Origin: Bacteroidota bacterium
GTDB taxonomy: Bacteria > Bacteroidota > Bacteroidia > Bacteroidales > DYOH01
Direction of reading: 5' to 3'
DNA length: 60,984 bases
Assembly (NCBI GenBank): GCA_020048155.1
Contig: JAIFMY010000061.1
Coordinates: forward strand, 1-60,984
Shown here: in pieces, positions 1-60,984 of the stretch
Numbering within the stretch: position 1 is the first letter of the stretch
Layout of the letters: each line of letters opens with the position of its first letter
Position numbers and translations under genes: made by a program
The notes under the pieces: generated by a model
Seen by the model: only the letters and a program-made list of their open reading frames with translations
Databases searched by the model: none
What the model was told of the DNA's origin: nothing

Positions 1-174
1 GGCGGAAAAATTGCATGGGTAAGCCCCGAAGCAGAATTTACCCCAAAAATAATACAAACCAAAGATGAGCGCGTGAATATGGTATATGCCATACTGATAG
101 ATGTGAAAAACGATGGCACCCTGAAAAATGGCATGCCCGGCGAAGTAGTATTCGACACAACAGAACAAGAATAA
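1..174 (+). CDS. HlyD-family periplasmic adaptor subunit (YbhG-like), 3' end only
   Basis: Frame 1 reads GGKIAWVSPEAEFTPKIIQTKDERVNMVYAILIDVKNDGTLKNGMPGEVVF...*. AEFTPKxIQTxxER is typical of YbhG-like adaptors. Stop at 172-174, 3 nt before the next ATG. Missing from the ORF track because it is truncated. Confidence 0.88.
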   Translation, partial: GGKIAWVSPEAEFTPKIIQTKDERVNMVYAILIDVKNDGTLKNGMPGEVVFDTTEQE

Positions 175-177
175 AAC

Positions 178-1101
178 ATGGAAAGCATTTCCATACATAT
201 CGACGATGTGAGCAAGACCTACGCCAACGGGGAGGGAATAAGCAACATATCGCTCAGCGTGAAGCGTGGCGAACTGGTAGGCCTCATAGGCCCCGATGGT
301 GCCGGAAAAACAACCATACTTCGCATCATCACTACCCTGCTGCTTGCCGACAAAGGCATGGCTATGGTCGAAGGTTTTGACTGCCACAAACAATACAAAA
401 ATGTGCGCCGCATCATTGGGTATATGCCCGGCAGATTCTCACTGTATCAAGATTTAACAGTAGAAGAAAATCTGAAGTTTTTTGCAACCATATTTGGCAC
501 TACCATCGAAGAAAATTATGAGCTCATCCGTCCCATTTATTCGCAAATAGAACCATTCAAAAACCGAAGGGCAGGAGCACTCTCAGGTGGGATGAAACAA
601 AAACTGGCTTTATCCTGTTCTCTCATACACAAACCCTCGGTGCTAATACTCGACGAGCCCACAACGGGCGTAGATGCGGTATCGAGGCGTGAATTCTGGG
701 AAATGCTGAAGGGCATAAAAGAGAAGGACATTGCCATACTGGTATCTACCCCATACATGGACGAAGCTTCGCTTTGCGACCGGGTAGCGCTCATGCAGGA
801 CGGAAAAATCATGCAAATAGGAACCCCGGCCCATATCACCTCGCAATTTGCGCATACCTTGTATTCAGTGAAATCGGAAAATATGTATGCCATACTCAAA
901 AGCTTGCGCACATATCCGCTCGTACATTCGGTTTTTCCTTTTGGCCAGAAGCTTCACCTTACACTCAAAACGGGCGATGCTGCCGATGCGAAGCATTTCC
1001 TGCAAACACAAGGTTTCGAAGAAGTAACTATTGAGCAAATCGTACCCAATATAGAAGATTGTTTCATGGAACTGATGAGCAGCAAAAAAACTGAAGTATG
1101 A
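178..1101 (+). CDS. ABC transporter ATP-binding protein (YbhF/DrrA-like)
   Basis: Walker A GPDGAGKT, signature LSGGMKQ, Walker B LILDEPT. Confidence 0.95.
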   Translation: MESISIHIDDVSKTYANGEGISNISLSVKRGELVGLIGPDGAGKTTILRIITTLLLADKGMAMVEGFDCHKQYKNVRRIIGYMPGRFSLYQDLTVEENLKFFATIFGTTIEENYELIRPIYSQIEPFKNRRAGALSGGMKQKLALSCSLIHKPSVLILDEPTTGVDAVSRREFWEMLKGIKEKDIAILVSTPYMDEASLCDRVALMQDGKIMQIGTPAHITSQFAHTLYSVKSENMYAILKSLRTYPLVHSVFPFGQKLHLTLKTGDAADAKHFLQTQGFEEVTIEQIVPNIEDCFMELMSSKKTEV

Positions 1102-1832
1102 ATACACGCGAGGTAATAATAGATGTAGAAAATCTGGTGAAAAAATTCGGTAGTTTCGTAGCTAACGATCACCTTACTTTTCAGGTATATAAGGGTGAGA
1201 TATTCGGTTTTTTGGGAGCCAATGGTGCGGGAAAAACAACCGCCATTCGCATACTTTGCGGCCTTTCTACCCCCACTGCCGGCAAAATTTGGGTGGCCGG
1301 GTTCGACGCATTTCACCAGACTGAGCAGATAAAGCGCAATATTGGCTACATGAGCCAGCGTTTCTCGTTGTACGATGACCTTACGGTGGCCGAAAACATT
1401 GCATTCTATGGTGGTATATACGGCATGAGTAGGAAAGAAATAAAGGAAAAAACCGAAGTTTTACTGAATAAGCTCGAGTTTTCATCCCAAAAAAACAAAC
1501 TCATAAGCGACTTGCCCTTAGGTTGGAAGCAGAAACTTGCCTTTTCGGTAGCTATTTTTCACAACCCCAAAATTGTATTTCTGGATGAACCCACAGGCGG
1601 TGTAGACCCAATCACACGTCGCAGTTTCTGGGATTTGATATACGAAGCTGCAGAAAATGGAATTACCGTTTTTGTAACCACACACTACATGGACGAAGCC
1701 GAATACTGCAACCGTGTTTCAATCATGGTAGATGGAAAAATAGCCGCACTCGATACCCCCGAAGGCCTCAAAAATGCCTGGAATGCAAACAATATGGATG
1801 AAGTTTTCCTGAAAATAACCCGGAAATTATGA
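1098..1832 (+). CDS. ABC transporter ATP-binding protein (second NBD of YbhF-like pair)
   Basis: Walker A GANGAGKT, LPLGWKQ signature variant, FLDEPTGG, H-loop TTHYMDEAE. ATGA overlap with upstream gene. Confidence 0.95.
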   Translation: MNTREVIIDVENLVKKFGSFVANDHLTFQVYKGEIFGFLGANGAGKTTAIRILCGLSTPTAGKIWVAGFDAFHQTEQIKRNIGYMSQRFSLYDDLTVAENIAFYGGIYGMSRKEIKEKTEVLLNKLEFSSQKNKLISDLPLGWKQKLAFSVAIFHNPKIVFLDEPTGGVDPITRRSFWDLIYEAAENGITVFVTTHYMDEAEYCNRVSIMVDGKIAALDTPEGLKNAWNANNMDEVFLKITRKL

Positions 1833-2935
1833 AACGATTTTTTGGATTCGTGAAAAAGGAATTTTTTCACATCATACGCGATCCGCGTACCCTGGTCATA
1901 CTTTTTGGTATACCCATAGTGGAAATCATGCTTTTCGGGTATGTAATTACCAATGAACTGAAAGACATTCCGGTAGCAGTACTCGACAAAAGCGGCGATG
2001 AAGTGACTGTAGAAATACAGAATAAAATATACTCTTCCGGTTTTTTCCTCAGAGGCGGCAACCTTTATTCCGAAAAAGAAATAGAAAAGGCTTTTAGAAA
2101 AGGACACATCAAACAAGTAATAGTATTTGAAGCAGATTTTTCTGAAAAACTTGAAAAAGAAGGGACTGCACACATAGAACTCATCACCGATGCCTCTGAT
2201 GCCAATACCGCCAGCATGATAGTAAGCTATACCAATGCCATCATTCAGGATTACATGTCGTACCGAAACCGCCAATTGCAGATGCCATTGCAAATAAATG
2301 TGGAAACCCGCATGCAATACAATCCGGAACTGAAAGGCTCGTATATGTTTGTGCCGGGCACTATGGCCCTGATACTCATGCTTATTTCCGCCATGATGAC
2401 AAGTATATCCATAGCCCGCGAGAAAGAATTGGGGACGATGGAAATATTGCTGGTATCGCCCCTCAATCCGCTTCAGATAGTGCTGGGCAAGGTTGCCCCA
2501 TATTTCGGATTATCCATCATAAATGCCATCACCATAGTTACTCTCGGCAATCTGGTATTTGGTGTCCCCATCAACGGCAGCATTGTATTGCTCATGACCT
2601 TGGTTATGCTTTTCATACTCATGGCATTGTCGCTGGGGTTGCTTATAAGCACAGTGGCCAAAAGTCAGCAGCAGGCCATGTTTCTGAGCATGTTTGTACT
2701 CATGCTCCCCACCATTCTGCTGAGCGGATTTATATTTCCAATAGAAAACATGCCCTGGCTTTTGCAGGTGCTTGCCAACATCATGCCCCCCAAGTATTTC
2801 ATCATCATACTCAAAAACATCATGCTCAAGGGCACCGGATTTGAATATGTGTGGAAAGAAACGCTGATATTGATTGGAATGACGGTAGTTTTTATAGGCC
2901 TGAGTGTAAAGAAATTTAAAATAAGACTGGAGTAA
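1829..2935 (+). CDS. ABC-2 type permease (YbhS-like)
   Basis: KEFFHIIRDPRTL start, periplasmic loop, YNPEL...FVPG, REKELGTME motif, C-terminal TM helices. Confidence 0.93.
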   Translation: MKRFFGFVKKEFFHIIRDPRTLVILFGIPIVEIMLFGYVITNELKDIPVAVLDKSGDEVTVEIQNKIYSSGFFLRGGNLYSEKEIEKAFRKGHIKQVIVFEADFSEKLEKEGTAHIELITDASDANTASMIVSYTNAIIQDYMSYRNRQLQMPLQINVETRMQYNPELKGSYMFVPGTMALILMLISAMMTSISIAREKELGTMEILLVSPLNPLQIVLGKVAPYFGLSIINAITIVTLGNLVFGVPINGSIVLLMTLVMLFILMALSLGLLISTVAKSQQQAMFLSMFVLMLPTILLSGFIFPIENMPWLLQVLANIMPPKYFIIILKNIMLKGTGFEYVWKETLILIGMTVVFIGLSVKKFKIRLE

Positions 2936-2937
2936 TT

Positions 2938-4059
2938 ATGCGCATGCTTTTAATCATACTTCAAAAGGAATTTAAGCAGATATTCCGTAACAAAGTGATG
3001 TTGCCCATTATTTTTGTAATGCCCATCGTGCAAATGACCATCTTAGTGTATGCCGCTACCATGGAGATAAAAAACATCGATTTGCTTATAGTGGACCAAG
3101 ATTTGAGTGCTACATCGCGTGGCATCAGTTCTCATTTTCAGGGTTCCCCGTTTTTCAATACAGAGATATCGCAAATGAGTGCCAAAGATGCATACGGAAA
3201 ATTGGAATCAGACGAAGCCGACCTCATTTTGTTCATTCCTGCAAATATGGAACACGATTTATACCGAAATGGCAATGCGGTAATGCAAATCACCGCCAAC
3301 GCCATAAACGGCATGGTGGCAGGCATAGGTACTTCCATCGTTTCACAAACCATCATGCAATACAACCGAAATCTGGTGCTCAACTACTTGAAAGTGCCCG
3401 ATACACGCGGTATACAGCATCAAATATCTACCACATACAGGTATTGGTACAATCCTTATCTTGATTCTAAATCGTTTATGGTGCCGGGTATACTTACCAT
3501 ATTGGTAACTGCTATCGGACTGTTCTTATCAGGATTCAACTTGGTACGCGAGAAAGAATTGGGAACCATTGAACAAATAAATGTAACCCCCATAAAGAAA
3601 TATGCCTTTTTAGCCGGAAAACTTATCCCATTTATGGTGATAGCTTTATTTGACCTGACCTTAGGGTTGCTTTTCGGAAAATTGCTATTTGATGTGCCCA
3701 TAGTAGGAAATATATTGGTGATGTATACCATGGCTATTGCATACTTGTTGGTAGTGCTCAGCCTCGGATTATTATTATCAACCATCAGCAGTACTCAGCA
3801 GCAGGTGTTGTTTACTGCCTTTTTCTTCATGATTGTATTTATGCTCATGAGCGGGCTATTCACACCTACCGAAAGTATGCCCAACTGGGCTCAGGACGTG
3901 AACAAGATAAACCCTATTGCACATTTTATGCGAGCCATGCGTATGATATTGCTCAAAGGCAGCACCATGAACGATGTGTTGAGCGAATTTTTTATACTGA
4001 TGGGTACAGGCATTGTGCTAATGAGTACAGCCATATGGCGATACAAAAAGGCGAGCTAA
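2938..4059 (+). CDS. ABC-2 type permease (YbhR-like)
   Basis: KEFKQIFR, YNPYL...MVPG, REKELGTIEQINVTP motif, multiple TM helices. Confidence 0.93.
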   Translation: MRMLLIILQKEFKQIFRNKVMLPIIFVMPIVQMTILVYAATMEIKNIDLLIVDQDLSATSRGISSHFQGSPFFNTEISQMSAKDAYGKLESDEADLILFIPANMEHDLYRNGNAVMQITANAINGMVAGIGTSIVSQTIMQYNRNLVLNYLKVPDTRGIQHQISTTYRYWYNPYLDSKSFMVPGILTILVTAIGLFLSGFNLVREKELGTIEQINVTPIKKYAFLAGKLIPFMVIALFDLTLGLLFGKLLFDVPIVGNILVMYTMAIAYLLVVLSLGLLLSTISSTQQQVLFTAFFFMIVFMLMSGLFTPTESMPNWAQDVNKINPIAHFMRAMRMILLKGSTMNDVLSEFFILMGTGIVLMSTAIWRYKKAS

Positions 4060-4101
4060 CGCTGTTGCTGCTAAATATTCCAAAAAGGTTTATATAACCT
4101 G

Positions 4102-4150
4102 AAACCACAAGCCAAGAATATCGAAGTTTTTGGCTTGTGGTTTTACTTTC
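4102..4150 (+). terminator. Intrinsic terminator of the efflux operon
   Basis: Perfect 14-bp stem AAACCACAAGCCAA (4102-4115) / TTGGCTTGTGGTTT (4130-4143) followed by a T-rich tract, about 40 nt after the stop. Confidence 0.8.
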
Positions 4151-4401
4151 TATCCTTTATAAATCAAATTAGCGTGGTTTATCCAATAATTAAAAATAAG
4201 GTTACATATCCTTCATATTGCATTTGACTAATACGGATTCAAGCAACAAATAAGGTTATAAATTCCCCCAATTTAGTCATCAAATGAACCTATTTAGAAA
4301 TCAGATTCATAGAAATGTAAACCATAGTAAAAAAAGTAGCTCGGAGCAATAGCAAAGGTGCATCTAGCTAAGCAAATGAGCAGATTCAATATTTTCAAAC
4401 G

Positions 4402-4436
4402 AAAAAAAAATCCGATTCTACCTGAATAGAACCGGA
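4402..4436 (-). terminator. Intrinsic terminator of satP
   Basis: Minus strand TCCGGTTCTA-loop-TAGAATCGGA (one G.U pair) followed by T9. Confidence 0.8.
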
Positions 4437-4466
4437 CTACTATAATGAAAAAAAAAAGAAGCAAAC

Positions 4467-5027
4467 TTACAAAAGCGGTTTACCAAAAGGCAAAACTGTT
4501 TTTCCGGCCAAATCGTTGATGATGATGGCAGCCATCATATACCAAGCAGCACCAGCACATACAAGCAATTCATATCCTGCAATTTTATTGAAAACAGGAT
4601 AGCCAAAGTGGCCTATTACTAAAAGCAAGAAACCCAACAGCAATGTACCAAATGTAACTACCATAGCCATATGCACACGCAACGAAGCTATGAACATGAT
4701 GAGGGTGTATAGCATCCAAGCCAGCAGGAAGAAACCAACATCCGAGGTTGATGAAACATATATTTCACTGATATTCAGCATCCAGATAATGCCTAATCCT
4801 ATCCAGAATGCACCATAGGACACGAATGCACTGAATCCGAAATTATTGCCCAACTTTTGTTCCATGAAACCGGCAATAAACTGAGCCAGGCCACCAAAAA
4901 TAAAGCCCATAGCCACTACTGGGCCCAAGCCTATAAAACCAATGTTGTGAAATTGTAGCAACATGGTTGTAAGTCCAAATCCAGCGAGGCCAACTACTGC
5001 CGGATTGGCGAATTTTTTCTCAGTCAT
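4467..5027 (-). CDS. satP: Acetate/succinate uptake transporter, GPR1/FUN34/YaaH (SatP) family
   Basis: N-terminal ANPAVVGLAGFGLTT resembles the family NPAPLGLxGF motif; AQFIAG, NNFGFSAFVSYGAFW; six hydrophobic helices. ATG at 5027 preferred over TTG at 5033. Confidence 0.9.
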   Translation of the reverse strand: MTEKKFANPAVVGLAGFGLTTMLLQFHNIGFIGLGPVVAMGFIFGGLAQFIAGFMEQKLGNNFGFSAFVSYGAFWIGLGIIWMLNISEIYVSSTSDVGFFLLAWMLYTLIMFIASLRVHMAMVVTFGTLLLGFLLLVIGHFGYPVFNKIAGYELLVCAGAAWYMMAAIIINDLAGKTVLPFGKPLL

Positions 5028-5054
5028 AGTCAAAATATTTTATTTGAAACGGCG

Positions 5055-5062
5055 CAAATGTA
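5055..5062 (-). promoter_or_regulatory. Bacteroidota sigma-A -7 box for satP
   Basis: Minus strand TACATTTG matches TAnnTTTG, 28 nt upstream of the ATG. Confidence 0.6.
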
Positions 5063-5562
5063 AAGAATATACATATATAAATTTCAACACTTTTGTCATA
5101 TTTATGTGTTAGAATTTAATTATAAACTCAAAAAACTGACAATACGTATTTTGTATAAGCCAAATGATTCATCTGTGTGAATATTGAGTTCATTTCAAAC
5201 ACAAACCATACATTGGAGACGTATTCAACCGTAAAATTTCAAATGAAGACTTGAAACTAAGCATTACCGGGCACCTCACATATTTTATGCAGGAGTATAT
5301 TATAATTTGAATTTCAAGAAACTTAACCCCAAACAGGATTATCTTGAGGTTCGGATCGCCAAAAATGCGGTGCGTATGAAATACTATTCTTATTAGTATG
5401 CATGAAGTAAATAAGTTGCAATATTAAATTTTATTAAGATGAGTGCCTGCTTTTTGAAAAATTGAAAACGAAGTATTATGTTTGTGTTTCGAATTAGCTT
5501 ATTTTAAGCATTTCGACTGCAATTGTACAGCCAAGATATAATGTAAAAATAAGCAATACCAT

Positions 5563-8500
5563 ATGTTCAGAAGTTTATACTTTCCTTTGCTTTTCATCTT
5601 GCTTTTTTTCATACTTTTCACAGAAGCCCAATCTCAGAACGAGCGAATGCTTACATATAATAGCCGCAACAATGGTTTAGTGAATAATTTAACTAAAGCT
5701 GTGGCACAAGATAGTCTAGGGTTTGTGTGGGTTGCTACCGACGAAGGCCTTTCACGCTTCAATGGCATGGTGTTTCAGAACTTTTTAGCAGGGTTGCCTA
5801 GTAACTACGTTAAATCATTTTTAAAAACAAAAAACGGCGCGCTACTGGCGGCTACCGATATGGGGATTGTTAAAATTATTAGCAAACCCGATACTGCATA
5901 TTTTATAAATATCATAAAAGGCAGCGACCAAATTACCGACTCTACAGTGCATTATCCAAAGCTTATGATGGAAGACTCGAAGCAAAACATTTGGATAACC
6001 GACAACAAGGGAATAGTATGTTATAGGAATAAAACATTAAAAAGGTATGCTTTCGACCGAACGTTTAAAAATATTAACTACCAAAGAACCTTTTCGATTG
6101 TCGAAATGCCAAGCGGAAATATATTCGCTTTTTCGCCAGATGGCTACGCCTATTTTTTAGATAATAAAATCGATAACTTTATTGAAATAAAAGGACTTAC
6201 GCAGTTTCAAGGTGTAAACTTTGCAATCGCAATCAATGCAAATACCATATTGCTGGCTACAAGTTTAGGTATTTACGAACTCAAAACCGATGCTAACAAC
6301 ACGATCCTTAGTCATAGGAACATTTTTCCGGATATAGATGCTAGCTATATAGTACAGAAAAATGAATACGAATTTGCAATAAGCACTTGGGCAAGTTACG
6401 TTGTTGTTATTTCTAACCGCGATAATAAATATGAAATTAAAAAGACAAGTTATCTATCGGCACAAAGGGCCAATTGGATATATATTGATCGTTTTAAGAA
6501 CGCATTTGTGAGCACCGACGAAGGCATTGTTCTCATACAGCCAACACAATTTCTGGCTGAAACCAACAAGAATTACCAAAGTTACATCAATTCATTGTCC
6601 TTGTTTTCAGACCGCGAAATTTGGGCAACCAATTACGGCAGCATTCTAAAAATAAGTTATAGCAACAACCAAATTATAACAACGCCTATTGCCCGCCCTG
6701 CGCTTATAGGCGACATTTCGGCAGCTGTTCCCTCAAAAATTAAAGCAAACAGCTATTGGATTTCTACCAATGCAGCCATGCTATACTTTGTAGTAAATAA
6801 TAAAATTGAAAAAACAATTGATATTTCGGCCATCGGGAAAAACATGTTTACTTGCATGGAAGACGATGAAGAAAATCTTTGGGGCTGTGTAGATGGGTTC
6901 GACGGCGTTGTTAAAATTTCCCGCGATTTTGTACTTAAGCCTTATGGCAAAGATAAGGGACTAAATAACAAGCTTATAGTTGTAAAGCAACGAAGCGATG
7001 GTACCATTTTTGGAGGTGGAGGTACCGACAACAACTACCTATACCAATACAATAAAACCGAAGATAAATTTTATAATCTAAGCCGCAAATTAAATTTTAT
7101 AACCAATAACGATATATATATCAACGATATAGCATTTTACTCAAATATTATTTGGTTAGCAACAACCCATGGTGTGCTCAAATACGATTCTGTAAAAACC
7201 GAAAGATTAAATCTGGGCGATTATACCGAAAGAAATACGTTTTCGATTGCCGCCGAAAATAGCGGTGCGCTCTGGTTTTCTAATGGAAAAGGGGTAATGA
7301 AATACGCTAATAATCAGGCTGTGCTATTCGACGACAATAACGGTTTATCCAACTTAACAGCAACGTACCGCTGTTTGGCCATCGATAGCTTAAATCGTAT
7401 TTGGCTTGGTACCTCACTAGGGGTAAATTTTTCGGAGAACTTGGCTCAAACCCAATCTACACCATTGCCTATTATTACAAACATATACGTCAACAATAGC
7501 AAAATAAAAGACCTCACCGGACAAATAAAGTATACCAAAGGTTCTTTTCTCACACTAAACTTTTTTTCCCTATCGTTTCCCGGAAATGAAATAAGCTACC
7601 AGTACAAACTATCCGCCGAAAACAGCAATTGGATTGACATTCAATCGAAAACAGAACTTATATTACCAAACTTGCCGGTAGGTAAACACAGTTTTGAAAT
7701 AAGAGCGAAACAACAAGGCAATTATCAGTGGAGTGAAGGTACCAGACTCGAAATTTTGATAATTCGCCCTTGGTTCATGCGGTGGTGGGCTTACGTCCTG
7801 TATTTCATTGTCTTAAATCTGGTAATTTATGTAATTGTAAAAATAAATTCGAACCGTTTAGAAGCCCAAAAATTGCATTTGGAACAACTTGTGAAAGAGC
7901 GAACCAACGAAGTGGTAGCACAAAAAAATGAAATATTAGGTAAAAATGAAGTGCTGCAGCAAAATATGGAAGAGCTACGAACACTGAACGAAAACGTAGA
8001 AGAACAAAAAAATATAATTGCAAAAACAAATTTACGGCTACAACTTCAGGCAACCGAACTTTCAGAAAAAAATACCACCCTGGAGCAATTTAACTACCAG
8101 TTGAAAAAATATTACACTGTATTGGAACAAAGCCCTGCAGCAGTGCTTATAACCGACATAAACGGGACAATAGAATATGTAAACCCATTTTTCACAAAAC
8201 TAACCGGATACACTACGGATGAAGTGATTGGCAAAAATCCAAGAATATTAAAATCTAAAGAAACACCCAACGAAGTGTTTACCGACTTATGGAGCACTAT
8301 TTTAAGTGGCAAAATATGGGAGGGAACAATTACAAATCGTAAAAAAGACAAAAGCCTTATTGTAGAAAAAGTTATTATTGCCCCTATTTTCGACAACAAT
8401 ACCATCGTCAATTTTGTTGCCATTAAAAACGATGTAACAGAACTTATCAGGGCCGAAAAACTTATTCTTGAATCATTGGAAACCACACAGAAACAGAAAG

Positions 8501-9297
8501 TGATTATTGAAAAAGCACATAAGAATATTGTAAATAGCATAAATTACGGCAAAACAATCCAAGACGCTTTACTTACCAGCAAAAAACTTATAGACCAATA
8601 CTTAAGTGAGTATTTTTTGCTTTTCAAACCAAAAGAGACAGTAAGTGGCGATTTTTATTATATAAACAAAATTAGCGATACATTGATATTCGCTGTAGCC
8701 GATTGCACCGGGCACGGTGTTTCAGGAGGTTTTATGACTATGCTAGGAATTACCTATATTCATGAAATAGTTCGACAAACAGAAATTTCTGACGCAAACC
8801 GGGTACTTAGCGTATTGCGCGACCGATTTAAAAACACATTTAAAACTTTTGGTACCGAAAATCGAAACGGAATGGATATAAACTTCTGTACAGTAAACCT
8901 CAAAACGAATGTTTTGCAATACGCCGGAGCTTACAATCCCCTTTTTATAATACGAAACGGCGAGCTTACCGAATACGAAGCTACCAGAGCGCCTATCGGT
9001 TTTTATCCTGTTGAAATTGAGTTTAAAAATAATGAAATTCAACTATATGACAACGATTTGATTTATTTGTTTTCAGATGGTTACCAAGATCAATTGGGAG
9101 GCGATAATTCAAGAAAATTTACTAAAAAGCAATTTAAGCAAAAGCTTATTGATGTAAGTTCGGAACCGCTAAGCATACAATTCCAAATAATTGAAGACGA
9201 CTTAAAAAATTGGCAAAAAGAACGAGCTCAAACAGACGACATTACCGTTTTAGGGCTAAAATGGAAAACACAATCCATTCATGAAATCGAAGCGTAA
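5563..9297 (+). CDS. Membrane sensor phosphatase: beta-propeller (Reg_prop) repeats + Y_Y_Y + TM + coiled coil + PAS/PAC + SpoIIE (PP2C)
   Basis: Signal peptide; QDSLGFVWVATDEGLSRFNG repeats; YQYKL...W...NLPVGKHSFEIRA; TM PWFMRWWAYVLY; PAS ITDINGTIEYVNPFFTKLTGY...IGKNPRIL; PP2C motifs VSGDFYY, ADCTGHGV, GMD, SDGYQDQ, DDITV. Confidence 0.92.
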   Translation: MFRSLYFPLLFILLFFILFTEAQSQNERMLTYNSRNNGLVNNLTKAVAQDSLGFVWVATDEGLSRFNGMVFQNFLAGLPSNYVKSFLKTKNGALLAATDMGIVKIISKPDTAYFINIIKGSDQITDSTVHYPKLMMEDSKQNIWITDNKGIVCYRNKTLKRYAFDRTFKNINYQRTFSIVEMPSGNIFAFSPDGYAYFLDNKIDNFIEIKGLTQFQGVNFAIAINANTILLATSLGIYELKTDANNTILSHRNIFPDIDASYIVQKNEYEFAISTWASYVVVISNRDNKYEIKKTSYLSAQRANWIYIDRFKNAFVSTDEGIVLIQPTQFLAETNKNYQSYINSLSLFSDREIWATNYGSILKISYSNNQIITTPIARPALIGDISAAVPSKIKANSYWISTNAAMLYFVVNNKIEKTIDISAIGKNMFTCMEDDEENLWGCVDGFDGVVKISRDFVLKPYGKDKGLNNKLIVVKQRSDGTIFGGGGTDNNYLYQYNKTEDKFYNLSRKLNFITNNDIYINDIAFYSNIIWLATTHGVLKYDSVKTERLNLGDYTERNTFSIAAENSGALWFSNGKGVMKYANNQAVLFDDNNGLSNLTATYRCLAIDSLNRIWLGTSLGVNFSENLAQTQSTPLPIITNIYVNNSKIKDLTGQIKYTKGSFLTLNFFSLSFPGNEISYQYKLSAENSNWIDIQSKTELILPNLPVGKHSFEIRAKQQGNYQWSEGTRLEILIIRPWFMRWWAYVLYFIVLNLVIYVIVKINSNRLEAQKLHLEQLVKERTNEVVAQKNEILGKNEVLQQNMEELRTLNENVEEQKNIIAKTNLRLQLQATELSEKNTTLEQFNYQLKKYYTVLEQSPAAVLITDINGTIEYVNPFFTKLTGYTTDEVIGKNPRILKSKETPNEVFTDLWSTILSGKIWEGTITNRKKDKSLIVEKVIIAPIFDNNTIVNFVAIKNDVTELIRAEKLILESLETTQKQKVIIEKAHKNIVNSINYGKTIQDALLTSKKLIDQYLSEYFLLFKPKETVSGDFYYINKISDTLIFAVADCTGHGVSGGFMTMLGITYIHEIVRQTEISDANRVLSVLRDRFKNTFKTFGTENRNGMDINFCTVNLKTNVLQYAGAYNPLFIIRNGELTEYEATRAPIGFYPVEIEFKNNEIQLYDNDLIYLFSDGYQDQLGGDNSRKFTKKQFKQKLIDVSSEPLSIQFQIIEDDLKNWQKERAQTDDITVLGLKWKTQSIHEIEA

Positions 9298-9668
9298 ATC
9301 TATTCTCTAATTTGTATTTTATACGTTATAAGTTAGTCTATTTGATATACATTCAAAGTTGATTTTCTGTAAATATATTTTCAGCATTTCGTCATAACGG
9401 ACAATCATATGCTCACCATTACCTATCCATAAACAATACACCACTAAAAGTATCTTAAGCCATACACGAAGCTATTTGAATCTCGGAAAATGATGTACCA
9501 GTTCATACACCAATTTAATAAAAATTGAATCTCGCAGGCAATTTAGGCTTTTGGTATATTCATACTTTTTTTGTTCATTTAATGCATAAATTGCGATAAT
9601 TATTAATTGCCATGGGTTTTGCTGTGGATACAATTTTTTGATATAATTTTAAATCAATTCTGAGTAAA

Positions 9669-11372
9669 ATGATTCTTTATAAAAATTTAGTTCTAATTAT
9701 GTTTTTTATAATGAGTATTTTGCCTAACGCAAGTGCACAATACAAAGCTATAAAATACATTCCATCCGGCAAGGCCATGGTTTCATCGGCTCACCCACTG
9801 GCCAGCATGGTAGGTACACAAATACTGCAGAAAGGCGGCAACGCCATTGATGCAGCCATAGCCACCCATTTTGCGCTTGCTGTGTGCTATCCTTCTGCCG
9901 GTAACATTGGTGGTGGAGGATTTATGGTCATACGTATGTCCGATGGTTCAACAGCAACCCTTGATTACAGAGAGAAAGCACCATTAAAAGTAGTACCCGA
10001 AACTTTTTGGGATGAAAACAAAAACCTTATAGACAGCCTGAGCCTGGTCACTCACCTGGGCGCAGGCGTACCGGGGAGTGTGGCAGGAATGTGGGAAGCA
10101 CACAAAAAATATAGCAAACTCAGCTGGGCAGAACTTATCAATCCAGCCATAGAACTGGCTGCAAGTGGTTTTGCACTTACCCGTATACAAGCTGACGATT
10201 TTAACCGACTCAGACCTATTTTTATACAGAGAAATAAGGGCAAAACAGATATTGCCTTTCTGGCCAAAGATGTTTGGAAAGAAGGCGATATATTCACACA
10301 GCCCCAATTGGCCGAAACCCTAATACGGCTGCGTGATGAAGGTGCCGAAGAATTTTATAACGGACAAACCGCAGAATTGCTGGTGCAAGAGATGAGCAGA
10401 GGCAATGGTAAAATAACCTTATACGACTTGCAAAAATATAAGGCCATCTGGCGAAAACCGTTTTCGTTTGTATACAAAGATTTTTACATAACTACTATGG
10501 GGCTGCCATCTAGCGGAGGTCTGTTGCTGGCGCAAATGCTTAAAATGCTTGAAAATAAAGATTTGCAGAAAATTGCGCATAATTCAGCAGACTATGTGCA
10601 CCTGCTCAGCGAGATAGAAAGACGTGCTTTTGTAGACAGGGCATACTATATGGGCGATTCTGATTTTGTAAAAGTTCCAGATAATGAGCTGATAAGCAAA
10701 GAATACCTGGAATTGAAAATGAAAACATTTTCCCACAAAAAAGCTACTAAATCTGAAGATATCACGCACGGAAAAATACAAGGTTATGAAAGCGAAGAGA
10801 CAACTCATTTTTCAGTAACCGATGAAGCAGGAAATGCAGTATCAGTTACCACTACTTTAAACGATAGCTATGGTTCCAAGATAGTAGTAGATGGCGCAGG
10901 TTTTATTCTGAACAACGAGATGGATGATTTTAGTCTGAAACCAGGATCCCCAAATATGTATGGATTGGTTGGCGGAACTGCCAATGCTGTAGAACCCGGA
11001 AAAAGAATGCTCAGTTCAATGACACCCACCATAGTTTCGAAACATGGAAAACTAATAATGGTGCTGGGTAGTCCGGGCGGTAGTACTATACCTACAAGTG
11101 TGTTGCAAGTCCTGCTCAATGTACTGGTTTACAATATGCCGGCCAATCTTGCTCTTTCATCCTCGCGTTTTCACCACCAGTGGCTTCCCGATCAAATTTT
11201 TTACGAGGAAAATAAATTCCCTCAGGAAATATTAAACGAACTCACAAAACGTGGCCATACATTGCAGACACGCAGCAGCATTGGACGTGTAGAACTCATC
11301 GTTGTAAACCCCGATGGCTCGTATCAAGGTGGTGCCGACCCGCGCGGCGACGATTCTGTAGGTGCATATTAA
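9669..11372 (+). CDS. ggt: Gamma-glutamyltransferase
   Basis: GGNAIDAA, GNIGGGGF, nucleophile ETTHFSV, LNNEMDDFS, RMLSSMTP, GSPGGSTI, ADPRGD; signal peptide. Confidence 0.96.
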   Translation: MILYKNLVLIMFFIMSILPNASAQYKAIKYIPSGKAMVSSAHPLASMVGTQILQKGGNAIDAAIATHFALAVCYPSAGNIGGGGFMVIRMSDGSTATLDYREKAPLKVVPETFWDENKNLIDSLSLVTHLGAGVPGSVAGMWEAHKKYSKLSWAELINPAIELAASGFALTRIQADDFNRLRPIFIQRNKGKTDIAFLAKDVWKEGDIFTQPQLAETLIRLRDEGAEEFYNGQTAELLVQEMSRGNGKITLYDLQKYKAIWRKPFSFVYKDFYITTMGLPSSGGLLLAQMLKMLENKDLQKIAHNSADYVHLLSEIERRAFVDRAYYMGDSDFVKVPDNELISKEYLELKMKTFSHKKATKSEDITHGKIQGYESEETTHFSVTDEAGNAVSVTTTLNDSYGSKIVVDGAGFILNNEMDDFSLKPGSPNMYGLVGGTANAVEPGKRMLSSMTPTIVSKHGKLIMVLGSPGGSTIPTSVLQVLLNVLVYNMPANLALSSSRFHHQWLPDQIFYEENKFPQEILNELTKRGHTLQTRSSIGRVELIVVNPDGSYQGGADPRGDDSVGAY

Positions 11373-11400
11373 AATCAAACTAAAATTTCAAAAACCAGAT

Positions 11401-13047
11401 ATGAAAAAATCAATATTCTTGTTTGTAGCAACTATTCTGCTTTTCGCTTGCGGTACAAAACTCGAACAAGCAGACCTTTTGGTGCACAATGCCCGAATTT
11501 ATACAGTAGATTCTAACTTTACCATTGTAGATGCTATGGTGGTTAAAAACGGTAAAATATTGGCAACAGGCTCAGCAAATGAATTAAAGCAAAAGTTTGA
11601 CTGTGCCGATTCACTTAACCTCGATGGTAAAATTGTATATCCGGGATTCATTGATGCACATTGCCATTTTTTTGGATATGGCCTTGCCCAAACCCGATAT
11701 GTAGACCTCACCGGAACGCAGTCGTTTAGCGAAGTGATAGAAAAAGTGGTGGCCTTTGCAAAAGAACACCCTGACTACACATGGATAGAAGGCCGCGGCT
11801 GGGATCAGAATGACTGGAAAGTAAAAGAATTTCCTTCAAATGCAGAAATCAATAAGCTTTTCCCCGACAAACCTGTATATCTCTCTCGCATAGATGGCCA
11901 CGCTGCTTTGGTAAACGATGTTGCACTGAAATTGGCTGGTTTTAGTAACATAAGCAAAATGAGTGGCGGCGATTTCTTCATTAAAAATGGAAAGCTCACA
12001 GGCTTGCTCATAGATGCTGCCAAAGACTCGATGCAAAGAGTGATACCTGAAGCCGATGACAATTTGGCTACCCAATCACTGCTCAGAGCGCAGGAAGACT
12101 GTTTTGCTGTAGGCCTCACCTCAGTGCACGATGCCGGACTTCCCTATCATACCGTAAAACTGATAGACTCACTGCAAACTGCACAAATACTAAAAATGCG
12201 TATGAATGTAATGTTGGAGCCTACAGAAGAGAATTTTGAAAAGTATGTAAAAAAGGGAATCTACAAAACCGACTACCTCAATGTGCGCTCAATAAAAGTA
12301 TACTCAGATGGCGCTCTTGGATCGCGTGGTGCACTTTTAATAAAACCATATTCCGACGACCCGCATAACCACGGCCTACTGCTTGTAAGCCAAACCGATT
12401 TTGATAAAGTGTGTAAACTTGCCTATGAAAATAACTATCAGGTATGTACACATGCTATAGGCGACTCAGCCAACCGTTTTGTTTTCAACACCTATGCCAA
12501 ATACCTGAAAGGAAAAAACGACTTCCGCTGGCGCATTGAGCATGCGCAGGTAGTAAGCCTAAGTGACCGTCCGTTTTTCTCGCAATATTCTATAGTACCT
12601 TCGGTACAATCCACCCATGCTACCAGCGATATGTACTGGGCCGAAGACCGCCTTGGAAACGAACGCATAAAAACAGCTTACGCCTATAAATCGTTGATGG
12701 AACAAAACGGATGGTTGCCCAATGGCAGCGATTTTCCGGTAGAACAAGTAAATCCGTTGCTCGGATTTTATGCAGCTGTAGCACGCAAAGATGTAAGTGG
12801 GTATCCCGAAAACGGTTTTCAGGCAGAAGAAGCACTACTTCGCAACCAGGCACTTATGGCTATGACCATATGGGCAGCCAAAGCTGCTTTCGAAGAAAAT
12901 GAAAAGGGAAGCCTTGAACCCGGAAAATGGGCAGATTTTGTGGTACTTGGTGAAGATATTATCCAAATTCCGCTTGCACAAATACCAAATATAAAGGTAC
13001 TTCAAACCTACATAGCGGGTAAAAATATTTATTTCATAAAAAATTAA
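11401..13047 (+). CDS. Metal-dependent amidohydrolase (YtcJ-like, Amidohydro_3), lipoprotein
   Basis: Lipobox LLFAC; PGFIDAHCH, RIDGHAA, KVYSDGALGSRGA, HAIGD, RIEHAQ, GSDFPVE. Start set at ATG 11401. Confidence 0.9.
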   Translation: MKKSIFLFVATILLFACGTKLEQADLLVHNARIYTVDSNFTIVDAMVVKNGKILATGSANELKQKFDCADSLNLDGKIVYPGFIDAHCHFFGYGLAQTRYVDLTGTQSFSEVIEKVVAFAKEHPDYTWIEGRGWDQNDWKVKEFPSNAEINKLFPDKPVYLSRIDGHAALVNDVALKLAGFSNISKMSGGDFFIKNGKLTGLLIDAAKDSMQRVIPEADDNLATQSLLRAQEDCFAVGLTSVHDAGLPYHTVKLIDSLQTAQILKMRMNVMLEPTEENFEKYVKKGIYKTDYLNVRSIKVYSDGALGSRGALLIKPYSDDPHNHGLLLVSQTDFDKVCKLAYENNYQVCTHAIGDSANRFVFNTYAKYLKGKNDFRWRIEHAQVVSLSDRPFFSQYSIVPSVQSTHATSDMYWAEDRLGNERIKTAYAYKSLMEQNGWLPNGSDFPVEQVNPLLGFYAAVARKDVSGYPENGFQAEEALLRNQALMAMTIWAAKAAFEENEKGSLEPGKWADFVVLGEDIIQIPLAQIPNIKVLQTYIAGKNIYFIKN

Positions 13048-13088
13048 TTTACTGAAATTCAAAATAAGAATTCCAAAGTAACAGGAAA

Positions 13089-13173
13089 TTGAAGAATGTT
13101 TTGTTAAAAAAATATGTTGAGATTGTGGAACACATTCCCAGTTACAATATCATTGGTTCAGAGCATTCTTCAA
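13089..13173. other. Nested imperfect inverted repeat between convergent genes
   Basis: TTGAAGAATG (13089-98) / CATTCTTCAA (13164-73) enclosing TGAGATTGT / ACAATATCA (8 of 9 pairs) and GGAA / TTCC. Confidence 0.4.
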
Positions 13174-13265
13174 ATTTCGAAATTCATGATTAGACAGCAT
13201 ATTATTTGTATATCTCTGATATTCAGCGCATACAGTAACAATCCATAAAATAAAAAATACTGGTC

Positions 13266-14354
13266 CTATTTTTTCGATACCACTCTATAAACCTGTATTT
13301 TATCTCTTTTGCCTTTTACATGCAATGGCTCAAAAGCCTCGGTACGAAACAAATGAAAAGTTTTGTTGTACACGCTTTCTGAAATGAGAACGGTGTTTGG
13401 GTAGTCCTTAGTAATCATTTCTATACGTTTACCGGTATTTACAGTATCCCCGGTAACACTGAAATCAATGCGCTCTTCGCAGCCAAGGTTTCCGGCTACC
13501 ACTTCACCTGAATTTATGCCAATACCCACCTGAATATCATAGCCGAGCATAGGTTTGTATCTTTCGTTCAAACACTCGAGTTTACTCATCATTTCTAAGG
13601 CACAAAAAACAGCATTTTCTTCATTATTTGCGTAATTTACCGGAGTACCAAAGGTGGCAAATATTTCATCCCCAACAAATTGATTAACAACGCCATTGTG
13701 ACGTTTTATGCATTCGGTCATAAGCGAATAATAAGTATTCAGAAAATTGACCACTTCCTTGGGGGCTAGTACTTCACTCATAGGTGTAAATCCTCGTATA
13801 TCGCAAAAAAGCACTGAAATATGTTGCAATTCACCTTCAAAAATAGTTTCTTCAGATTGGTTTACAGCTTTTTGTACAACATGTTCGGGTACATATTTCA
13901 TAAAAATTCGTAAGATTTTTTCTTGCTCAGTAACTTTTTGCTGCAATTCGTGCAACAATTTTTTGTTCTGGTTCTGCAAATTAAACAAGTATCTGGAATT
14001 TTCTATGGTCATACGCAGCTCAGTTTCTTCCCAGGGTTTGGTAATGTAGCGGTATACCTGACCACTGTTTATAGCCTCAATGATGGCTGCAACATCGCTG
14101 AAGCCGGTAAGTATGATTCGAATGGCATCAGGAAACTCATTGCGCACTTTTTCCAGAAACTGCACCCCAGTCATATTGGGCATTCTTTGGTCGCTAATTA
14201 CGAGATGTATATTCTGCTGTCCTAAAAGCTTCAATCCATCTTCACCACTTTTGGCAGTGAAAATATTGTATTCGCGGCGGAAACTAGCTTTAAACGAAAC
14301 CAAATTTTGGTCTTCATCATCTACATACAAAATATTAAATTCGGGCACACTCAT
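13266..14354 (-). CDS. Response regulator receiver + class III adenylate/guanylate cyclase
   Basis: REC: VDDE, D55 (SDQRMP), TKPW. Cyclase: FCDIRGFT, FVGDE, GIGINSGEVVAGNLG, GDTVNTGKR. Confidence 0.93.
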   Translation of the reverse strand: MSVPEFNILYVDDEDQNLVSFKASFRREYNIFTAKSGEDGLKLLGQQNIHLVISDQRMPNMTGVQFLEKVRNEFPDAIRIILTGFSDVAAIIEAINSGQVYRYITKPWEETELRMTIENSRYLFNLQNQNKKLLHELQQKVTEQEKILRIFMKYVPEHVVQKAVNQSEETIFEGELQHISVLFCDIRGFTPMSEVLAPKEVVNFLNTYYSLMTECIKRHNGVVNQFVGDEIFATFGTPVNYANNEENAVFCALEMMSKLECLNERYKPMLGYDIQVGIGINSGEVVAGNLGCEERIDFSVTGDTVNTGKRIEMITKDYPNTVLISESVYNKTFHLFRTEAFEPLHVKGKRDKIQVYRVVSKK

Positions 14355-17300
14355 GATTCATCTGCTTTATCCGAGCCTTTTTCGGGTTCGTTATTCTGTT
14401 GAATGGGTAAAGTTATTAAAAATTCACTTCCTTCTCCAATTACACTATTCACTTTTATATCGCCTTTGTGTTTTTTGATGATGCCATATGAAATGGATAA
14501 GCCAAGCCCGGTGCCATTTCCTACATCTTTGGTAGTAAAAAATGGTTCAAAAATCCGTTCAATGATATCCTGAGGAATACCTTTTCCATTGTCGCGAATA
14601 GAAACATGAACAAAATCTTCTGCTACGGATGTAGTAATAGTAATTTGCCCACCAGTCTCATTCATAGCATCTACAGCATTGGAAATGATATTCATAAAAA
14701 CCTGATTGAGTTTGCCCGGATAGCAAATAATTTCTGGCAATTCGCCAAGTTGGAGCTGTACGTCGGCCCGGTTTTTTATTTTATTTCGCAATATAAGCAC
14801 CGTACTTTGAATGCCATCATTCACGTTGGCTAGTTTCATATCGTCTTCATCCAATCGGGAGAAATTGCGAAGTCCCTTCACTATATCCGTAGTTCGCTGG
14901 GCACCTTCTTTTATGCCGGAAATCAAAGCTTCGATTTCTTCCAATGTATATTTTAAGTCAATCTGAAGTTTAAATTTCTCAACTTCTTCAAACATATTTC
15001 CCAACTTATTCTTTTCTACAGATCCTTCATATAGTTTTAGTATGGCAAGCAAATCGTCGATATCACGTTTGAGAGGAGAAATATTTCCGTTAATAAAATT
15101 GATGGGGTTATTTATTTCATGTGCTACACCGGCAGTTAGTTGCCCCAAAGAAGCCATTTTTTCATGCGAAACCAATTGCGACTGCATTGCCCTAAGGTTC
15201 TCGAGTGTGGCATTAAGTTCTTCGTTCGAAGTATTGAGCTCCTCATTTATCTGATTTAGCTTATCGGCTTGAAGTTCCAGTTCTTTTTTCTGCTGTATTA
15301 CCTCTGAAGTACGCTCTGAAACTTTAATTTCGAGTTCTCGTTGGCGCGAACGCAAATTGCGGGTACGTATCTGAATAAACAAGGCAGTAATACCAAATAC
15401 AAAAAGAATTACAGAAATGAAAAACCAAGTAGTTTGATAGAAGGGCGGTGAAACGATGATGTGAATTTCTGTTCCAGTTTCGTTCCATATTCCATCATTG
15501 TTAGAAGCTTTTACTTTGAAAGTGTACTCACCAGGTAGCAATATATAGTTTGCAGTGCGCTCATTTCCAGTCATCACCCACTCTTTGTCCATGTTTTCCA
15601 TAAAAAAAGCATACTGATTACTTTCGGGTTCCGTAAAGTTAAGTGCTGCAAAAGTAAAACTTACTCTTCGTTGAGTATGGTTTAGTTTCAACTCATGAGT
15701 AGTAAAGATTGATGTATGCAGAGGAGTTTCACCATTTGCTCCTATGGGCACTGTTTCAAAAAAGAGTTTAAAATCGGTAATCACCACTGGAGGCACATAT
15801 TCATTTCCTATCACATCATCGGGCAAAAAATTAAGCACACCTTTTTCGCATCCCATATACATGCGGTTGTTTACAGAACGGTGTATGGCATTTATGTGAA
15901 ATTGAATACAGTTTATTCCGTCATTTTCATCGAAGGTAACAATATTTACGCCGGCATTTTTGGTCACTTTCACTTTAGCCAAGCCCTTTCCGGTAGTAAT
16001 CCAGAGGTTATTTTTGTCATCGGTAAGCAAGGAGTACACGCCATTATCGGGCAAGCCATCTTTTTTGGTAAGATGCAAAACATGAAAGTTGACAGGGTCG
16101 TAGCGCATAAGCCCGTCTTCAGTACCTAGCCATACAAAACCATTGTTATCTGACACACAGTTATTTATCTGACTTATTTTTTCAGAATATTCCTTTTTAA
16201 GCATAGGCAGGAAAGAATCGGAACCGGCATTGTATTTAAACAACTGATTAGTAGCCACAAGCCATATCTGGCCCTTATCATCGCTGGTTATATAGGTGAT
16301 TTCCTCACTAGGCAATTTACTATTCAGTTTCGAATAAGAAGAGAAACGTGTACGTTGGCTGTTTATCATCACCAAACCTTGTCTTGTAGCAACCCATAGG
16401 TTGTTGTAACTATCTTCGCACATAGAAAGGATATCTGAAAAGAGCATTTCAGCAATATCATTATTCTTCACATCGAGCAATACCGGGGCATCGTATGCAT
16501 CGTTTTTTGCAGAAAGTTTGGAGTAGTACAACCCTTTGCCTGCTGTTCCTATCCAAATATTGTATTGATGGTCGGTGTGCAAGGAGTAAACTACATCTAT
16601 GAATTGATTGTTGGTTGGCCTGACAATGTTCGATGTATTTTTGTCCATATCGTAGGTTATCAGCCCATTATCTGTACCCATCCAAACCTTGTTTAACTTG
16701 TCGGTGGTGATGGCATAAACATCGGTAGATGGGAAGAGCCACGATGTGGCATTGTTCTCAGGAAATTGTTTGAATATTCTACTACGTTGATGCACAGTTA
16801 CCGCACCTTGCCCATATGTACCAGCCCATAAGAGTCCGGATTTATCAATATATACATCGTACAGGTAGTTATTGGGCATGCTGTTTTTGTGGCTGCTTTG
16901 CTGAAAAACCAGAAGCTCATCAACAGATTGCTGCCAAAAAAACAAACCACTTCCAAAAGATGAAGCCCACATATTGCCCTTCCTGTCAATTTCAATATCT
17001 GTAATCTCGGCGTCTGCAAGTACTTCTTCATCGGGCAAAAAATTTCTGAATATCTTTTTATCGTATGAAAAATGCTTGATCCCTCTGTCGGTACCCAACA
17101 ATAAATCGCCTGTAGATTGCTCAGCAATGGCAGTTACTGCAAAATTGGCAGGAGTAGTATGGTTTCTTTGTGGAAAATTATCTCGGTAAATTAAGGTATA
17201 ATCAAGTTCTATGAGTCCATTATCGGTACCCAGAAAAATACTTTTGTTAGAATGTATAAGTATGTCGCGTATATTTTTGCTTCCAGGTATATGCCCTCTT

Positions 17301-17851
17301 ATAGGGAGATAAACCTCTTTCAGTAATTTAGCATTCATGTTGTAGTAAAACAACCCTGTATTTGTGCCCACGAGTATTGCCTCATTGTTGTAATTTACTA
17401 TTACATTCACTTCCACCTGTAGAAGGGATACAGAGTCGTTGTTGCTTATCGGCAGTTGCACAACCCTATCGGTATATTTGCTATAGGCGTACAAACCTGA
17501 ATTGCGGGTAGCAATGTATACAATTCCATTTGGTGCCTCTGCCAAACTTACAATAAAATCGCGGTTAGAACCATGTCTGCCGGGCAAAGGATACACAGTA
17601 AATTGGTTGCCATCGTACCTGTTCAAACCATCTTGTGTACCTATCCACATGAAACCTATAGAGTCTTGCGTAATGCAGTTTACCACACTTTGCGACAATC
17701 CTTTGTCGGTATCGTATTTTGCAATTACAAAAGACGACTGCTGAGCATGGATATTAAAATATAAACCTAACAAGATTAAAACGAAAATACCCCGGTTCAA
17801 AACCTGAGCCACATTATGATAATGAGGAAAAGAATGGGTATTTGAACGCAT
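14351..17851 (-). CDS. Periplasmic-propeller sensor histidine kinase (Reg_prop + Y_Y_Y + TM + HisKA + HATPase)
   Basis: GLSQSVVNCITQDSIGFMWIGTQDGLNRYDG; YAFFMENMDKEW...PGEYTFKVKASNNDGIW; H-box AGVAHEINNP; N-box NQVFMNIISNAVDA; G boxes DNGKG and GTGLGL. Confidence 0.93.
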   Translation of the reverse strand: MRSNTHSFPHYHNVAQVLNRGIFVLILLGLYFNIHAQQSSFVIAKYDTDKGLSQSVVNCITQDSIGFMWIGTQDGLNRYDGNQFTVYPLPGRHGSNRDFIVSLAEAPNGIVYIATRNSGLYAYSKYTDRVVQLPISNNDSVSLLQVEVNVIVNYNNEAILVGTNTGLFYYNMNAKLLKEVYLPIRGHIPGSKNIRDILIHSNKSIFLGTDNGLIELDYTLIYRDNFPQRNHTTPANFAVTAIAEQSTGDLLLGTDRGIKHFSYDKKIFRNFLPDEEVLADAEITDIEIDRKGNMWASSFGSGLFFWQQSVDELLVFQQSSHKNSMPNNYLYDVYIDKSGLLWAGTYGQGAVTVHQRSRIFKQFPENNATSWLFPSTDVYAITTDKLNKVWMGTDNGLITYDMDKNTSNIVRPTNNQFIDVVYSLHTDHQYNIWIGTAGKGLYYSKLSAKNDAYDAPVLLDVKNNDIAEMLFSDILSMCEDSYNNLWVATRQGLVMINSQRTRFSSYSKLNSKLPSEEITYITSDDKGQIWLVATNQLFKYNAGSDSFLPMLKKEYSEKISQINNCVSDNNGFVWLGTEDGLMRYDPVNFHVLHLTKKDGLPDNGVYSLLTDDKNNLWITTGKGLAKVKVTKNAGVNIVTFDENDGINCIQFHINAIHRSVNNRMYMGCEKGVLNFLPDDVIGNEYVPPVVITDFKLFFETVPIGANGETPLHTSIFTTHELKLNHTQRRVSFTFAALNFTEPESNQYAFFMENMDKEWVMTGNERTANYILLPGEYTFKVKASNNDGIWNETGTEIHIIVSPPFYQTTWFFISVILFVFGITALFIQIRTRNLRSRQRELEIKVSERTSEVIQQKKELELQADKLNQINEELNTSNEELNATLENLRAMQSQLVSHEKMASLGQLTAGVAHEINNPINFINGNISPLKRDIDDLLAILKLYEGSVEKNKLGNMFEEVEKFKLQIDLKYTLEEIEALISGIKEGAQRTTDIVKGLRNFSRLDEDDMKLANVNDGIQSTVLILRNKIKNRADVQLQLGELPEIICYPGKLNQVFMNIISNAVDAMNETGGQITITTSVAEDFVHVSIRDNGKGIPQDIIERIFEPFFTTKDVGNGTGLGLSISYGIIKKHKGDIKVNSVIGEGSEFLITLPIQQNNEPEKGSDKADES

Positions 17852-17853
17852 CG

Positions 17854-20037
17854 TTATTGTTGTCTGAAGGTATCACGTTTTAAATTTCGGTCATAGTATG
17901 GTATGCCAGCGGCTTCCAATTCCTGTTTTGCTGCCAGCAGTTTTTTGTACAGAAAATTATGGGTGTCATACTGCGCCCTTACAGGAACATCGGTTTCACT
18001 TCGCAGTATGGGGTGCATTTCCAAATCGGAAGTTATGAGATGGGCTTTGGTATTATCTCGAAGTTGTAATTGAAGTATCTGATACAATTCTGCTTTTATT
18101 TCTTCATCAAATATGGGTACACCGGCCTCTACCCTCCGGGTTAGATTTCGTTTCATCCAGTCAGCCGAAGAAATATATGTATCGTTTTGGCCATTGTTGT
18201 GAAAAATGAATACACGTGAATGCTCTAAATATCGGTCAATGATACGAACTACCCTGATGTTTTTGCTATATGCCTGCCCAGGCACCAGGCAACAAATACC
18301 CCTTACTATGAGGTCTATTGTAACACCGGCTTCACTGGCTTTATAGAGTTTGTTTATCATTCCAATTTCTTCAAGGCTATTCATTTTCAATATCATATGC
18401 CCTTTCAATCCTTTTTTTACATGCTCAATTTCTCGGTTTATAAGGCGTGTAAACTCTTCAACCATATTAAAATTAGGTACTAGCAATTGCTTAAACTTAA
18501 TTTCAGGAGATTTAGTTTCCAAATATACAAACATTCTTTTCAGCTCATCTACCAATTCTTGGCGAGAGGTAAACAAACCATGATCCGCATATTGCTTGGC
18601 AGTTTTTTCATTCAGGTTTCCGGTTCCTACAAATGCATACCCACGGCGGATATTATCTTTAGACGACCGTCTGATAACCAAGGCAACTTTCGAATGTACT
18701 TTTATGCCAGGTATACTTTGCATCACTTTTATACCAGCACGTTGCATGATGTCAGCAAAATAGAGGTTCTTCGCTTCGTCGAACCTGGCTTTTACTTCTA
18801 CAAAAACTGTTACATTTTTGCCATTGCGGGCAGCACTTATCAGGGCACTTACCACTGCACTGTTGCTGGCCACTCGGTATTGAGTAACTTTTATTTCTTC
18901 CACTTTGGGGTCGGTAGCAGCTTCGTTCAGGAAGCTAATCAGATACTCAAAAGAGTGATAAGGAAAATGCAACATTATATCCCTCAATTTTATAGCATCA
19001 AATATAGAGGTATACCGCATGAGGATAGGATGATCCATATGAGGCAAATCGGGAGCTTCGAGTAAAGGTTTTTTCGGATTGGGAAAATCGTGCAAATCGT
19101 GCAAGTTATGGTACTCACCACCGGGCACCATATCCTCCTTCGAAAGGTTAAAAGCCTCGCGCAGAAGTCTCAGTGAGTTTAAAGGTATGCTTCGGTCGTA
19201 CAAAAAACGAGCAGGCGCACCGGTTTTTCTACGTATAAGACTTTGGCGAATTTTTTCCATCAAATTCCCTTTATATTCATCTTCGATAGAGAGCTCGGCA
19301 TCTCGTGAAACTTTTATACTATAAGCATTTTCAATTCGATATCCCGGAAAGATACGATACAAATTGAGTCTGATCACATCATCAAGAAACATGATATGAA
19401 AATTCCCATCGTTGGATGGAATTTGCAAAAAACGGGGCACATGATGTGCCGGAATTCGAACAATAGCATGTTTGACTCTCTCTGTACCCGTTTTATTCTT
19501 ATTCACAACCATTTTTTTGCACAGTCTTATGGCGAGATATCCAACGTTGTCTTCTAAAAACGACAATATCTTGCCTTTTTCGAGCAATGATGGCTGAATA
19601 TGCGGCATTACTTCGTGATAAAAGTAATCTTCTACAAAATGAAATTGTTCTACCGATAGTTTGTCACCGCTCTGGTATAAGATAATACCGTTTTCCGCCA
19701 GTTCGTTCCACACTTTCACCCTGAAAAGATTTACAAATCGATCCATTTGCTGCGTAACTTCCTCATTTATAAGACCAATAAGGGTATGCGGATTAAAATC
19801 CAGTTTTTTTCGGCTTTCGGCTGTCAGACCAAGTATACTACGCACAGATGCAACCCTGACTCTGTAGAACTCATCCATGTTTGATGAGTATATAGCCAGG
19901 TATTTTATACGTTCGTATAGAGGAAGATTGTTATCATCGGCCTCTTCAAGTACCCGCAAATTAAAAGACAACCAGCTTAAATCCCGGTTGTGATAAGTAT
20001 ATTTTTCCTTGCTCAGATTGTCAGTAATACTTGCCAT
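17854..20037 (-). CDS. ppk1: Polyphosphate kinase 1
   Basis: NRDLSWLSFNLRVL, IYSSNMDEFYRVRV, LHFPYHSF, YRVA, ARFDE, VHSKV, GTGNLN, YLEHSR, SSADWM. Start set at ATG 20037. Confidence 0.96.
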   Translation of the reverse strand: MASITDNLSKEKYTYHNRDLSWLSFNLRVLEEADDNNLPLYERIKYLAIYSSNMDEFYRVRVASVRSILGLTAESRKKLDFNPHTLIGLINEEVTQQMDRFVNLFRVKVWNELAENGIILYQSGDKLSVEQFHFVEDYFYHEVMPHIQPSLLEKGKILSFLEDNVGYLAIRLCKKMVVNKNKTGTERVKHAIVRIPAHHVPRFLQIPSNDGNFHIMFLDDVIRLNLYRIFPGYRIENAYSIKVSRDAELSIEDEYKGNLMEKIRQSLIRRKTGAPARFLYDRSIPLNSLRLLREAFNLSKEDMVPGGEYHNLHDLHDFPNPKKPLLEAPDLPHMDHPILMRYTSIFDAIKLRDIMLHFPYHSFEYLISFLNEAATDPKVEEIKVTQYRVASNSAVVSALISAARNGKNVTVFVEVKARFDEAKNLYFADIMQRAGIKVMQSIPGIKVHSKVALVIRRSSKDNIRRGYAFVGTGNLNEKTAKQYADHGLFTSRQELVDELKRMFVYLETKSPEIKFKQLLVPNFNMVEEFTRLINREIEHVKKGLKGHMILKMNSLEEIGMINKLYKASEAGVTIDLIVRGICCLVPGQAYSKNIRVVRIIDRYLEHSRVFIFHNNGQNDTYISSADWMKRNLTRRVEAGVPIFDEEIKAELYQILQLQLRDNTKAHLITSDLEMHPILRSETDVPVRAQYDTHNFLYKKLLAAKQELEAAGIPYYDRNLKRDTFRQQ

Positions 20038-20135
20038 ATAAATCCATTTATTTGCTTTAGAGACTCTAACGACTTTTTTGAAAAGATATTTTTTAAATTT
20101 CAATATTAATATAGACCAAAAAACTATCTTGTCAA

Positions 20136-20143
20136 CAAATTTA
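20136..20143 (-). promoter_or_regulatory. Candidate -7 box for the ppk1-HK-cyclase operon
   Basis: Minus strand TAAATTTG in the short divergent ppk1/pepD gap. Confidence 0.45.
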
Positions 20144-20162
20144 TAAAATAATTAAACAGATC

Positions 20163-21623
20163 ATGAGCTCAATTAAAAATTTAGCACCTCAACTGGTTTG
20201 GAAATATTTCTACGAAATAACCCAGATACCGCGCCCATCGAAGCGCGAAGAAAAAATAACCGATTACTTGGTCGGTTTTGCAAAAGAACATAAGTTGCCT
20301 GTAAAAGTTGACAAAATGATGAATGTGCTCATTTCGAAGCCAGCTACACCAGGTTATGAGCATTTGGCTACCGCTATATTGCAGAACCACACCGATATGG
20401 TATGTGAAAAAAATAGCGATTACAATTTCGATTTTCTTACTCAACCCATTGAAACATATATAGATGGTGAATGGGTAAAAGCAAAAGGAACAACTTTGGG
20501 CGCCGACAACGGTATAGGTGCTTCAATGGCACTGGCCATACTCGCCGATGATACCATAGAGCATGGCCCAATAGAAGCTCTATTTACAAGTGACGAAGAA
20601 ACGGGGCTTACTGGTGCAAAAAACTTAGAACAAGGTTTTGTTACGGGCAAGTATTTGCTCAACCTCGATAGCGAAGATGAAGGTGAGATATTCATAGGAT
20701 GCGCAGGAGGTATTGATACACTTGGTTTTTTTCCGGTAGCATACACCCATGCGCCCGACAACTACTATTTTGCTGCCATCAGCATAAGTGGGCTATTGGG
20801 TGGACATAGTGGCGACGATATTCACAAAGGACATGCAAATGCCAATAAGTTGCTTGGTCGGTTTTTATATTTGGTTTCCTTGCAAATGCCTGTAGTTATT
20901 TCCGAAATAAAAGGAGGGAATATTCGGAATGCGATACCACGCGAGGCTTATGCAGTAGTAGGAGTAGAAATGAATAAAAAGGAAAAGCTCAGAGAACTCA
21001 TTAATCGATTTGCCGCTGCGGCTGAAGAAGAGTTCAGAGCCACCGAAGCATCACTTTCTGTAGCTATGCAAACGGAAGATGCCAGAACTGAAATATTTAG
21101 TCCACAGCTTACCCAATCTATCATCATGCTTATGCAGGCTATGCCAAACGGAGTGTTGGCTATGAGTTTCAATATGCCCAATTTAGTGGAAACCTCTACC
21201 AACTTTGCCTCGGTAAAACTAAACAATAACCAAGAGCTTGAGTTTGTAACTTCGCAGCGCAGTTCGCTGGAGCAAAGCAAAATAAATGCAGCGTATACCG
21301 TTGAAAGCATCATGAAAATGGCAGGTGCGCAAGTAAAACATTCTGAAGGTTATCCGGGATGGAATCCGAATCCAACATCTGAAATTGTAAAAGTATCAGC
21401 TCGTGTGTATGAAGAAATATTTGGCGAAGTGCCAAAAATTAAAGCCATACACGCAGGTTTGGAATGTGGTTTGCTACTTGAAAAGTACAACTGGCTAGAT
21501 ATGGTTTCCATTGGTCCTACCATCAAAGGTGCTCATTCTCCCGACGAAAGAGTGAACATAAAGAGTGTTGAAAATTTTTGGAAATATTTGCTTGCCATTC
21601 TTAAACAAATTCCGAACAATTAA
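20163..21623 (+). CDS. pepD: Aminoacyl-histidine dipeptidase (M20C)
   Basis: IPRPSKRE, LQNHTDMV, TTLGADNGIG, TSDEETG, NLDSEDEG, GGHSG, IHAGLECG, HSPDE. Confidence 0.95.
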   Translation: MSSIKNLAPQLVWKYFYEITQIPRPSKREEKITDYLVGFAKEHKLPVKVDKMMNVLISKPATPGYEHLATAILQNHTDMVCEKNSDYNFDFLTQPIETYIDGEWVKAKGTTLGADNGIGASMALAILADDTIEHGPIEALFTSDEETGLTGAKNLEQGFVTGKYLLNLDSEDEGEIFIGCAGGIDTLGFFPVAYTHAPDNYYFAAISISGLLGGHSGDDIHKGHANANKLLGRFLYLVSLQMPVVISEIKGGNIRNAIPREAYAVVGVEMNKKEKLRELINRFAAAAEEEFRATEASLSVAMQTEDARTEIFSPQLTQSIIMLMQAMPNGVLAMSFNMPNLVETSTNFASVKLNNNQELEFVTSQRSSLEQSKINAAYTVESIMKMAGAQVKHSEGYPGWNPNPTSEIVKVSARVYEEIFGEVPKIKAIHAGLECGLLLEKYNWLDMVSIGPTIKGAHSPDERVNIKSVENFWKYLLAILKQIPNN

Positions 21624-21627
21624 CGTT

Positions 21628-21661
21628 AAAAAGAATATCAGTTTGTTGTTGATATCTTTTT
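21628..21661 (+). terminator. Weak hairpin/terminator after pepD
   Basis: AAAAAG-A-ATATCA / TGATAT-CTTTTT with a 9-nt loop. Confidence 0.4.
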
Positions 21662-21679
21662 ACCAATCGCTCTCGAAAT

Positions 21680-23305
21680 ATGAAAAAAGGCAAAATCTTT
21701 TACGCTGTCAGTATTTCATTTATGCTACTATTCTCTGGTATGGAGACACAAGCTCAGCATTTCAATGACAAATTATTTTCGGTACTCAGGTACATCAATG
21801 CACACTATGTAGATACTGTAAGCGAAGATGTGCTTGTAGAAGAAGCCATAAAAGCCATGCTTAAGCAGCTAGATCCTCATTCAGTATATTTCGACAAGTC
21901 GCAGGTGAAAGATATCAACAACCGCCTGATGGGGCAATTTGAAGGTGTAGGTCTGCACTACGACTTCCTGCGAGACAGCCTCATCATCATTTCAGTGGTA
22001 AAAGGTGGCCCATCAGACAAAGCCGGCATACTGCCACTCGACCGCATAGTTAAAGCAGATACTGCCAAACTTCTTGGTGCCAATCTGAACCTCAAATACA
22101 TCAAGCTTTTGCTCCAAGGTAAAAAAGGAAGTGTATTGAAAGTGCAGGTAAAAAGACCCGGAGTGACCGAACTGCTCGATTTTGAAATTTTCCGCGATGT
22201 GATTCCTATTCCGAGCATAGACTGTGCCTATATGGCCGACACCATCACCGGATATATACGCATAAACCGGTTTGCTGCAAATACAGTTTCAGAATTTAAT
22301 ATGCATATTGAGAAGCTCAGGGCGCAGGGTATGGAGCAACTGGTGCTCGATTTGCGCGACAATGGCGGCGGGCTGCTCGATGCATCGCTGCAGATGGCCG
22401 ACCAGTTTCTGGACAATGATAAGCTTATAGTATATTTCGAAGGCAAAAATGTTTCGCGCACTCTGTACAAATCTTCGGTGCCCGGAAATGTTGAAAAAGG
22501 AAAAGTTCTGGTATTGGTGAATGAAAACTCGGCTTCAGCATCCGAAATTTTAGCCGGTGCCATTCAAGACTGGGATCGAGGTATCATAGCCGGACGCCGC
22601 TCATACGGCAAGGGTCTTATACAGCGCCCATTCAATTTGCCCGATGGCAGCATGGTACGTATTACAACTGCCAGATACTTTACCCCTAGCGGCAGATCCA
22701 TTCAAAAACCTTATGGAAAAGACTTCAATGAATATGAGCTAGACCTGGCACATCGCATGCAAAGTGGCGAGTATGAAGACCAAACTAAATACAACAACAC
22801 AGATACACTGAAGCATCTTACAAAGCTAAACCAGCGTGTAGTTTTTGGCGGAGGTGGCATATGGCCCGATATATTTATTCCTATAGATTCTTCAAGGTTT
22901 ACACAGTTTCACCGTCAGTTTTTAAGCAGAAATATATTGAATAAATTTGTTTTTCAATACTTTAACGACAATCATGCATATCTGAACCGAAATTTTAAAA
23001 CTTTCAACGAATATTCACAAAGATTTGATTTCACTTCAGATGATAGTATTCAATATTTAAATATGGCCAGAGCAGAGTTTGCCAATACTGGATACGCTAG
23101 CACCTTTGATGCTTGCTGGCAACAAAGTTCCGAGAAGATTCTGATTCAAACTAAGGCTCAACTTGCCAGGTTTCTTTGGAGTTTAAATGAATATCACATG
23201 TACATGAATTTTACCGACCCGGATGTATGTAAAGCTCTGGATATCATCAACAATCAATCGCTCTATTACATCACGCTTAAAAGCATAACCAGCGAAAATG
23301 AATGA
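21680..23305 (+). CDS. S41 family C-terminal processing peptidase with PDZ domain
   Basis: LDPHS, PDZ (FEGVG...GGPSDKAGI), DLRDNGGG, catalytic ASASEI and GKG, ARYFTPSGRSIQKPY. Confidence 0.93.
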   Translation: MKKGKIFYAVSISFMLLFSGMETQAQHFNDKLFSVLRYINAHYVDTVSEDVLVEEAIKAMLKQLDPHSVYFDKSQVKDINNRLMGQFEGVGLHYDFLRDSLIIISVVKGGPSDKAGILPLDRIVKADTAKLLGANLNLKYIKLLLQGKKGSVLKVQVKRPGVTELLDFEIFRDVIPIPSIDCAYMADTITGYIRINRFAANTVSEFNMHIEKLRAQGMEQLVLDLRDNGGGLLDASLQMADQFLDNDKLIVYFEGKNVSRTLYKSSVPGNVEKGKVLVLVNENSASASEILAGAIQDWDRGIIAGRRSYGKGLIQRPFNLPDGSMVRITTARYFTPSGRSIQKPYGKDFNEYELDLAHRMQSGEYEDQTKYNNTDTLKHLTKLNQRVVFGGGGIWPDIFIPIDSSRFTQFHRQFLSRNILNKFVFQYFNDNHAYLNRNFKTFNEYSQRFDFTSDDSIQYLNMARAEFANTGYASTFDACWQQSSEKILIQTKAQLARFLWSLNEYHMYMNFTDPDVCKALDIINNQSLYYITLKSITSENE

Positions 23306-23897
23306 TGCACTGAATTGGTTCCTGAATCATAAATTGGAATTAGCAGGCACCATAAGCGGGTTTATTTACATATTCTTATCAATACGTGCCTCCATATGGC
23401 TATGGTTCGTCGGATTCATTACATCGGCGGCTTATATATTCGTTTTTTATCAATCGGGGTTTTATGCAGATATGGCTTTGCAAATATATTACATCATTAT
23501 CAGCGTATATGGGTGGATTCGCTGGCGATATTACAAAGCCGATATTTCAGAAGAACGCCCAGTTGTATATTCTACTGCTCAGCAGCATGTGATTTACCTT
23601 TCGCTTACAATTTTGGGCACATTAGCAATTGGCTATTTTTTAGACACTTACACCAACTCATCGGTACCCTACCAAGATGCATTCACCACAGCAGGCTCAA
23701 TAGTGGGTACGTATATGCTTACAGAAAAACAAATTGACAACTGGATTTATTGGATAATAGTAGATGCATACTCAGTATACCTCTACGCTCAAAAAGACTT
23801 ATATAGCACGGCCATACTTTATACAGTATATACATGTATGGCCTTTATAGGATATGTACAATGGAGAAAAAAAATGAATCCGGCATTGCTCGCATAG
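23298..23897 (+). CDS. pnuC: Nicotinamide riboside transporter PnuC
   Basis: Hydrophobic; LYADMALQIYY, YGWIRW, DAFTT, NWIYWIIVD. Adjacent to a NadR-like kinase. Confidence 0.9.
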   Translation: MNDALNWFLNHKLELAGTISGFIYIFLSIRASIWLWFVGFITSAAYIFVFYQSGFYADMALQIYYIIISVYGWIRWRYYKADISEERPVVYSTAQQHVIYLSLTILGTLAIGYFLDTYTNSSVPYQDAFTTAGSIVGTYMLTEKQIDNWIYWIIVDAYSVYLYAQKDLYSTAILYTVYTCMAFIGYVQWRKKMNPALLA

Positions 23898-24397
23898 TAC
23901 TTATAGGCGCCGAATCTACGGGGAAAAGCACCCTTACTGCGCATTTGGCAGAAAAACTTGGAATACCAGCTATACAAGAGTATGCCAGGCTTTATATAGA
24001 AGCCCTTGCAGGCCATTATACGGAAGAAGATGTAAAGCACATTGCAAAATGGCAAATGAAAGAAGAGTCAAAATATTTGGAGTGCAGAAAATTGTATATA
24101 GCTGATACAGATGTGCTCATTACACAAATCTGGCTTGAACAAAAATACGGAACTCAATGTCCAGAAATAGAAAGTTGGATACTGAAACAACAAAAACATT
24201 CATTATATTTGCTTTGCATTCCCGATTTAGAATGGGTATTAGACCATGTTCGTGAAAATGGAGGAGAAAACAGAATGAAACTACACCACATATACCTGCA
24301 GCGTTTGAAACTTTACAATCTTCGATTCGAAGAAGTTGGCGGCCACGGTGAAAGTCGCTTCGCAAAAGCATATGAAATAATAAAAAAAATAATTTAA
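23861..24397 (+). CDS. NadR-like P-loop kinase (AAA_28; probable ribosylnicotinamide kinase)
   Basis: GAESTGKSTL, EYARLY, DTD, PDLEWVLDHVRE. Overlaps the pnuC 3' end by 37 nt. Confidence 0.85.
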   Translation: MEKKNESGIARIVLIGAESTGKSTLTAHLAEKLGIPAIQEYARLYIEALAGHYTEEDVKHIAKWQMKEESKYLECRKLYIADTDVLITQIWLEQKYGTQCPEIESWILKQQKHSLYLLCIPDLEWVLDHVRENGGENRMKLHHIYLQRLKLYNLRFEEVGGHGESRFAKAYEIIKKII

Positions 24398-24402
24398 TTT
24401 TG
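24395..24402 (+). promoter_or_regulatory. -7 box for the THUMP methyltransferase gene
   Basis: TAATTTTG, 31 nt upstream of the TTG start. Confidence 0.55.
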
Positions 24403-24433
24403 CACCCCTGAGAAAATAACAAAGAAAGTATCC

Positions 24434-25588
24434 TTGAAAACATATATCGCAAAAACATTTCATGGCCTGGAAGAGGTTCTTGCCCAAGAACTCGAAATAC
24501 TGGGCGCCAACAATATAAGCTACCTCAGGCGCGCTATCAGGTTCGATGGCGATCAAGCACTGATGTATGCCACTAACCTTTATGTACGCACAGCCCTGCA
24601 AATTCTGGAGGAGTTGGTTTCCTTTGAGGCAGAAACACTGGAAGAAATATATGAACATGCCAGTAAGATTGAATGGAATAGCATAATGAATGTGAAACAA
24701 ACTTTTTCGATTGAAGTAGTGGCACACTCTAAAACTTTTTCACGAAACAATTTGCTTATTTTAAAGTTAAAGGATGCCATAGCCGACTATTTCAGAGAGA
24801 GTACCGGAAAACGACCATCGGTAGACCTAGATAATCCAGACATAAATCTGCACATGTATGTGCACGACAATCAAGTGAGTATACTACTAAATACTAGTGG
24901 TAGTCAGTTATTTAAGCGAAACTACAAAACAGAATCCAATGCAAATGATATAAACGAAGTATTGGCCGCCGGGTTATTGGCACTTAGCGGATGGACTCCA
25001 GACGTACCCTTATACAACCCATATTGCGGAAATGGCACTATTGCCATAGAAGCAGCAATGATAGCAACCAATATGGCGCCGGGTTTGCTGCGCACGCATT
25101 ATGGATTCATGAATTTTGCTAATTACGATGATGATTTGTGGCAAGATACCATCAACCAAGCCATCACGCAGTGCACCAGAAGCGCCATAAACATTGTAGC
25201 CACCGAGTTGCACGAACCCACTCTGCAAATTGCCAAAAACAATGCCCGCAATGCTCGACTTACAGATACAATCATATTTCGTAACGATGATTTTCTGGTA
25301 AATAAGTACCCCCATGAAAAGGGAAGCCTTATCATGGATATGCCCGTAAAACTGCTAGATGATGACCAAGAAGATGTTGAATTTTATACCCAAGTAGGCG
25401 AAACCCTCAAAAAGTTCTATAAAGGTTCAACTGCAAGTATACTCATTTACAGCGAACAAACATCCAAGTACCTAGAACTTAAACCAGCAGCCAGATATTC
25501 GTTATTCAATGGAAACCTGAAGTGTAATTTTCAGAAATACTACTTATATCAGCAATCAAAAAATGAGCAAACAGCCAATTTGTTGTAA
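24434..25588 (+). CDS. THUMP-domain RlmL/RlmKL-like RNA methyltransferase homolog with degenerate catalytic motifs
   Basis: AKTFHGLEEVLAQEL, KLKDAIADYFR, RPSVD, NEVLAAG, LFNGNLKC. Motif I reads NPYCGNGT and motif IV reads DMPVK instead of NPPYG. Confidence 0.85.
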   Translation: MKTYIAKTFHGLEEVLAQELEILGANNISYLRRAIRFDGDQALMYATNLYVRTALQILEELVSFEAETLEEIYEHASKIEWNSIMNVKQTFSIEVVAHSKTFSRNNLLILKLKDAIADYFRESTGKRPSVDLDNPDINLHMYVHDNQVSILLNTSGSQLFKRNYKTESNANDINEVLAAGLLALSGWTPDVPLYNPYCGNGTIAIEAAMIATNMAPGLLRTHYGFMNFANYDDDLWQDTINQAITQCTRSAINIVATELHEPTLQIAKNNARNARLTDTIIFRNDDFLVNKYPHEKGSLIMDMPVKLLDDDQEDVEFYTQVGETLKKFYKGSTASILIYSEQTSKYLELKPAARYSLFNGNLKCNFQKYYLYQQSKNEQTANLL

Positions 25589-25649
25589 AATATTTTGAAA
25601 AATGCCAATAATAGCTTAAAATTGAAGCGAAAATTTATAATAAAAATTA

Positions 25650-25657
25650 TACATTTG
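25650..25657 (+). promoter_or_regulatory. -7 box for siaB
   Basis: TACATTTG, 55 nt upstream of the GTG start. Confidence 0.5.
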
Positions 25658-25712
25658 TACAAATACAATTGAACTGCATTATACACTAATACCATCTTAA
25701 AAAAAGAAACTG

Positions 25713-26264
25713 GTGACACCATTCGACCTACAACAATGGATTGATAAAACCACACAAGGAGAAGTATTTGCAACATACAAAGGCGCAATTACTGCTGATT
25801 TGATTTCAAATATACTGAACCTGATAGAAAATAAGCTTGAAGGAATGAATGAAGACCTGAAAGTGAAAAAAAAAGTGTTCAATGTATTGGTTGAATCATT
25901 ACAAAACTTGTATCATCACATAGATGAACCACCAGCGGAAGAAGAACTAGACAGAAATTTTGCTATTTTCATACTCTCTAAAGCAGATGGTAGATACAAA
26001 ATCTCTACGGGTAATTTTGTAAGACACGATAGAATTAAAATGCTGCGCGACAGAATGGACCAAATCAACTACCTATCTCGTGACGAACTCAAATCGTTGT
26101 ATAAACTTATTCTCAACAACGAAGAGTTCTCTGATAAAGGTGGTGGAGGATTGGGCATGATTGATATTGCTAGAAAAGCCGGGAACAAATTGAATTACAA
26201 TTTTTATCCCTACAACGAAAAATATTCATTCTTTAGTCTTGATGTAATTGTTTCAGATTTTTAA
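25713..26264 (+). CDS. siaB: SiaB-family protein kinase (DUF6272, GHKL-like)
   Basis: KKKVFNVLVESLQNLYHH (N-box-like), ISTGNFV, GGGGLGMIDIARK; directly upstream of a SiaC homolog. Confidence 0.85.
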   Translation: MTPFDLQQWIDKTTQGEVFATYKGAITADLISNILNLIENKLEGMNEDLKVKKKVFNVLVESLQNLYHHIDEPPAEEELDRNFAIFILSKADGRYKISTGNFVRHDRIKMLRDRMDQINYLSRDELKSLYKLILNNEEFSDKGGGGLGMIDIARKAGNKLNYNFYPYNEKYSFFSLDVIVSDF

Positions 26265-26269
26265 CTTTG
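26262..26269 (+). promoter_or_regulatory. Internal -7 box for siaC overlapping the siaB stop codon
   Basis: TAACTTTG; its TAA is the siaB stop codon; 23 nt upstream of the siaC ATG. Confidence 0.45.
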
Positions 26270-26292
26270 TAACTCAATAAATAATATAAAGC

Positions 26293-26676
26293 ATGGAGCC
26301 ACTTTCAATAGAAGGAACGCCCAAAACGCCGACTGTAATTTTGGATGCCGAAAAAGGGAAAATAGAGATAAAAGGTCGTTCTATCCCTGAGAATTCTATC
26401 GAGTTCTATAAACCCGTAGTAGATTGGCTTGAAAAATATTCGAGTGAAGGGCCGAAAAAAACTACAGAAGTCATCATTCAGCTTGAATATTTCAATACAA
26501 GCTCGTCGAAGTGCATTTTAGATGTTTTTAAAAAACTCGAAGGAGTGCATAAAAACGACAATGAGGTGGTGATAAACTGGTATTATGAAGAAGACGACGA
26601 AGATATGCTCGAAGCCGGCGAAGATTATCAGTCGATTCTGAAAATACCTTTCAAAATGATTGAAATAGAAGATTAA
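26293..26676 (+). CDS. siaC: SiaC-family phospho-switch protein (DUF1987)
   Basis: TPKTPTV, KGRSIPEN, LEYFNTSSSK with conserved Thr69, VINWYYEEDDEDMLEAGEDY. Confidence 0.9.
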   Translation: MEPLSIEGTPKTPTVILDAEKGKIEIKGRSIPENSIEFYKPVVDWLEKYSSEGPKKTTEVIIQLEYFNTSSSKCILDVFKKLEGVHKNDNEVVINWYYEEDDEDMLEAGEDYQSILKIPFKMIEIED

Positions 26677-26720
26677 TCGTTTGAGAGATTTCTGCCCGAT
26701 CCGGGCATTTTACAAAACAT

Positions 26721-26766
26721 AAAAGAACCGCTAGAGTTTAGATTATCTGAACTGTACGGTTTTTTT
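26721..26766. terminator. Bidirectional intrinsic terminator between siaC and the ABCG-like gene
   Basis: AAAAGAACCG...AGTTTAGAT / ATCTGAACT...CGGTTTTTTT with A- and T-tracts on either side. Confidence 0.7.
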
Positions 26767-29700
26767 ATTTATCCAATTTTTCCTTCAATCGTATGTTTAT
26801 GCGGTCTATCCCATCAACTATAAGCGAAAGTATTCTAAACTGCAGCATAAAATATAACATGGCAGAAAAAAGCCAAATCACAAGTACATTCACCCAGTAA
26901 GTATGAAGCGCAAACCCAAATATCTTTTTCTGTGGTGCATAGAAATGTGCTTTTATCATGCTATGATCGGGAACTTGAAATACAGGATCTGTTTTTTGGT
27001 ACAAATGCTGCTTGTATTCAATAATACTAATCAACTCATCTGAGTTAGTTACAAAATCATTCAGCCTTTCATTATAATGCTCTCGCTTCAACTTCAGGAA
27101 CTCTTCGCTTCGTACCTTGTCAGATTCTATTTCTGTGATGATTGCATCCTTGCTTTTGCGTGCTAAGTTATTCATATTTATGTAATGCTTTTTCAATAAC
27201 ATAAAATATGCCTCCACACTCTGCAAGGCAGTGCTCGAAACCTTGTCGTGGTAAAGAAGAGATAAATCAAGTTTCTTGCTATAATTCACCTGCAATTCTT
27301 TTTCAAGCTCATTTCTTATAAGTTCCAAATCGGAGATAACCTCTTCTTTTTTATCCGGATTTTTATAATTCCGTTCTATTTCAGTAAGTTTATTCTCAAG
27401 CGTCTTTAGCCAGTAATTCTTTTTATACTCGGCTATGCTCATTTGCTTATCTAGCTCATAAAACTGTTGTTCATAGTCATTAGACATAAACTGATAAACT
27501 GCCAGCGCTTCATATGCCCATCTGGCCGTGATTATTTCACCATAAATGGGAATACTGTTTGGAGATGAAATATTAGGATTTAGTTTATCATACTTTACAA
27601 TAATACCGCTCAGTATTATTTGAGGAATGATGAGAAACGGTATAAGAATATGAATAGTGACCGAGGTTTGAAAAGAATCGGAAATATTGAGCCCCAAAAT
27701 ATTGGCAAATGCCCAAACAGAAAACAGTACCAACCAGTATTCTAAGTACATCCCCTTTATTTCGAGTATCGAGTTGCCTATAATTACAAAAACTAAGGAT
27801 TGAAACGCAGATAAAGTAAAAAGGATAAATATTTTAGACCATAAATAACTTGTACGGCTGAGATGTAGAAATTGCTCTCGCTTCAATATACGCCGGTCCT
27901 TTATGATTTCCTGAGCACTGACTGTAAGTCCAATAAAGAGCGCCACTATAACCGCCATAAACAAATATACCGGAAGATTGCTATTCTCCATGAGGGTATA
28001 GCCATATTGGTTTCCGGCATCTACATTGTAGTACTTGATTATGTATGAAAGAATAAAAGCCAATAAAGGAGATTCTATCAGGTTGATGAATAAATATTGC
28101 TTATTCGCAAGTTTAGCAAGTACATCCCTTGTTACAAAAACCCAAAATTGCCTGATTGCATTAGGAATTTTGAAACTAAGTTCGGGCAAATCTCTAACCA
28201 ATACAGACTTACGCCGCTCATTTCGGGTGTAGTCCAAAAAATACTGATGCCATTCTTTAGGTGAGACTTTCCTGGTTTTGGTAAAATGCCCATACTCATC
28301 TATTACTTTGGCTTCAACTATATTGAAAATTTGTTCAGGGTTGACATTTCCACAGGTATGGCATTCACTTTCACTCCAGTTGGCCTGATGTATTCGGGAT
28401 TTGAAGTAAATAATAGAGTCAACCGGATCGCCATTGTATATCAGAAAACCAGCCTGATCCAGTAGCAGAAGCCTGTCGAACATTTTAAAAATATCGGACG
28501 ATGGCTGATGTATAACCACAAATACCAATTTCCCTTTAAGAGCAAGCTCTTTCAGAAGGTCAAGTATATTCTCAGAATCGCGTGAAGATAGGCCACTTGT
28601 AGGCTCATCCAAAAATAAAACAGCCGGTTCACGAATGAGTTCGAGTGCTATATTTAAACGTTTGCGTTGTCCACCACTAATTTTTTTATTAAGCGGATTG
28701 CCCACTTTCATATCCTTTATTTCATACAATCCCAGGTTTTGAAGTACTTTTACTACAGACCTTAGAATCTGAAAATGAGTATAATTACTAAAACAAAGTT
28801 TGGCATTGTAGTACAAGTTTTCAAAAACAGTGAGGTCTTCAATCAGGAGGTCGTCTTGGGACACATGCCCAATAAGACCTTCTATTTTATGTGGTTCCTT
28901 GTGAATATTCACCCCATTAATGAGCACTTCGCCATGGTTGGGCTTCTCAGAACCATTAAGTACATTGAGCAGAGTAGACTTTCCGGTACCACTTGCGCCC
29001 ATGATTCCAATTAGTTTGCCCGATTTTTCAACAAAAGAGATATTGTGTAAACCAACTTTTCCACCTTTAAACGTATAGTGAATATTGTTGGCCTCGAGTA
29101 CAACCCTTGGTTTGCTGATATCAAGCGAAAAATTGCCAACAATATCGCTGTAGTATATAGGTTTAAGTTGCGGGCTACGAATAGAACTACCACTGGAAAT
29201 AAGATAAACCTTATTATCCTGAAGCAATTGTCCGTTGAGATACAATTCGCTTTCGCTTACAAAGCGCATAAGATAAATACTCGAAATATCAATTTTGAGC
29301 ACCCTAATTTGGCCTTTAAAGCTGTCTACGAAAATACGTTTTACTTTGCGCTGTCCTGTAATATGTTGATTAGAATCTATCACCAATAAGTTTTCCCAAT
29401 CAGGAGTAAAAACAAAATTATCAACCACAAAGGTTTTAATTTGTTCGAAAGTGATGCGATCAATATTGAAAGTATCTGAAACCGTAGTTACAAACTCGTT
29501 TTCTTGTTCAGGTATTTCGCCTACAGTAGTTACAAACTCAATAAGACGCACCAGAACTATAATTTTTTCTTTCTGGGTAAGTTCCTGATTTATGACAGTG
29601 GCAATCATTATCACCTTTACCGAGCTGGCAGCTAAACGTTTGCGTTGTTTAGTCTCAGATCCTTGCCGCTTTTGGTACTGATCGAAAAAGCCATCAAACA

Positions 29701-29845
29701 TGGACAGATAATTCTCAATCAGTTCTTGGTTTAATTGTTGTTTCAAGAAGGAACGAACCACTTCTTTACGCTCATCGGCATTGCTATCCGGCTTGGCCAA
29801 AATAGCAAATAGTTGCATCAAAGCTTTAAGGATACGTTCGCTCAT
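26765..29845 (-). CDS. ABCG/White-type half transporter with N-terminal TerB-like and FHA-like domains and a large periplasmic loop
   Basis: GASGTGKST, ISGGQRKRLNIALEL, LFLDEPTSGL, IHQPSSDIFKMFDRLLLL, CHTCGNVNPEQIF. NBD precedes the TMD. Helical N-terminus ending EQENEFVTTVSDTFNI. Confidence 0.88.
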   Translation of the reverse strand: MSERILKALMQLFAILAKPDSNADERKEVVRSFLKQQLNQELIENYLSMFDGFFDQYQKRQGSETKQRKRLAASSVKVIMIATVINQELTQKEKIIVLVRLIEFVTTVGEIPEQENEFVTTVSDTFNIDRITFEQIKTFVVDNFVFTPDWENLLVIDSNQHITGQRKVKRIFVDSFKGQIRVLKIDISSIYLMRFVSESELYLNGQLLQDNKVYLISSGSSIRSPQLKPIYYSDIVGNFSLDISKPRVVLEANNIHYTFKGGKVGLHNISFVEKSGKLIGIMGASGTGKSTLLNVLNGSEKPNHGEVLINGVNIHKEPHKIEGLIGHVSQDDLLIEDLTVFENLYYNAKLCFSNYTHFQILRSVVKVLQNLGLYEIKDMKVGNPLNKKISGGQRKRLNIALELIREPAVLFLDEPTSGLSSRDSENILDLLKELALKGKLVFVVIHQPSSDIFKMFDRLLLLDQAGFLIYNGDPVDSIIYFKSRIHQANWSESECHTCGNVNPEQIFNIVEAKVIDEYGHFTKTRKVSPKEWHQYFLDYTRNERRKSVLVRDLPELSFKIPNAIRQFWVFVTRDVLAKLANKQYLFINLIESPLLAFILSYIIKYYNVDAGNQYGYTLMENSNLPVYLFMAVIVALFIGLTVSAQEIIKDRRILKREQFLHLSRTSYLWSKIFILFTLSAFQSLVFVIIGNSILEIKGMYLEYWLVLFSVWAFANILGLNISDSFQTSVTIHILIPFLIIPQIILSGIIVKYDKLNPNISSPNSIPIYGEIITARWAYEALAVYQFMSNDYEQQFYELDKQMSIAEYKKNYWLKTLENKLTEIERNYKNPDKKEEVISDLELIRNELEKELQVNYSKKLDLSLLYHDKVSSTALQSVEAYFMLLKKHYINMNNLARKSKDAIITEIESDKVRSEEFLKLKREHYNERLNDFVTNSDELISIIEYKQHLYQKTDPVFQVPDHSMIKAHFYAPQKKIFGFALHTYWVNVLVIWLFSAMLYFMLQFRILSLIVDGIDRINIRLKEKLDK

Positions 29846-29883
29846 GAAAAAACCTTATATTTTTAAAATCAGAATGATAGACG

Positions 29884-30324
29884 CTATTTAGAGAACCCAA
29901 TTTGCAAGATTGCGAAGCCTGAAGGCGGTGCGGTAGGTGCCAGATATGCTTCAATAATGCAATCTACTGTAGAGTTAAATTTAAAATCCCAATACGGTGC
30001 ATTGTTGTAACCTCTGTTTGAAAAAAGTTCATTTCGTTCGCGGTCGTAAATTGCAAAAATAAGTTGTCCTTCTTGGCTTCCTGAACAGGCAGTGATACGG
30101 TAAATACTTCCTCCATAGAAGGTAGCTCTGAACTCTGCGACTTCCTCAGCGTTTATAAGCGCTCTGTATTGTTGTCCGTCAGACACAAAGGGTGGATTCA
30201 TGTATTTATCACATACTGCAGTGGTAACTTCTTCTTGTGCATTTACAAAGAATGATTGCAGAAGAAATGCAAAAAAGAAAGTTAATTTAAGATATGTTTT
30301 ATTCATTTTCTTGAACTTTATCAT
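29884..30324 (-). CDS. Small secreted hypothetical protein (beta-rich, 3 Cys)
   Basis: Signal peptide ...FFVNA-QEE; ATGA overlap with the upstream lipoprotein gene; no family recognised. Confidence 0.75.
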   Translation of the reverse strand: MIKFKKMNKTYLKLTFFFAFLLQSFFVNAQEEVTTAVCDKYMNPPFVSDGQQYRALINAEEVAEFRATFYGGSIYRITACSGSQEGQLIFAIYDRERNELFSNRGYNNAPYWDFKFNSTVDCIIEAYLAPTAPPSGFAILQIGFSK

Positions 30325-31232
30325 TGAACAATACTATTGCGAATGGCTTCCACTTGCTCGGTAATCAGGTTAAGTTGTACATCCTGAATGATGGTTTTAG
30401 TTGTGCTGTTTATGACCGTCAGTTTTTTGTCGGCATAGGTTGTAGGCGGTACATATTTATATTCTATAGTAATACCATCAAATACGGTAGCCAGATCTAC
30501 CAGTTGCTCCAGCAAATGATCAAACTCTTCAGATTGCTTTCCGTAGTATGGCCTAAGCAGCTCTATCAGGTTGTCGAGTGGATATTTTTGTTCGCCTATT
30601 CTATTTATAATTTCCTGACTTTTATTTGTTTGCGCTAGTTGCGAAAGGAAATAAAGACTTTCGACCCAACCGCCCGTGAGAATAATGATACCTATTTCGT
30701 TCCTTTCATTATCCATCAGGTAAGCATCTGCATTCTTATACATGGAAGAAACTATTTGCATAATTGAATCCTTGTTGCTTTTATTCGATTCAAAACGCTC
30801 CAAGAGTTTTTCATCAATGGAACTCATAATACCAAGTTCTTTCGACATGATCTTCACCACTCCAAAATAAACTGCGGCATCGGGCAATTGGTCGTACATA
30901 TTCAAATACCCCAGGTTTGCACCATATACACCCAAATTTAGGGCTTGCTTGAATGCAGTGGTGTACCTAGACGTACGCTCAACCGGGTTGAGTAGTTCTT
31001 TATTGTAAGGTATACCCGTTTCTTTGACCAACGAAGCCACTTGTAGAGGCGACGGAATACTAAAAAGCCTATCGTTGAGCTTTATAAGCCCACCGGTAGA
31101 CTGAAATTCCTCATCCAGATTATTAGTCTGGTTGTTCTTTGGGGGGGTATCATTACATCCAATACCAATAATCATCATCAATGAAGCAATAAATGGTAAA
31201 AGTATGTTACTTAAAGTCAGTTTTTTAGTCAT
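30321..31232 (-). CDS. Hypothetical alpha-helical lipoprotein
   Basis: Lipobox IGIG-C; mature region SIPSPLQV...QALNLGVYGANLGY...GGWVESLY...RIGEQK. Start set at ATG 31232 because the GTG at 31289 coincides with a -7 box. Confidence 0.78.
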   Translation of the reverse strand: MTKKLTLSNILLPFIASLMMIIGIGCNDTPPKNNQTNNLDEEFQSTGGLIKLNDRLFSIPSPLQVASLVKETGIPYNKELLNPVERTSRYTTAFKQALNLGVYGANLGYLNMYDQLPDAAVYFGVVKIMSKELGIMSSIDEKLLERFESNKSNKDSIMQIVSSMYKNADAYLMDNERNEIGIIILTGGWVESLYFLSQLAQTNKSQEIINRIGEQKYPLDNLIELLRPYYGKQSEEFDHLLEQLVDLATVFDGITIEYKYVPPTTYADKKLTVINSTTKTIIQDVQLNLITEQVEAIRNSIVQ

Positions 31233-31288
31233 AGCATAAAGCGTTTTTAACTCTTGTCGCATTTTTATACTGAACAAATATTTGGCCA

Positions 31289-31296
31289 CAAATTTA
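31289..31296 (-). promoter_or_regulatory. -7 box for the lipoprotein/secreted protein/ABCG operon
   Basis: Minus strand TAAATTTG. Confidence 0.5.
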
Positions 31297-31522
31297 ATGT
31301 TTGCTATAGATAAGTCAATACCTAACTTAATTTTAAATTGATATTTCTTAAATCTTTTACTTATAAGTATGGTAGTACCAAATATTGGTGAAAATTAGTA
31401 CTTTTTCGGTAAATTACAAAACACTTTTTACATAGTTTTAAATGCTGGCAAATAATCGTTGTTTATATCAAAACTATTTTTTTCATTTATGTTTTCATTC
31501 TCATTTAAATAATCAAACTTTT

Positions 31523-33700
31523 ATGAATAGAATTTCACTATTTTTCTTAATCATCCTATTCAGTTTGCAAGCTATTGCTCAAGAAAAACAACTGAATATG
31601 GCTTTGGCCGTGAGGGGGCAATACAGAGAGTTAGCCCCTGCTAATCTTCAGGCCATTGTTGCTCGTACCGGTACCAATCAGTTTACTTACTTGGTCAATT
31701 ACAATACGATGGTATTGGCCGAGGCCAAATCTGATAAAACCGAAAACCTACTTACACTTGATCAACTAAATACCACACTAAAAGTGGCTGGTATCGAAGC
31801 CTTTCCTTACATATATGATTATAAATGGCTCAATGCTAATACATTGCTCTTTATAAATGGCAATACGGCTGTATGGTACGATGTGGTAGGCAAAAATGTT
31901 GTAGCATCGCATTCTGCACCTCAAAATGCCAAAAACATGAGTGTGCATGCTGAAAGCAAGGCAATAGCTTATACCATAGAAAACAATTTGTATGTAAAAA
32001 CTTTACTGAAAGAGTATATTGTAACTAAAGACAGACTAAAAACCATTGTTAATGGCGATGCTTACGTTCACAGGCAAGAGTTTGGTATAAACAAAGGCAT
32101 ATTCTGGTCGCCAGATGGGAGCAAGCTAGCTTTTTATAGAAAAGATGAAACGATGGTAACGGATTATCCGCTTGTAAATATGGATGCCCGCATTGCAGAA
32201 TCGACCCCCGTTAAATACCCAATGGCCGGAATGACAAGTGAAGAAGTAACTTTGGGAGTTTTTGACCTTGCTTCTGAAAAAACAGTTTTTATGAAAACTG
32301 GTGAACCAAAAGAACAATATCTAACTGCAATCAGCTGGAATCCAACCTCTTCGCAAATCTTTATTGGTGTACTCAACAGAGGACAAAATCACCTGAAGAT
32401 GAGCAGGTTCAATGCCAATTCCGGCGATTTTGAAATGATCCTTTTTGAAGAGAAAAACGACCGATGGGTAGAACCCGAAAATCCACTTCGTTTTATACCG
32501 GGAAAAAATAATGAGTTTTTGTGGCTGAGCGAAAGAGATGGGTACAATCATTATTACCACTACAATACCGATGGCAAATTGCTTAAACAAGTAACCAAAG
32601 GAAACTGGATTGTTACTGAGCTCGAGAGTTTCGATACTAAAGGAGAGAACATAATTGTGGAAACTACTGAAGTATCTCCAATAGAAAGGCATTGGTATAA
32701 AGTAAACCTAAAATCGGGTGTTTCGGTTAAATTAACTGCCGATGCGGGTATGCACAAGGTTGTAACCCTTGGAAATGCTGAGTTTTTTGTAGATGCTTTT
32801 TCAAACACCCAAAATCCGAACCAGATAGACATACGTGAAAAGAACGGCAAACTGGTACGTAATGTGCTAAAAGCTGATAATCCTCTCAAAGACTACAAAT
32901 TGGGTAAAATGACAGTAGGAACTCTCAAAGCTGCAGATGGTAAAACCGATTTATATTACCGCCTCATTACCCCACCCGATTTTGATGCAACTAAAAAATA
33001 TCCAGCTATTATTTATGTATACGGTGGTCCTCACTTACAGCAAGTTACAAATTCGTGGTTGGCGGGTGTAAACCTTTGGCAATTTCTAATGGCTCAAAAA
33101 GGCTATGTAATGCTGGTGGTTGACAATAGGGGCACCGCCGACCGAGGTTTTGAATTTGAAAGCGTTATACATCGCCAATTGGGTATAAGTGAAATGGAAG
33201 ATCAAATGAAAGGCGTAGAATTGCTCAAATCGCTCGGATACGTAGATATGAACAGCATAGGAGTGCATGGTTGGAGCTACGGTGGTTTTATGACCACTTC
33301 CCTTATGACTGAGCACAATGATATATTTAAGGTAGGTGTAGCAGGCGGACCAGTTATCGACTGGAAATATTACGAAGTAATGTACGGCGAACGATATATG
33401 GATACCCCAGATGAAAATCCAGAAGGATATCAAAAAACATCGTTACTAAACAAAGCTTCAAATCTGAAAGGAAATTTACTCATCATACACGGCGATATAG
33501 ACAATACTGTAGTACCGCAGCACAGCCTTCAATTTCTGAAAGCTTGCGTCGCGGCCAAAACCTACCCCGATTTTCTTTTGTACGTAGGACACGAGCACAA
33601 TGTGAGTGGCATGGATCGCATACATCTGATGGAAAAAATAACCCAATATTTTGATACTTACCTAAAGCATGAAATAAAAGGAAGCGAACTAAAAGACTAA
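31523..33700 (+). CDS. S9B peptidase (dipeptidyl-peptidase IV / prolyl tripeptidyl peptidase family)
   Basis: DPPIV N-terminal propeller (RQEFGINKGIFWSPDG), YGGPH, catalytic GWSYGG, HGDIDNTV, GHEH; signal peptide from ATG 31523. Confidence 0.94.
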   Translation: MNRISLFFLIILFSLQAIAQEKQLNMALAVRGQYRELAPANLQAIVARTGTNQFTYLVNYNTMVLAEAKSDKTENLLTLDQLNTTLKVAGIEAFPYIYDYKWLNANTLLFINGNTAVWYDVVGKNVVASHSAPQNAKNMSVHAESKAIAYTIENNLYVKTLLKEYIVTKDRLKTIVNGDAYVHRQEFGINKGIFWSPDGSKLAFYRKDETMVTDYPLVNMDARIAESTPVKYPMAGMTSEEVTLGVFDLASEKTVFMKTGEPKEQYLTAISWNPTSSQIFIGVLNRGQNHLKMSRFNANSGDFEMILFEEKNDRWVEPENPLRFIPGKNNEFLWLSERDGYNHYYHYNTDGKLLKQVTKGNWIVTELESFDTKGENIIVETTEVSPIERHWYKVNLKSGVSVKLTADAGMHKVVTLGNAEFFVDAFSNTQNPNQIDIREKNGKLVRNVLKADNPLKDYKLGKMTVGTLKAADGKTDLYYRLITPPDFDATKKYPAIIYVYGGPHLQQVTNSWLAGVNLWQFLMAQKGYVMLVVDNRGTADRGFEFESVIHRQLGISEMEDQMKGVELLKSLGYVDMNSIGVHGWSYGGFMTTSLMTEHNDIFKVGVAGGPVIDWKYYEVMYGERYMDTPDENPEGYQKTSLLNKASNLKGNLLIIHGDIDNTVVPQHSLQFLKACVAAKTYPDFLLYVGHEHNVSGMDRIHLMEKITQYFDTYLKHEIKGSELKD

Positions 33701-33717
33701 CTTTCACCCATACAGGC

Positions 33718-36675
33718 ATGAAACCAACTTATATAACATCCCTTCCCATTTTAGCAGTTTTATTATTTACTGCACTGAGTGGTTGTTTCAAACCAGATTA
33801 TACCAGTTTTGTAGACCCATTCGTAGGTACCGATGCACACGGTCATACATATCCTGGAGCAAGTGCCCCATTTGGTATGGTACAGCTAAGTCCCGATACC
33901 CGGCTCGATGGTTGGGATGGCTGTTCGGGATATCATTACTCCGACTCGGTAATTTATGGTTTTAGCCATACTCACCTCAGCGGAACCGGTATACCCGACT
34001 ATTGTGATATACTTTTTATGCCTGTTTCCGAAAAAATGCAATTTGAAGCCAGTACCCCCGATAATCAAGCGGGGGGCTATGCTTCGTTCTTTTCACACAA
34101 CAACGAAAATGCTTCACCCGGATTTTATTCTGTATTACTAGATGACGACCATATAAAAGCTGAGCTTACCGTAACCTCGCGCACAGGTTTGCACAAGTAC
34201 ACGTTTGATAAGAAAGGAGAGCAATTTTTAATGCTCGACCTCAAGCACAGGGATCACGTTCTGGAATCGTACCTGAAAATAATTTCGCCTACTGAAATTG
34301 CCGGATACAGGCGCTCTAAAGGTTGGGCTAACGACCAAAGAGTCTATTTTGTTGCTCGTTTTTCTGAGCCTATTAAAACCGTAAAAGTGAAGAATAGCGA
34401 CCAGATTCTTCCACAAGATTCTATGTATATTGGAAACCAATTGGTTGCTGGTTTTTCTTTCGATATGAATGATACAAAAAAATTATTCGTAAAAATTGCA
34501 CTTTCGGCCGTAGATGAGCAAGGTGCACGTAACAACCTGAACACTGAACAACCCGATTGGGATTTTGACGCAATAAGAAAAGCCATAAAAGAAGATTGGA
34601 ACCGTGAACTTTCGAAGATTGAAATAAAAGGAGGTCCTACAGAACGAAAAAGAATATTCTATACTGCATTGTACCACAGTTTTTTGTGCCCAAATATATA
34701 TACCGATACTGACGGAAGATATCTGGGATTAGATAAAAAAATATACAAAGCTGAAGGTTTTACAAATTATTCGGTATTCTCATTATGGGACACCTATCGG
34801 GCTGCCCACCCTTTGTATACCTTCACTCAACCTCAGCGCACAGCAGATTTTATACAATCCTTCCTGCAAATGTATAAGCATGGTGGATTGTTACCCGTGT
34901 GGGAACTAGCTGCAAACGAAACTTATTGTATGATAGGCTATCATTCCGTTTCGGTGATTGCAGACGCATACAAAAAAGGCTATCGGAACTTTGACGCTGA
35001 CCTTGCGCTCCAAGCCATGCAACACAGTGCCACTAAGGATCATTTTGGGCTAAAATACTACAAAGAACTAGGTTTTATTCCCATTGAACTGGAACACGAA
35101 TCGGTGTCCAAAACATTGGAATACGCCTACGACGACTGGTGTATTGCTATGATGGCTAAAGAAATGGGAAAGGAAGAGGTTTACAAGGAATATATTAGCC
35201 GTGCCCAGAATTACAAAAACCTGTTCGACTACCGCAGCCGTTTCATTCGTCCGCGTCAAAATGGTAGTTGGATAGAGCCTTACGACCCAAAAGAAGTCAC
35301 TTTTCATTACACCGAGGCAAACGGGTGGCAGTACAACTTTGGAGTACAGCAAGATATAGGCTCACTCTTGGGTATGTATGGTGGCGAAATGAATTTTAGT
35401 TCTGCACTCGATTCTATGTTTTTCACCAACACAAAACCCACCGGACGCCAGCAAGCCGATATCACCGGTCTGATAGGGCAATATGCGCATGGCAACGAGC
35501 CGGGTCATCACATCCCATATTTATACGCACTGGCAGGAAATCCGGTAAAAACACAAGATTTGGTTTCGAAGATAATGGACGAGTTTTATACACTTAATCC
35601 CGATGGATTGATTGGGAATGAAGACTGCGGGCAAATGTCGGCTTGGTATGTACTCAGTGCAATGGGATTTTATCAGGTAGCACCCGGCGACGACCGTTAT
35701 ACAATAGGTTTGCCACAATTCAAAAACGTAATCATAAAAGCTGGCAAAGTACCTTTCAGAATAAAAACACAACAGATAACCACTGCCAAAAAATATATAA
35801 AAAGCATAGAATGGAACGGAAAGCCATACAACAAAGGTTTCATTACTCATAAAATGATCATGGAAGGTGGTTTGTTGGAAATAAAACTCACACCAGCCCC
35901 CGAAGAGGCATTTGTGCCGCTTCCTGAAAACCGTGCCATCACATACATTACTGATAATCAGGTAATGACTGTTCCTGTTATTTATCCTTCAGTTTATTCA
36001 TTTTCAGATAGTTTGTTTATTACTTTCGAGAAAGAGAACTCAACAGCCGAGCTCATAAGATATACCATCGATGGCAGCGAGCCTACCATGTACTCCCCTC
36101 TTTTCATAAAACCTTTTACCATACGCGAGAGTGCAACAATAAAAGCAAAAAAATTCAATGCTAAAGGTGAATCATCGAAAACCATGACCGCCATATATTC
36201 AAAATACGATAAATCGCGCAAAATAGACATACAAGCCCAATACAACAGGCAATACACTGCCGGGGGCGATCATGGCCTGATAGATGGCCTGAGGGGTGCA
36301 TCCAATTTCAGAAACGGGAAATGGCAAGGATATCAAAGTACAGATTTCGTGGCCATTGTAGACCTGGGCAAAACCCAAACTGTGCGAAAACTTGGTGCCG
36401 GATTTTTGCAGGAAATACAGTCGTGGATATGGATGCCTACTGAGTTGAAAATAGAAATATCTAGCGACGGAATCAGCTATCAGACAGTAGATATAATTCA
36501 AAACAATATTCCATCGGATAGCTACGAAGTAGTAAGCAAAGATTTTGTGAGCTATACCCAAAAACAGGCACGCTACATAAAGTTTACTGCAAAAAATTTT
36601 GGTAAAATTCCAGAATGGCATCTGGGTAAAGGCGGCGATGCATTCATTTTTGTAGATGAGCTGGTAATAGAATAA
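33718..36675 (+). CDS. GH92 alpha-mannosidase, lipoprotein, with C-terminal Fn3-associated and discoidin-like modules
   Basis: Lipobox LSGC; VDPFVGT, GHTYPGA, LSPDT, FSHTHLSG, SLWDTYR, SKTLEYAYDD, HGNEPGHH, GNEDCGQMSAWY; RYTIDGSEP and VDLGK modules. Confidence 0.94.
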   Translation: MKPTYITSLPILAVLLFTALSGCFKPDYTSFVDPFVGTDAHGHTYPGASAPFGMVQLSPDTRLDGWDGCSGYHYSDSVIYGFSHTHLSGTGIPDYCDILFMPVSEKMQFEASTPDNQAGGYASFFSHNNENASPGFYSVLLDDDHIKAELTVTSRTGLHKYTFDKKGEQFLMLDLKHRDHVLESYLKIISPTEIAGYRRSKGWANDQRVYFVARFSEPIKTVKVKNSDQILPQDSMYIGNQLVAGFSFDMNDTKKLFVKIALSAVDEQGARNNLNTEQPDWDFDAIRKAIKEDWNRELSKIEIKGGPTERKRIFYTALYHSFLCPNIYTDTDGRYLGLDKKIYKAEGFTNYSVFSLWDTYRAAHPLYTFTQPQRTADFIQSFLQMYKHGGLLPVWELAANETYCMIGYHSVSVIADAYKKGYRNFDADLALQAMQHSATKDHFGLKYYKELGFIPIELEHESVSKTLEYAYDDWCIAMMAKEMGKEEVYKEYISRAQNYKNLFDYRSRFIRPRQNGSWIEPYDPKEVTFHYTEANGWQYNFGVQQDIGSLLGMYGGEMNFSSALDSMFFTNTKPTGRQQADITGLIGQYAHGNEPGHHIPYLYALAGNPVKTQDLVSKIMDEFYTLNPDGLIGNEDCGQMSAWYVLSAMGFYQVAPGDDRYTIGLPQFKNVIIKAGKVPFRIKTQQITTAKKYIKSIEWNGKPYNKGFITHKMIMEGGLLEIKLTPAPEEAFVPLPENRAITYITDNQVMTVPVIYPSVYSFSDSLFITFEKENSTAELIRYTIDGSEPTMYSPLFIKPFTIRESATIKAKKFNAKGESSKTMTAIYSKYDKSRKIDIQAQYNRQYTAGGDHGLIDGLRGASNFRNGKWQGYQSTDFVAIVDLGKTQTVRKLGAGFLQEIQSWIWMPTELKIEISSDGISYQTVDIIQNNIPSDSYEVVSKDFVSYTQKQARYIKFTAKNFGKIPEWHLGKGGDAFIFVDELVIE

Positions 36676-36709
36676 AATGCACTGATACAAGCGAAAGGAT
36701 AATTCAATA

Positions 36710-37420
36710 TTATTCTTTCGCTGAATTGACAATCATTTTGTCACTCTTTCTGAAATTTTCGGTAATTATCTTGCCATCAAACAAGTGCAAAATACGGTGA
36801 CTACGCTCTGCATCACGCACAGAGTGTGTAACCATCACAATGGTTGTTCCATTTTTATTCAGTTCGGTAAGCAATTCCATCACTTCAGCGCCATTTACTG
36901 AATCCAGATTTCCGGTAGGTTCGTCAGCCAGAATCAGGCTAGGCTGAGCCACTACTGCCCTAGCAACTGCCACACGTTGTTGCTGGCCTCCACTTAGTTG
37001 AGGAGGATAGTTATAACGGCGATGTGCTATTTTCAATTGTTCCAGTATACTATCAACAAGCATTTTACGCTCGGCAGCAGAATATTTGAGGTATAATAAT
37101 GGCAATTCTACATTTTCATAAATAGTGAGCTCATCAATCAGGTTGAAACTTTGAAATACAAAACCAATATTCTTTTTTCGCAAAAAAGATCTACTGCGCT
37201 CGCTAATACTTGAAACATCTTCTCCCATAAAATGAATTTGACCGGAAGTAGGAGAATCTAGCAATCCCAGTACATTGAGCAACGTAGTTTTGCCACATCC
37301 TGAAGGCCCCATAATGGCTAAAAATTCCCCTCGTTTTATCTCTAAACTTACTTTATTGAGGGCAATAGTTCTCACTTCTTCATTAGCAAACACTTTTACT
37401 AAATCGATGGTTTTAAGCAT
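36710..37420 (-). CDS. ABC transporter ATP-binding protein (MacB/LolD-type), stand-alone
   Basis: GPSGCGKTT, IGFVFQSFNLI, LSGGQQQRVAVARA, LADEPTGNLD, MVTHS. Confidence 0.93.
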   Translation of the reverse strand: MLKTIDLVKVFANEEVRTIALNKVSLEIKRGEFLAIMGPSGCGKTTLLNVLGLLDSPTSGQIHFMGEDVSSISERSRSFLRKKNIGFVFQSFNLIDELTIYENVELPLLYLKYSAAERKMLVDSILEQLKIAHRRYNYPPQLSGGQQQRVAVARAVVAQPSLILADEPTGNLDSVNGAEVMELLTELNKNGTTIVMVTHSVRDAERSHRILHLFDGKIITENFRKSDKMIVNSAKE

Positions 37421-37533
37421 ATTAAAATAAATATGTATGTTATGCGCTAATTGAAAATATAATCAGGCTTTTGCTTAAATCTTTTGCAAGGATTCAATCT
37501 GGTAAATTTAATGCATTTAATTTAATTTTGTAT

Positions 37534-37541
37534 TACCTTTG
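37534..37541 (+). promoter_or_regulatory. -7 box for the hypothetical gene at 37565
   Basis: TACCTTTG, 23 nt upstream of the ATG. Confidence 0.55.
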
Positions 37542-37564
37542 TGTAATTTGTAAATATAAGTTTT

Positions 37565-38299
37565 ATGACCCAGCCGGTTTCAAGACATGATTTATTGCAG
37601 ATAAATCTGGTATTCTCTGCTGCCCTCATATCCATTCAGGATTCTAAGTACAACCCACGCAAGATCAACCAGATTTCAGAAAACGAGGAGATTTTGCAGG
37701 AAGAAGCAGAGCTTTACGATCAGAACCGCGATGTAATGGATTTGGAATACAACACACCTCAATATTATTCTACTTTTGCCCTTTGTACAGATTGTGACCA
37801 ACAAATTCTTATACCCAACTTGGTTGCCAAAAATCTCAAAAAGTTATTCGAATCGTTGCACCAATCTTCCGTTATTTTTATTCTGGAATTTAATACCCCC
37901 TGGTTCTTTCAACAGAACAACTTTGCAAAGGTGAAAGAAGCATATAGTTATCTGTATTCATTAGGCATAACCAGCGATTTTAATGGTGGTTTCAGGGTAG
38001 ATATATCCGATTTGGAAGTATTTATGGAGCATCTTACTTGGTTGAGCAGATGCAATGCAGGTATGCCCGATTTGTATTTTTCAGGCATAAATACCCCCAT
38101 CATCATTTCGGTAGACAGATTTGCAAATTTATTGTGCGATACTTACGACCAATCTTTCGAAATTTCGTTTCGTAATATGGCTTTGGATGCCGGATTTGGT
38201 GTATATCCGTGGCAAGAAGCCATAAAACATGGTTTTAGGATTCCGTGCCGTGAGCTAATTGTGGAAGAAAACTCTGCTAAACTCGAAGAACTGCACTAA
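37565..38299 (+). CDS. Hypothetical cytoplasmic protein
   Basis: 244-aa ORF with its own -7 box, filling the gap between genes; no domain recognised. Confidence 0.75.
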   Translation: MTQPVSRHDLLQINLVFSAALISIQDSKYNPRKINQISENEEILQEEAELYDQNRDVMDLEYNTPQYYSTFALCTDCDQQILIPNLVAKNLKKLFESLHQSSVIFILEFNTPWFFQQNNFAKVKEAYSYLYSLGITSDFNGGFRVDISDLEVFMEHLTWLSRCNAGMPDLYFSGINTPIIISVDRFANLLCDTYDQSFEISFRNMALDAGFGVYPWQEAIKHGFRIPCRELIVEENSAKLEELH

Positions 38300-39243
38300 C
38301 ATTCTTTGAAGTGACAGTCGGCAAATTCAAATTGCAGAGTGGTATGCTTTATGTCAAAATGCTCATCTAGCATTTTATTGATTTCCGAATGTAATGCCTG
38401 AGTTTCAGATACATTCAAATCATTGTGTAAAGTAATATGGGCTTCCATCAGTACTGTATTTTCATCCAGATTCCATACATGCAAGTGGTGTATCCCCTTC
38501 ACTTCAGCAATTGCACAAATATGTTCTTCCAACTCGGCTATATCAACAGTATCTGGAGAACCTTGCATAAGTACATGCATGCTTTTGCGCAATACAGGCC
38601 ATGCCAGAATAATCACATATACTCCAACTATCACAGATACCAATGGATCAATCCATACCACATTCCAGAAATGAATAGCAACAGCTCCCAGAATAACAGC
38701 CACCGAAGAAAGTGTATCACCAAGCAAATGTAAATAAGCAGCCTTTATATTCAACGACCCTTCAGATACTGAATGGAGTAAAAACACAGAGAATACATTG
38801 GCAAGTAAGCCTATAACCGCCACACTAAGCATGATGCCGGCTTTAATTGGCTCTGGGTTGAAGTACCTATGGTAGGCCTCAGTAAAAATGTATAAAGAGA
38901 TGAAAATAAGAATAAACGAATTGATAAATGCTGAAATAATTTCAATCCGTTTATAACCATATGTTTTGCTGGAACTCGATTTTTTGCGGGATATGGATTG
39001 TGCTGCCCATGCAAGAAAAAGAGCCATCCCATCAGAAAAATTGTGAAGCGCATCAGAAAGCAACGATAAGCTATTGGACATAATTCCACCAATAACCTGA
39101 GCCAATGTAATTACCAAATTCAAAATAGCAGCGGCCACCAGCCTTGTGTGCGTATTTTTGAATATTGCATCATTTTCTAATTCACTTACATGGTGGTGAT
39201 TGTGATGCTGATGTTGGTGGCTATGATGCTGATGCGCAGACAT
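38296..39243 (-). CDS. Cation diffusion facilitator (CzcD/ZitB-like Zn/Co/Cd exporter)
   Basis: SLSLLSDALHNFSD (HxxxD), TYGYKRIE, NIKAAYLHLLGD (HxxxD), HHLHVW; His-rich N-terminus. Confidence 0.94.
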   Translation of the reverse strand: MSAHQHHSHQHQHHNHHHVSELENDAIFKNTHTRLVAAAILNLVITLAQVIGGIMSNSLSLLSDALHNFSDGMALFLAWAAQSISRKKSSSSKTYGYKRIEIISAFINSFILIFISLYIFTEAYHRYFNPEPIKAGIMLSVAVIGLLANVFSVFLLHSVSEGSLNIKAAYLHLLGDTLSSVAVILGAVAIHFWNVVWIDPLVSVIVGVYVIILAWPVLRKSMHVLMQGSPDTVDIAELEEHICAIAEVKGIHHLHVWNLDENTVLMEAHITLHNDLNVSETQALHSEINKMLDEHFDIKHTTLQFEFADCHFKEC

Positions 39244-39266
39244 ATCAGAAATAAAAATTATATTTA

Positions 39267-40082
39267 TTAATCGGCAATTACAACCCTAAAACCGTAATAC
39301 CAATTGGCAGTAGATGGCCGTGGGCCATCGCGGGTAGTGAGCTCAGCCATATCCGATACAAAATACCAAGCGCCCCCTCGGATTACTTTGAACTGCCCTT
39401 CGGTAGGGCCTTTCGGATTTTTAGAAGCACTTTTTCCATAATATTTCATATCGTAAAAGTCTAAACACCATTCACTGGCATTTCCACTCATATCATAAAT
39501 ACCCAATTCGTTGGGCTTTAATGTGCCTACTTTTCTTAAACCCGATTCAGAGGTAGATTCATCAAACCAAGCGACGTCGAATGGGTTGTTGCTCCCCGAA
39601 TAAGAATATCCTTTGGACTTATCACCGCCACGAGCAGCATATTCCCACTCAGCTTCAGATGGCAATCTGTATTTGCGGCCGGTATAATCAGACAGCCACT
39701 TGCAGTATTCCATAGCATCATTCCATGAAACATTTACGACAGGAAAATCGTCTTTCCAAACCCATTTTTCAACGTTGTCATGTTCATAATACCAATCCTC
39801 ACCTGTACGAGGGTCTGGTGTACTAGGCGGTGCTGCCGGAAAAGGACGTTCGGTATCTTCGCAGAACATTCTGTATTGTGCAACAGTAACTTCAAATTTA
39901 CTAATATAAAAATCGCTCAGAGTAACTTTATGAGCTGGCTTTTCATCCATATCCCCGTTTGGGTTGCCCATAGTAAAGGAGCCACCCTCTACAAAAATCA
40001 TTTCGGGTTCTCTGGACTGCTGAGCACCAGCAGTGTAAAAATATAGCATACCCAATACTAGTAAAATCCCCCTGATATTCAT
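39267..40082 (-). CDS. Secreted FGE-sulfatase (SUMF1/GldK-fold) domain protein, non-catalytic type
   Basis: GGSFTMG, FEVTVAQY, PVVNVSWNDA, RLPSEAEWEYAARGG, NELGIYDMSGNASEW, VIRGGAW, YGFRV; signal peptide from ATG 40082. Confidence 0.9.
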   Translation of the reverse strand: MNIRGILLVLGMLYFYTAGAQQSREPEMIFVEGGSFTMGNPNGDMDEKPAHKVTLSDFYISKFEVTVAQYRMFCEDTERPFPAAPPSTPDPRTGEDWYYEHDNVEKWVWKDDFPVVNVSWNDAMEYCKWLSDYTGRKYRLPSEAEWEYAARGGDKSKGYSYSGSNNPFDVAWFDESTSESGLRKVGTLKPNELGIYDMSGNASEWCLDFYDMKYYGKSASKNPKGPTEGQFKVIRGGAWYFVSDMAELTTRDGPRPSTANWYYGFRVVIAD

Positions 40083-40125
40083 ATAAGAAAAAAATTTTAA
40101 TTGCCAGTAGCTGAAGTACAATATT

Positions 40126-41118
40126 CTATTTACTTCTTACAATTCTGAAGCCGTAAGTATAATTGGTATAAGTTACCTCAGGGCCATCGCGTACCACCGA
40201 ACGAGCAAGTTTTGGCATATAATACCAGCCCCCGCCTCTTATCACTTTATACAAACTTCTGGACGGACCAATGGGGTTTGTGTTATTTTTGTTTGTGGCA
40301 TAAAAATCTTTTTGATAAAAATCAAAACACCATTCCCAAGCGTTTCCGCTCATATCGAATAGTCCCAATTCGTTAGGAGTCAAACTTCCAACCATTTGAG
40401 GGCCTTTTCCATAGGTAGTTTCATCTGTCCAAGCTACTTCCGAGGGATTGTTGCTTCCTGCAAAAATAACGCCTGTAGCTTTTTTACCACCGCGTGCGGC
40501 ATATTCCCATTCTGCTTCGGTAGGCAAACGATATCCGCGAACCAAGGTTACGTCTGTAGTTTCATTGCCATTGGCATCAACCATTACTACCACTTCTTCA
40601 AAGATATTGTCGCCTAAATCCACTTTCTTAAATTTGTAAGCAACAGGGAGCCTGTTTTTTTCGCTTAACCAATTGCAATAAGAAATGGCATCTCGCCATA
40701 CTACTCCAGTAATAGGATTGCTGGCAGCCCATTGCCATTTATCCACACCCGGATATTCATCATACCAGGTTTTTGTGCGCATCTGGCCTGTTTTGGGGTC
40801 TTCTATTTCATGGTCGTAGGTAATATCATCAGGATTTATCGGCATTTTAATCCCAAATTTGTTAGACTGGGTAAACTCCATATAAAGAGCAACAGTCACT
40901 TCAAACTTAGCGATGTAAAAATCGGATACTTTCACTTTGTGCGGAGGCAATTCATCATTCAGGTCTTCGTCTTTACCCACCCATTCCGGAGCTGAATAGT
41001 CGCGCCCCATGGTATAAGTTCCGCCTTCCACCAAAACCATATTTGCTTCAGTCTGAGCCATTAAAACGAATGTAAAAAGTACATTTATGAATAAGGCCAA
41101 TACTATTTTTCTCTTCAT
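40126..41118 (-). CDS. Secreted FGE-sulfatase (SUMF1/GldK-fold) domain protein, tandem paralog
   Basis: GGTYTMG, FEVTVALY, YCNWLS, RLPTEAEWEYAARGG, NELGLFDMSGNAWEW, VIRGGGW, YGFRI; signal peptide. Confidence 0.9.
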   Translation of the reverse strand: MKRKIVLALFINVLFTFVLMAQTEANMVLVEGGTYTMGRDYSAPEWVGKDEDLNDELPPHKVKVSDFYIAKFEVTVALYMEFTQSNKFGIKMPINPDDITYDHEIEDPKTGQMRTKTWYDEYPGVDKWQWAASNPITGVVWRDAISYCNWLSEKNRLPVAYKFKKVDLGDNIFEEVVVMVDANGNETTDVTLVRGYRLPTEAEWEYAARGGKKATGVIFAGSNNPSEVAWTDETTYGKGPQMVGSLTPNELGLFDMSGNAWEWCFDFYQKDFYATNKNNTNPIGPSRSLYKVIRGGGWYYMPKLARSVVRDGPEVTYTNYTYGFRIVRSK

Positions 41119-41241
41119 ATGTATAAATTCTAATTATAATTTTTCACTTCCCTAAGGTGCATAAATACACCAAACTTAATATTTTATGGCAAATACTAGC
41201 CCAAAATTAAAACTATTTTTGTGAAAAAGATAGATTAAATG

Positions 41242-41595
41242 TTATTTTTTACGCAATACGAAAGTTTTGCTTAGTACAAACGATGTCTCGTTGCCAGCTG
41301 CAGCTGACGAAAATTCTTCAATTTGGTAGCCGTTTTTTTCTTGTTCCTTTAGTTTCTGTGCAAGCACCAATGCATTGGATGCATGATTTTTAGAATTGAA
41401 TTCACCCAATGGAAATTCTTGTTGCGTACCATCTGACGAGGTAATGAGCAATTGTCCGGGTATACCTATTGGCTCTATGGTTTGCAAGATTATTACTTCA
41501 GATTCCTTGGCCTGAGTATCGTGTGTAAAACCATAAACACCAATCAATAAAACACTTATAAACAGAATAAAAATGAAAGCATTTATTTTTTTCAT
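41242..41595 (-). CDS. Small exported hypothetical protein
   Basis: N-terminal hydrophobic signal/anchor followed by a ~90-aa soluble domain; same strand as its neighbours. Confidence 0.7.
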   Translation of the reverse strand: MKKINAFIFILFISVLLIGVYGFTHDTQAKESEVIILQTIEPIGIPGQLLITSSDGTQQEFPLGEFNSKNHASNALVLAQKLKEQEKNGYQIEEFSSAAAGNETSFVLSKTFVLRKK

Positions 41596-41636
41596 GTCAT
41601 TATTGGATTATGTTATTTCTAAAACGTTTAAAAACA

Positions 41637-43544
41637 TTATTCAGTACTTATTATCAAAATTTCGGTTCTTCTGTTGCGTGCTTTCCCTTCAGAAGAAGTA
41701 TTGGAATCAATTGGCTTTGCGGAACCATACCCCTTATATGTAAGCCTGGCAGCTGAAATACCATACGTCTGAAGATATTGAACAACAGATTTGGCCCGGT
41801 TTTCAGAAAGTACAGCATTGCTAGCAGCATTTCCAGTATTATCTGTATGGCCAGATATTTCGATACTCACCCCTGGATTGAGCTCCATAAAACTAACTAA
41901 AGTATTGAGCGAAGCATAACTTTCGGACTTTAATTCAAACTTATCAGTATCAAAATATAACGCTGGAATAACATATTGCTGGTTCTTAGTAATTTTAGAA
42001 AGCATGTGTAGATGTAATACTGTAGAATGCAGTGTATCAGGCACTACAAGTTTCTGATAGGGCATGTACCCCACTGAAAGTATGCTCAGCAAATACAGGC
42101 TATCGTTGGCACCATAAAAATCGAATTTCCCGGTTGCATTCCGGTTCACGGTGGTGAATGTATTGGAGCTATCTTCTATGCTTACAAGTGAAACCAAAGC
42201 ATAAACAGGCTTTTCGGTATTTTTATCTAAAGCCAAGCCTATGTATTTGAAAGCCAATTTGGGACGAACATGGATAGGCAAATCGAACGAGTAAATGTCG
42301 ATTCCACCGAATCCCTCGGCACGACTAGATGCAAAGTATGCCGTATGCGCATCACCTGCTATCACAATTCCTGTTTCCGATGAAGCCGTATTTATGGGAT
42401 ATCCAATATTTACAGGAGTTTTCCAGTTGCTGTAACCATTTTTCATTTGGGTGAAAAAAATATCTTTTTGCCCCATGCCCGGCCATCCGTCTGAAGAAAA
42501 GTAAAGCGTTTTCCCATCGGCATGCATGAAAGGATACATCTCGTCGGCACTGGTATTAATAGAATCACCCAAATTGGCCGGTGAAGTCCATTTTCCATCT
42601 TCATCAAGTGCAGAAGTCCAAATATCCATTCCACCTTTGCCACCTGGCCTGTTGCTTACAAAAAATATGCGTTTACCATCTGCAGTGAGCGCCGGATGCG
42701 AATCCCAATATACAGAATTCACCATATTTCCCATATTGCCACCTCTCGCCCACAATGTATCTCGTCTGTAAGCCCAGTACAAATCGCACCTTCCAAGACC
42801 GTCACTTCTGTTGCATGCAGCATATACTATGAAATCGCCACTTGCATTGAGTGCCGGCGATCCTTCGTTTCCTTCTGTATTCAATGTATAGCCCATGTTT
42901 TTTGCAGAAATCCATTCATTTTCACTTTTTACCGATGTATAAAAGTCTTCCATCTTGGCATCTGCAACTTGAGCACGCGAAAAAATAATGAGATTTTGAT
43001 CGAAATCTACTACAGGCGAATACTCATCCTGTAGAGTATTAATCATTTTCCCCAAGTTCTTAGGTTCAAACGGAACAGGATTTTTAACGGCATGATTTGC
43101 AAATATGCAACTTTTCATCTTATACTTGGCCTTTTCAGCCAGCGCAGCCGACTTGTCGAATTCCGATTGCAGATACCCATCGAACCAGCGCATGGCCTCT
43201 GCATAGTTGCCATCCAGATAATACGAATCAGCAATATAGTACATCACCTCAAAAAATATTCGTGGATTGCACTGATAGCCTTTTTTGTAAAAAATAATGG
43301 CACTTTTCAAATCCTGTTTCTCGCGATATATTTCAGCTTTCAGCAACCATGCTTCAGCAAAAGCACTATCTATCTTCAACGCTTTATCCAGCAATATCTT
43401 AGCAGTTTCACCGTCGTTTCGTTCCAACGCCAGATACGCTTCGGTATACATCCTAGCTGCTTTATCAGATTTTGTATAAAGCTTTTGACTATAAGCAACC
43501 TGATAAGCTAAAAGCACTAGGAAGAAGAGTAAAATATTTTTCAT
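41637..43544 (-). CDS. PorE-like OmpA-family protein (TPR + PD40 propeller + carboxypeptidase-regulatory-like + OmpA C domain)
   Basis: TPR helices, PKNLGKMINT, PD40 repeats (FFVSNRPGGKGGMDIW; YPFMHADGKTLYFSSDG), OmpA LYFDTDK...GHTDNTG...LSENRAKSV...NRRTE. Confidence 0.9.
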   Translation of the reverse strand: MKNILLFFLVLLAYQVAYSQKLYTKSDKAARMYTEAYLALERNDGETAKILLDKALKIDSAFAEAWLLKAEIYREKQDLKSAIIFYKKGYQCNPRIFFEVMYYIADSYYLDGNYAEAMRWFDGYLQSEFDKSAALAEKAKYKMKSCIFANHAVKNPVPFEPKNLGKMINTLQDEYSPVVDFDQNLIIFSRAQVADAKMEDFYTSVKSENEWISAKNMGYTLNTEGNEGSPALNASGDFIVYAACNRSDGLGRCDLYWAYRRDTLWARGGNMGNMVNSVYWDSHPALTADGKRIFFVSNRPGGKGGMDIWTSALDEDGKWTSPANLGDSINTSADEMYPFMHADGKTLYFSSDGWPGMGQKDIFFTQMKNGYSNWKTPVNIGYPINTASSETGIVIAGDAHTAYFASSRAEGFGGIDIYSFDLPIHVRPKLAFKYIGLALDKNTEKPVYALVSLVSIEDSSNTFTTVNRNATGKFDFYGANDSLYLLSILSVGYMPYQKLVVPDTLHSTVLHLHMLSKITKNQQYVIPALYFDTDKFELKSESYASLNTLVSFMELNPGVSIEISGHTDNTGNAASNAVLSENRAKSVVQYLQTYGISAARLTYKGYGSAKPIDSNTSSEGKARNRRTEILIISTE

Positions 43545-43650
43545 GAAAAATTTCAGGATATTATAAAAATGCGGAAATACCACTATCATATACCAGCAAG
43601 CCATGCTGAATACTTATAACGCAATTTAGCAATAAATTTTTATGAACGAA

Positions 43651-44277
43651 TCAGGGAATGCGCATAAATTTATGAGCCTGCAACGAAACTTTCCATTTTG
43701 TGTTTTTCTTCACATACTCAATTATAAGTGGTAAAATAATTTTATGCTGGCTCCACTCAGGTTGCAAGTACAATTTGCAATCGGGGTGAATCTTGGATGC
43801 GTTAGCTTCTGCCCATTCAAAATCAGACGGTTCAGAAATAATCATTTTTAGCTCGTGGCATCTGTTGTATATTTCCAAGTCGAAAGGCGGACTGTTTTTT
43901 TTGGGAGAAAGGCAAATCCAGTCCCAAGCACCAGTTACAGTGTATGCACCCGAAGTTTCAATATTGGTTTGTATCCCCCTGGCATGTGCCCGAGTAGTTA
44001 TGTAGTCGAGCGGGTACATGCTGGGCTCGCCCCCTGTAACCACTATGGTGGGCGCTTGGTAAGATTCCACCCTATCCAGTATTTCATCTATCGGAGTAAG
44101 CGGATGCAGCTCGCGGTTCCACGAAAGCTTAGTATCGCACCAGCGACATCCGATATCACAACCGCCAATACGAATAAAATATGCAGCACTTCCTGTAAAA
44201 AAGCCTTCCCCTTGCAATGTATAAAATTCTTCCATGAGCGGCAGAATGGCGCCATTTTTAAAAATATCTTCTTCCAT
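43651..44277 (-). CDS. queE: 7-carboxy-7-deazaguanine synthase (radical SAM)
   Basis: FYTLQGEG, CDIGCRWC, VTGGEP, IETSG, LSPKK, LQPEW, SLQAHK. Confidence 0.95.
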   Translation of the reverse strand: MEEDIFKNGAILPLMEEFYTLQGEGFFTGSAAYFIRIGGCDIGCRWCDTKLSWNRELHPLTPIDEILDRVESYQAPTIVVTGGEPSMYPLDYITTRAHARGIQTNIETSGAYTVTGAWDWICLSPKKNSPPFDLEIYNRCHELKMIISEPSDFEWAEANASKIHPDCKLYLQPEWSQHKIILPLIIEYVKKNTKWKVSLQAHKFMRIP

Positions 44278-44312
44278 TATTTTTTTCAAGAAAATTTGTT
44301 GAATGTAGGTTG

Positions 44313-44332
44313 CAAAATTATAGCTATCTTTG
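44313..44332. promoter_or_regulatory. Back-to-back -7 boxes for queE (minus) and thpR (plus)
   Basis: CAAAATTA (44313-20, TAATTTTG on minus) and TATCTTTG (44325-32), 4 nt apart. Confidence 0.55.
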
Positions 44333-44352
44333 ACATTCGAATATCATATAAG

Positions 44353-44913
44353 ATGGAAAAACGAGTATTTATAGCATTTGATATAAAAAATACCTCAGAA
44401 ATATTCACACGAATAGAAAGTCTGAGAAATGATTTGCCCCAAAACAACATAAAGTGGGTTCCAGCAGAGAATTACCATATAACATTGAAATTTTTGGGCG
44501 ATTTGCACGTGAAAAAAATTGAAGCAGTACAACAGTCACTGCATCGCATCAGTAAATTTCAGAGCCCCTTCGATGTTAAAGTTTCGGGCATAGGAGCATT
44601 TCGCAATTGGTCGCGCCCTGAAGTAGTATGGCTAGGAATTTCTACCCCAAGACCGCATACCAAGTTGCACGCCGATTTAGATAAGGAATTTGAATTTGTA
44701 GGAGTTGCACCCGATAAGCATTTGTACAAGCCACACCTTACATTGGCTCGTATCCGAAATTCGGAAGGGTTGACAGATATAAGAGAGCCTGCACGAAAAC
44801 ATTTCTCATCGCTCGAACTCATAGAAACGGTTTCGGAAATAGTACTGTACGATAGCCTTATAACTCCACAAGGTCCCAAGTATACCGCTATTGAAAGGTA
44901 CAATTTTACGTAA
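44353..44913 (+). CDS. thpR: RNA 2',3'-cyclic phosphodiesterase (2H phosphoesterase)
   Basis: MEKRVFIA start, two HxT motifs (YHITLKF, PHLTLAR). The track ORF from 43855 is an antisense extension over queE. Confidence 0.92.
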   Translation: MEKRVFIAFDIKNTSEIFTRIESLRNDLPQNNIKWVPAENYHITLKFLGDLHVKKIEAVQQSLHRISKFQSPFDVKVSGIGAFRNWSRPEVVWLGISTPRPHTKLHADLDKEFEFVGVAPDKHLYKPHLTLARIRNSEGLTDIREPARKHFSSLELIETVSEIVLYDSLITPQGPKYTAIERYNFT

Positions 44914-44984
44914 TTGTTTTGCAAAATTTTTGCATAGTTTCAATGCTACGCACCCTTTTAAAGCCTACCCTAAACCCGAAGTAT

Positions 44985-46828
44985 ATGAGAACTATCTACT
45001 CGCTTTTAGTATTTATGCTGTTGTATAGTGCACTCGCGGCACAAACCCCAGGAAAACCCGGCATACCAACAGGCATAAATGGACTTTGCCAAAAAAGTGG
45101 CTCAACTGATTATCAAACTATTGGTACCGAAAATGCAACATCTTACCAATGGCAATTATTTCCAGAAAACGCTGGCAGTATTGCAGGCAGTGCCAAGAGT
45201 TCAAGAATAAGCTGGAATCCGGAATTCTACGGCGAAGCTAAAGTCTGTGTGAAAGGGATAAATAATAATGTTAGCGGCGAAACTTCAGATACTTTATATA
45301 TTACTATTCACGCTTTGCCTTCGGGCCCCGGCCAGATAAGTGGGAATTCCCGAATATGCAAAGGAATGCAAGAGGATGTGTATCTTATTGAACCCACTGA
45401 AAATACGGATTCCTACACATGGCATATTTCCCCTTCGTATGCAGGTACTGCCATAGCAAACAATACAAAACTTATTGTAAACTGGAATCCTGAATTCAGA
45501 GGACTTGCGCAAATATTTGTTTTTGGAAACAATATTTGTGGAGAAGGAGATCAGAGTCCAATCAAAAACATTGATATAGTTACTGTTCCCACAAAACCTT
45601 CGCCTGCATTAGGCCCGAATACTATTTGCCAAGGAAAAGATACCACAGTTTTTCTGACTACATCATCGCTATACGCTACGTCATACCATTGGATTGTAGT
45701 ACCTTCAAACGCTGCTGAAGTAACTACAGCAGATACAGCTGCCATTTTTACCTGGAATCCTGATTTTACAGATACCGCGCATATTCAGCTACAATCTGTC
45801 AATGAGTGTGGAACAAGCGAAGTCACGGATTGGCGCACTATAAAAGTAAGAACTATTCCTGCTTCGCCTTTGGTTAGTCCTGATATTCAAACACTTTGTC
45901 AAAATGAAAGCAGCAGTACATATAGTGCATCATTGGTGAAAGATGCTATGATTTATACTTGGACTATATTACCAGCTGAGGCAGGCACTATTGCCGGCGA
46001 ATTTAGTTTGGGGACGGTAGTTTGGAACGCTGCTTTTACAGGAAACGCATATATCAGTGTTTATGCTTCAAACAACTGTGGACAAGGCCCAAATAGCAAT
46101 ATTGCCGCTATAACACGTTTTTCACTTCCTAAGCAACCCACACCCCCATTTGGTGCCGACCACATTTGTGCCGGCGCCGAAAATGTGATTTACTCAACTT
46201 ATAAATCCGATTTCAGTAGCTCGTATACATGGAGCATATCCCCATTCAATGCGGGCACTATTACCAATACTGATACCACTGCCATTTTTAACATTGGCCG
46301 CGAATATGTTGGATTCGTTCGCACGAAAACCCAACTGCCATTTTTACAAATTCCGACAATGGTTTTACTTACAATTTTGTCAATACTAGTATTCCGGGGC
46401 TTCCGCACGAAAAGCTAACCTGGCGCTTTGGAGATGGTCAGACTTCTGCCGAACAGAACCCTGTGCACACATACACCACTAACGGAACATATAAAGTGCT
46501 TTTGCGCATAGATGCAGACTATTGTGAGAGTGACAGTACACAGAAAGACATAGTTATTACATACTATTCAGTGGAAAAAAATCAGATTGAAGGACTTACT
46601 TGGAGCGTTTCGCCGGGGAAATTACATATAAGTATGCCCTCGGCCATAGTAACCCCCACAGAATGGCAACTTACCACGCTTACAGGTGCAAGCATATTAT
46701 CACAAAAACTTGAGTATTTGGATTCAGAAACCGAACTCAACTTGCCTCATTTGCCTGATGGGGTTTATTTAGCAAGGCTTAGAAGCGGAAATCTGAGTAA
46801 TAGTTTTAAATTTGTTATCGAAAATTAA
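44985..46828 (+). pseudogene. T9SS cargo protein (five PKD-like Ig repeats + PKD domain + type A C-terminal sorting domain), frameshifted near 46322
   Basis: Signal peptide; four complete ~90-aa repeats (..C....Y.W...P..AG.......WN..F.G..........N.CG); fifth repeat breaks after GFVR. The -1 frame continues HENPTAIFT...WRFGDGQTSAEQNPVHTY...GTY (PKD), then LPDGVYLARL...KFVIEN (CTD). Confidence 0.82.
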
Positions 46829-46858
46829 GCTGAAATTTTAAACCTTACCCCAAAATTT

Positions 46859-47848
46859 ATGCTCAAATTTCTGATTATTCAGACAGCATTTATAGGCGAT
46901 GTGATATTAGCTACTGCACTTATTGAAAAGCTGAATGAAAACTTCCCTGATGCCAAAATCGATTTCTTGCTGCGGAAAGGAAATCAGGGTTTACTGCATA
47001 ATCATCCGCATATCAATAAATTAATCATCTTTGATAAATCGAAAGGGAAATACCAGAATTTGCTTACACTCATAAAGCTGATAAAGAACGAGGAGTATAA
47101 TTATGTAATCAATGCCCAGCGGTTCTTTACTACTGGAGTGATCACTGTTTTTTCAGGCGCCAAAAACACAATTGGTTTTGATAAGAATCCGCTTTCGCGT
47201 TTATTTACACAACGTAAGATTCATGCTTTGGGCAAAACGCACGAAATAGAGCGCAATCAAGCCCTCATAGCAGATCTAACCGACAAGGAGCCAGCATTGC
47301 CAAAACTTTACCCCAGTGTAGCCGATTTCGAAAAAATGCGCCCCAAGGCTCCATTCATTTGTATTGCTCCCACATCTGTATGGTTTACAAAGCAATACCC
47401 TACTGCTCGATGGATAAATCTAATTAATAATATTCCGCCAAAATATACTATCTATTTACTTGGCTCACTCGCAGACTGGAATACCTGCCAGACTATTGCA
47501 GCAGGCAGCAGGCACAAACAAATAGAAAATCTGAGTGGTCAGCTTAGCTTTTTACAATCGGCGGCACTTATGGCCGGAGCTGCCATGAATTACGTGAACG
47601 ACTCGGCCCCGCTGCATATTGCCAGTGCAATGAATGCCCCTGTTACTGCAATTTTTTGCAGCACAGTGCCCGAATTTGGTTTTACCCCCCTCAGCTCTAA
47701 GAGCTATATTGTACAAACCCGCGAAAAACTAAATTGCCGGCCATGTGGGTTACATGGTCACCGAAAATGTCCCAAACAACATTTTAAATGTGCAAATACT
47801 ATAGAAGTGGAAGATCTGCTTGCCCCGCTGCTTCATAATAAAACGTAA
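46859..47848 (+). CDS. Glycosyltransferase family 9 (heptosyltransferase-like)
   Basis: QTAFIGDVILAT, KQYP, NDSAPLHIASAMNAP, FCSTVPEFGF, CRPCGLHGHRKCP. Confidence 0.93.
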   Translation: MLKFLIIQTAFIGDVILATALIEKLNENFPDAKIDFLLRKGNQGLLHNHPHINKLIIFDKSKGKYQNLLTLIKLIKNEEYNYVINAQRFFTTGVITVFSGAKNTIGFDKNPLSRLFTQRKIHALGKTHEIERNQALIADLTDKEPALPKLYPSVADFEKMRPKAPFICIAPTSVWFTKQYPTARWINLINNIPPKYTIYLLGSLADWNTCQTIAAGSRHKQIENLSGQLSFLQSAALMAGAAMNYVNDSAPLHIASAMNAPVTAIFCSTVPEFGFTPLSSKSYIVQTREKLNCRPCGLHGHRKCPKQHFKCANTIEVEDLLAPLLHNKT

Positions 47849-47883
47849 ATGAGTTATGAGTTGTGAGTTATGAGTTATGAGTT
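47849..47883 (+). repeat. Heptamer tandem repeat (ATGAGTT)x5
   Basis: ATGAGTT ATGAGTT GTGAGTT ATGAGTT ATGAGTT starting immediately after the GT9 stop codon. Confidence 0.9.
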
Positions 47884-47906
47884 ATTAATAAATAAGAAAA
47901 TATTTC

Positions 47907-47934
47907 TCAATTATCCATTATCAATTATCAATTA
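47907..47934 (-). repeat. Heptamer tandem repeat (TAATTGA)x4 on the minus strand
   Basis: Plus strand TCAATTA TCCATTA TCAATTA TCAATTA; the first unit on the minus strand contains the yfiR stop codon. Confidence 0.85.
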
Positions 47935-48449
47935 ACCACATACCCTTTTTGCATCAGTGCATCGGCCATTTTCAGGTTATGAAATGCCAATTGTTTTTTA
48001 TTCACTTCAAATTTCAGGTTGTCGTTTTCGAGGGCAACAAAGTTAATGCACGCACCTTTTTTGGCCAATCCGCCACGCTCTGCCACTATAAGTATTGGGC
48101 TATCTTTTACTTTGTCCAATATACTTTTAAGTTCTCTGCTTTTGGATGCCGGTATGTAAACAATCTGAAAATCTGCTAAATCAGCCATATTGCTTATTTG
48201 TTCAACTTGTATATGTTGACCTGAAGGTGTTTTCTTAAGGGTAGCCATTATTTGTAATTCCCCCATGATTGGAGATGACCCATATACAGCAATGCGAAAA
48301 AAATCTTGTTTTAAAACTTGAGCAGGCCACGTAATATTTTTAGTAAACAGATATATATACAGCGATTGTGATTTATAATTTACATCTTGGGTTAAGGCTT
48401 CCAAAATAGAAATACACATAAATATAAATAAGAGTATACCTTTCCTCAT
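47928..48449 (-). CDS. YfiR/DUF4154 family periplasmic protein
   Basis: Signal peptide; YIYLFTKNITWP, IAVYG, IVYIP, PILIVAE, INFV...KFEVN; ATGA overlap with the TonB receptor gene. Confidence 0.85.
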   Translation of the reverse strand: MRKGILLFIFMCISILEALTQDVNYKSQSLYIYLFTKNITWPAQVLKQDFFRIAVYGSSPIMGELQIMATLKKTPSGQHIQVEQISNMADLADFQIVYIPASKSRELKSILDKVKDSPILIVAERGGLAKKGACINFVALENDNLKFEVNKKQLAFHNLKMADALMQKGYVVN

Positions 48450-51007
48450 TTTTGCCCCCCTCTCCAGTGCGGATTTCCACCAAAGTGCCAGGCAGCCTTT
48501 ATAAAAAATTCGCGCGAAAGAGCCGGCAATGTCTGGTTAAGACCAAAATAGGGTTGAATATATTCGTATTTTCGATTTTGAGTGTTGTTTACACCAAAAC
48601 CAAGTTCAAGTCCCTTCTCGCCTTGATAACCCAAAAATAAATTGGTGACCCAAGTTGAACTAAATTTTTGGTGTACCCCGTATATATTCAATTTTTCGGG
48701 CAATATTACATTCCCATCTATATCTTTAACATCTGGGTATTGCACCAGTGTGAATCCGTAACGCTCTCCAAAGTACTTCGAATTGATATTAAAACTAAAT
48801 TTTTTTGTAAGATACAAGGTAAAATTGAGAGATCCCGAATGCATAGGAAAAGCCAGAACGTTCCAATTGGTAATTGTTTTTCGGTTTTCAGGGTCGTAAG
48901 AGAAAGTAGTAACTTTATAATCCATAGGGACTTTGTGGCCAGCTACGGTATTGAATGAATAATTGGCATCAAATGTACCCCAAGAATACCTGCCTATAAA
49001 TTGCAATTCTAAACCAGAAGAACCCGATTCATCAAAATTTGTATAAAAACGATATCCGGGCAAAGCCATGGCATCCGTTCTGTTTTTTTGTTCAAAAATA
49101 TTGAGCATCAATTGCGACTGGTTGAGCGAATAAACAATCGGATTGCGGGTATGTATATAGAAAATATTGGCAGTAAGCATCACATTTTTTGTTAGTTGCC
49201 TACCCAACTCAAACTCAACTACAGTAGTTTTTTCGGGTTTAAGTTTGCGCTCCATCCACAATATTTCAGAAGTGTCGCCATTAACTATATAATTCTCAGT
49301 ATATGATTGTGCAATATTCCCTGCCGAAGGTGCCCTGAAAGCCCTGTTGAATAAAACCTTAAAATGCCACTCCGCAAATTTGCGGGTAAACCCAATTCGG
49401 GGCGCAAGACTGGAGCCATAGGCAGAGTTCTGGTCATAACGCAATCCGAATGTGATGTTCACTAATGGGAATTTTTGAATTGTCTGATAGTAAGCAGACA
49501 GGTTTCTATAATTTAAATCTTTGATTTCGTTCACCGGGCTCAGCATGTCAAAAGCTTGGGTATAATAATCGATGAAGTATTCGCTTCCGATCATATGACT
49601 TGACCGTACTGAATTGTCATATTGTAAAACACCACCAATTTTAATTCTGCTTGTAAAATTGGTAGATTCGTCATACAACTCATCATTGTTGGTTTCTGTG
49701 TATTGTGAAACAGTATTCAATTTAGGAGTAAAGCTAAAATGTTCTGAGATTTTCCATTTGTAGCTCATTTCAGTAAAATTCATTTTATTCCCAACACGCA
49801 CAGGACGAGAGCCATCTTTGGAAATTTTAGAAATATCCTGCACATTTAAAAAATCGGTAATGGTGCGAATTGAAAAGTTGTTGTAAGTAAAAAGCACATT
49901 GGATAAACTAGGCAACACGTCGGAATTTCCTTTTAGCGAAGCATACTTTCCAATACCAGCACCACTGTTTACCCATTCAGTCATAGGAAAAAAACCAAAA
50001 TAATTGGCATCAGATTGTTGTGCTATGCCGCCATAATACCATACAGAAAGCGCAGCCTTGGTCCATTTTTTCCCGTAGGATATTTTGAACAAATCTGAAG
50101 TGTGCATTTTACTGGTTTGCCCTGTTGAATAACCAACGGAGAGTCCATTCATTTCTCCAGGTGAGTATGTGACTATATTGATGACTGCAAACTCTGCGAA
50201 TCCCCCGTAATTGATACTTCCGGGGCCACGTATAACTTCAATCCGCTTTATAAAATCAACAGGAAAACGTTTGTTAATTGTAAGTTGAGCAGAGTATATA
50301 TCATTCATTTCCTGCCCATCGAGCAGCAACAATACCTTTCCATCGTTGGCCCAATTGCCCCGCACACCAATCCCCAAATTTCCGGCCTCGCCCAAAGCCA
50401 CGTGAAAACCGGGCACAAGCCGCAGCACATCCATGATATCACGAGCACCGAGTGCTTTTATTTGCGCATCTGTGATTACAGTTATCACGCTGGGAGCATT
50501 CCGAATAGACAAATCGACTTGGGTCGATGAGTTGGTAAGCATATTAAGCTCGGTGTGCAATTCAGATTCGCATTTCGATGCCTTTATATCATCAATATCT
50601 TCGATATCAGTATCATAAAAATTATCTTCGAATCGCTTTATACTATCGAGGATGGAATAAGTATGGGTATCTATAAAAAGAGCAGCAGTATCTACATATG
50701 TAATTCCTTTATTTTTGAGTACAGTTATAAGACTGTCTGCTATTTGTACTTCCTTGTGCTTATTCAGATGCTTGTTTAATCCTTCTAATTTATACAACAA
50801 AAACTGACGAAATTCTTCAGATTCGGCCATAATCATTGCTCGCCGTTGTTCGGTTTTGTTGTCAAAAAAATTGTCATGTAACACGGATGAATCAGTGGTC
50901 AAACTGTCAGCATGCATTATTGCAGAGGTATCTGATTGTGCTGATACGCCAATTGGGATAAGCACCAATACTAAATAGCAAAATATGTATCTGTAAATTT
51001 TCATCAT
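48446..51007 (-). CDS. TonB-dependent outer-membrane receptor (non-SusC) with N-terminal extension
   Basis: Plug APSVITVIT...LRLVPG...VRG...LLLDG...IKRIEVIRGPGSINYG...VINIVT; barrel motifs FGLRYD, FRAPS, LKPEK. Start at ATG 51007 (GTG 51049 also possible). Confidence 0.9.
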   Translation of the reverse strand: MMKIYRYIFCYLVLVLIPIGVSAQSDTSAIMHADSLTTDSSVLHDNFFDNKTEQRRAMIMAESEEFRQFLLYKLEGLNKHLNKHKEVQIADSLITVLKNKGITYVDTAALFIDTHTYSILDSIKRFEDNFYDTDIEDIDDIKASKCESELHTELNMLTNSSTQVDLSIRNAPSVITVITDAQIKALGARDIMDVLRLVPGFHVALGEAGNLGIGVRGNWANDGKVLLLLDGQEMNDIYSAQLTINKRFPVDFIKRIEVIRGPGSINYGGFAEFAVINIVTYSPGEMNGLSVGYSTGQTSKMHTSDLFKISYGKKWTKAALSVWYYGGIAQQSDANYFGFFPMTEWVNSGAGIGKYASLKGNSDVLPSLSNVLFTYNNFSIRTITDFLNVQDISKISKDGSRPVRVGNKMNFTEMSYKWKISEHFSFTPKLNTVSQYTETNNDELYDESTNFTSRIKIGGVLQYDNSVRSSHMIGSEYFIDYYTQAFDMLSPVNEIKDLNYRNLSAYYQTIQKFPLVNITFGLRYDQNSAYGSSLAPRIGFTRKFAEWHFKVLFNRAFRAPSAGNIAQSYTENYIVNGDTSEILWMERKLKPEKTTVVEFELGRQLTKNVMLTANIFYIHTRNPIVYSLNQSQLMLNIFEQKNRTDAMALPGYRFYTNFDESGSSGLELQFIGRYSWGTFDANYSFNTVAGHKVPMDYKVTTFSYDPENRKTITNWNVLAFPMHSGSLNFTLYLTKKFSFNINSKYFGERYGFTLVQYPDVKDIDGNVILPEKLNIYGVHQKFSSTWVTNLFLGYQGEKGLELGFGVNNTQNRKYEYIQPYFGLNQTLPALSREFFIKAAWHFGGNPHWRGGQK

Positions 51008-51048
51008 AAATAATAAAAAGGAAATGTTTTTGTAATATCCAAACGTCA

Positions 51049-51447
51049 CTATCTTAACGACAAAATACTCTTTGCCCGAGTAAGCGCCTCATTTACAGTA
51101 GTATCAACATAGTATGGTACAGGCATTTTGGTGATTAGTAAAATGCCTTGAAAAAGCATTTTTACCATTGCATTAGGCACAACAAATATTTGGGCGATGC
51201 ATTCCCGTTTTATTTGAGCAGCATTTTCATTTATCCATTTCCCTTGCTTAATTCTTAGCTTAGAAGAAAGGTACTTAGACTGCGAGGCATCAAATACCAA
51301 AATAAAATTGCTATATTGGGTATATAAAGATTCCATTTTTTTCAGGTACTCTTCGAACACATCTTCAGTGGGTTCAAACTCAGCATATTTTATGATTATA
51401 ATAGGCAACTTCGAATCATCGATGTTGGCATATTGTATTTTTTCCAT
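51049..51447 (-). CDS. STAS/SEC14-like (SpoIIAA-like) small cytoplasmic protein
   Basis: Alternating beta/alpha pattern with ILVFDASQSKYLSS, IFVVPNAMVKMLF and terminal NEAL; first gene of the receptor operon. Confidence 0.6.
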   Translation of the reverse strand: MEKIQYANIDDSKLPIIIIKYAEFEPTEDVFEEYLKKMESLYTQYSNFILVFDASQSKYLSSKLRIKQGKWINENAAQIKRECIAQIFVVPNAMVKMLFQGILLITKMPVPYYVDTTVNEALTRAKSILSLR

Positions 51448-51465
51448 TTCGTATTGTCTTTAGTG

Positions 51466-51473
51466 CAAAAATA
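51466..51473 (-). promoter_or_regulatory. -7 box for the STAS/TBDR/YfiR operon
   Basis: Minus strand TATTTTTG, 18 nt upstream of the ATG. Confidence 0.55.
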
Positions 51474-51645
51474 TAACATTACGTCTAATCTTAATCAGCT
51501 ATTAAACAAATTGGTAGTATAAATTTTTTGTTAAAAAATAAATACTGGATTCTGGCAGATTTCGGAAATAATAACGTGCTATAAAGCAGTTAAGTTTTAT
51601 GGTTTGCTTTTTTTATTTAGCTTTGTTGACCAATGAAAGTTTGAC

Positions 51646-52422
51646 ATGAAATTAAATTTAACTAAGCCTCTCATTTTCTTTGATTTGGAAACAACCGGAC
51701 TGGACATAACCAAAGACCGGATAGTACAAATTGCTATTCTAAAGGTGTTTCCGGATGGGAAAGAAATTTCGCAATCGTGGATAGTAAACCCCTCGGTACC
51801 TATACCCGTAAATGCCAGTAAAATACATGGCATTTATGATAAAGATGTGCAAGGGAAACCATTATTTCAGGAAATTGCAAAAGAGCTGGCTGCCATATTT
51901 CATGGAGCAGACATTGCCGGATACAATTCCAATAAATTCGACATCCCTTTGCTGGCTGAAGAGTTTATACGAGCTGAAACAGATATTGATCTAAAAAAGA
52001 ACAGATTTGTTGACGTACAGGTCATTTTCTTCAAAATGGAACAGCGCACCCTCAGGGCTGCTTATCAGTTTTATTGTGAGCGAGATTTGGTAAATGCGCA
52101 CTCTGCCGATGCCGACACCAAAGCAACTTACGAAATTCTGCAAGCGCAACTAGAACGGTACAACAACCTCACCAACGATATTGGTAAACTTTCCGATTTT
52201 ACAACCCAAGGCAAATCAGCCGATTTTGCAGGTCGCATAGTATACAACGAGGCAGGTGTTGAAATCTTTAATTTCGGAAAACACAAAGGCAAGCCGGTGG
52301 TAGACATACTCAAGGAAGAACCCGGATATTACAGTTGGATGATGAACGGCGATTTCCCGCTTTACACCAAAAAAGTACTTACTGCCATAAAACTCAGGAC
52401 TGCATTCGACAACGTAAAATAA
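51646..52422 (+). CDS. DEDDh 3'-5' exonuclease (DNA polymerase III epsilon-like)
   Basis: ExoI FFDLETTG, ExoII YNSNKFD, ExoIII AHSADADT; C-terminal FGKHKG. Confidence 0.93.
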   Translation: MKLNLTKPLIFFDLETTGLDITKDRIVQIAILKVFPDGKEISQSWIVNPSVPIPVNASKIHGIYDKDVQGKPLFQEIAKELAAIFHGADIAGYNSNKFDIPLLAEEFIRAETDIDLKKNRFVDVQVIFFKMEQRTLRAAYQFYCERDLVNAHSADADTKATYEILQAQLERYNNLTNDIGKLSDFTTQGKSADFAGRIVYNEAGVEIFNFGKHKGKPVVDILKEEPGYYSWMMNGDFPLYTKKVLTAIKLRTAFDNVK

Positions 52423-52432
52423 AAATTTGTGT

Positions 52433-53044
52433 ATGAAAATTTTGTGTATAGGTCGCAATTACATTGAGCATGCCAAAGAGCTAAACAATCCGGTTCCCGT
52501 TGAGCCTGTTTTTTTTCTGAAGCCCGATACGGCCATTATTCGCAACAACGATCCGTTTTTTTACCCCGATTTTTCGAAAGATATACACTACGAAACTGAA
52601 ATAGTGATAAAAATAGACCGCGTAGGCAAAAACATAGCCACCGTATTTGCTCACCGCTATTACAACGAAATAGGACTCGGCATAGATTTTACTGCCCGCG
52701 ACAGGCAGCAGAAAGCCAAAGACAAAGGTTTGCCTTGGGAAATTGCCAAAGCCTTTGATGGCAGCGCCCCACTCGGCAAATTTGTTCCTAAAACCAATTT
52801 CCCGGATTTAGGAAACATTCAGTTTAGCCTGCACAAAAACGGTGAACTGATGCAGAATGGCAACACGAAAGACATGATTTTTAACATAGACTACATAATC
52901 AGTTATTTATCTCAGTTTTTCACCCTCAAGATTGGCGATCTCATTTTTACAGGTACACCTGCAGGAGTCGGTCCCGTTCAAATTGGCGATCATCTGAAAG
53001 CATCTATTGAAGGTGAAACATTTCTGGAATTTGATATAAAATAG
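52433..53044 (+). CDS. Fumarylacetoacetate hydrolase family protein
   Basis: CIGRNYIEHAKEL, FFLKP, HYETE, DFTARDRQ, WEIAKAFD, GDLIFTGTPAGVG. Confidence 0.94.
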   Translation: MKILCIGRNYIEHAKELNNPVPVEPVFFLKPDTAIIRNNDPFFYPDFSKDIHYETEIVIKIDRVGKNIATVFAHRYYNEIGLGIDFTARDRQQKAKDKGLPWEIAKAFDGSAPLGKFVPKTNFPDLGNIQFSLHKNGELMQNGNTKDMIFNIDYIISYLSQFFTLKIGDLIFTGTPAGVGPVQIGDHLKASIEGETFLEFDIK

Positions 53045-53156
53045 CATGGTATGCTTTTGTGTTTCAAACAGAGGGTTTCGAAGAATATTGTAATAAAGTA
53101 TTTTTCTATAGATTTTGTTTAACCCCAGATTAAAAACTATCACATAAATCTATGAG

Positions 53157-53190
53157 GACTTCCCGGTAGTTCCAAAACTTCCGGGAAGTT
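53157..53190. repeat. REP-like palindrome between convergent genes
   Basis: ACTTCCCGG-T-AGTT-CCAA-AACT-T-CCGGGAAGT; GC-rich stem with no U-tract. Confidence 0.55.
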
Positions 53191-53299
53191 GAATTCATAA
53201 AGTCCAGATTATCTGACTAAATAATATCAATTCATGTGCTCCATAAAACATGATTAACACTAAATGCTGAATTTGGGATTAAAAAACAATAAGACAAGA

Positions 53300-53881
53300 T
53301 TACCAAGTCTGTTTGGCAATCACCACTACCATATAATACTGATATATAGAATTAGGCTTTCTAACATACCCAATGCCAATATCTGTGCAATTTGCCCAAA
53401 AATCTTTCATACCCAATAAGTGTTGCCTGTGGCCGGGAGGATTCACTCCTTCGTCAATTATCAGGTCCTTAATGGCAGCTTCGCCCGGAAATACACCCGC
53501 ACTAATGGATTCAAAATAATTGGAAGATCGACTAGAAACCCAAGCGGACTCAAGTGTATAGCCCGCTTCGTGAATCATGATGTTTATGCCATCACCTTCG
53601 GGAGTCACATGGTCGAAATATTCGCGGCTGGCCATATCACGGGCTTTTTTCATAGCCACTTTTGCCAAAGTTTCGTTCCAAACCAAAGCAGGCATAGCAG
53701 GCGCATCTGAAAGATTTACACCAAAACTTGAAGAGTATGCCGAGGGGTTTGCACGAATTTTATTGACATAATCGGCTGCTTTGCGGGCTTCATCCGGTAA
53801 ATCAACTACCTGAGCAGTGCTTGGAAGAAAGCTACCAAAAATCAATACTATAGCTATAAATGTTTTAGAAAGAATTTTCAT
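53300..53881 (-). CDS. CAP (SCP-like) domain secreted protein
   Basis: Signal peptide; VNKIRA, LVWNETL..VA..KARDMA...YFDH, FESI, PPGHRQHLL, IGIGY. Confidence 0.88.
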   Translation of the reverse strand: MKILSKTFIAIVLIFGSFLPSTAQVVDLPDEARKAADYVNKIRANPSAYSSSFGVNLSDAPAMPALVWNETLAKVAMKKARDMASREYFDHVTPEGDGINIMIHEAGYTLESAWVSSRSSNYFESISAGVFPGEAAIKDLIIDEGVNPPGHRQHLLGMKDFWANCTDIGIGYVRKPNSIYQYYMVVVIAKQTW

Positions 53882-54013
53882 AAGTGAGTTGGATTAAAAT
53901 CAATTTATGTTTTACAACATACCTCAGAAAACGGTAATTCAATCCAAATTAGTATAAAATCATTGAAAAAACAAGTAAATTAGATGAAACTTTTAACTTT
54001 AAAACAAAGCAAA

Positions 54014-54523
54014 ATGATAGATCAGTTGATTCAACAAGGAAAAGAAATGCTAGGCACAGAGCTCATGCAAAAAGCAGGCCTATCTGAAACACAATTAGGT
54101 TCAGCACTGGATGTTACCAAAAGTTCTGTTTTTGATGGTCTTAAAACTGCTGCGTTGGGCGGTCAACTCACCGACCTGATGTCAATGTTCAACGGACAAT
54201 CGCCGGTAGACCAAACCAACCCGATTGTGGCCAACATAATAGGCAACAGCGTATCAGGCCTCATACAGCACACTGGCATAGATGCAACGCAGGCAGGTAC
54301 AGTGGCTCAGACTTTGGTTCCGTTTGTAATGTCAAAATTGGGCAATAAAGAAACCGGAGTAGCTGAAAATGAAGGTGCTCTGCTCAACATGCTTGGCATG
54401 GACAAAGACAATGAAATCATAGAGAAACTTTCGCAGTATTTTCCGGGCGCAGATAAGCTTATGGACAAAGCAAAAGACTTTGGCAAAGACTTAGGTAAAA
54501 AATTAGGCGGCCTATTTGACTAG
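54014..54523 (+). CDS. Hypothetical helical protein (DUF937/YidB-like appearance)
   Basis: Gly/Leu-rich amphipathic helices ending LGKKLGGLFD; followed by a terminator. Confidence 0.65.
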   Translation: MIDQLIQQGKEMLGTELMQKAGLSETQLGSALDVTKSSVFDGLKTAALGGQLTDLMSMFNGQSPVDQTNPIVANIIGNSVSGLIQHTGIDATQAGTVAQTLVPFVMSKLGNKETGVAENEGALLNMLGMDKDNEIIEKLSQYFPGADKLMDKAKDFGKDLGKKLGGLFD

Positions 54524-54550
54524 GTAGTTGAATCTGATTCATTTATCCCA

Positions 54551-54595
54551 AAAAAAAACGTTGATTAGCTTTCCAAAACTAATCAACGTTTTTTT
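54551..54595. terminator. Bidirectional intrinsic terminator
   Basis: AAAAAAACGTTGATTAG / CTAATCAACGTTTTTTT perfect stem between convergent genes. Confidence 0.88.
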
Positions 54596-54631
54596 GTTGT
54601 TCAATGGCACCTCAAAAGTATAGGCAATTGA

Positions 54632-55006
54632 CTAAATTATATTGTGAATCATTTTGATAGGCAATTTGGTAATTTTCTGAATGATTTCAGCATATTCCAA
54701 AATGTCATCATCGTCGTAATACCAATTTATTTCAACGTTATCATTTATATCATACAATTCCCGTATTTTCTTCACCATAGTAAAAATCCATTTCGAAGAA
54801 CTGGTGTTGAAATAATCCATCTTGATATTTACAACAGTCTTAGGGCACATCTGTTTCGCATACAAATCAATCCACTGAATCAAAGGCTCGTAGAATGCTG
54901 GAGCGTTCTCAACAATTGACCTTCCGCTAATTTCCAACATCCCTTCCTGTGCATCAAAATTTACAGAGGGCATTTTTTTATTTCCTTTGATAACAATATT
55001 TTCCAT
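54632..55006 (-). CDS. siaC: Second SiaC-family protein (DUF1987), orphan
   Basis: PSVNFD, SGRSIVEN, DYFNTSSSK (Thr68), VEINWYYDDDDILEYAE. Confidence 0.88.
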   Translation of the reverse strand: MENIVIKGNKKMPSVNFDAQEGMLEISGRSIVENAPAFYEPLIQWIDLYAKQMCPKTVVNIKMDYFNTSSSKWIFTMVKKIRELYDINDNVEINWYYDDDDILEYAEIIQKITKLPIKMIHNII

Positions 55007-55064
55007 ATATATATCTGCAAAAATTTCTAAATCAGAAAACGAAAACATCGCTTTATTCGTTCTT

Positions 55065-55072
55065 CAAAGGTA
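55065..55072 (-). promoter_or_regulatory. -7 box for the second siaC
   Basis: Minus strand TACCTTTG. Confidence 0.5.
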
Positions 55073-55121
55073 TAAAAATAAAAAGTAATTTTGATTTTTA
55101 GAATAAAATTAGAAATAAATT

Positions 55122-55763
55122 ATGTTGAAAGATGAAAATTTAGAACCTAAGTACATGGAAATGTGCGTAAGTAGCCACAAAATACTTTCTTCGTACCAGT
55201 TCGGTAAACTCTTGAATAGACAAGGTGAAAACTTGATTTCTCAGCCAAACGCACTGAATTTGCGAACTGCAATATGGAAACATTGGTTGGAAAAATCAGT
55301 TGAGGTACTCAACTCCGACGAAATATTCAAAAGCTACAATGTTTATGAAAAGCTAGCAGCTTTTTATTTTACCTTGTTCATGCAAATGAGCGAACAACAA
55401 GCCTACGTCAGACTTTTGTTCAAACACACCGGATTGCTTCAGATAGTGCCTGAATGTCTGAGTGACCACAAAAACCATTTCATGAATATTTACAAACAAA
55501 TTATAAACGAAGGGATAGATTCGGGGATGATGGAATCTCGCAAAGTGATAGACGGGTATAATCATTACCTCATTTGGATGCAAACGGTATACCTGATTCG
55601 ATTTTGGAGCGCAGACAAAAGCGAAAATAACCTGAATACCGATGCAGCCATCGAAAAAACTACCAACCTGATAGCCGATATATTGGGGCGTAACCTCATA
55701 GATTCGGGATTTGATATGGTAAAATTTTTAATACAAAAAAAAACGGATGAAAGAACAAGATAA
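55122..55763 (+). CDS. TetR-family C-terminal domain protein (TetR_C_23-like), HTH apparently degenerate
   Basis: EKLAAFYFTLF and FWSADKSENNLNTDAAIEKTTNL...IDSGFDMVKFLIQ; overlaps an ABC1 kinase gene, a pairing I recall from other Bacteroidota. Confidence 0.75.
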   Translation: MLKDENLEPKYMEMCVSSHKILSSYQFGKLLNRQGENLISQPNALNLRTAIWKHWLEKSVEVLNSDEIFKSYNVYEKLAAFYFTLFMQMSEQQAYVRLLFKHTGLLQIVPECLSDHKNHFMNIYKQIINEGIDSGMMESRKVIDGYNHYLIWMQTVYLIRFWSADKSENNLNTDAAIEKTTNLIADILGRNLIDSGFDMVKFLIQKKTDERTR

Positions 55764-57069
55764 AATTCCCACCAGTAAGGTGGCCAGAGCTACAAAATTT
55801 CTGAAGGCTGGCGCCAAAGTGGGCGGAAACTACTTAAAACACTATTCGCAGAAACTCATTGGCGATGAAGTAAATGACGACGATCTGCACAAAAAAAACG
55901 CAGCTGAGCTATACGATGCCCTAAGCCAGCTCAAAGGAAGTGCGCTGAAAGTAGCACAAATGCTGAGCATGAACGAAGCCCTGCCTGAGGCCTACAACGA
56001 GCAGTTTGCCATGGCTCAGTTCAAAGCGCCGCCCCTTTCGTTGCCACTTATTGTAAACACCTTTCGCAAGAGTTTTGGCAAAAGTCCGTTCGAAATATTC
56101 AACGAATTCTCGAAAGTGGCAGTGAATGCAGCATCTATAGGACAGGTGCACAGTGCGTTGCAAAACGGGAACAAACTAGCAGTCAAAATCCAATATCCTG
56201 GAATAGCCGATAGCATAAAGTCAGATTTGGCCATTGTAAAACCATTTGCCATGCGCCTTTTCAATCTCAACAAGGACGAAGTAGAATATTACATGAGCGA
56301 AGTTGAAACCAAATTGATTGAAGAAACCGACTATACACTCGAACTTAAAAACGCTCAAATGCTCACGCAAGAATGCAAGCATTTGCCGCACCTCGTTTTT
56401 CCGGAGTACTATCCCGAATTTTCAAACAAATCAATACTCACCATGGGCTGGCTCGAAGGAATTCCACTGAAGGAATATCTGAAAACAAACCCATCTCAAG
56501 AAACCAGGAACAAACTGGGACAATCGCTTTGGGACTTTTACACATACCAAATACATGTATTGCATAAAATGCATGCCGATCCTCATCCCGGTAACTTTGT
56601 CGTTACGCCGGATGAACAACTCGGAATTCTGGATTTTGGTTGCGTATCGGTTATTTCTGAATCATTTTATCATATGTATTTTAAGCTTATTGAGTTCGAT
56701 TACAACAACCTGGGGCAAGAATATATAGACTTACTAAAAGGCATGAATATGATACTACCTACCGACACACCCGAAGTGCAAGAATTGGTAATAGGCATGA
56801 TGACCAAAGTAGTAAGTAAAGTCATTCTACCATTTCAGCACGAGACTTTCGATTTTGGCGACGATTCATTTTTCGATTCGCTCATAGCCCAGGGACGTGA
56901 ATTTGGCGAAGACAAAAGCATACGCAAAATAAATTCAGCCAGAGGTTTGCGCGAAGCAATATATGTAAACCGCACGCATATAGGACTGTTTATGATTTTG
57001 CATGAAATACGTGCAAATATAAACACATCCATTAGCGCAAGACTCAGGTATTTGAAAAGTTTAAACTAA
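55747..57069 (+). CDS. ABC1/UbiB (AarF) atypical kinase
   Basis: LKGSALKVAQMLS, AASIGQVH, AVKIQYPG, EETDY, HADPHPGNF, LDFGC. Confidence 0.94.
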   Translation: MKEQDKIPTSKVARATKFLKAGAKVGGNYLKHYSQKLIGDEVNDDDLHKKNAAELYDALSQLKGSALKVAQMLSMNEALPEAYNEQFAMAQFKAPPLSLPLIVNTFRKSFGKSPFEIFNEFSKVAVNAASIGQVHSALQNGNKLAVKIQYPGIADSIKSDLAIVKPFAMRLFNLNKDEVEYYMSEVETKLIEETDYTLELKNAQMLTQECKHLPHLVFPEYYPEFSNKSILTMGWLEGIPLKEYLKTNPSQETRNKLGQSLWDFYTYQIHVLHKMHADPHPGNFVVTPDEQLGILDFGCVSVISESFYHMYFKLIEFDYNNLGQEYIDLLKGMNMILPTDTPEVQELVIGMMTKVVSKVILPFQHETFDFGDDSFFDSLIAQGREFGEDKSIRKINSARGLREAIYVNRTHIGLFMILHEIRANINTSISARLRYLKSLN

Positions 57070-57197
57070 AATAAACATTTTACGAAAATATAGGGCGCAC
57101 ATATTCCATTTCATTAAAAAGTAAAACCAAAAAAATATTTACTAGGCTGGCATTTTTTTTATACTTTTCGGGTAAAATAGAGCTATAAAATGATAGC

Positions 57198-58451
57198 ATG
57201 ACCAGCCGACGTAAATTTATATCAAACAGCATTTTAGCAGGCTCAAGCTTGCTTATTGCCCCATCTTGGGTGAACGGGCTTTTGGCACAATCAAACACCA
57301 ACGACGATTTTGTAAAACAAGCCAAAGAGTTGCACAAACAAATACTTACCCTCGATTCGCATGCAGACACCCCCTTGTGGATGAGCAACAAAAAATACGA
57401 TTTTGAGCAAAACAATAGCAGTTTGCAAGGCTCAAAAGTAGATTTAATGCGTATGCAGGAAGGCGGGCTCTGGTCGGTATTTTTTGCAGTGTTTTTAGGC
57501 CAAACCGAACTAACCCCCGAAAACAGAGAAAAAGCATACAACGATGCCAACAATATTTTCGACCTCATAAACACCAAAATAAATCAGAACATACAAGGTG
57601 CTGCCTTGGCCTACGAACCGGAAGATGCTCTGAAACTCAAAAAACTCGGGAAACGAGCCATATACTTGGGTATGGAAAATGGTTTTCCCATAGGATTAGA
57701 CTTGAGTCGTATTGCCCATTTTTACAAAAAAGGAGCACGCTACATCACCCTTTGCCACTCTTGGAACAATGATATTTGCGACTCATCTACCGACAAGAAT
57801 GGCAAGATACATGAAGGAGTAAGTGCTTTTGGCGAGAAAGTAATTGCAGAAATGGAACGCTTGGGCATCATGTCAGACGTATCGCACATATCTGAAGACA
57901 GTTTTGCCGATGTAATGCGGCTATCGAAAAAACCTATCATAGCTAGCCACAGCAGCGCCCGCGCCATTTGTGACCATCCGCGCAATCTCAACGATGAACA
58001 GCTCAGACAAATTGCATATAATGGTGGTGTAGCTCAACTTTGTATACTTAGCGACTATGTGAAGGCCCCAACCCCAAACCCCGACTACGATGCTGCCATG
58101 CAAATATTTAGCGCAAAATACCCTGTTTGGGAAAAACTTACCCCTGAGCAGAGAGATTCGGCTGTGGTTGAGTATTATGCCATAGAAGCTAAATATCCGG
58201 GCGATTTAGCCACAGTAAAACAAGCCATAGACCACCTCGACCATATGATTAAAGTGACTGGTATAGAACATGTGGGTATTGGTACCGATTTCGATGGTGG
58301 CGGAGGTCTCGCAGACTGTGCAGATGTGTCGCAACTATATATGCTTACAGCCGAAATGCTGAGACGTAACTACACTGAAAGTGACATTGAAAAAATTTGG
58401 AGCGGAAATTTTATCCGTGTTTTCGCAGAAAACAGAAAAGCCATAAAATAA
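57198..58451 (+). CDS. Membrane dipeptidase (M19, renal dipeptidase family), Tat-exported
   Basis: Tat motif SRRKFI; [48 protein letters not shown]. Confidence 0.93.
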
Positions 58452-58480
58452 AAAACCTACACCTTAATATTTTAGAATAT

Positions 58481-58897
58481 ATGAAATCTTTCAGAAAAGA
58501 ACTTTGGTTTCACATTCCATCGCGCAGGCAGCTCATCAACATCACTCCCGAAATAAACAAATGCCTTGCTGAAAGCGGCATAAAAGAAGGATTGATACTC
58601 GTAAATGCTATGCACATCACTTCAAGTATTTTTATAAACGATGACGAACAAGGCCTACATCAAGATATAGAAACCTGGCTCGAAAAAATTGCCCCCGAAA
58701 AGCCTCACAACCAATATAAGCACAACACCTACGAAGACAATGCTGATGCGCATTTAAAACGTACCATCATGGGGCGAGAGGTAGTAGTTGCCATTACCGA
58801 TGGAAAGCTCGACTTTGGCCCTTGGGAACAAATTTTTTATGGTGAATTTGACGGCATGAGGCGCAAAAGAGTACTGGTGAAAATAATAGGTGAATAA
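58481..58897 (+). CDS. yjbQ: YjbQ family (UPF0047, secondary thiamine-phosphate synthase)
   Basis: [13 protein letters not shown]...[24 protein letters not shown]. Confidence 0.93.
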
Positions 58898-58984
58898 TTT
58901 TGAACTAAATATTTAATTTTTTGCTAATTTGGTACCTTATTTGGTTTACATTCCATTCTTTCCCTTTTGTGTAAAGATAAATTT

Positions 58985-60984
58985 ATGATTACGATTTTCA
59001 AAAATTCAATACTATATACACTGTTGCTTATTGCCTTGGCTTTAAATAGTTCAGCACAACAGAACAGCATTAAGTTTACAAAAATATCGCTCGAAAACGG
59101 TCTTTCGCAAAGTACCGTCAATGCCATCATACAGGACCGTACAGGTTTTATGTGGTTTGCAACCATCGATGGCCTCAATAAATACGATGGATATTCTATC
59201 AAGATTTTCAGACATCGCCCCGATGATCCCAATTCGGTGGTGAGCAACGCCATAAATACCATTTATGAAGACTCTGAAGGCTTACTTTGGATTGGTACAC
59301 AAAACAATGGCGTATGTGTATACAACAGCCTGCAAAACAAATTTTATGCAGTATCTTATATGAACGACCGCGACCAGCAACCTGGTTTCGAAAATGTAAT
59401 AACTATTTACGAAGATAAACAAAAGAACTTTTGGATAGGTACCGCCAACGGCTTAATAAAATTCAACAGAAAACTCAGAACTACACATACATACAGAAAC
59501 ATAGCGGGCGACGATAAATCCATCGCCGGAAACTATATTTCTCGCATTGAGGAAGACGAAGAAGGGAATATATGGATAGCCACCAACAAAGGTCTGAGCA
59601 TATTAAATACATCCAGTGGTATGTTTACCAGTTTTACCCAGCAAAATAGTGGAATTAGCAGCAATAAGATTACTTCGTTTGCCAGACAAGATAAAAATAC
59701 CATTTGGCTTGGTACCGATAATGGCCTGAACAAACTGAGTTTGCAAAACAACAACGGCAACCTGAGTGCAAGTGCAAGATCCTATACTACCAAAGCAAAC
59801 AACCCAAAAGCACTCAACGACAATGCCATTACTACCCTATTTCTCGACCAGACAAAGTTGCTTTGGATAGGAACTGAAAAAGGTGGTTTAAACAAATTCG
59901 ATATTTCAACAGATGAATTTACTAGCTACACGCACGATCCTACTTTCAATTTCAGCCTCAGTGTAAACCATGTACTATCTCTTTTTCAGGACCGTACCGG
60001 AGTACTATGGGTAGGAACCTCGCTTGGTGGTATAAACAAATGGAACCGTACAGTAGAAGGGCTCGATATTTTCAGGCACAACCCATACGACTCAAACTCA
60101 CTTAGTACTAGCCAAGTAAGATCTGTTTACCAAGACAAAAGCGGAGATTTTTGGATAGGTACTGTAGATGGCGGACTCAATCGCTGGAATACAGAAACCA
60201 ATACATTTACTCGCTTCCTGCACAATCCGTTTGATGCCGGTAGTATAAGTCACAACCATGTACGCACTATACTCGAAGACTCCTTTGGAAACTTTTGGGT
60301 GGGTACCGATGGAGGCGGTTTGAACCTATTCGACCGGAAGACTCTCAAATTCAAAGTATTCAAATCGAACCCCAATGTTCCCGGAAGCTTGAGCAACGAC
60401 CGTATTTTCAGGGTATATGAAGACAAACAGAAGAACCTATGGGTGGCGACTTATGGCGGAGGCCTAAATCTGTACAACCGTAAAGAAAATACTTTCACCG
60501 CTTTCAAAAATAGCAGCGCCGACCCAAATAGCCTTTCCAATGACATGGTTACTTCTATCATTCAAGACCGCGACGGTATTTATTGGATTGGAACATTTGG
60601 TGGTGGCATAAACAAATGGGACGGAAAATCAAATAAATTTGAGGCATTCAAATCCTTAGACAACGACACCAACTCTTTGGGCGACAATCGTGTATATTCT
60701 GTTTTCGAAGACTCAGAAGGCATACTCTGGATGGGCACCAAAGGCGGTGGCCTTACCAGATTTGATAGAAAAATCAATCTGTTTACACGAATAAATGAAG
60801 ACGATGGTTTGCCTAACGACGTGGTAATGGGTATATTGGAAGACAATGAAGGCTTTTTATGGATGAGTACCAACAACGGATTATGCAAACTCAACCGCAA
60901 GACACTGAAGGTTAGAAACTACGATGTAAAAGACGGACTCCAAAGCAACGAATTTTTAGTTGGCTCTTTTCATAAAGCCAACGA
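58985..60984 (+). CDS. Beta-propeller (Reg_prop) periplasmic sensor protein, 5' part only
   Basis: MITIFKNSILYTLLLIALALNSSAQ signal, then GLSQSTVNAIIQDRTGFMWFATIDGLNKYDG and many ED..G.LWIGT.GGGL repeats; open to the window end; absent from the ORF track. Confidence 0.9.
   Translation, partial: MITIFKNSILYTLLLIALALNSSAQQNSIKFTKISLENGLSQSTVNAIIQDRTGFMWFATIDGLNKYDGYSIKIFRHRPDDPNSVVSNAINTIYEDSEGLLWIGTQNNGVCVYNSLQNKFYAVSYMNDRDQQPGFENVITIYEDKQKNFWIGTANGLIKFNRKLRTTHTYRNIAGDDKSIAGNYISRIEEDEEGNIWIATNKGLSILNTSSGMFTSFTQQNSGISSNKITSFARQDKNTIWLGTDNGLNKLSLQNNNGNLSASARSYTTKANNPKALNDNAITTLFLDQTKLLWIGTEKGGLNKFDISTDEFTSYTHDPTFNFSLSVNHVLSLFQDRTGVLWVGTSLGGINKWNRTVEGLDIFRHNPYDSNSLSTSQVRSVYQDKSGDFWIGTVDGGLNRWNTETNTFTRFLHNPFDAGSISHNHVRTILEDSFGNFWVGTDGGGLNLFDRKTLKFKVFKSNPNVPGSLSNDRIFRVYEDKQKNLWVATYGGGLNLYNRKENTFTAFKNSSADPNSLSNDMVTSIIQDRDGIYWIGTFGGGINKWDGKSNKFEAFKSLDNDTNSLGDNRVYSVFEDSEGILWMGTKGGGLTRFDRKINLFTRINEDDGLPNDVVMGILEDNEGFLWMSTNNGLCKLNRKTLKVRNYDVKDGLQSNEFLVGSFHKAN

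Follow-up and report, generated by a model that had tools for sequence, protein, structure and literature searches.

A candidate regulated envelope export locus of Bacteroidota that joins an ABCG-like transporter, a lipoprotein and a secreted protein to SiaB/SiaC neighbours

Rv1747 of Mycobacterium tuberculosis has been described as an exporter with the layout FHA-FHA-NBD-TMD that is regulated by the kinase PknF (PMC3138270, PMC5549992), and the SiaABCD partner switch of Pseudomonas aeruginosa has the diguanylate cyclase SiaD as its output (PMC7647112, PMC8457831; PDB 6kko, 6k4f, 7e6g). Here we analyse a locus from a 60,984-nucleotide stretch of Bacteroidota DNA (the window) in which genes for a lipoprotein (L), a small secreted protein (S) and an ABCG-like half transporter (T) lie next to genes for SiaC- and SiaB-like proteins (Table 1). 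On balance we lean towards reading this locus as a regulated envelope export module of Bacteroidota, namely an ABCG-like exporter gated by a SiaB/SiaC partner switch with L and S as its partners, in which the SiaB/SiaC phosphorylation switch probably controls T. The gene set is real, widely conserved in Bacteroidota and unstudied. An earlier reading of the letters alone (the sequence-only reading) knew of no functional description of L, S and T, and a literature search likewise found no paper describing the T-L-S-SiaB/SiaC gene set.

Table 1. Features of the locus, with positions in the window
Feature	Position	Strand	Basis
SiaB-like kinase (DUF6272), 183 aa	25713..26264	+	PF19788 2.1e-39
SiaC-family phosphoprotein, 127 aa (YFNT69SSS), convergent with T	26293..26676	+	PF09345 4.3e-45
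Two hairpins between the convergent T and siaC	26693..26768	.	26719-26768 with flanking A and U tracts; 26693-26707 GCCCGGATCGGGC
T, ABCG-like half transporter, 1026 aa (TerB-like, FHA-like, NBD, CxxC, TMD with insert)	26765..29845	-	
T residues 978-1026, TM6 and C-terminal cytoplasmic helix	26768..26914	-	hydropathy, AF2
T residues 755-975, extracytoplasmic insert	26921..27583	-	hydropathy, AF2, conservation
T residues 563-750, connecting helix and TM1-TM5 (ABC-2 membrane domain)	27596..28159	-	PF01061 4.9e-17, hydropathy, AF2
T residues 495-507, invariant CxxC, then GNVNPEQIF	28325..28363	-	alignment of 87 sequences
T residues 249-483, ABC ATPase domain, catalytic motifs complete	28397..29101	-	PF00005 4e-31
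T residues 150-240, seven-stranded FHA-shaped beta domain	29126..29398	-	Foldseek, profile search, conservation
T residues 1-141, TerB-like helical head	29423..29845	-	PF05099 1.8e-3 (below cut-off), AF2, Foldseek
S, small secreted protein, 146 aa, unnamed family	29884..30324	-	ORF list
L, lipoprotein of about 303 aa, lipobox ...IGIGC, Cys24, unnamed family	30321..31232	-	ORF list, alignment
Bacteroidota-type -7 box TAAATTTG	31289..31296	-	sequence read; single copy in the intergenic region upstream of L

The genes for L, S and T all lie on the minus strand in the order L>S>T (ORF list of the window), with the stop of L and the start of S sharing a four-nucleotide ATGA overlap and 38 nucleotides separating S from T, and the ORF coordinates thus bear out the three-gene layout given by the sequence-only reading. 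The -7 box that it placed before L fared less evenly: the sequence is present, but it overlaps the GTG that opens the longest ORF of L (30321-31289, minus strand, 322 aa), and the motif TANNTTTG occurs 94 times window-wide against 80 +/- 9 expected, which is near chance, with five further copies within the coding sequence of the operon. Given the overlap with GTG 31289, the real start of L is probably the ATG at 31232 (MTKKLTLS...IGIGC) or the one at 31262. The two hairpins between T and siaC have folding energies of -22 and -28.5 kcal/mol (z -3.0 and -4.6), and the first, with an A tract before it and a U tract after it, fits the bidirectional terminator that had been proposed after T.

The ATPase domain of T precedes its membrane domain in one polypeptide (PF00005 at 266-417, PF01061 at 565-758), in agreement with the AF2 model, and hydropathy together with that model places six TM helices (TM1-5 at about 584-750, TM6 at 982-1002). 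All motifs read earlier are present (ISGGQRKR; IHQPSSDIF..FDRLLLL, given then as FD.LLLL; CHTC; NPEQIF). The Walker A Lys, Q-loop, SGGQ, Walker B D-E and H-loop His are invariant in 87/87 T-family sequences, and T looks like an active, catalytically competent half transporter. TIGR00955, which describes the ABCG/White subfamily, matches residues 256-823 (5.7e-72) with 243.2 bits, below its curated cut-off of 736.35; judged by sequence, T is an ABCG relative and not, by this cut-off, a White-subfamily member. Its best PDB sequence matches are Pdr5, ABCG2, Cdr1 and ABCG5/8, and the Foldseek top 50 in the PDB are all eukaryotic ABCG-family proteins, PDR-type ones included (E 3e-22 to 7e-19, probability 1.0). 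These three lines of comparison bear out the earlier assignment of T as an ABCG-like NBD-before-TMD transporter. A PADLOC search returned no specific anti-phage defence model for any of the five proteins, T giving generic ATPase-domain matches only.

The TerB-like N-terminus proposed for T holds at the family and the fold level, T itself lying below the Pfam cut-off: PF05099 scores 19.0 bits over residues 8-137 against a gathering threshold of 24.4, is precomputed for 42/120 among the listed full-length T homologues, and the head superposes in Foldseek on PG1108 (2h5n, which we take to be of the TerB-like class) with TM 0.54-0.58 over 138 columns. The AF2 model of the N-terminal module, with its TerB-like and FHA-like domains of the kind that mediate protein interaction, is confident (pLDDT about 90, pTM 0.86), and the top Foldseek matches of residues 150-240 are nearly all FHA domains (5yyx, 6c4u, 2g1l, 4jon, 6hc0), with probability 0.9-1.0, target TM 0.4-0.47 and E values of only 0.017-0.3. 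Given seven strands in about 80 amino acids, this is a reduced version of the fold. Its sole profile match is the FHA domain of MEK1 (E 0.24); Pfam FHA (PF00498) gave no match on T and sub-threshold matches in 4/31 T-family members, the best with E 0.028. The FHA consensus for phosphothreonine binding consists of Gly-Arg, Ser-x-x-His and the Asn of S/T-x-N-G. Across 87 T-family sequences there is neither a conserved Arg after G178 nor a conserved His, and the second, structural 'LNG' turn is retained (N204 in 79/87). By this alignment the domain is degenerate and without the residues that read phosphothreonine, which makes a simple phosphothreonine-FHA mechanism unlikely for T. The FHA-like segment of the sequence-only reading therefore stands as a fold-level match that is below the Pfam threshold and lacks the binding residues, and the analogy that it drew with Rv1747 survives as architecture but not as mechanism.

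Before the membrane domain, both cysteines of the predicted CxxC (CHTC; C495 and C498) are conserved in 87/87 family sequences. The NPEQIF that follows (residues 502-507; N502 in 77/87, P503 in 73/87) appears to sit at the NPxDF position after the ATPase domain, with Gln replacing Asp, and the invariant CxxC beside this NPxDF-like contact could be an inter-subunit metal or redox site. The large helical insert expected before the last TM helix was likewise recovered by hydropathy and AF2, with a length of about 220 aa between TM5 and TM6 (about 755-981), a position that by ABCG topology lies outside. The AF2 model gives it four long helices, at 790-826, 830-853, 871-908 and 910-933, together with a pair of beta hairpins, and a conserved HFYAPxK motif stands before TM6.

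The two proteins encoded upstream of T belong to families without names. L has more than 1100 homologues, all named hypothetical, and no match was found for it in Pfam, NCBIfam or PDB sequences. Its lipobox Cys is at least 90% conserved. S has a signal peptide (...VNA/QEE) and Cys38, Cys80 and Cys122, in line with the secreted three-cysteine protein read earlier; its 384 homologues are also all named hypothetical, and Pfam and NCBIfam gave no family match. Neither protein has a recognisable fold or family, or an enzyme signature. The source genome holds seven L-S pairs, 2/7 of which adjoin a T, and L-S is thus also a free-standing cassette rather than an obligatory part of the T locus. T could alternatively be a mechanotransducer rather than an exporter of a substrate: ATP hydrolysis would move the periplasmic bundle and so switch the activity of L and S, for example in envelope remodelling, much as FtsEX or MacB-type proteins convey force through the membrane. 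Dedicated exported partners, a long conserved helical insert that carries a conserved motif beside TM6, and a locus free of recognisable substrate-related genes would suit this view. We consider it unlikely, because T has six TM helices in the ABC-2/ABCG fold, as true transporters and floppases do, and not the fold of four-TM type VII proteins, and because an enzyme to be switched is not apparent in L or S.

The gene convergent with T encodes a SiaC-family protein with 152.7 bits to PF09345 against a threshold of 24.5. It matches P. aeruginosa SiaC (6kko_C, 6k4f) over the full length (1.7e-21), with the phospho-acceptor Thr in register (LNT68SS in 6kko_C, FNT69SS here), and this acceptor motif is kept in 53/54 T-linked SiaC proteins. 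The next gene matches 6kko_A over the full length (9.2e-14, residues 4-179); we take this chain, whose PDB record name is 'Putative serine phosphatase', to be P. aeruginosa SiaB, and the gene qualifies by its sequence as a putative SiaB-type kinase. No SiaA PP2C phosphatase adjoins the source locus, and SpoIIE/PP2C genes are present in co-directional operons of a sister clade. GGDEF (PF00990) gave 0 matches in the 91%-complete source genome, with control genomes scoring as expected, and a SiaD-type output is therefore not available there. This genome carries 13 SiaC genes and four T copies. Since only 2/13 SiaC genes stand beside a T, and likewise only 2/7 L-S pairs, both families must also have other roles or act in trans.

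Neighbours were counted at the 71 T-family loci whose flanks measured 1.4 kb or more on either side; L was found at 45, S at 37, SiaC at 44 and SiaB at 40; L or SiaC was present at 63, all four at 23 and none of the four at 8. At orthologous T loci, SiaB/SiaC are adjacent in 10/12 and L-S in 7/12. The SiaB/SiaC pair, which the sequence-only reading had filed as a separate orphan finding, is thus the most persistent neighbour of the orthologue group of T, and this points to a regulated system. Two independent gene orders occur: L>S>T><siaC<siaB in source-type loci and, on one strand in the sister clade, cheR>cheB>PP2C>PP2C>siaB>siaC>T>L>S. Given that they fall in separate well-supported clades of the T phylogeny, the association of the five families is old and has survived rearrangement. 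Across the phylum, sampled evenly, few genomes carry T (9/301). Among 31 related genomes, 17 with T and 14 without, L was present in 17/17 against 1/14 (Fisher p 7e-8), S in 16/17 against 0/14 (p 6e-8) and SiaC in 14/17 against 0/14 (p 3e-6), a correlation to which common descent of the lineages with T inside the order may have contributed. The idea of L, S and T as a conserved unit is accordingly upheld in part: L and S co-occur with T by adjacency and by genome content, but L-S is absent from about half of the clade of the source T and lies mostly away from T in the source genome. A tight operon whose L>S>T order is kept in orthologues, the near confinement of L and S to genomes with T, and the ABCG fold would all fit a self-contained export system in which L and S receive lipid-like cargo from the insert and SiaB/SiaC are unrelated. 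We doubt this explanation, which ignores the strongest linkage signal: SiaC/SiaB adjoin more of the orthologous loci than L-S does, they stand co-directional and directly upstream of T in the sister clade, and SiaC too is confined to T-bearing genomes in the sampled order.

The direction of control also has to be considered. TerB-family domains are linked to membrane stress, and T might sense the envelope state through its TerB-like head and insert and feed SiaB/SiaC acting on other targets; the excess of SiaC over T copies in the source genome and the lack of a PP2C input beside the source locus would agree with such reversed signalling. However, the co-directional operons put sensors, CheR/CheB and PP2C upstream and T-L-S last, which is the usual order from input to output, and the invariance of all ATPase motifs argues for T as a working motor, so that we hold this direction to be quite improbable.

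In the export module that we favour, T would form a dimer and act as an ABCG-like exporter or floppase driven by ATP (type V, NBD-before-TMD), with a bundle of helices, about 220 aa in size, reaching from each subunit into the periplasm. L and S, presumably co-transcribed upstream of T, would be its extracytoplasmic partners and would accept or handle exported material or dock on the insert, which might conceivably pass its cargo on to them. On the cytoplasmic side, the TerB-like and pseudo-FHA head is a likely docking platform for the adjacent SiaC. The neighbouring SiaB-like kinase would determine whether Thr69 of SiaC is phosphorylated, as would PP2C phosphatases and CheR/CheB-linked sensors at related loci. 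With the state of SiaC set in this way, the partner switch would turn transport by T on or off, and T would replace SiaD of Pseudomonas as the output. The analysis directly shows the architecture, the complete ATPase motifs, the fold relations, the linkage in two gene orders and the co-occurrence across genomes. From these we infer this direction of control and that T physically touches L, S and SiaC, and by analogy with ABCG proteins and Rv1747 the substrate may be a hydrophobic or envelope component. Against the module count the SiaC genes and L-S pairs that lie apart from T, the missing phosphothreonine-reading residues, the eight T loci that have none of the four neighbours, the possible share of common descent in the phyletic correlation and the scarcity of T in the phylum. 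A more specific version can be offered tentatively, in which one of the two phosphorylation states of SiaC lets it bind the head of the T dimer, made of TerB and a phospho-blind FHA domain, and thereby license the ATP-driven export of an envelope component, which the periplasmic bundle would relay to dedicated L-S pairs, several of them per cell. If true, this would be the first partner-switching system with a transporter as output, and T would be an ABCG relative from bacteria that brings a periplasmic relay of its own.

Type VII ABC proteins have four TM helices and a periplasmic domain between TM1 and TM2. MacAB, LolCDE and FtsEX resemble the present locus in combining an inner-membrane ABC engine, a sizeable periplasmic domain and exported partners, whereas T is of the six-TM ABC-2 type with its insert between TM5 and TM6; these features, the ABC2_membrane Pfam match and the absence of FtsX among the matches listed rule out membership of T in type VII (MacB/LolCDE/FtsEX). 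The likeness to Rv1747, taken from its description, lies in the NBD-TMD layout of a bacterial exporter, in the FHA-type regulatory module at its N-terminus and in adjacent genes for Ser/Thr phosphorylation, which controls Rv1747 and would control T. Rv1747 has two canonical phosphothreonine-binding FHA domains and a Hanks-type kinase, whereas T has one degenerate FHA-shaped domain plus TerB, and its locus has a GHKL-type SiaB kinase that would act on a separate phosphoprotein. With SiaABCD the locus shares full-length SiaB and SiaC homologues, the conserved acceptor Thr and, in related co-directional operons, PP2C; it differs in having no SiaD/GGDEF in the source genome, no SiaA at the locus and an ABC transporter at the output position. 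Finally, the NBD precedes the TMD in T as it does in ABCG2, ABCG5/G8, ABCG1, plant ABCG25/16 and Pdr5/Cdr1, and T has in common with eukaryotic ABCG/PDR proteins the ABC-2/type V fold, six TM helices, a largest external loop between TM5 and TM6 and the IHQPS H-loop region. By contrast with ABCG proteins, T adds a TerB-like and pseudo-FHA head, carries an invariant CxxC and NPEQIF at the apparent NPxDF position, has a helical insert of about 220 aa in place of their short TM5-TM6 loop, and is a bacterial protein whose gene is linked to those of a partner switch, a lipoprotein and a secreted protein.

The genes surrounding T, a 1026-aa ABCG-like half transporter, are best fitted by a single three-layer module in which a switch, an exporter and extracytoplasmic partners are brought together. 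The sequence-only reading had described a three-gene envelope export operon consisting of T, a lipoprotein (L) and a small secreted protein (S), and all three ORFs were found on the minus strand where it had placed them. T loci were collected from relatives (12) and from GTDB species genomes (80), their ORFs were searched with iterated HMMs, and neighbours were counted in the 71 loci whose flanks reached 1.4 kb or more on each side of T. L was near T in 45/71 and S in 37/71, and genes of the SiaC and SiaB-like families, a pair of which lies convergent with T in the window, were near T in 44/71 and 40/71, respectively. L or SiaC accompanied T in 63/71 loci, all four neighbours in 23/71 and none of them in 8/71. 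The trio is real, with L and S linked to T in many loci, yet neither complete nor obligatory; a stand-alone trio of L, S and T has some support and fits less well than the three-layer module.

Features of the window and of contig C136 of the source genome
Feature	Coordinates	Strand	Remark
THUMP-domain methyltransferase gene	24434-25588	+	next to siaB
SiaB-like gene	25713-26264	+	183 aa
SiaC gene	26293-26676	+	127 aa
T ORF	26765-29845	-	begins 38 nt after S
CxxC of T	28352-28363		C495, C498
S ORF	29884-30324	-	ATG overlaps L stop as ATGA
L ORF	30321-31289	-	longest ORF, opens at GTG
Likelier L start	31232		ATG; MTKKLTLS...IGIGC
-7 motif	31296-31289		TAAATTTG
Second SiaC-family gene	54632-55048	-	without adjacent T, L or S
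500-aa ORF	C136:50331-51830		apparently fused SiaC or SiaB-like gene
Tandem T paralogues	C136:84192-91680	-	directly after a single L

Two gene orders recurred. The window shows one of them, L>S>T><siaC<siaB; the other, (PP2C) cheR>cheB>PP2C>PP2C>siaB>siaC>T>L>S, runs along one strand and is found on contig C191 of the source genome. In a third type of locus, exemplified by the tandem pair on C136, L alone lies directly upstream of T. When 86 T proteins were placed in a maximum-likelihood tree, the arrangements fell into separate well-supported clades, with 26 changes of arrangement label versus 53 in shuffles. The clade holding the window T had convergent SiaC/SiaB in about 32/46 loci and L(S) in about 23/46, and the 12 closest loci had SiaC/SiaB adjacent in 10/12 and L-S in 7/12. 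The THUMP-domain methyltransferase gene was syntenic in 17 loci, usually with an S41 peptidase gene further on where flanks were longer, and both seem to reflect synteny local to the order, not membership of the module. In nine loci (L019, L020, L022, L025, L027, L028, L033, L034 and L042, from MAGs labelled Rikenella/Rikenellaceae or unclassified Bacteroidales/Bacteroidia), L-S was absent and a conserved hpt>stas> pair preceded T, in most cases together with a divergent gene for a protein of about 865 aa and in some with an extra STAS gene downstream, which points to another partner-switch layer nearby.

Every T locus with a lineage on record belonged to Bacteroidota (Bacteroidales, Marinilabiliales, Flavobacteriales, Cytophagales and Sphingobacteriales), where the T family is large, its database homologues numbering in the thousands and single genomes carrying several paralogues. 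Four copies are present in the source genome, one each on C111 and C191 and two in tandem on C136. The distribution of T was patchy: it occurred in 17/31 sampled relatives (16/27 when only the order's other families are counted), but in just 9/301 genomes of an even phylum sample. Among the 31 related genomes, L occurred in 17/17 with T and 1/14 without (Fisher p 7e-8), S in 16/17 and 0/14 (p 6e-8), and SiaC in 14/17 and 0/14 (p 3e-6). The p-values take no account of phylogeny, and a deep split in the order may account for part of them.

Within the source genome every S directly followed an L (7/7), and L-S is a cassette in its own right because only 2/7 pairs adjoin a T. Five cassettes lie away from any T (C26, C244, C136 at 34.7 kb, C197 and C156), and a lone L is found on C67. 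In three Marinilabiliaceae loci (L029, L072 and L080, including Carboxylicivirga marina), S lies directly upstream of T without L, whose place is held by a divergent gene of 713-759 aa. Neither L nor S had a credible match among Pfam, NCBIfam and PDB sequence profiles; a match of S, which is small, contains Cys and carries a signal peptide, to complex-I subunit B13 (E 0.0036) covered 64 residues and was treated as chance, and a relation of L to the periplasmic insert of T was rejected (hhalign probability 0.2). The database homologues of L (over 1100) and S (384) all come from Bacteroidota and are all named 'hypothetical protein', and L is marked by conserved IPSPxE, LNLGVYGADLGY and LTGGWxE motifs. 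Because the -7 motif overlaps the GTG of the longest L ORF, the ATG was judged the more likely start, and the lipobox Cys of the protein so started was at least 90% conserved across the L family. A -7 box does precede L as claimed earlier; as proof of a single promoter it is ruled out, since the motif occurred at near-chance frequency in the AT-rich window (94 found versus 80 +/- 9 expected), with five further copies within operon coding sequence, so that it is compatible with a promoter without being evidence of one. Two hairpins separate T from the convergent gene, and the first, with an A-tract before and a U-tract after it, fits the bidirectional terminator proposed from the sequence. A combined sigma-70 and terminator scan was discarded, its counts being at chance level and the real hairpins being missed.

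T matched Pfam ABC_tran (residues 266-417, 4e-31) and ABC2_membrane (565-758, 5e-17), and its best PDB sequence matches were Pdr5, ABCG2, Cdr1, ABCG5/8 and ABCG1. The best NCBIfam model was TIGR00955 of the White/ABCG pigment permease subfamily (5.7e-72, residues 256-823), but at 243 bits T fell far below its curated cut-off of 736 bits; the ABCG relation holds in sequence and fold, short of subfamily membership. With a full-length AF2 model (mean pLDDT 73.5), the best 50 Foldseek matches were all eukaryotic ABCG-family proteins, PDR-type included. The Walker A Lys, Q-loop Gln, SGGQ, Walker B Asp-Glu and H-loop His were invariant in 87 family members. Hydropathy and the model placed TM1-5 at about 584-750 and TM6 at 982-1002, and bore out the large helical insert before the last TM helix: about 220 aa, modelled as helices 790-826, 830-853, 871-908 and 910-933 plus two beta hairpins, and extracytoplasmic if ABCG topology applies. 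A conserved HFYAPxK motif lies just N-terminal to TM6. That T is a mechanotransducer and no exporter had some support and fitted less well, and membership of the type VII mechanotransducers was excluded on topology. The CxxC before the membrane domain was present as described and invariant (87/87), directly before GNVNPEQIF (NPxDF-like); the monomer model is poor around it (pLDDT <50 for residues 488-494 and 504-533), and it could serve as an intersubunit metal or redox site. Both tandem paralogues on C136 are full length and keep all ATPase motifs, with neither S nor SiaC beside them, an arrangement suggestive of a heterodimeric transporter akin to ABCG5/G8.

The N-terminal head of T (residues 1-250), modelled separately by AF2 from 48 sequences, gave a confident structure (pLDDT 90, pTM 0.86) with a seven-helix bundle (1-141) and a seven-stranded beta domain (153-231). 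Pfam TerB matched T itself below threshold (residues 8-137), but a TerB relation is supported at the family level because PF05099 was recorded in 42/120 homologues among the matches listed, and the helical part resembled PG1108 (2h5n; Foldseek TM 0.54-0.58). For the FHA-like segment, nearly all top Foldseek matches were FHA domains (MEK1, Rad53 FHA1, KIF1C, CEP170, RNF8, TIFA and DgcB) at probability 0.9-1.0, but with E only 0.017-0.3 and target TM 0.4-0.47. The sole sequence-profile match was the '...LNGxxL....YxL..Gs.I' half of the MEK1 FHA domain (E 0.24), and Pfam FHA, although matched by more members than any other family, reached only 4/31, all sub-threshold. Since the phosphothreonine-binding Arg, Ser-x-x-His and first Asn were not conserved in the 87-member family, the beta domain is FHA-shaped but probably phospho-blind, and a canonical FHA reading of phospho-SiaC was rejected.

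The 127-aa neighbour is a SiaC-family phosphoprotein (PF09345, 4e-45) that aligned along its whole length with SiaC of P. aeruginosa (6kko_C and 6k4f, 1.7e-21), its Thr69 opposite the phospho-acceptor Thr68 (PMC7647112). The surrounding YFNT(S/A)S motif was kept in 53/54 T-linked SiaC proteins. The 183-aa neighbour carries DUF6272 (2e-39) and aligned full length with 6kko chain A (9e-14; listed in the PDB as 'Putative serine phosphatase'), here assumed to be SiaB, and 620-aa neighbours in co-directional operons have SpoIIE/PP2C domains. The source genome holds 13 SiaC genes, 2/13 adjoining a T, and 8 SiaB-like genes, some apparently fused. No GGDEF domain was found in this genome (91% complete), control genomes scoring normally, so that despite its 13 SiaC genes SiaC signalling cannot act there through a SiaD-type cyclase. 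T could instead be a sensor input of the switch, which also has some support; like the stand-alone trio and the mechanotransducer, it fares more poorly against gene order, fold or linkage. In the three-layer module, SiaB and SiaC, elsewhere joined by PP2C proteins and CheR/CheB-linked sensors, would form the cytoplasmic switch; T would be the ATP-driven exporter, its TerB and pseudo-FHA head being a plausible docking site for the switch; and L and S would work outside the cytoplasm with the periplasmic helical bundle of T.

By analogy with ABCG proteins and Rv1747 (PMC3138270), the substrate may be a lipid or another hydrophobic component of the envelope. PADLOC gave generic ATPase matches only, ruling out a known defence system. 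Full-text searches turned up no description of a switch-linked T-L-S system, in agreement with the earlier statement that no functional description of the trio was known, nor was a paper found on DUF1987 with an ABC transporter, on DUF6272, or on either SiaC or TerB/FHA ABC transporters in Bacteroidetes. Outer-membrane biogenesis and lipid and lipoprotein traffic in Bacteroidota are incompletely understood. If the proposed wiring is true, Ser/Thr partner switches would gain a new class of output, ABC exporters a new mode of regulation and this phylum a new envelope export route, and the many SiaC paralogues in genomes without c-di-GMP synthesis would be given a function. Eukaryotic ABCG-type transporters have been studied in depth, but to our knowledge few bacterial relatives are characterised, and SiaC-type switches are known solely as diguanylate cyclase regulators; the T family joins the two, together with a periplasm-facing helical domain and two nameless families of exported proteins.

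Follow-up and report, generated by a model that had tools for sequence, protein, structure and literature searches.

The TonB-dependent receptor and YfiR-like genes studied here form a strongly conserved two-gene unit of the Bacteroidota: a receptor gene followed on the same strand by a DUF4154 gene, often with a 4-nt overlap, was found at 72 of 80 related loci. In the 60,984-nt stretch of DNA that was analysed (the window), the operon neither contains nor directly adjoins a membrane sensor gene, and the preliminary description was right that the operon itself lacks an inner-membrane transducer. Most likely, however, the transducer is not missing: orthology points to a split operon, with the sensor kinase about 30 kb away in the window. 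We favour, with some reserve, a reading in which the receptor and the YfiR-like protein would be the outer half of an envelope module and the distant kinase and cyclase its inner half, with the small STAS-fold gene that precedes the pair standing outside it.

The receptor and YfiR-like genes

Three genes on the minus strand make up the unit: a 132-aa ORF for a STAS-fold protein (51447..51049), the receptor gene (51007..48446; 853 aa from its ATG, or 867 aa if read from a GTG at 51049) and the DUF4154/YfiR-like ORF (48449..47928; 173 aa). A Bacteroidota-type -7 box, TATTTTTG (51473-51466, minus strand), lies 19 nt upstream of the ATG of the small gene, and TTTG is found about 25 nt upstream of the box. 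It is the single instance of TAnnTTTG, a motif with a density of 0.77 per kb per strand, on the minus strand from 51473 to 49100. The TGA of the receptor gene and the ATG of the yfiR-like gene overlap by 4 nt (ATGA), the TAG of the small gene has one base in common with the GTG at 51049, and the unit ends against a convergent GT9 gene on the plus strand (46859..47848). The preliminary description was accurate on the gene trio, its one promoter box, the ATGA and the convergence with GT9. The overlap with the GTG is also there, but that codon, put forward as a possible receptor start, is less likely than the ATG at 51007, because the signal peptide MMKIYRYIFCYLVLVLIPIGVSAQ opens at this ATG and all homologues start there. 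Counted from the ATG, 41 nt separate the receptor from the small gene. No terminator-like site was found between the three genes (the single minus-strand match falls within the receptor ORF, and the count of such sites was not above that in shuffled sequences), and the small gene is probably co-transcribed with the pair. All three ORFs are intact both in the window and in one related locus, L001, where the proteins are 72-76% identical to those of the window; dN of about 0.2 with saturated dS for all three genes indicates purifying selection.

In its predicted structure the receptor has the plug inside a full β-barrel that defines a TonB-dependent transporter. Pfam Plug (PF07715) matched residues 182-285 (1.9e-18) and the invariant columns of the family begin at P172; together these place the plug domain at residues 172-285 (50153..50494, minus strand). 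The Pfam barrel model gave no match to the receptor. The AlphaFold model (pLDDT 80.7) defines plug and barrel well from around residue 155 onwards, with the barrel mostly above 85, and its best Foldseek fits were BtuB (TM 0.88 over the target, E 1e-32), PirA, Cir and FepA. Pfam found no STN domain in the receptor, and the model shows its first 150 residues as helices of low confidence. Within this region, residues 25-128 (50624..50935, minus strand) form an extension, predicted to be helical and flexible (pLDDT <60), which among the aligned receptors is present only in the window and in L001.

The extension is followed by a conserved periplasmic N-terminal peptide, residues 129-155 (50543..50623, minus strand), with the family consensus (D/N)(Y/F)YDMSLEQL..LK....SELE..IN. 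In 47 receptors its best-kept columns were Y131 (37/42), L135 (40/46), E136 (39/46), L138 (42/45), K142 (40/46), E149 (41/46) and N155 (45/46). The window reads NFYDTDIEDIDDIKASKCESELHTELN, which has diverged at several consensus positions. A second conserved stretch, a possible TonB box, lies before the plug (consensus VASKKPLS.RESPSIVSLIT; SSTQVDLSIRNAPSVITVIT in the window). The window receptor also carries an 11-residue tail beyond the usual terminal aromatic residue and sits on a long branch of the receptor tree (1.45 substitutions per site); the core plug and barrel motifs are retained.

The YfiR-like protein matched DUF4154 (PF13689) over model positions 2-140 of 143 (2e-28; 99.7 bits against a cut-off of 24.9), and the core residues of this domain are retained. 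A profile built from 44 receptor-paired homologues found only YfiR chains in the PDB (4yn7, 5y61, 4zhu and others), with an E-value of 5e-5 over nearly the whole length, compared to just 0.81 for the single sequence. Its N-terminus, MRKGILLFIFMCISILEALTQ, reads as a signal peptide, and the protein is predicted to be periplasmic. YfiR structures contain two disulfides; the mature protein here has one Cys only and so cannot form them. In Pseudomonas, YfiR is the periplasmic repressor between the outer-membrane lipoprotein YfiB and the cyclase YfiN. Neither an OmpA/Pal-like YfiB gene beside the yfiR-like gene, whose neighbours are the receptor and GT9 genes, nor a YfiN-type sensor (periplasmic PAS/CHASE8, HAMP, GGDEF) in the operon was found. 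The neighbourhood survey (72 of 80 related loci) bears out the proposal that a TonB-dependent receptor takes the place of YfiB as the conserved outer-membrane partner of this YfiR-like lineage.

A kinase and cyclase 30 kb from the pair

What, then, would the YfiR-like protein act on? In the receptor tree, the window and L001 fall inside a 12-row clade with 100% support, which includes all six loci in which a Reg_prop/Y_Y_Y histidine kinase gene directly follows the pair. In the linked loci of this clade the order is pair, kinase, then REC-cyclase. The window holds a kinase of this type on the minus strand (14351..17851; 1166 aa). A signal anchor is followed by about 770 aa of periplasmic propeller region, a TM helix near residues 806-828, HisKA and HATPase, and we propose this protein as the inner-membrane partner. 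The end of its gene is overlapped by 4 nt by the start of a REC-class III nucleotide cyclase gene (13266..14354, minus strand; Pfam Response_reg and Guanylate_cyc), the proposed output. The double propeller and Y_Y_Y region of the kinase does not resemble the PAS/CHASE8 domain by which YfiN is bound by YfiR, so the binding mode of the YfiR-like protein would have to differ.

The window kinase shares 34-41% identity with the six linked kinases along its whole length. It is their best match in this genome (564-755 bits, full length; the next match scored at most 434 bits and was partial), and the reverse best matches agree, making it reciprocal with all six. The REC-cyclase is 61-65% identical to the cyclase after the linked kinase in two loci (L047 and L050), and 57% identical to that of a third, L141, which encodes its kinase apart from the pair and keeps the kinase-then-cyclase order. 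A kinase orthologue was found in all nine genomes of the receptor clade (565-824 bits; eight full-length, the ninth cut at a contig end) and was absent from the 11 genomes sampled in the other receptor clade (best matches at most 345 bits, partial), a comparison between clades that is not phylogenetically independent. The kinase lies away from the receptor pair in four of the nine. Among 60 close relatives, only one genome (G060) had an orthologue-level receptor, and only this genome had an orthologue-level kinase. The presence in the window of orthologues of the clade's kinase and cyclase, with this distribution, argues that the transducer is present, and their conserved place behind the pair in related loci argues that an ancestral operon has been split in this genome. 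That the YfiR-like protein works with a membrane sensor encoded elsewhere, as first suggested, is therefore very probably correct, with the orthologue at 17851..14351 as the candidate. The further guess that this sensor is a SpoIIE phosphatase fits a sister clade of pairs, in which 21 loci have a divergent SiaA-like HAMP-SpoIIE (PP2C) gene, and the two DUF4154-SpoIIE fusions of this genome, but it does not fit the window's own clade, which has the Reg_prop/Y_Y_Y kinase and REC-cyclase instead.

Could the pair have nothing to do with the propeller kinase? The YfiR-like protein might serve another sensor, of CHASE8 or SpoIIE type, or might be a binding or escort protein for uptake. Roughly half of the 72 pairs lack an adjoining sensor gene, the receptor is modelled as a complete BtuB-like transporter, and the genome encodes 14 DUF4154 copies and very many sensors, all of which would suit such independence. 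Against it stand the tracking of the kinase with the receptor clade, including direct linkage in six loci, and the state of the other DUF4154 copies of the genome, each of which has its own adjacent or fused sensor: they lie beside CHASE8 kinases and MCP-type proteins, or are fused to SpoIIE and to a kinase (one copy, on C212, has OmpA-family partners). In every characterised or fused case, moreover, DUF4154 regulates a membrane sensor (PMC3375315). We regard independence from the kinase as unlikely, although it is the most serious of the alternatives.

The small STAS-fold protein

The STAS-like fold first suggested for the small protein is confirmed at the level of structure prediction. Its AlphaFold model (pLDDT 91.4) has the order β-β-α-β-α-β-α-β-α, and the top Foldseek matches were STAS, DUF3478, RsbS and SpoIIAA proteins (probability 1.00 to STAS, RsbS and SpoIIAA), with the best structural fit to 2q3l (DUF3478; TM 0.70). 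The protein itself matched no model in Pfam, including STAS (PF01740), or in NCBIfam. Of 50 family members, 28 matched PF25056 (DUF7793), weakly, and six matched the SpoIIAA-like PF11964. By sequence the protein is a member of a stand-alone, sparse family that is related to DUF7793 and comprises 775 representative clusters, with relatives in just three of 401 genomes of the phylum. The conserved signature of the family is D53, R65, Q68, G69 and W71, with Arg65 invariant, and the protein looks like a small STAS/Sec14-like binding module of the cytoplasm. The small gene apparently shares the promoter of the pair, and its position is kept in L001.

The preliminary description aligned a DASQSKYLSS segment of this protein with the STAS phosphosite and cast the protein as the cytoplasmic substrate of the chain. 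SpoIIAA is phosphorylated at the N-terminus of helix α2, where the model places Ser61 and Ser62 of the small protein. The candidate phospho-Ser is not conserved: position 62 is Ser or Thr in 31 of 50 family members (S 25, T 6, A 14, G 2, F 2, H 1) and position 61 is Ser in 23 and Pro in 11, so that no phosphorylatable residue is constant at the start of α2 in the family. Relatives of the small protein were found at none of the 80 related receptor loci, and the receptor-YfiR pair at none of seven other independent contexts of the family, which have unrelated neighbours (ValRS; gltBD; GT2; GatC/peptidase M1; BshC/RF-2; a HAD hydrolase; assorted small genes). An eighth context, flanked upstream by an SNF2 helicase gene and downstream by one for an outer-membrane STN/CarbopepD_reg protein, also has no such pair. 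In the window and the sampled contexts, neither a partner kinase of SpoIIAB/RsbW type nor a PP2C lies beside the small gene, except at L002, where a 48%-identical homologue is convergent to a SpoIIE-like fragment. Thus, the small gene is a lineage-specific neighbour, and the conserved module excludes it. The protein is like SpoIIAA/RsbV and the DUF3478/DUF7793 proteins in its β-α STAS fold; it differs from SpoIIAA/RsbV in having no Pfam STAS match, no family-wide Ser at the start of α2 and no nearby gene for a partner kinase or phosphatase.

These results leave little room for a chain in which the receptor acts by way of the YfiR-like protein on a SpoIIE-type phosphatase encoded elsewhere, with the STAS-like protein as its phospho-Ser substrate. 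The fold, the placing of Ser61 and Ser62 and the position of the small gene under the sole -7 box are as such a chain would have them, as are the SiaA-like genes of the sister clade, the homologue at L002 and the genome's at least 40 SpoIIE-domain genes, two with a DUF4154 head. However, the 80 related receptor loci have no relative of the small protein, its candidate serines vary, the window's receptor clade is linked to a kinase rather than a phosphatase, and the switch proteins that adjoin DUF4154-SpoIIE genes in this genome are of SiaC type (one of its 13 SiaC genes lies between the two fusions, on C55). We consider this chain improbable, and the role of the STAS-like protein as substrate probably wrong. 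That the pair is a functionless, decaying remnant of the broken operon, as the long branch to the window and L001 receptors, the diverged N-terminal peptide and the extra tail might suggest, is less probable still, given three intact ORFs under constraint in two genomes and the retained core motifs of both proteins.

A proposed envelope-spanning module and its relation to known systems

By analogy with YfiBNR and FecA-type systems, the receptor and the YfiR-like protein would make up the outer part of a signalling module that spans the envelope. Gene linkage and co-occurrence suggest that the YfiR-like protein may contact the receptor or the kinase. Ligand binding or TonB energisation of the receptor would alter retention of the YfiR-like protein at the conserved periplasmic N-terminal peptide, and with it the amount of free protein available to the periplasmic domain of an inner-membrane sensor, which the free protein would bind and probably restrain. 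The sensor here would most probably be the Reg_prop/Y_Y_Y kinase, which would phosphorylate the REC-cyclase to give a cyclic nucleotide output. An ancestral receptor-YfiR-kinase-REC-output operon would thus have been broken into two pieces, and the small gene would lie under the common promoter in the window lineage only. If true, an outer-membrane event sets the level of a cyclic nucleotide in a Bacteroidota cell through a propeller/Y_Y_Y kinase and a REC-cyclase, and the parts of the module cooperate even with their genes 30 kb apart. It is possible, though we put it forward only tentatively, that pairs of a receptor and a YfiR-like protein provide a third, general route for TonB-dependent envelope signalling, besides FecA-type sigma/anti-sigma signalling and import-then-sense, in which a soluble YfiR-fold adaptor would shuttle between the receptor N-terminal peptide and interchangeable inner-membrane sensors.

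The module is widespread and already catalogued, so that calling the chain undescribed was too strong; its signalling role is what we infer. NCBIfam holds a similar pairing, NF053590 (TOL_0244 TonB-dependent receptor) and NF053591 (TOL_0243 YfiR-like). Among NCBIfam models, NF053591 gives the best match to the YfiR-like proteins of the window (78 bits, cut-off 125) and of related loci (110-113 bits), and the window receptor scored 71 bits against NF053590 (cut-off 645). With scores below both cut-offs, this Bacteroidota lineage is a sister group rather than a member. In the literature searched we found no experimental work on either family or on the receptor-YfiR-like module.

The closest characterised systems are YfiBNR (TpbB/DgcN; P. 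aeruginosa, E. coli) and HmsCDE (Yersinia), where a soluble periplasmic DUF4154/YfiR-type protein likewise connects an outer-membrane protein with an inner-membrane sensor, an arrangement that the genes suggest here. Compared to YfiBNR, the outer-membrane partner is a TonB-dependent receptor rather than the OmpA/Pal-like lipoprotein YfiB, the putative sensor is of double-propeller/Y_Y_Y rather than PAS/CHASE8-HAMP type and is unlinked, and the proposed output is a class III REC-cyclase rather than a GGDEF domain. Modularity of the Yfi core is established: its output may be a kinase, an MCP or a GGDEF-EAL protein, and YfiB is often absent (PMC3375315). As in FecA-FecR-FecI, the periplasmic N-terminus of the receptor would carry the signal to an inner-membrane protein; in contrast to that system, the module has no STN domain and no anti-sigma/ECF sigma pair, and would use a separate soluble adaptor with a two-component kinase as its target. 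In Bacteroides hybrid two-component systems, Reg_prop/Y_Y_Y periplasmic sensors are coupled to SusC/D uptake. The kinase described here is like them in the architecture of its periplasmic sensor, and here too a TonB-dependent outer-membrane protein would feed that sensor. It differs in being non-hybrid, with neither REC nor AraC output, and in its receptor, which is BtuB-like rather than SusC-like and has no SusD; in addition, a YfiR-like protein would be interposed and a REC-cyclase would provide the output.

Structure of the predicted operon

All three genes are on the minus strand, arranged head to tail: a small gene encoding 132 residues (51447..51049), a TonB-dependent receptor (51007..48446; Pfam Plug, 1.9e-18) and a YfiR-like gene encoding 173 residues (48449..47928; Pfam DUF4154, 2e-28). 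A -7 box, TATTTTTG with TTTG upstream (51473-51466, minus strand), precedes the small gene, the receptor and YfiR-like genes share an ATGA overlap, and a GT9 gene is convergent with the operon end. This arrangement, as first described, was confirmed from the ORFs, Pfam and a motif scan. The scan, run from the -7 box down, found no second TAnnTTTG on the operon strand before 49100, and a terminator scan found nothing between the operon's genes.

The TAG of the small gene has one base in common with a GTG (51049), which we rejected as the receptor start. The start is more likely to be ATG 51007, as this codon opens a predicted signal peptide and agrees with the start of every homologue; a 41-nt gap would then follow the small gene. 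Comparison with L001, a relative (72-74% identical) with the same synteny as the window, shows purifying selection on each of the three. The dN was ~0.2, and dS was saturated, so that dN/dS is not computable as a number. The space between the YfiR-like gene and the convergent GT9 gene is taken up by two heptamer tandem arrays, ATGAGTT x5.3 (47849-47885) and TCAATTA x4 (47907-47934), of which the latter overlaps the stop codon of the YfiR-like gene.

The receptor/YfiR-like pair and its linked sensors

A scan with the receptor, taking one genome per species, returned 496 relatives, and the best 80 of these 496 loci were examined, nearly all of them from Bacteroidota. A neighbourhood survey of the kind proposed in the preliminary description bears out the pairing: a DUF4154 gene directly followed the receptor on the same strand in 72 of these best 80 loci, often with the 4-nt overlap kept. 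When the PDB was searched with a profile of 44 receptor-paired DUF4154 proteins, YfiR was the only match (E 5e-5), over nearly its full length. The best NCBIfam model for these proteins is NF053591 ('TOL_0243 family YfiR-like periplasmic protein'), against whose cut-off of 125 bits the window's YfiR-like protein reaches 78 and relatives reach 110-113, and NF053590 (TonB-dependent receptor) is its curated partner model. The pairing is therefore already catalogued in NCBIfam, and the chain from outer membrane to cytoplasm cannot be called undescribed; the module itself is unstudied in the literature searched, in which no paper on the pair was found and DUF4154 was named in a single paper, on a YfiR structure. 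The pair recurs very widely and has database models.

The AlphaFold model of the receptor (pLDDT 80.7) has a plug and barrel that are well defined from about residue 155. BtuB gave the best structural fit (TM 0.88 over target), with PirA, Cir and FepA next, and on this model the receptor is predicted to be a complete transporter. These closest folds, of BtuB and of catecholate-siderophore receptors, give little indication of its ligand. The window's receptor retains, in diverged form, a family-conserved peptide before the plug, (D/N)(Y/F)YDMSLEQL..LK....SELE..IN. Residues 25-128 form an extra helical tail, modelled with low confidence and specific to the window and L001. At the other end (48446-48481, minus strand), 11 additional residues, GGNPHWRGGQK, extend the receptor beyond the aromatic ..AAWHF with which its relatives finish; this tail is also present in L001, and overlaps the YfiR-like start.

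Membrane sensors were divergent from the receptor in 25 loci of the survey. Most of these sensors (21 of 25) are proteins of ~590 residues in which a four-helix-bundle/HAMP region is combined with a SpoIIE (PP2C) domain; among NCBIfam models, SiaA matches them best, at 230 bits across the HAMP-PP2C portion. The remaining four are HisKA_2 kinases. In six loci, a Reg_prop/Y_Y_Y histidine kinase (~1140 residues) follows the DUF4154 gene; at L047, on contig C24 of G060 (a close relative of the window's genome, G000), genes for a REC-SpoIIE and a REC-cyclase come after the linked kinase. No sensor adjoins about half of the pairs. The remaining neighbours of the 72 pairs were assorted housekeeping genes, with no STAS or SiaC gene among them. 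A maximum-likelihood tree of 74 receptors placed the window and L001 inside a clade of 12 with 100% support. This clade holds all six kinase-linked loci, and every phosphatase-linked locus belongs to the other clade, of 62. At two loci of the window's clade (L043 and L049), the receptor is duplicated in tandem before just one DUF4154 gene, with the kinase orthologue on a different contig.

The window contains a kinase of the same type (17851..14351, minus strand). It has 1166 residues, with a signal anchor, Reg_prop repeats, Y_Y_Y, a TM helix at ~806-828, HisKA and HATPase, and its end overlaps by 4 nt a gene for a REC-class III cyclase (14354..13266, minus strand). The window kinase is 40% identical to that of L047 over 1125 residues. 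It is the best match in G000 for all six linked kinases, at full length and 564-755 bits (the next matches are partial, at <=434 bits), and the same six kinases come first in the reverse search. The REC-cyclase is 61-65% identical to its counterparts downstream of the linked kinase at L047 and L050. In a set of 60 close relatives, G060 alone has a receptor at orthologue level (8e-140) and G060 alone a kinase at that level (4e-240); there the two are adjacent.

Co-occurrence of the kinase was then assessed in the genomes behind 20 loci, nine from the window's receptor clade and eleven from the other. A kinase orthologue was found in 9/9 of the former (565-824 bits; eight full-length and the ninth cut at a contig end) and in 0/11 of the latter (best matches partial, <=345 bits), although these genomes are not phylogenetically independent. 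The kinase is apart from the pair in four of the nine genomes. At L141, where it is unlinked, the kinase-then-REC-cyclase order is likewise kept (57% identity). A search of G000 for a full-length REC-SpoIIE like that of L047 gave only a distant one, on contig C5.

The pair is conserved, membrane sensors are genetically linked to it, and a single kinase/REC-cyclase lineage goes with the window's clade. Linkage, orthology and co-occurrence together suggest that an ancestral receptor-YfiR-kinase-REC-output operon has split here into two pieces ~30 kb apart. The kinase lies 2 nt behind ppk1 (polyphosphate kinase), in a ppk1-kinase-cyclase cluster (13266-20103, minus strand), where it appears to have landed after the split. 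The operon had been described as lacking any inner-membrane transducer, a role that the kinase orthologue in the same window probably fills. The expectation of a sensor encoded elsewhere would thus hold for this unlinked kinase; SpoIIE phosphatases, suggested for that role, are the linked sensors at loci of the other clade, and the window's clade is kinase-linked. A pair without a sensor beside it need not be an orphan, and an unlinked sensor can be found by phyletic profiles.

The small STAS-fold protein and possible phosphatase substrates

By sequence, the small protein had no matches in Pfam, NCBIfam or the PDB. Its AlphaFold model, built from three sequences, was confident (pLDDT 91.4), with the order beta-beta-alpha-beta-alpha-beta-alpha-beta-alpha, and its best Foldseek matches in the PDB were all of STAS type: a Dyadobacter STAS protein, the DUF3478 'SpoIIAA-like' protein 2q3l (TM 0.70), RsbS and SpoIIAA, with SiaC lower. 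The predicted structure thus upholds the proposed STAS fold. A word-indexed search found only two homologues, and an exhaustive HMMER search was needed to reveal the family, which consists of stand-alone proteins of ~130 residues in 775 representative clusters (E <= 1e-3). Of 50 members compared with Pfam, 28 matched DUF7793 weakly and six matched SpoIIAA-like. Residues D53, R65, Q68/G69 and W71 are almost invariant. The family was present in 3/401 genomes of the phylum, and a metagenome scan added a single 1-kb contig. The locus thereby defines a sparse family of STAS-like proteins that is related to DUF7793 and in which an Arg is invariant.

In the model, Ser61 and Ser62 are placed at the N-terminus of helix alpha2, the site of the SpoIIAA phospho-Ser. 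The candidate phospho-Ser is not conserved in the family (n=50): position 62 is Ser/Thr in 31 members and Ala in 14, and position 61 is Ser in 23.

Homologues of the small protein adjoin ValRS and a SpoIIE-like fragment (L002), gltBD and acetyl-CoA hydrolase (L025), a GT2 gene (L038), GatC and peptidase M1 (L134), BshC and RF-2 (L135) or a HAD hydrolase (L137), or lie among assorted small genes (L026). At L035-37, the homologue lies between an SNF2 helicase, upstream, and a 531-aa outer-membrane protein of STN/CarbopepD_reg type, downstream. The receptor-YfiR pair was absent beside the homologue at every one of these loci, and none of the 80 receptor loci had a relative of the small protein (0/80). 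In the kinase-linked clade, no conserved small gene was found upstream of the receptor: an unrelated lipoprotein takes that position in L047, and ComEC, a peptidase or nothing in the others. The STAS-fold gene is a lineage-specific neighbour of the pair, and operon hitch-hikers of this kind should be kept out of pathway models.

Two of these loci have further features. At L035 (about 6001-8053), the family member (40% identical) lies 50 nt upstream of the 531-aa protein, which has a weak STN match and a CarbopepD_reg_2 domain, making L035-L037 a second case of a family member ahead of a TonB-related outer-membrane protein. On L002, a short metagenome contig, a 75-aa ORF (2946-3173, minus strand) with a SpoIIE/PP2C signature (..DIVSGDFYW..AADSTGHGVPGA..) is convergent to the homologue (48% identical), and resembles a phosphatase gene fragment.

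The small protein had also been proposed as the cytoplasmic substrate of a phosphatase. The G000 assembly (3.9 Mb, 251 contigs) has 14 DUF4154 copies, and only the window's is behind a receptor. Others are next to CHASE8 kinases (C212, C129, C106), a hybrid kinase (C236) or MCP-signal proteins (C181, and C212, where an OmpA-family gene lies upstream), or are fused to SpoIIE in two genes on C55; a kinase fusion on C22 and a permease-like neighbour on C198 were read from sequence only, and a further copy is on C132. On C72 (6397-11731), two DUF4154 domains in tandem make up a 354-aa protein, which comes after a 1422-aa protein. SpoIIE-domain genes number at least 40 in G000 and SiaC-family genes 13, and there are only four canonical STAS matches. 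With these SpoIIE-domain genes and the 14 DUF4154 copies, signalling parts are much expanded for 3.9 Mb, and many of the SpoIIE domains lie behind Reg_prop/Y_Y_Y periplasmic domains.

A SiaC-family gene lies between the two fusions on C55. Because of its position, and of the 13 SiaC genes compared to four STAS matches, SiaC-type proteins, rather than the DUF7793-like protein, are the likely substrates of any PP2C phosphatases fed by YfiR-type heads in G000. The C55 cluster (2343-8707), where two proteins of 654 and 875 residues (DUF4154 head, coiled coil, membrane helix and SpoIIE phosphatase) flank a 187-aa gene and the SiaC-family gene, looks like a self-contained YfiR-headed phosphatase switch. 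The window has its own stand-alone SiaC-family gene (DUF1987; Pfam 9.5e-35) at 54632-55048 (minus strand), 3.2 kb upstream of the operon, with neither SiaA nor SiaB adjoining it.

Comparison with the Yfi system

In YfiBNR, YfiR represses YfiN, and YfiB sequesters YfiR at the outer membrane. By analogy with this mechanism and with FecA-type signalling, the YfiR-like protein may partition between the periplasmic N-terminal peptide of the receptor and the periplasmic domain of the kinase. Ligand binding by the receptor, or TonB action, would shift this partitioning, and the kinase would then set the phosphorylation of the REC-cyclase and hence the cyclic-nucleotide level. The original observation is confirmed, and the interpretation put on it is partly supported. 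If the pair does relay outer-membrane events to inner-membrane sensors, this would be a major unrecognised signalling route.

YfiR has two disulfides. In contrast, the window's YfiR-like protein is without them, as its mature form has a single Cys. The Yfi core has been described as a modular unit that often lacks YfiB and has outputs of kinase, MCP and GGDEF-EAL type, in an account that never mentions TonB (Malone et al. 2012, PMC3375315). The partners of the receptor/YfiR-like pair include propeller/Y_Y_Y kinases with REC-cyclase output and SiaA-like PP2C phosphatases, and not YfiN-like sensors alone.
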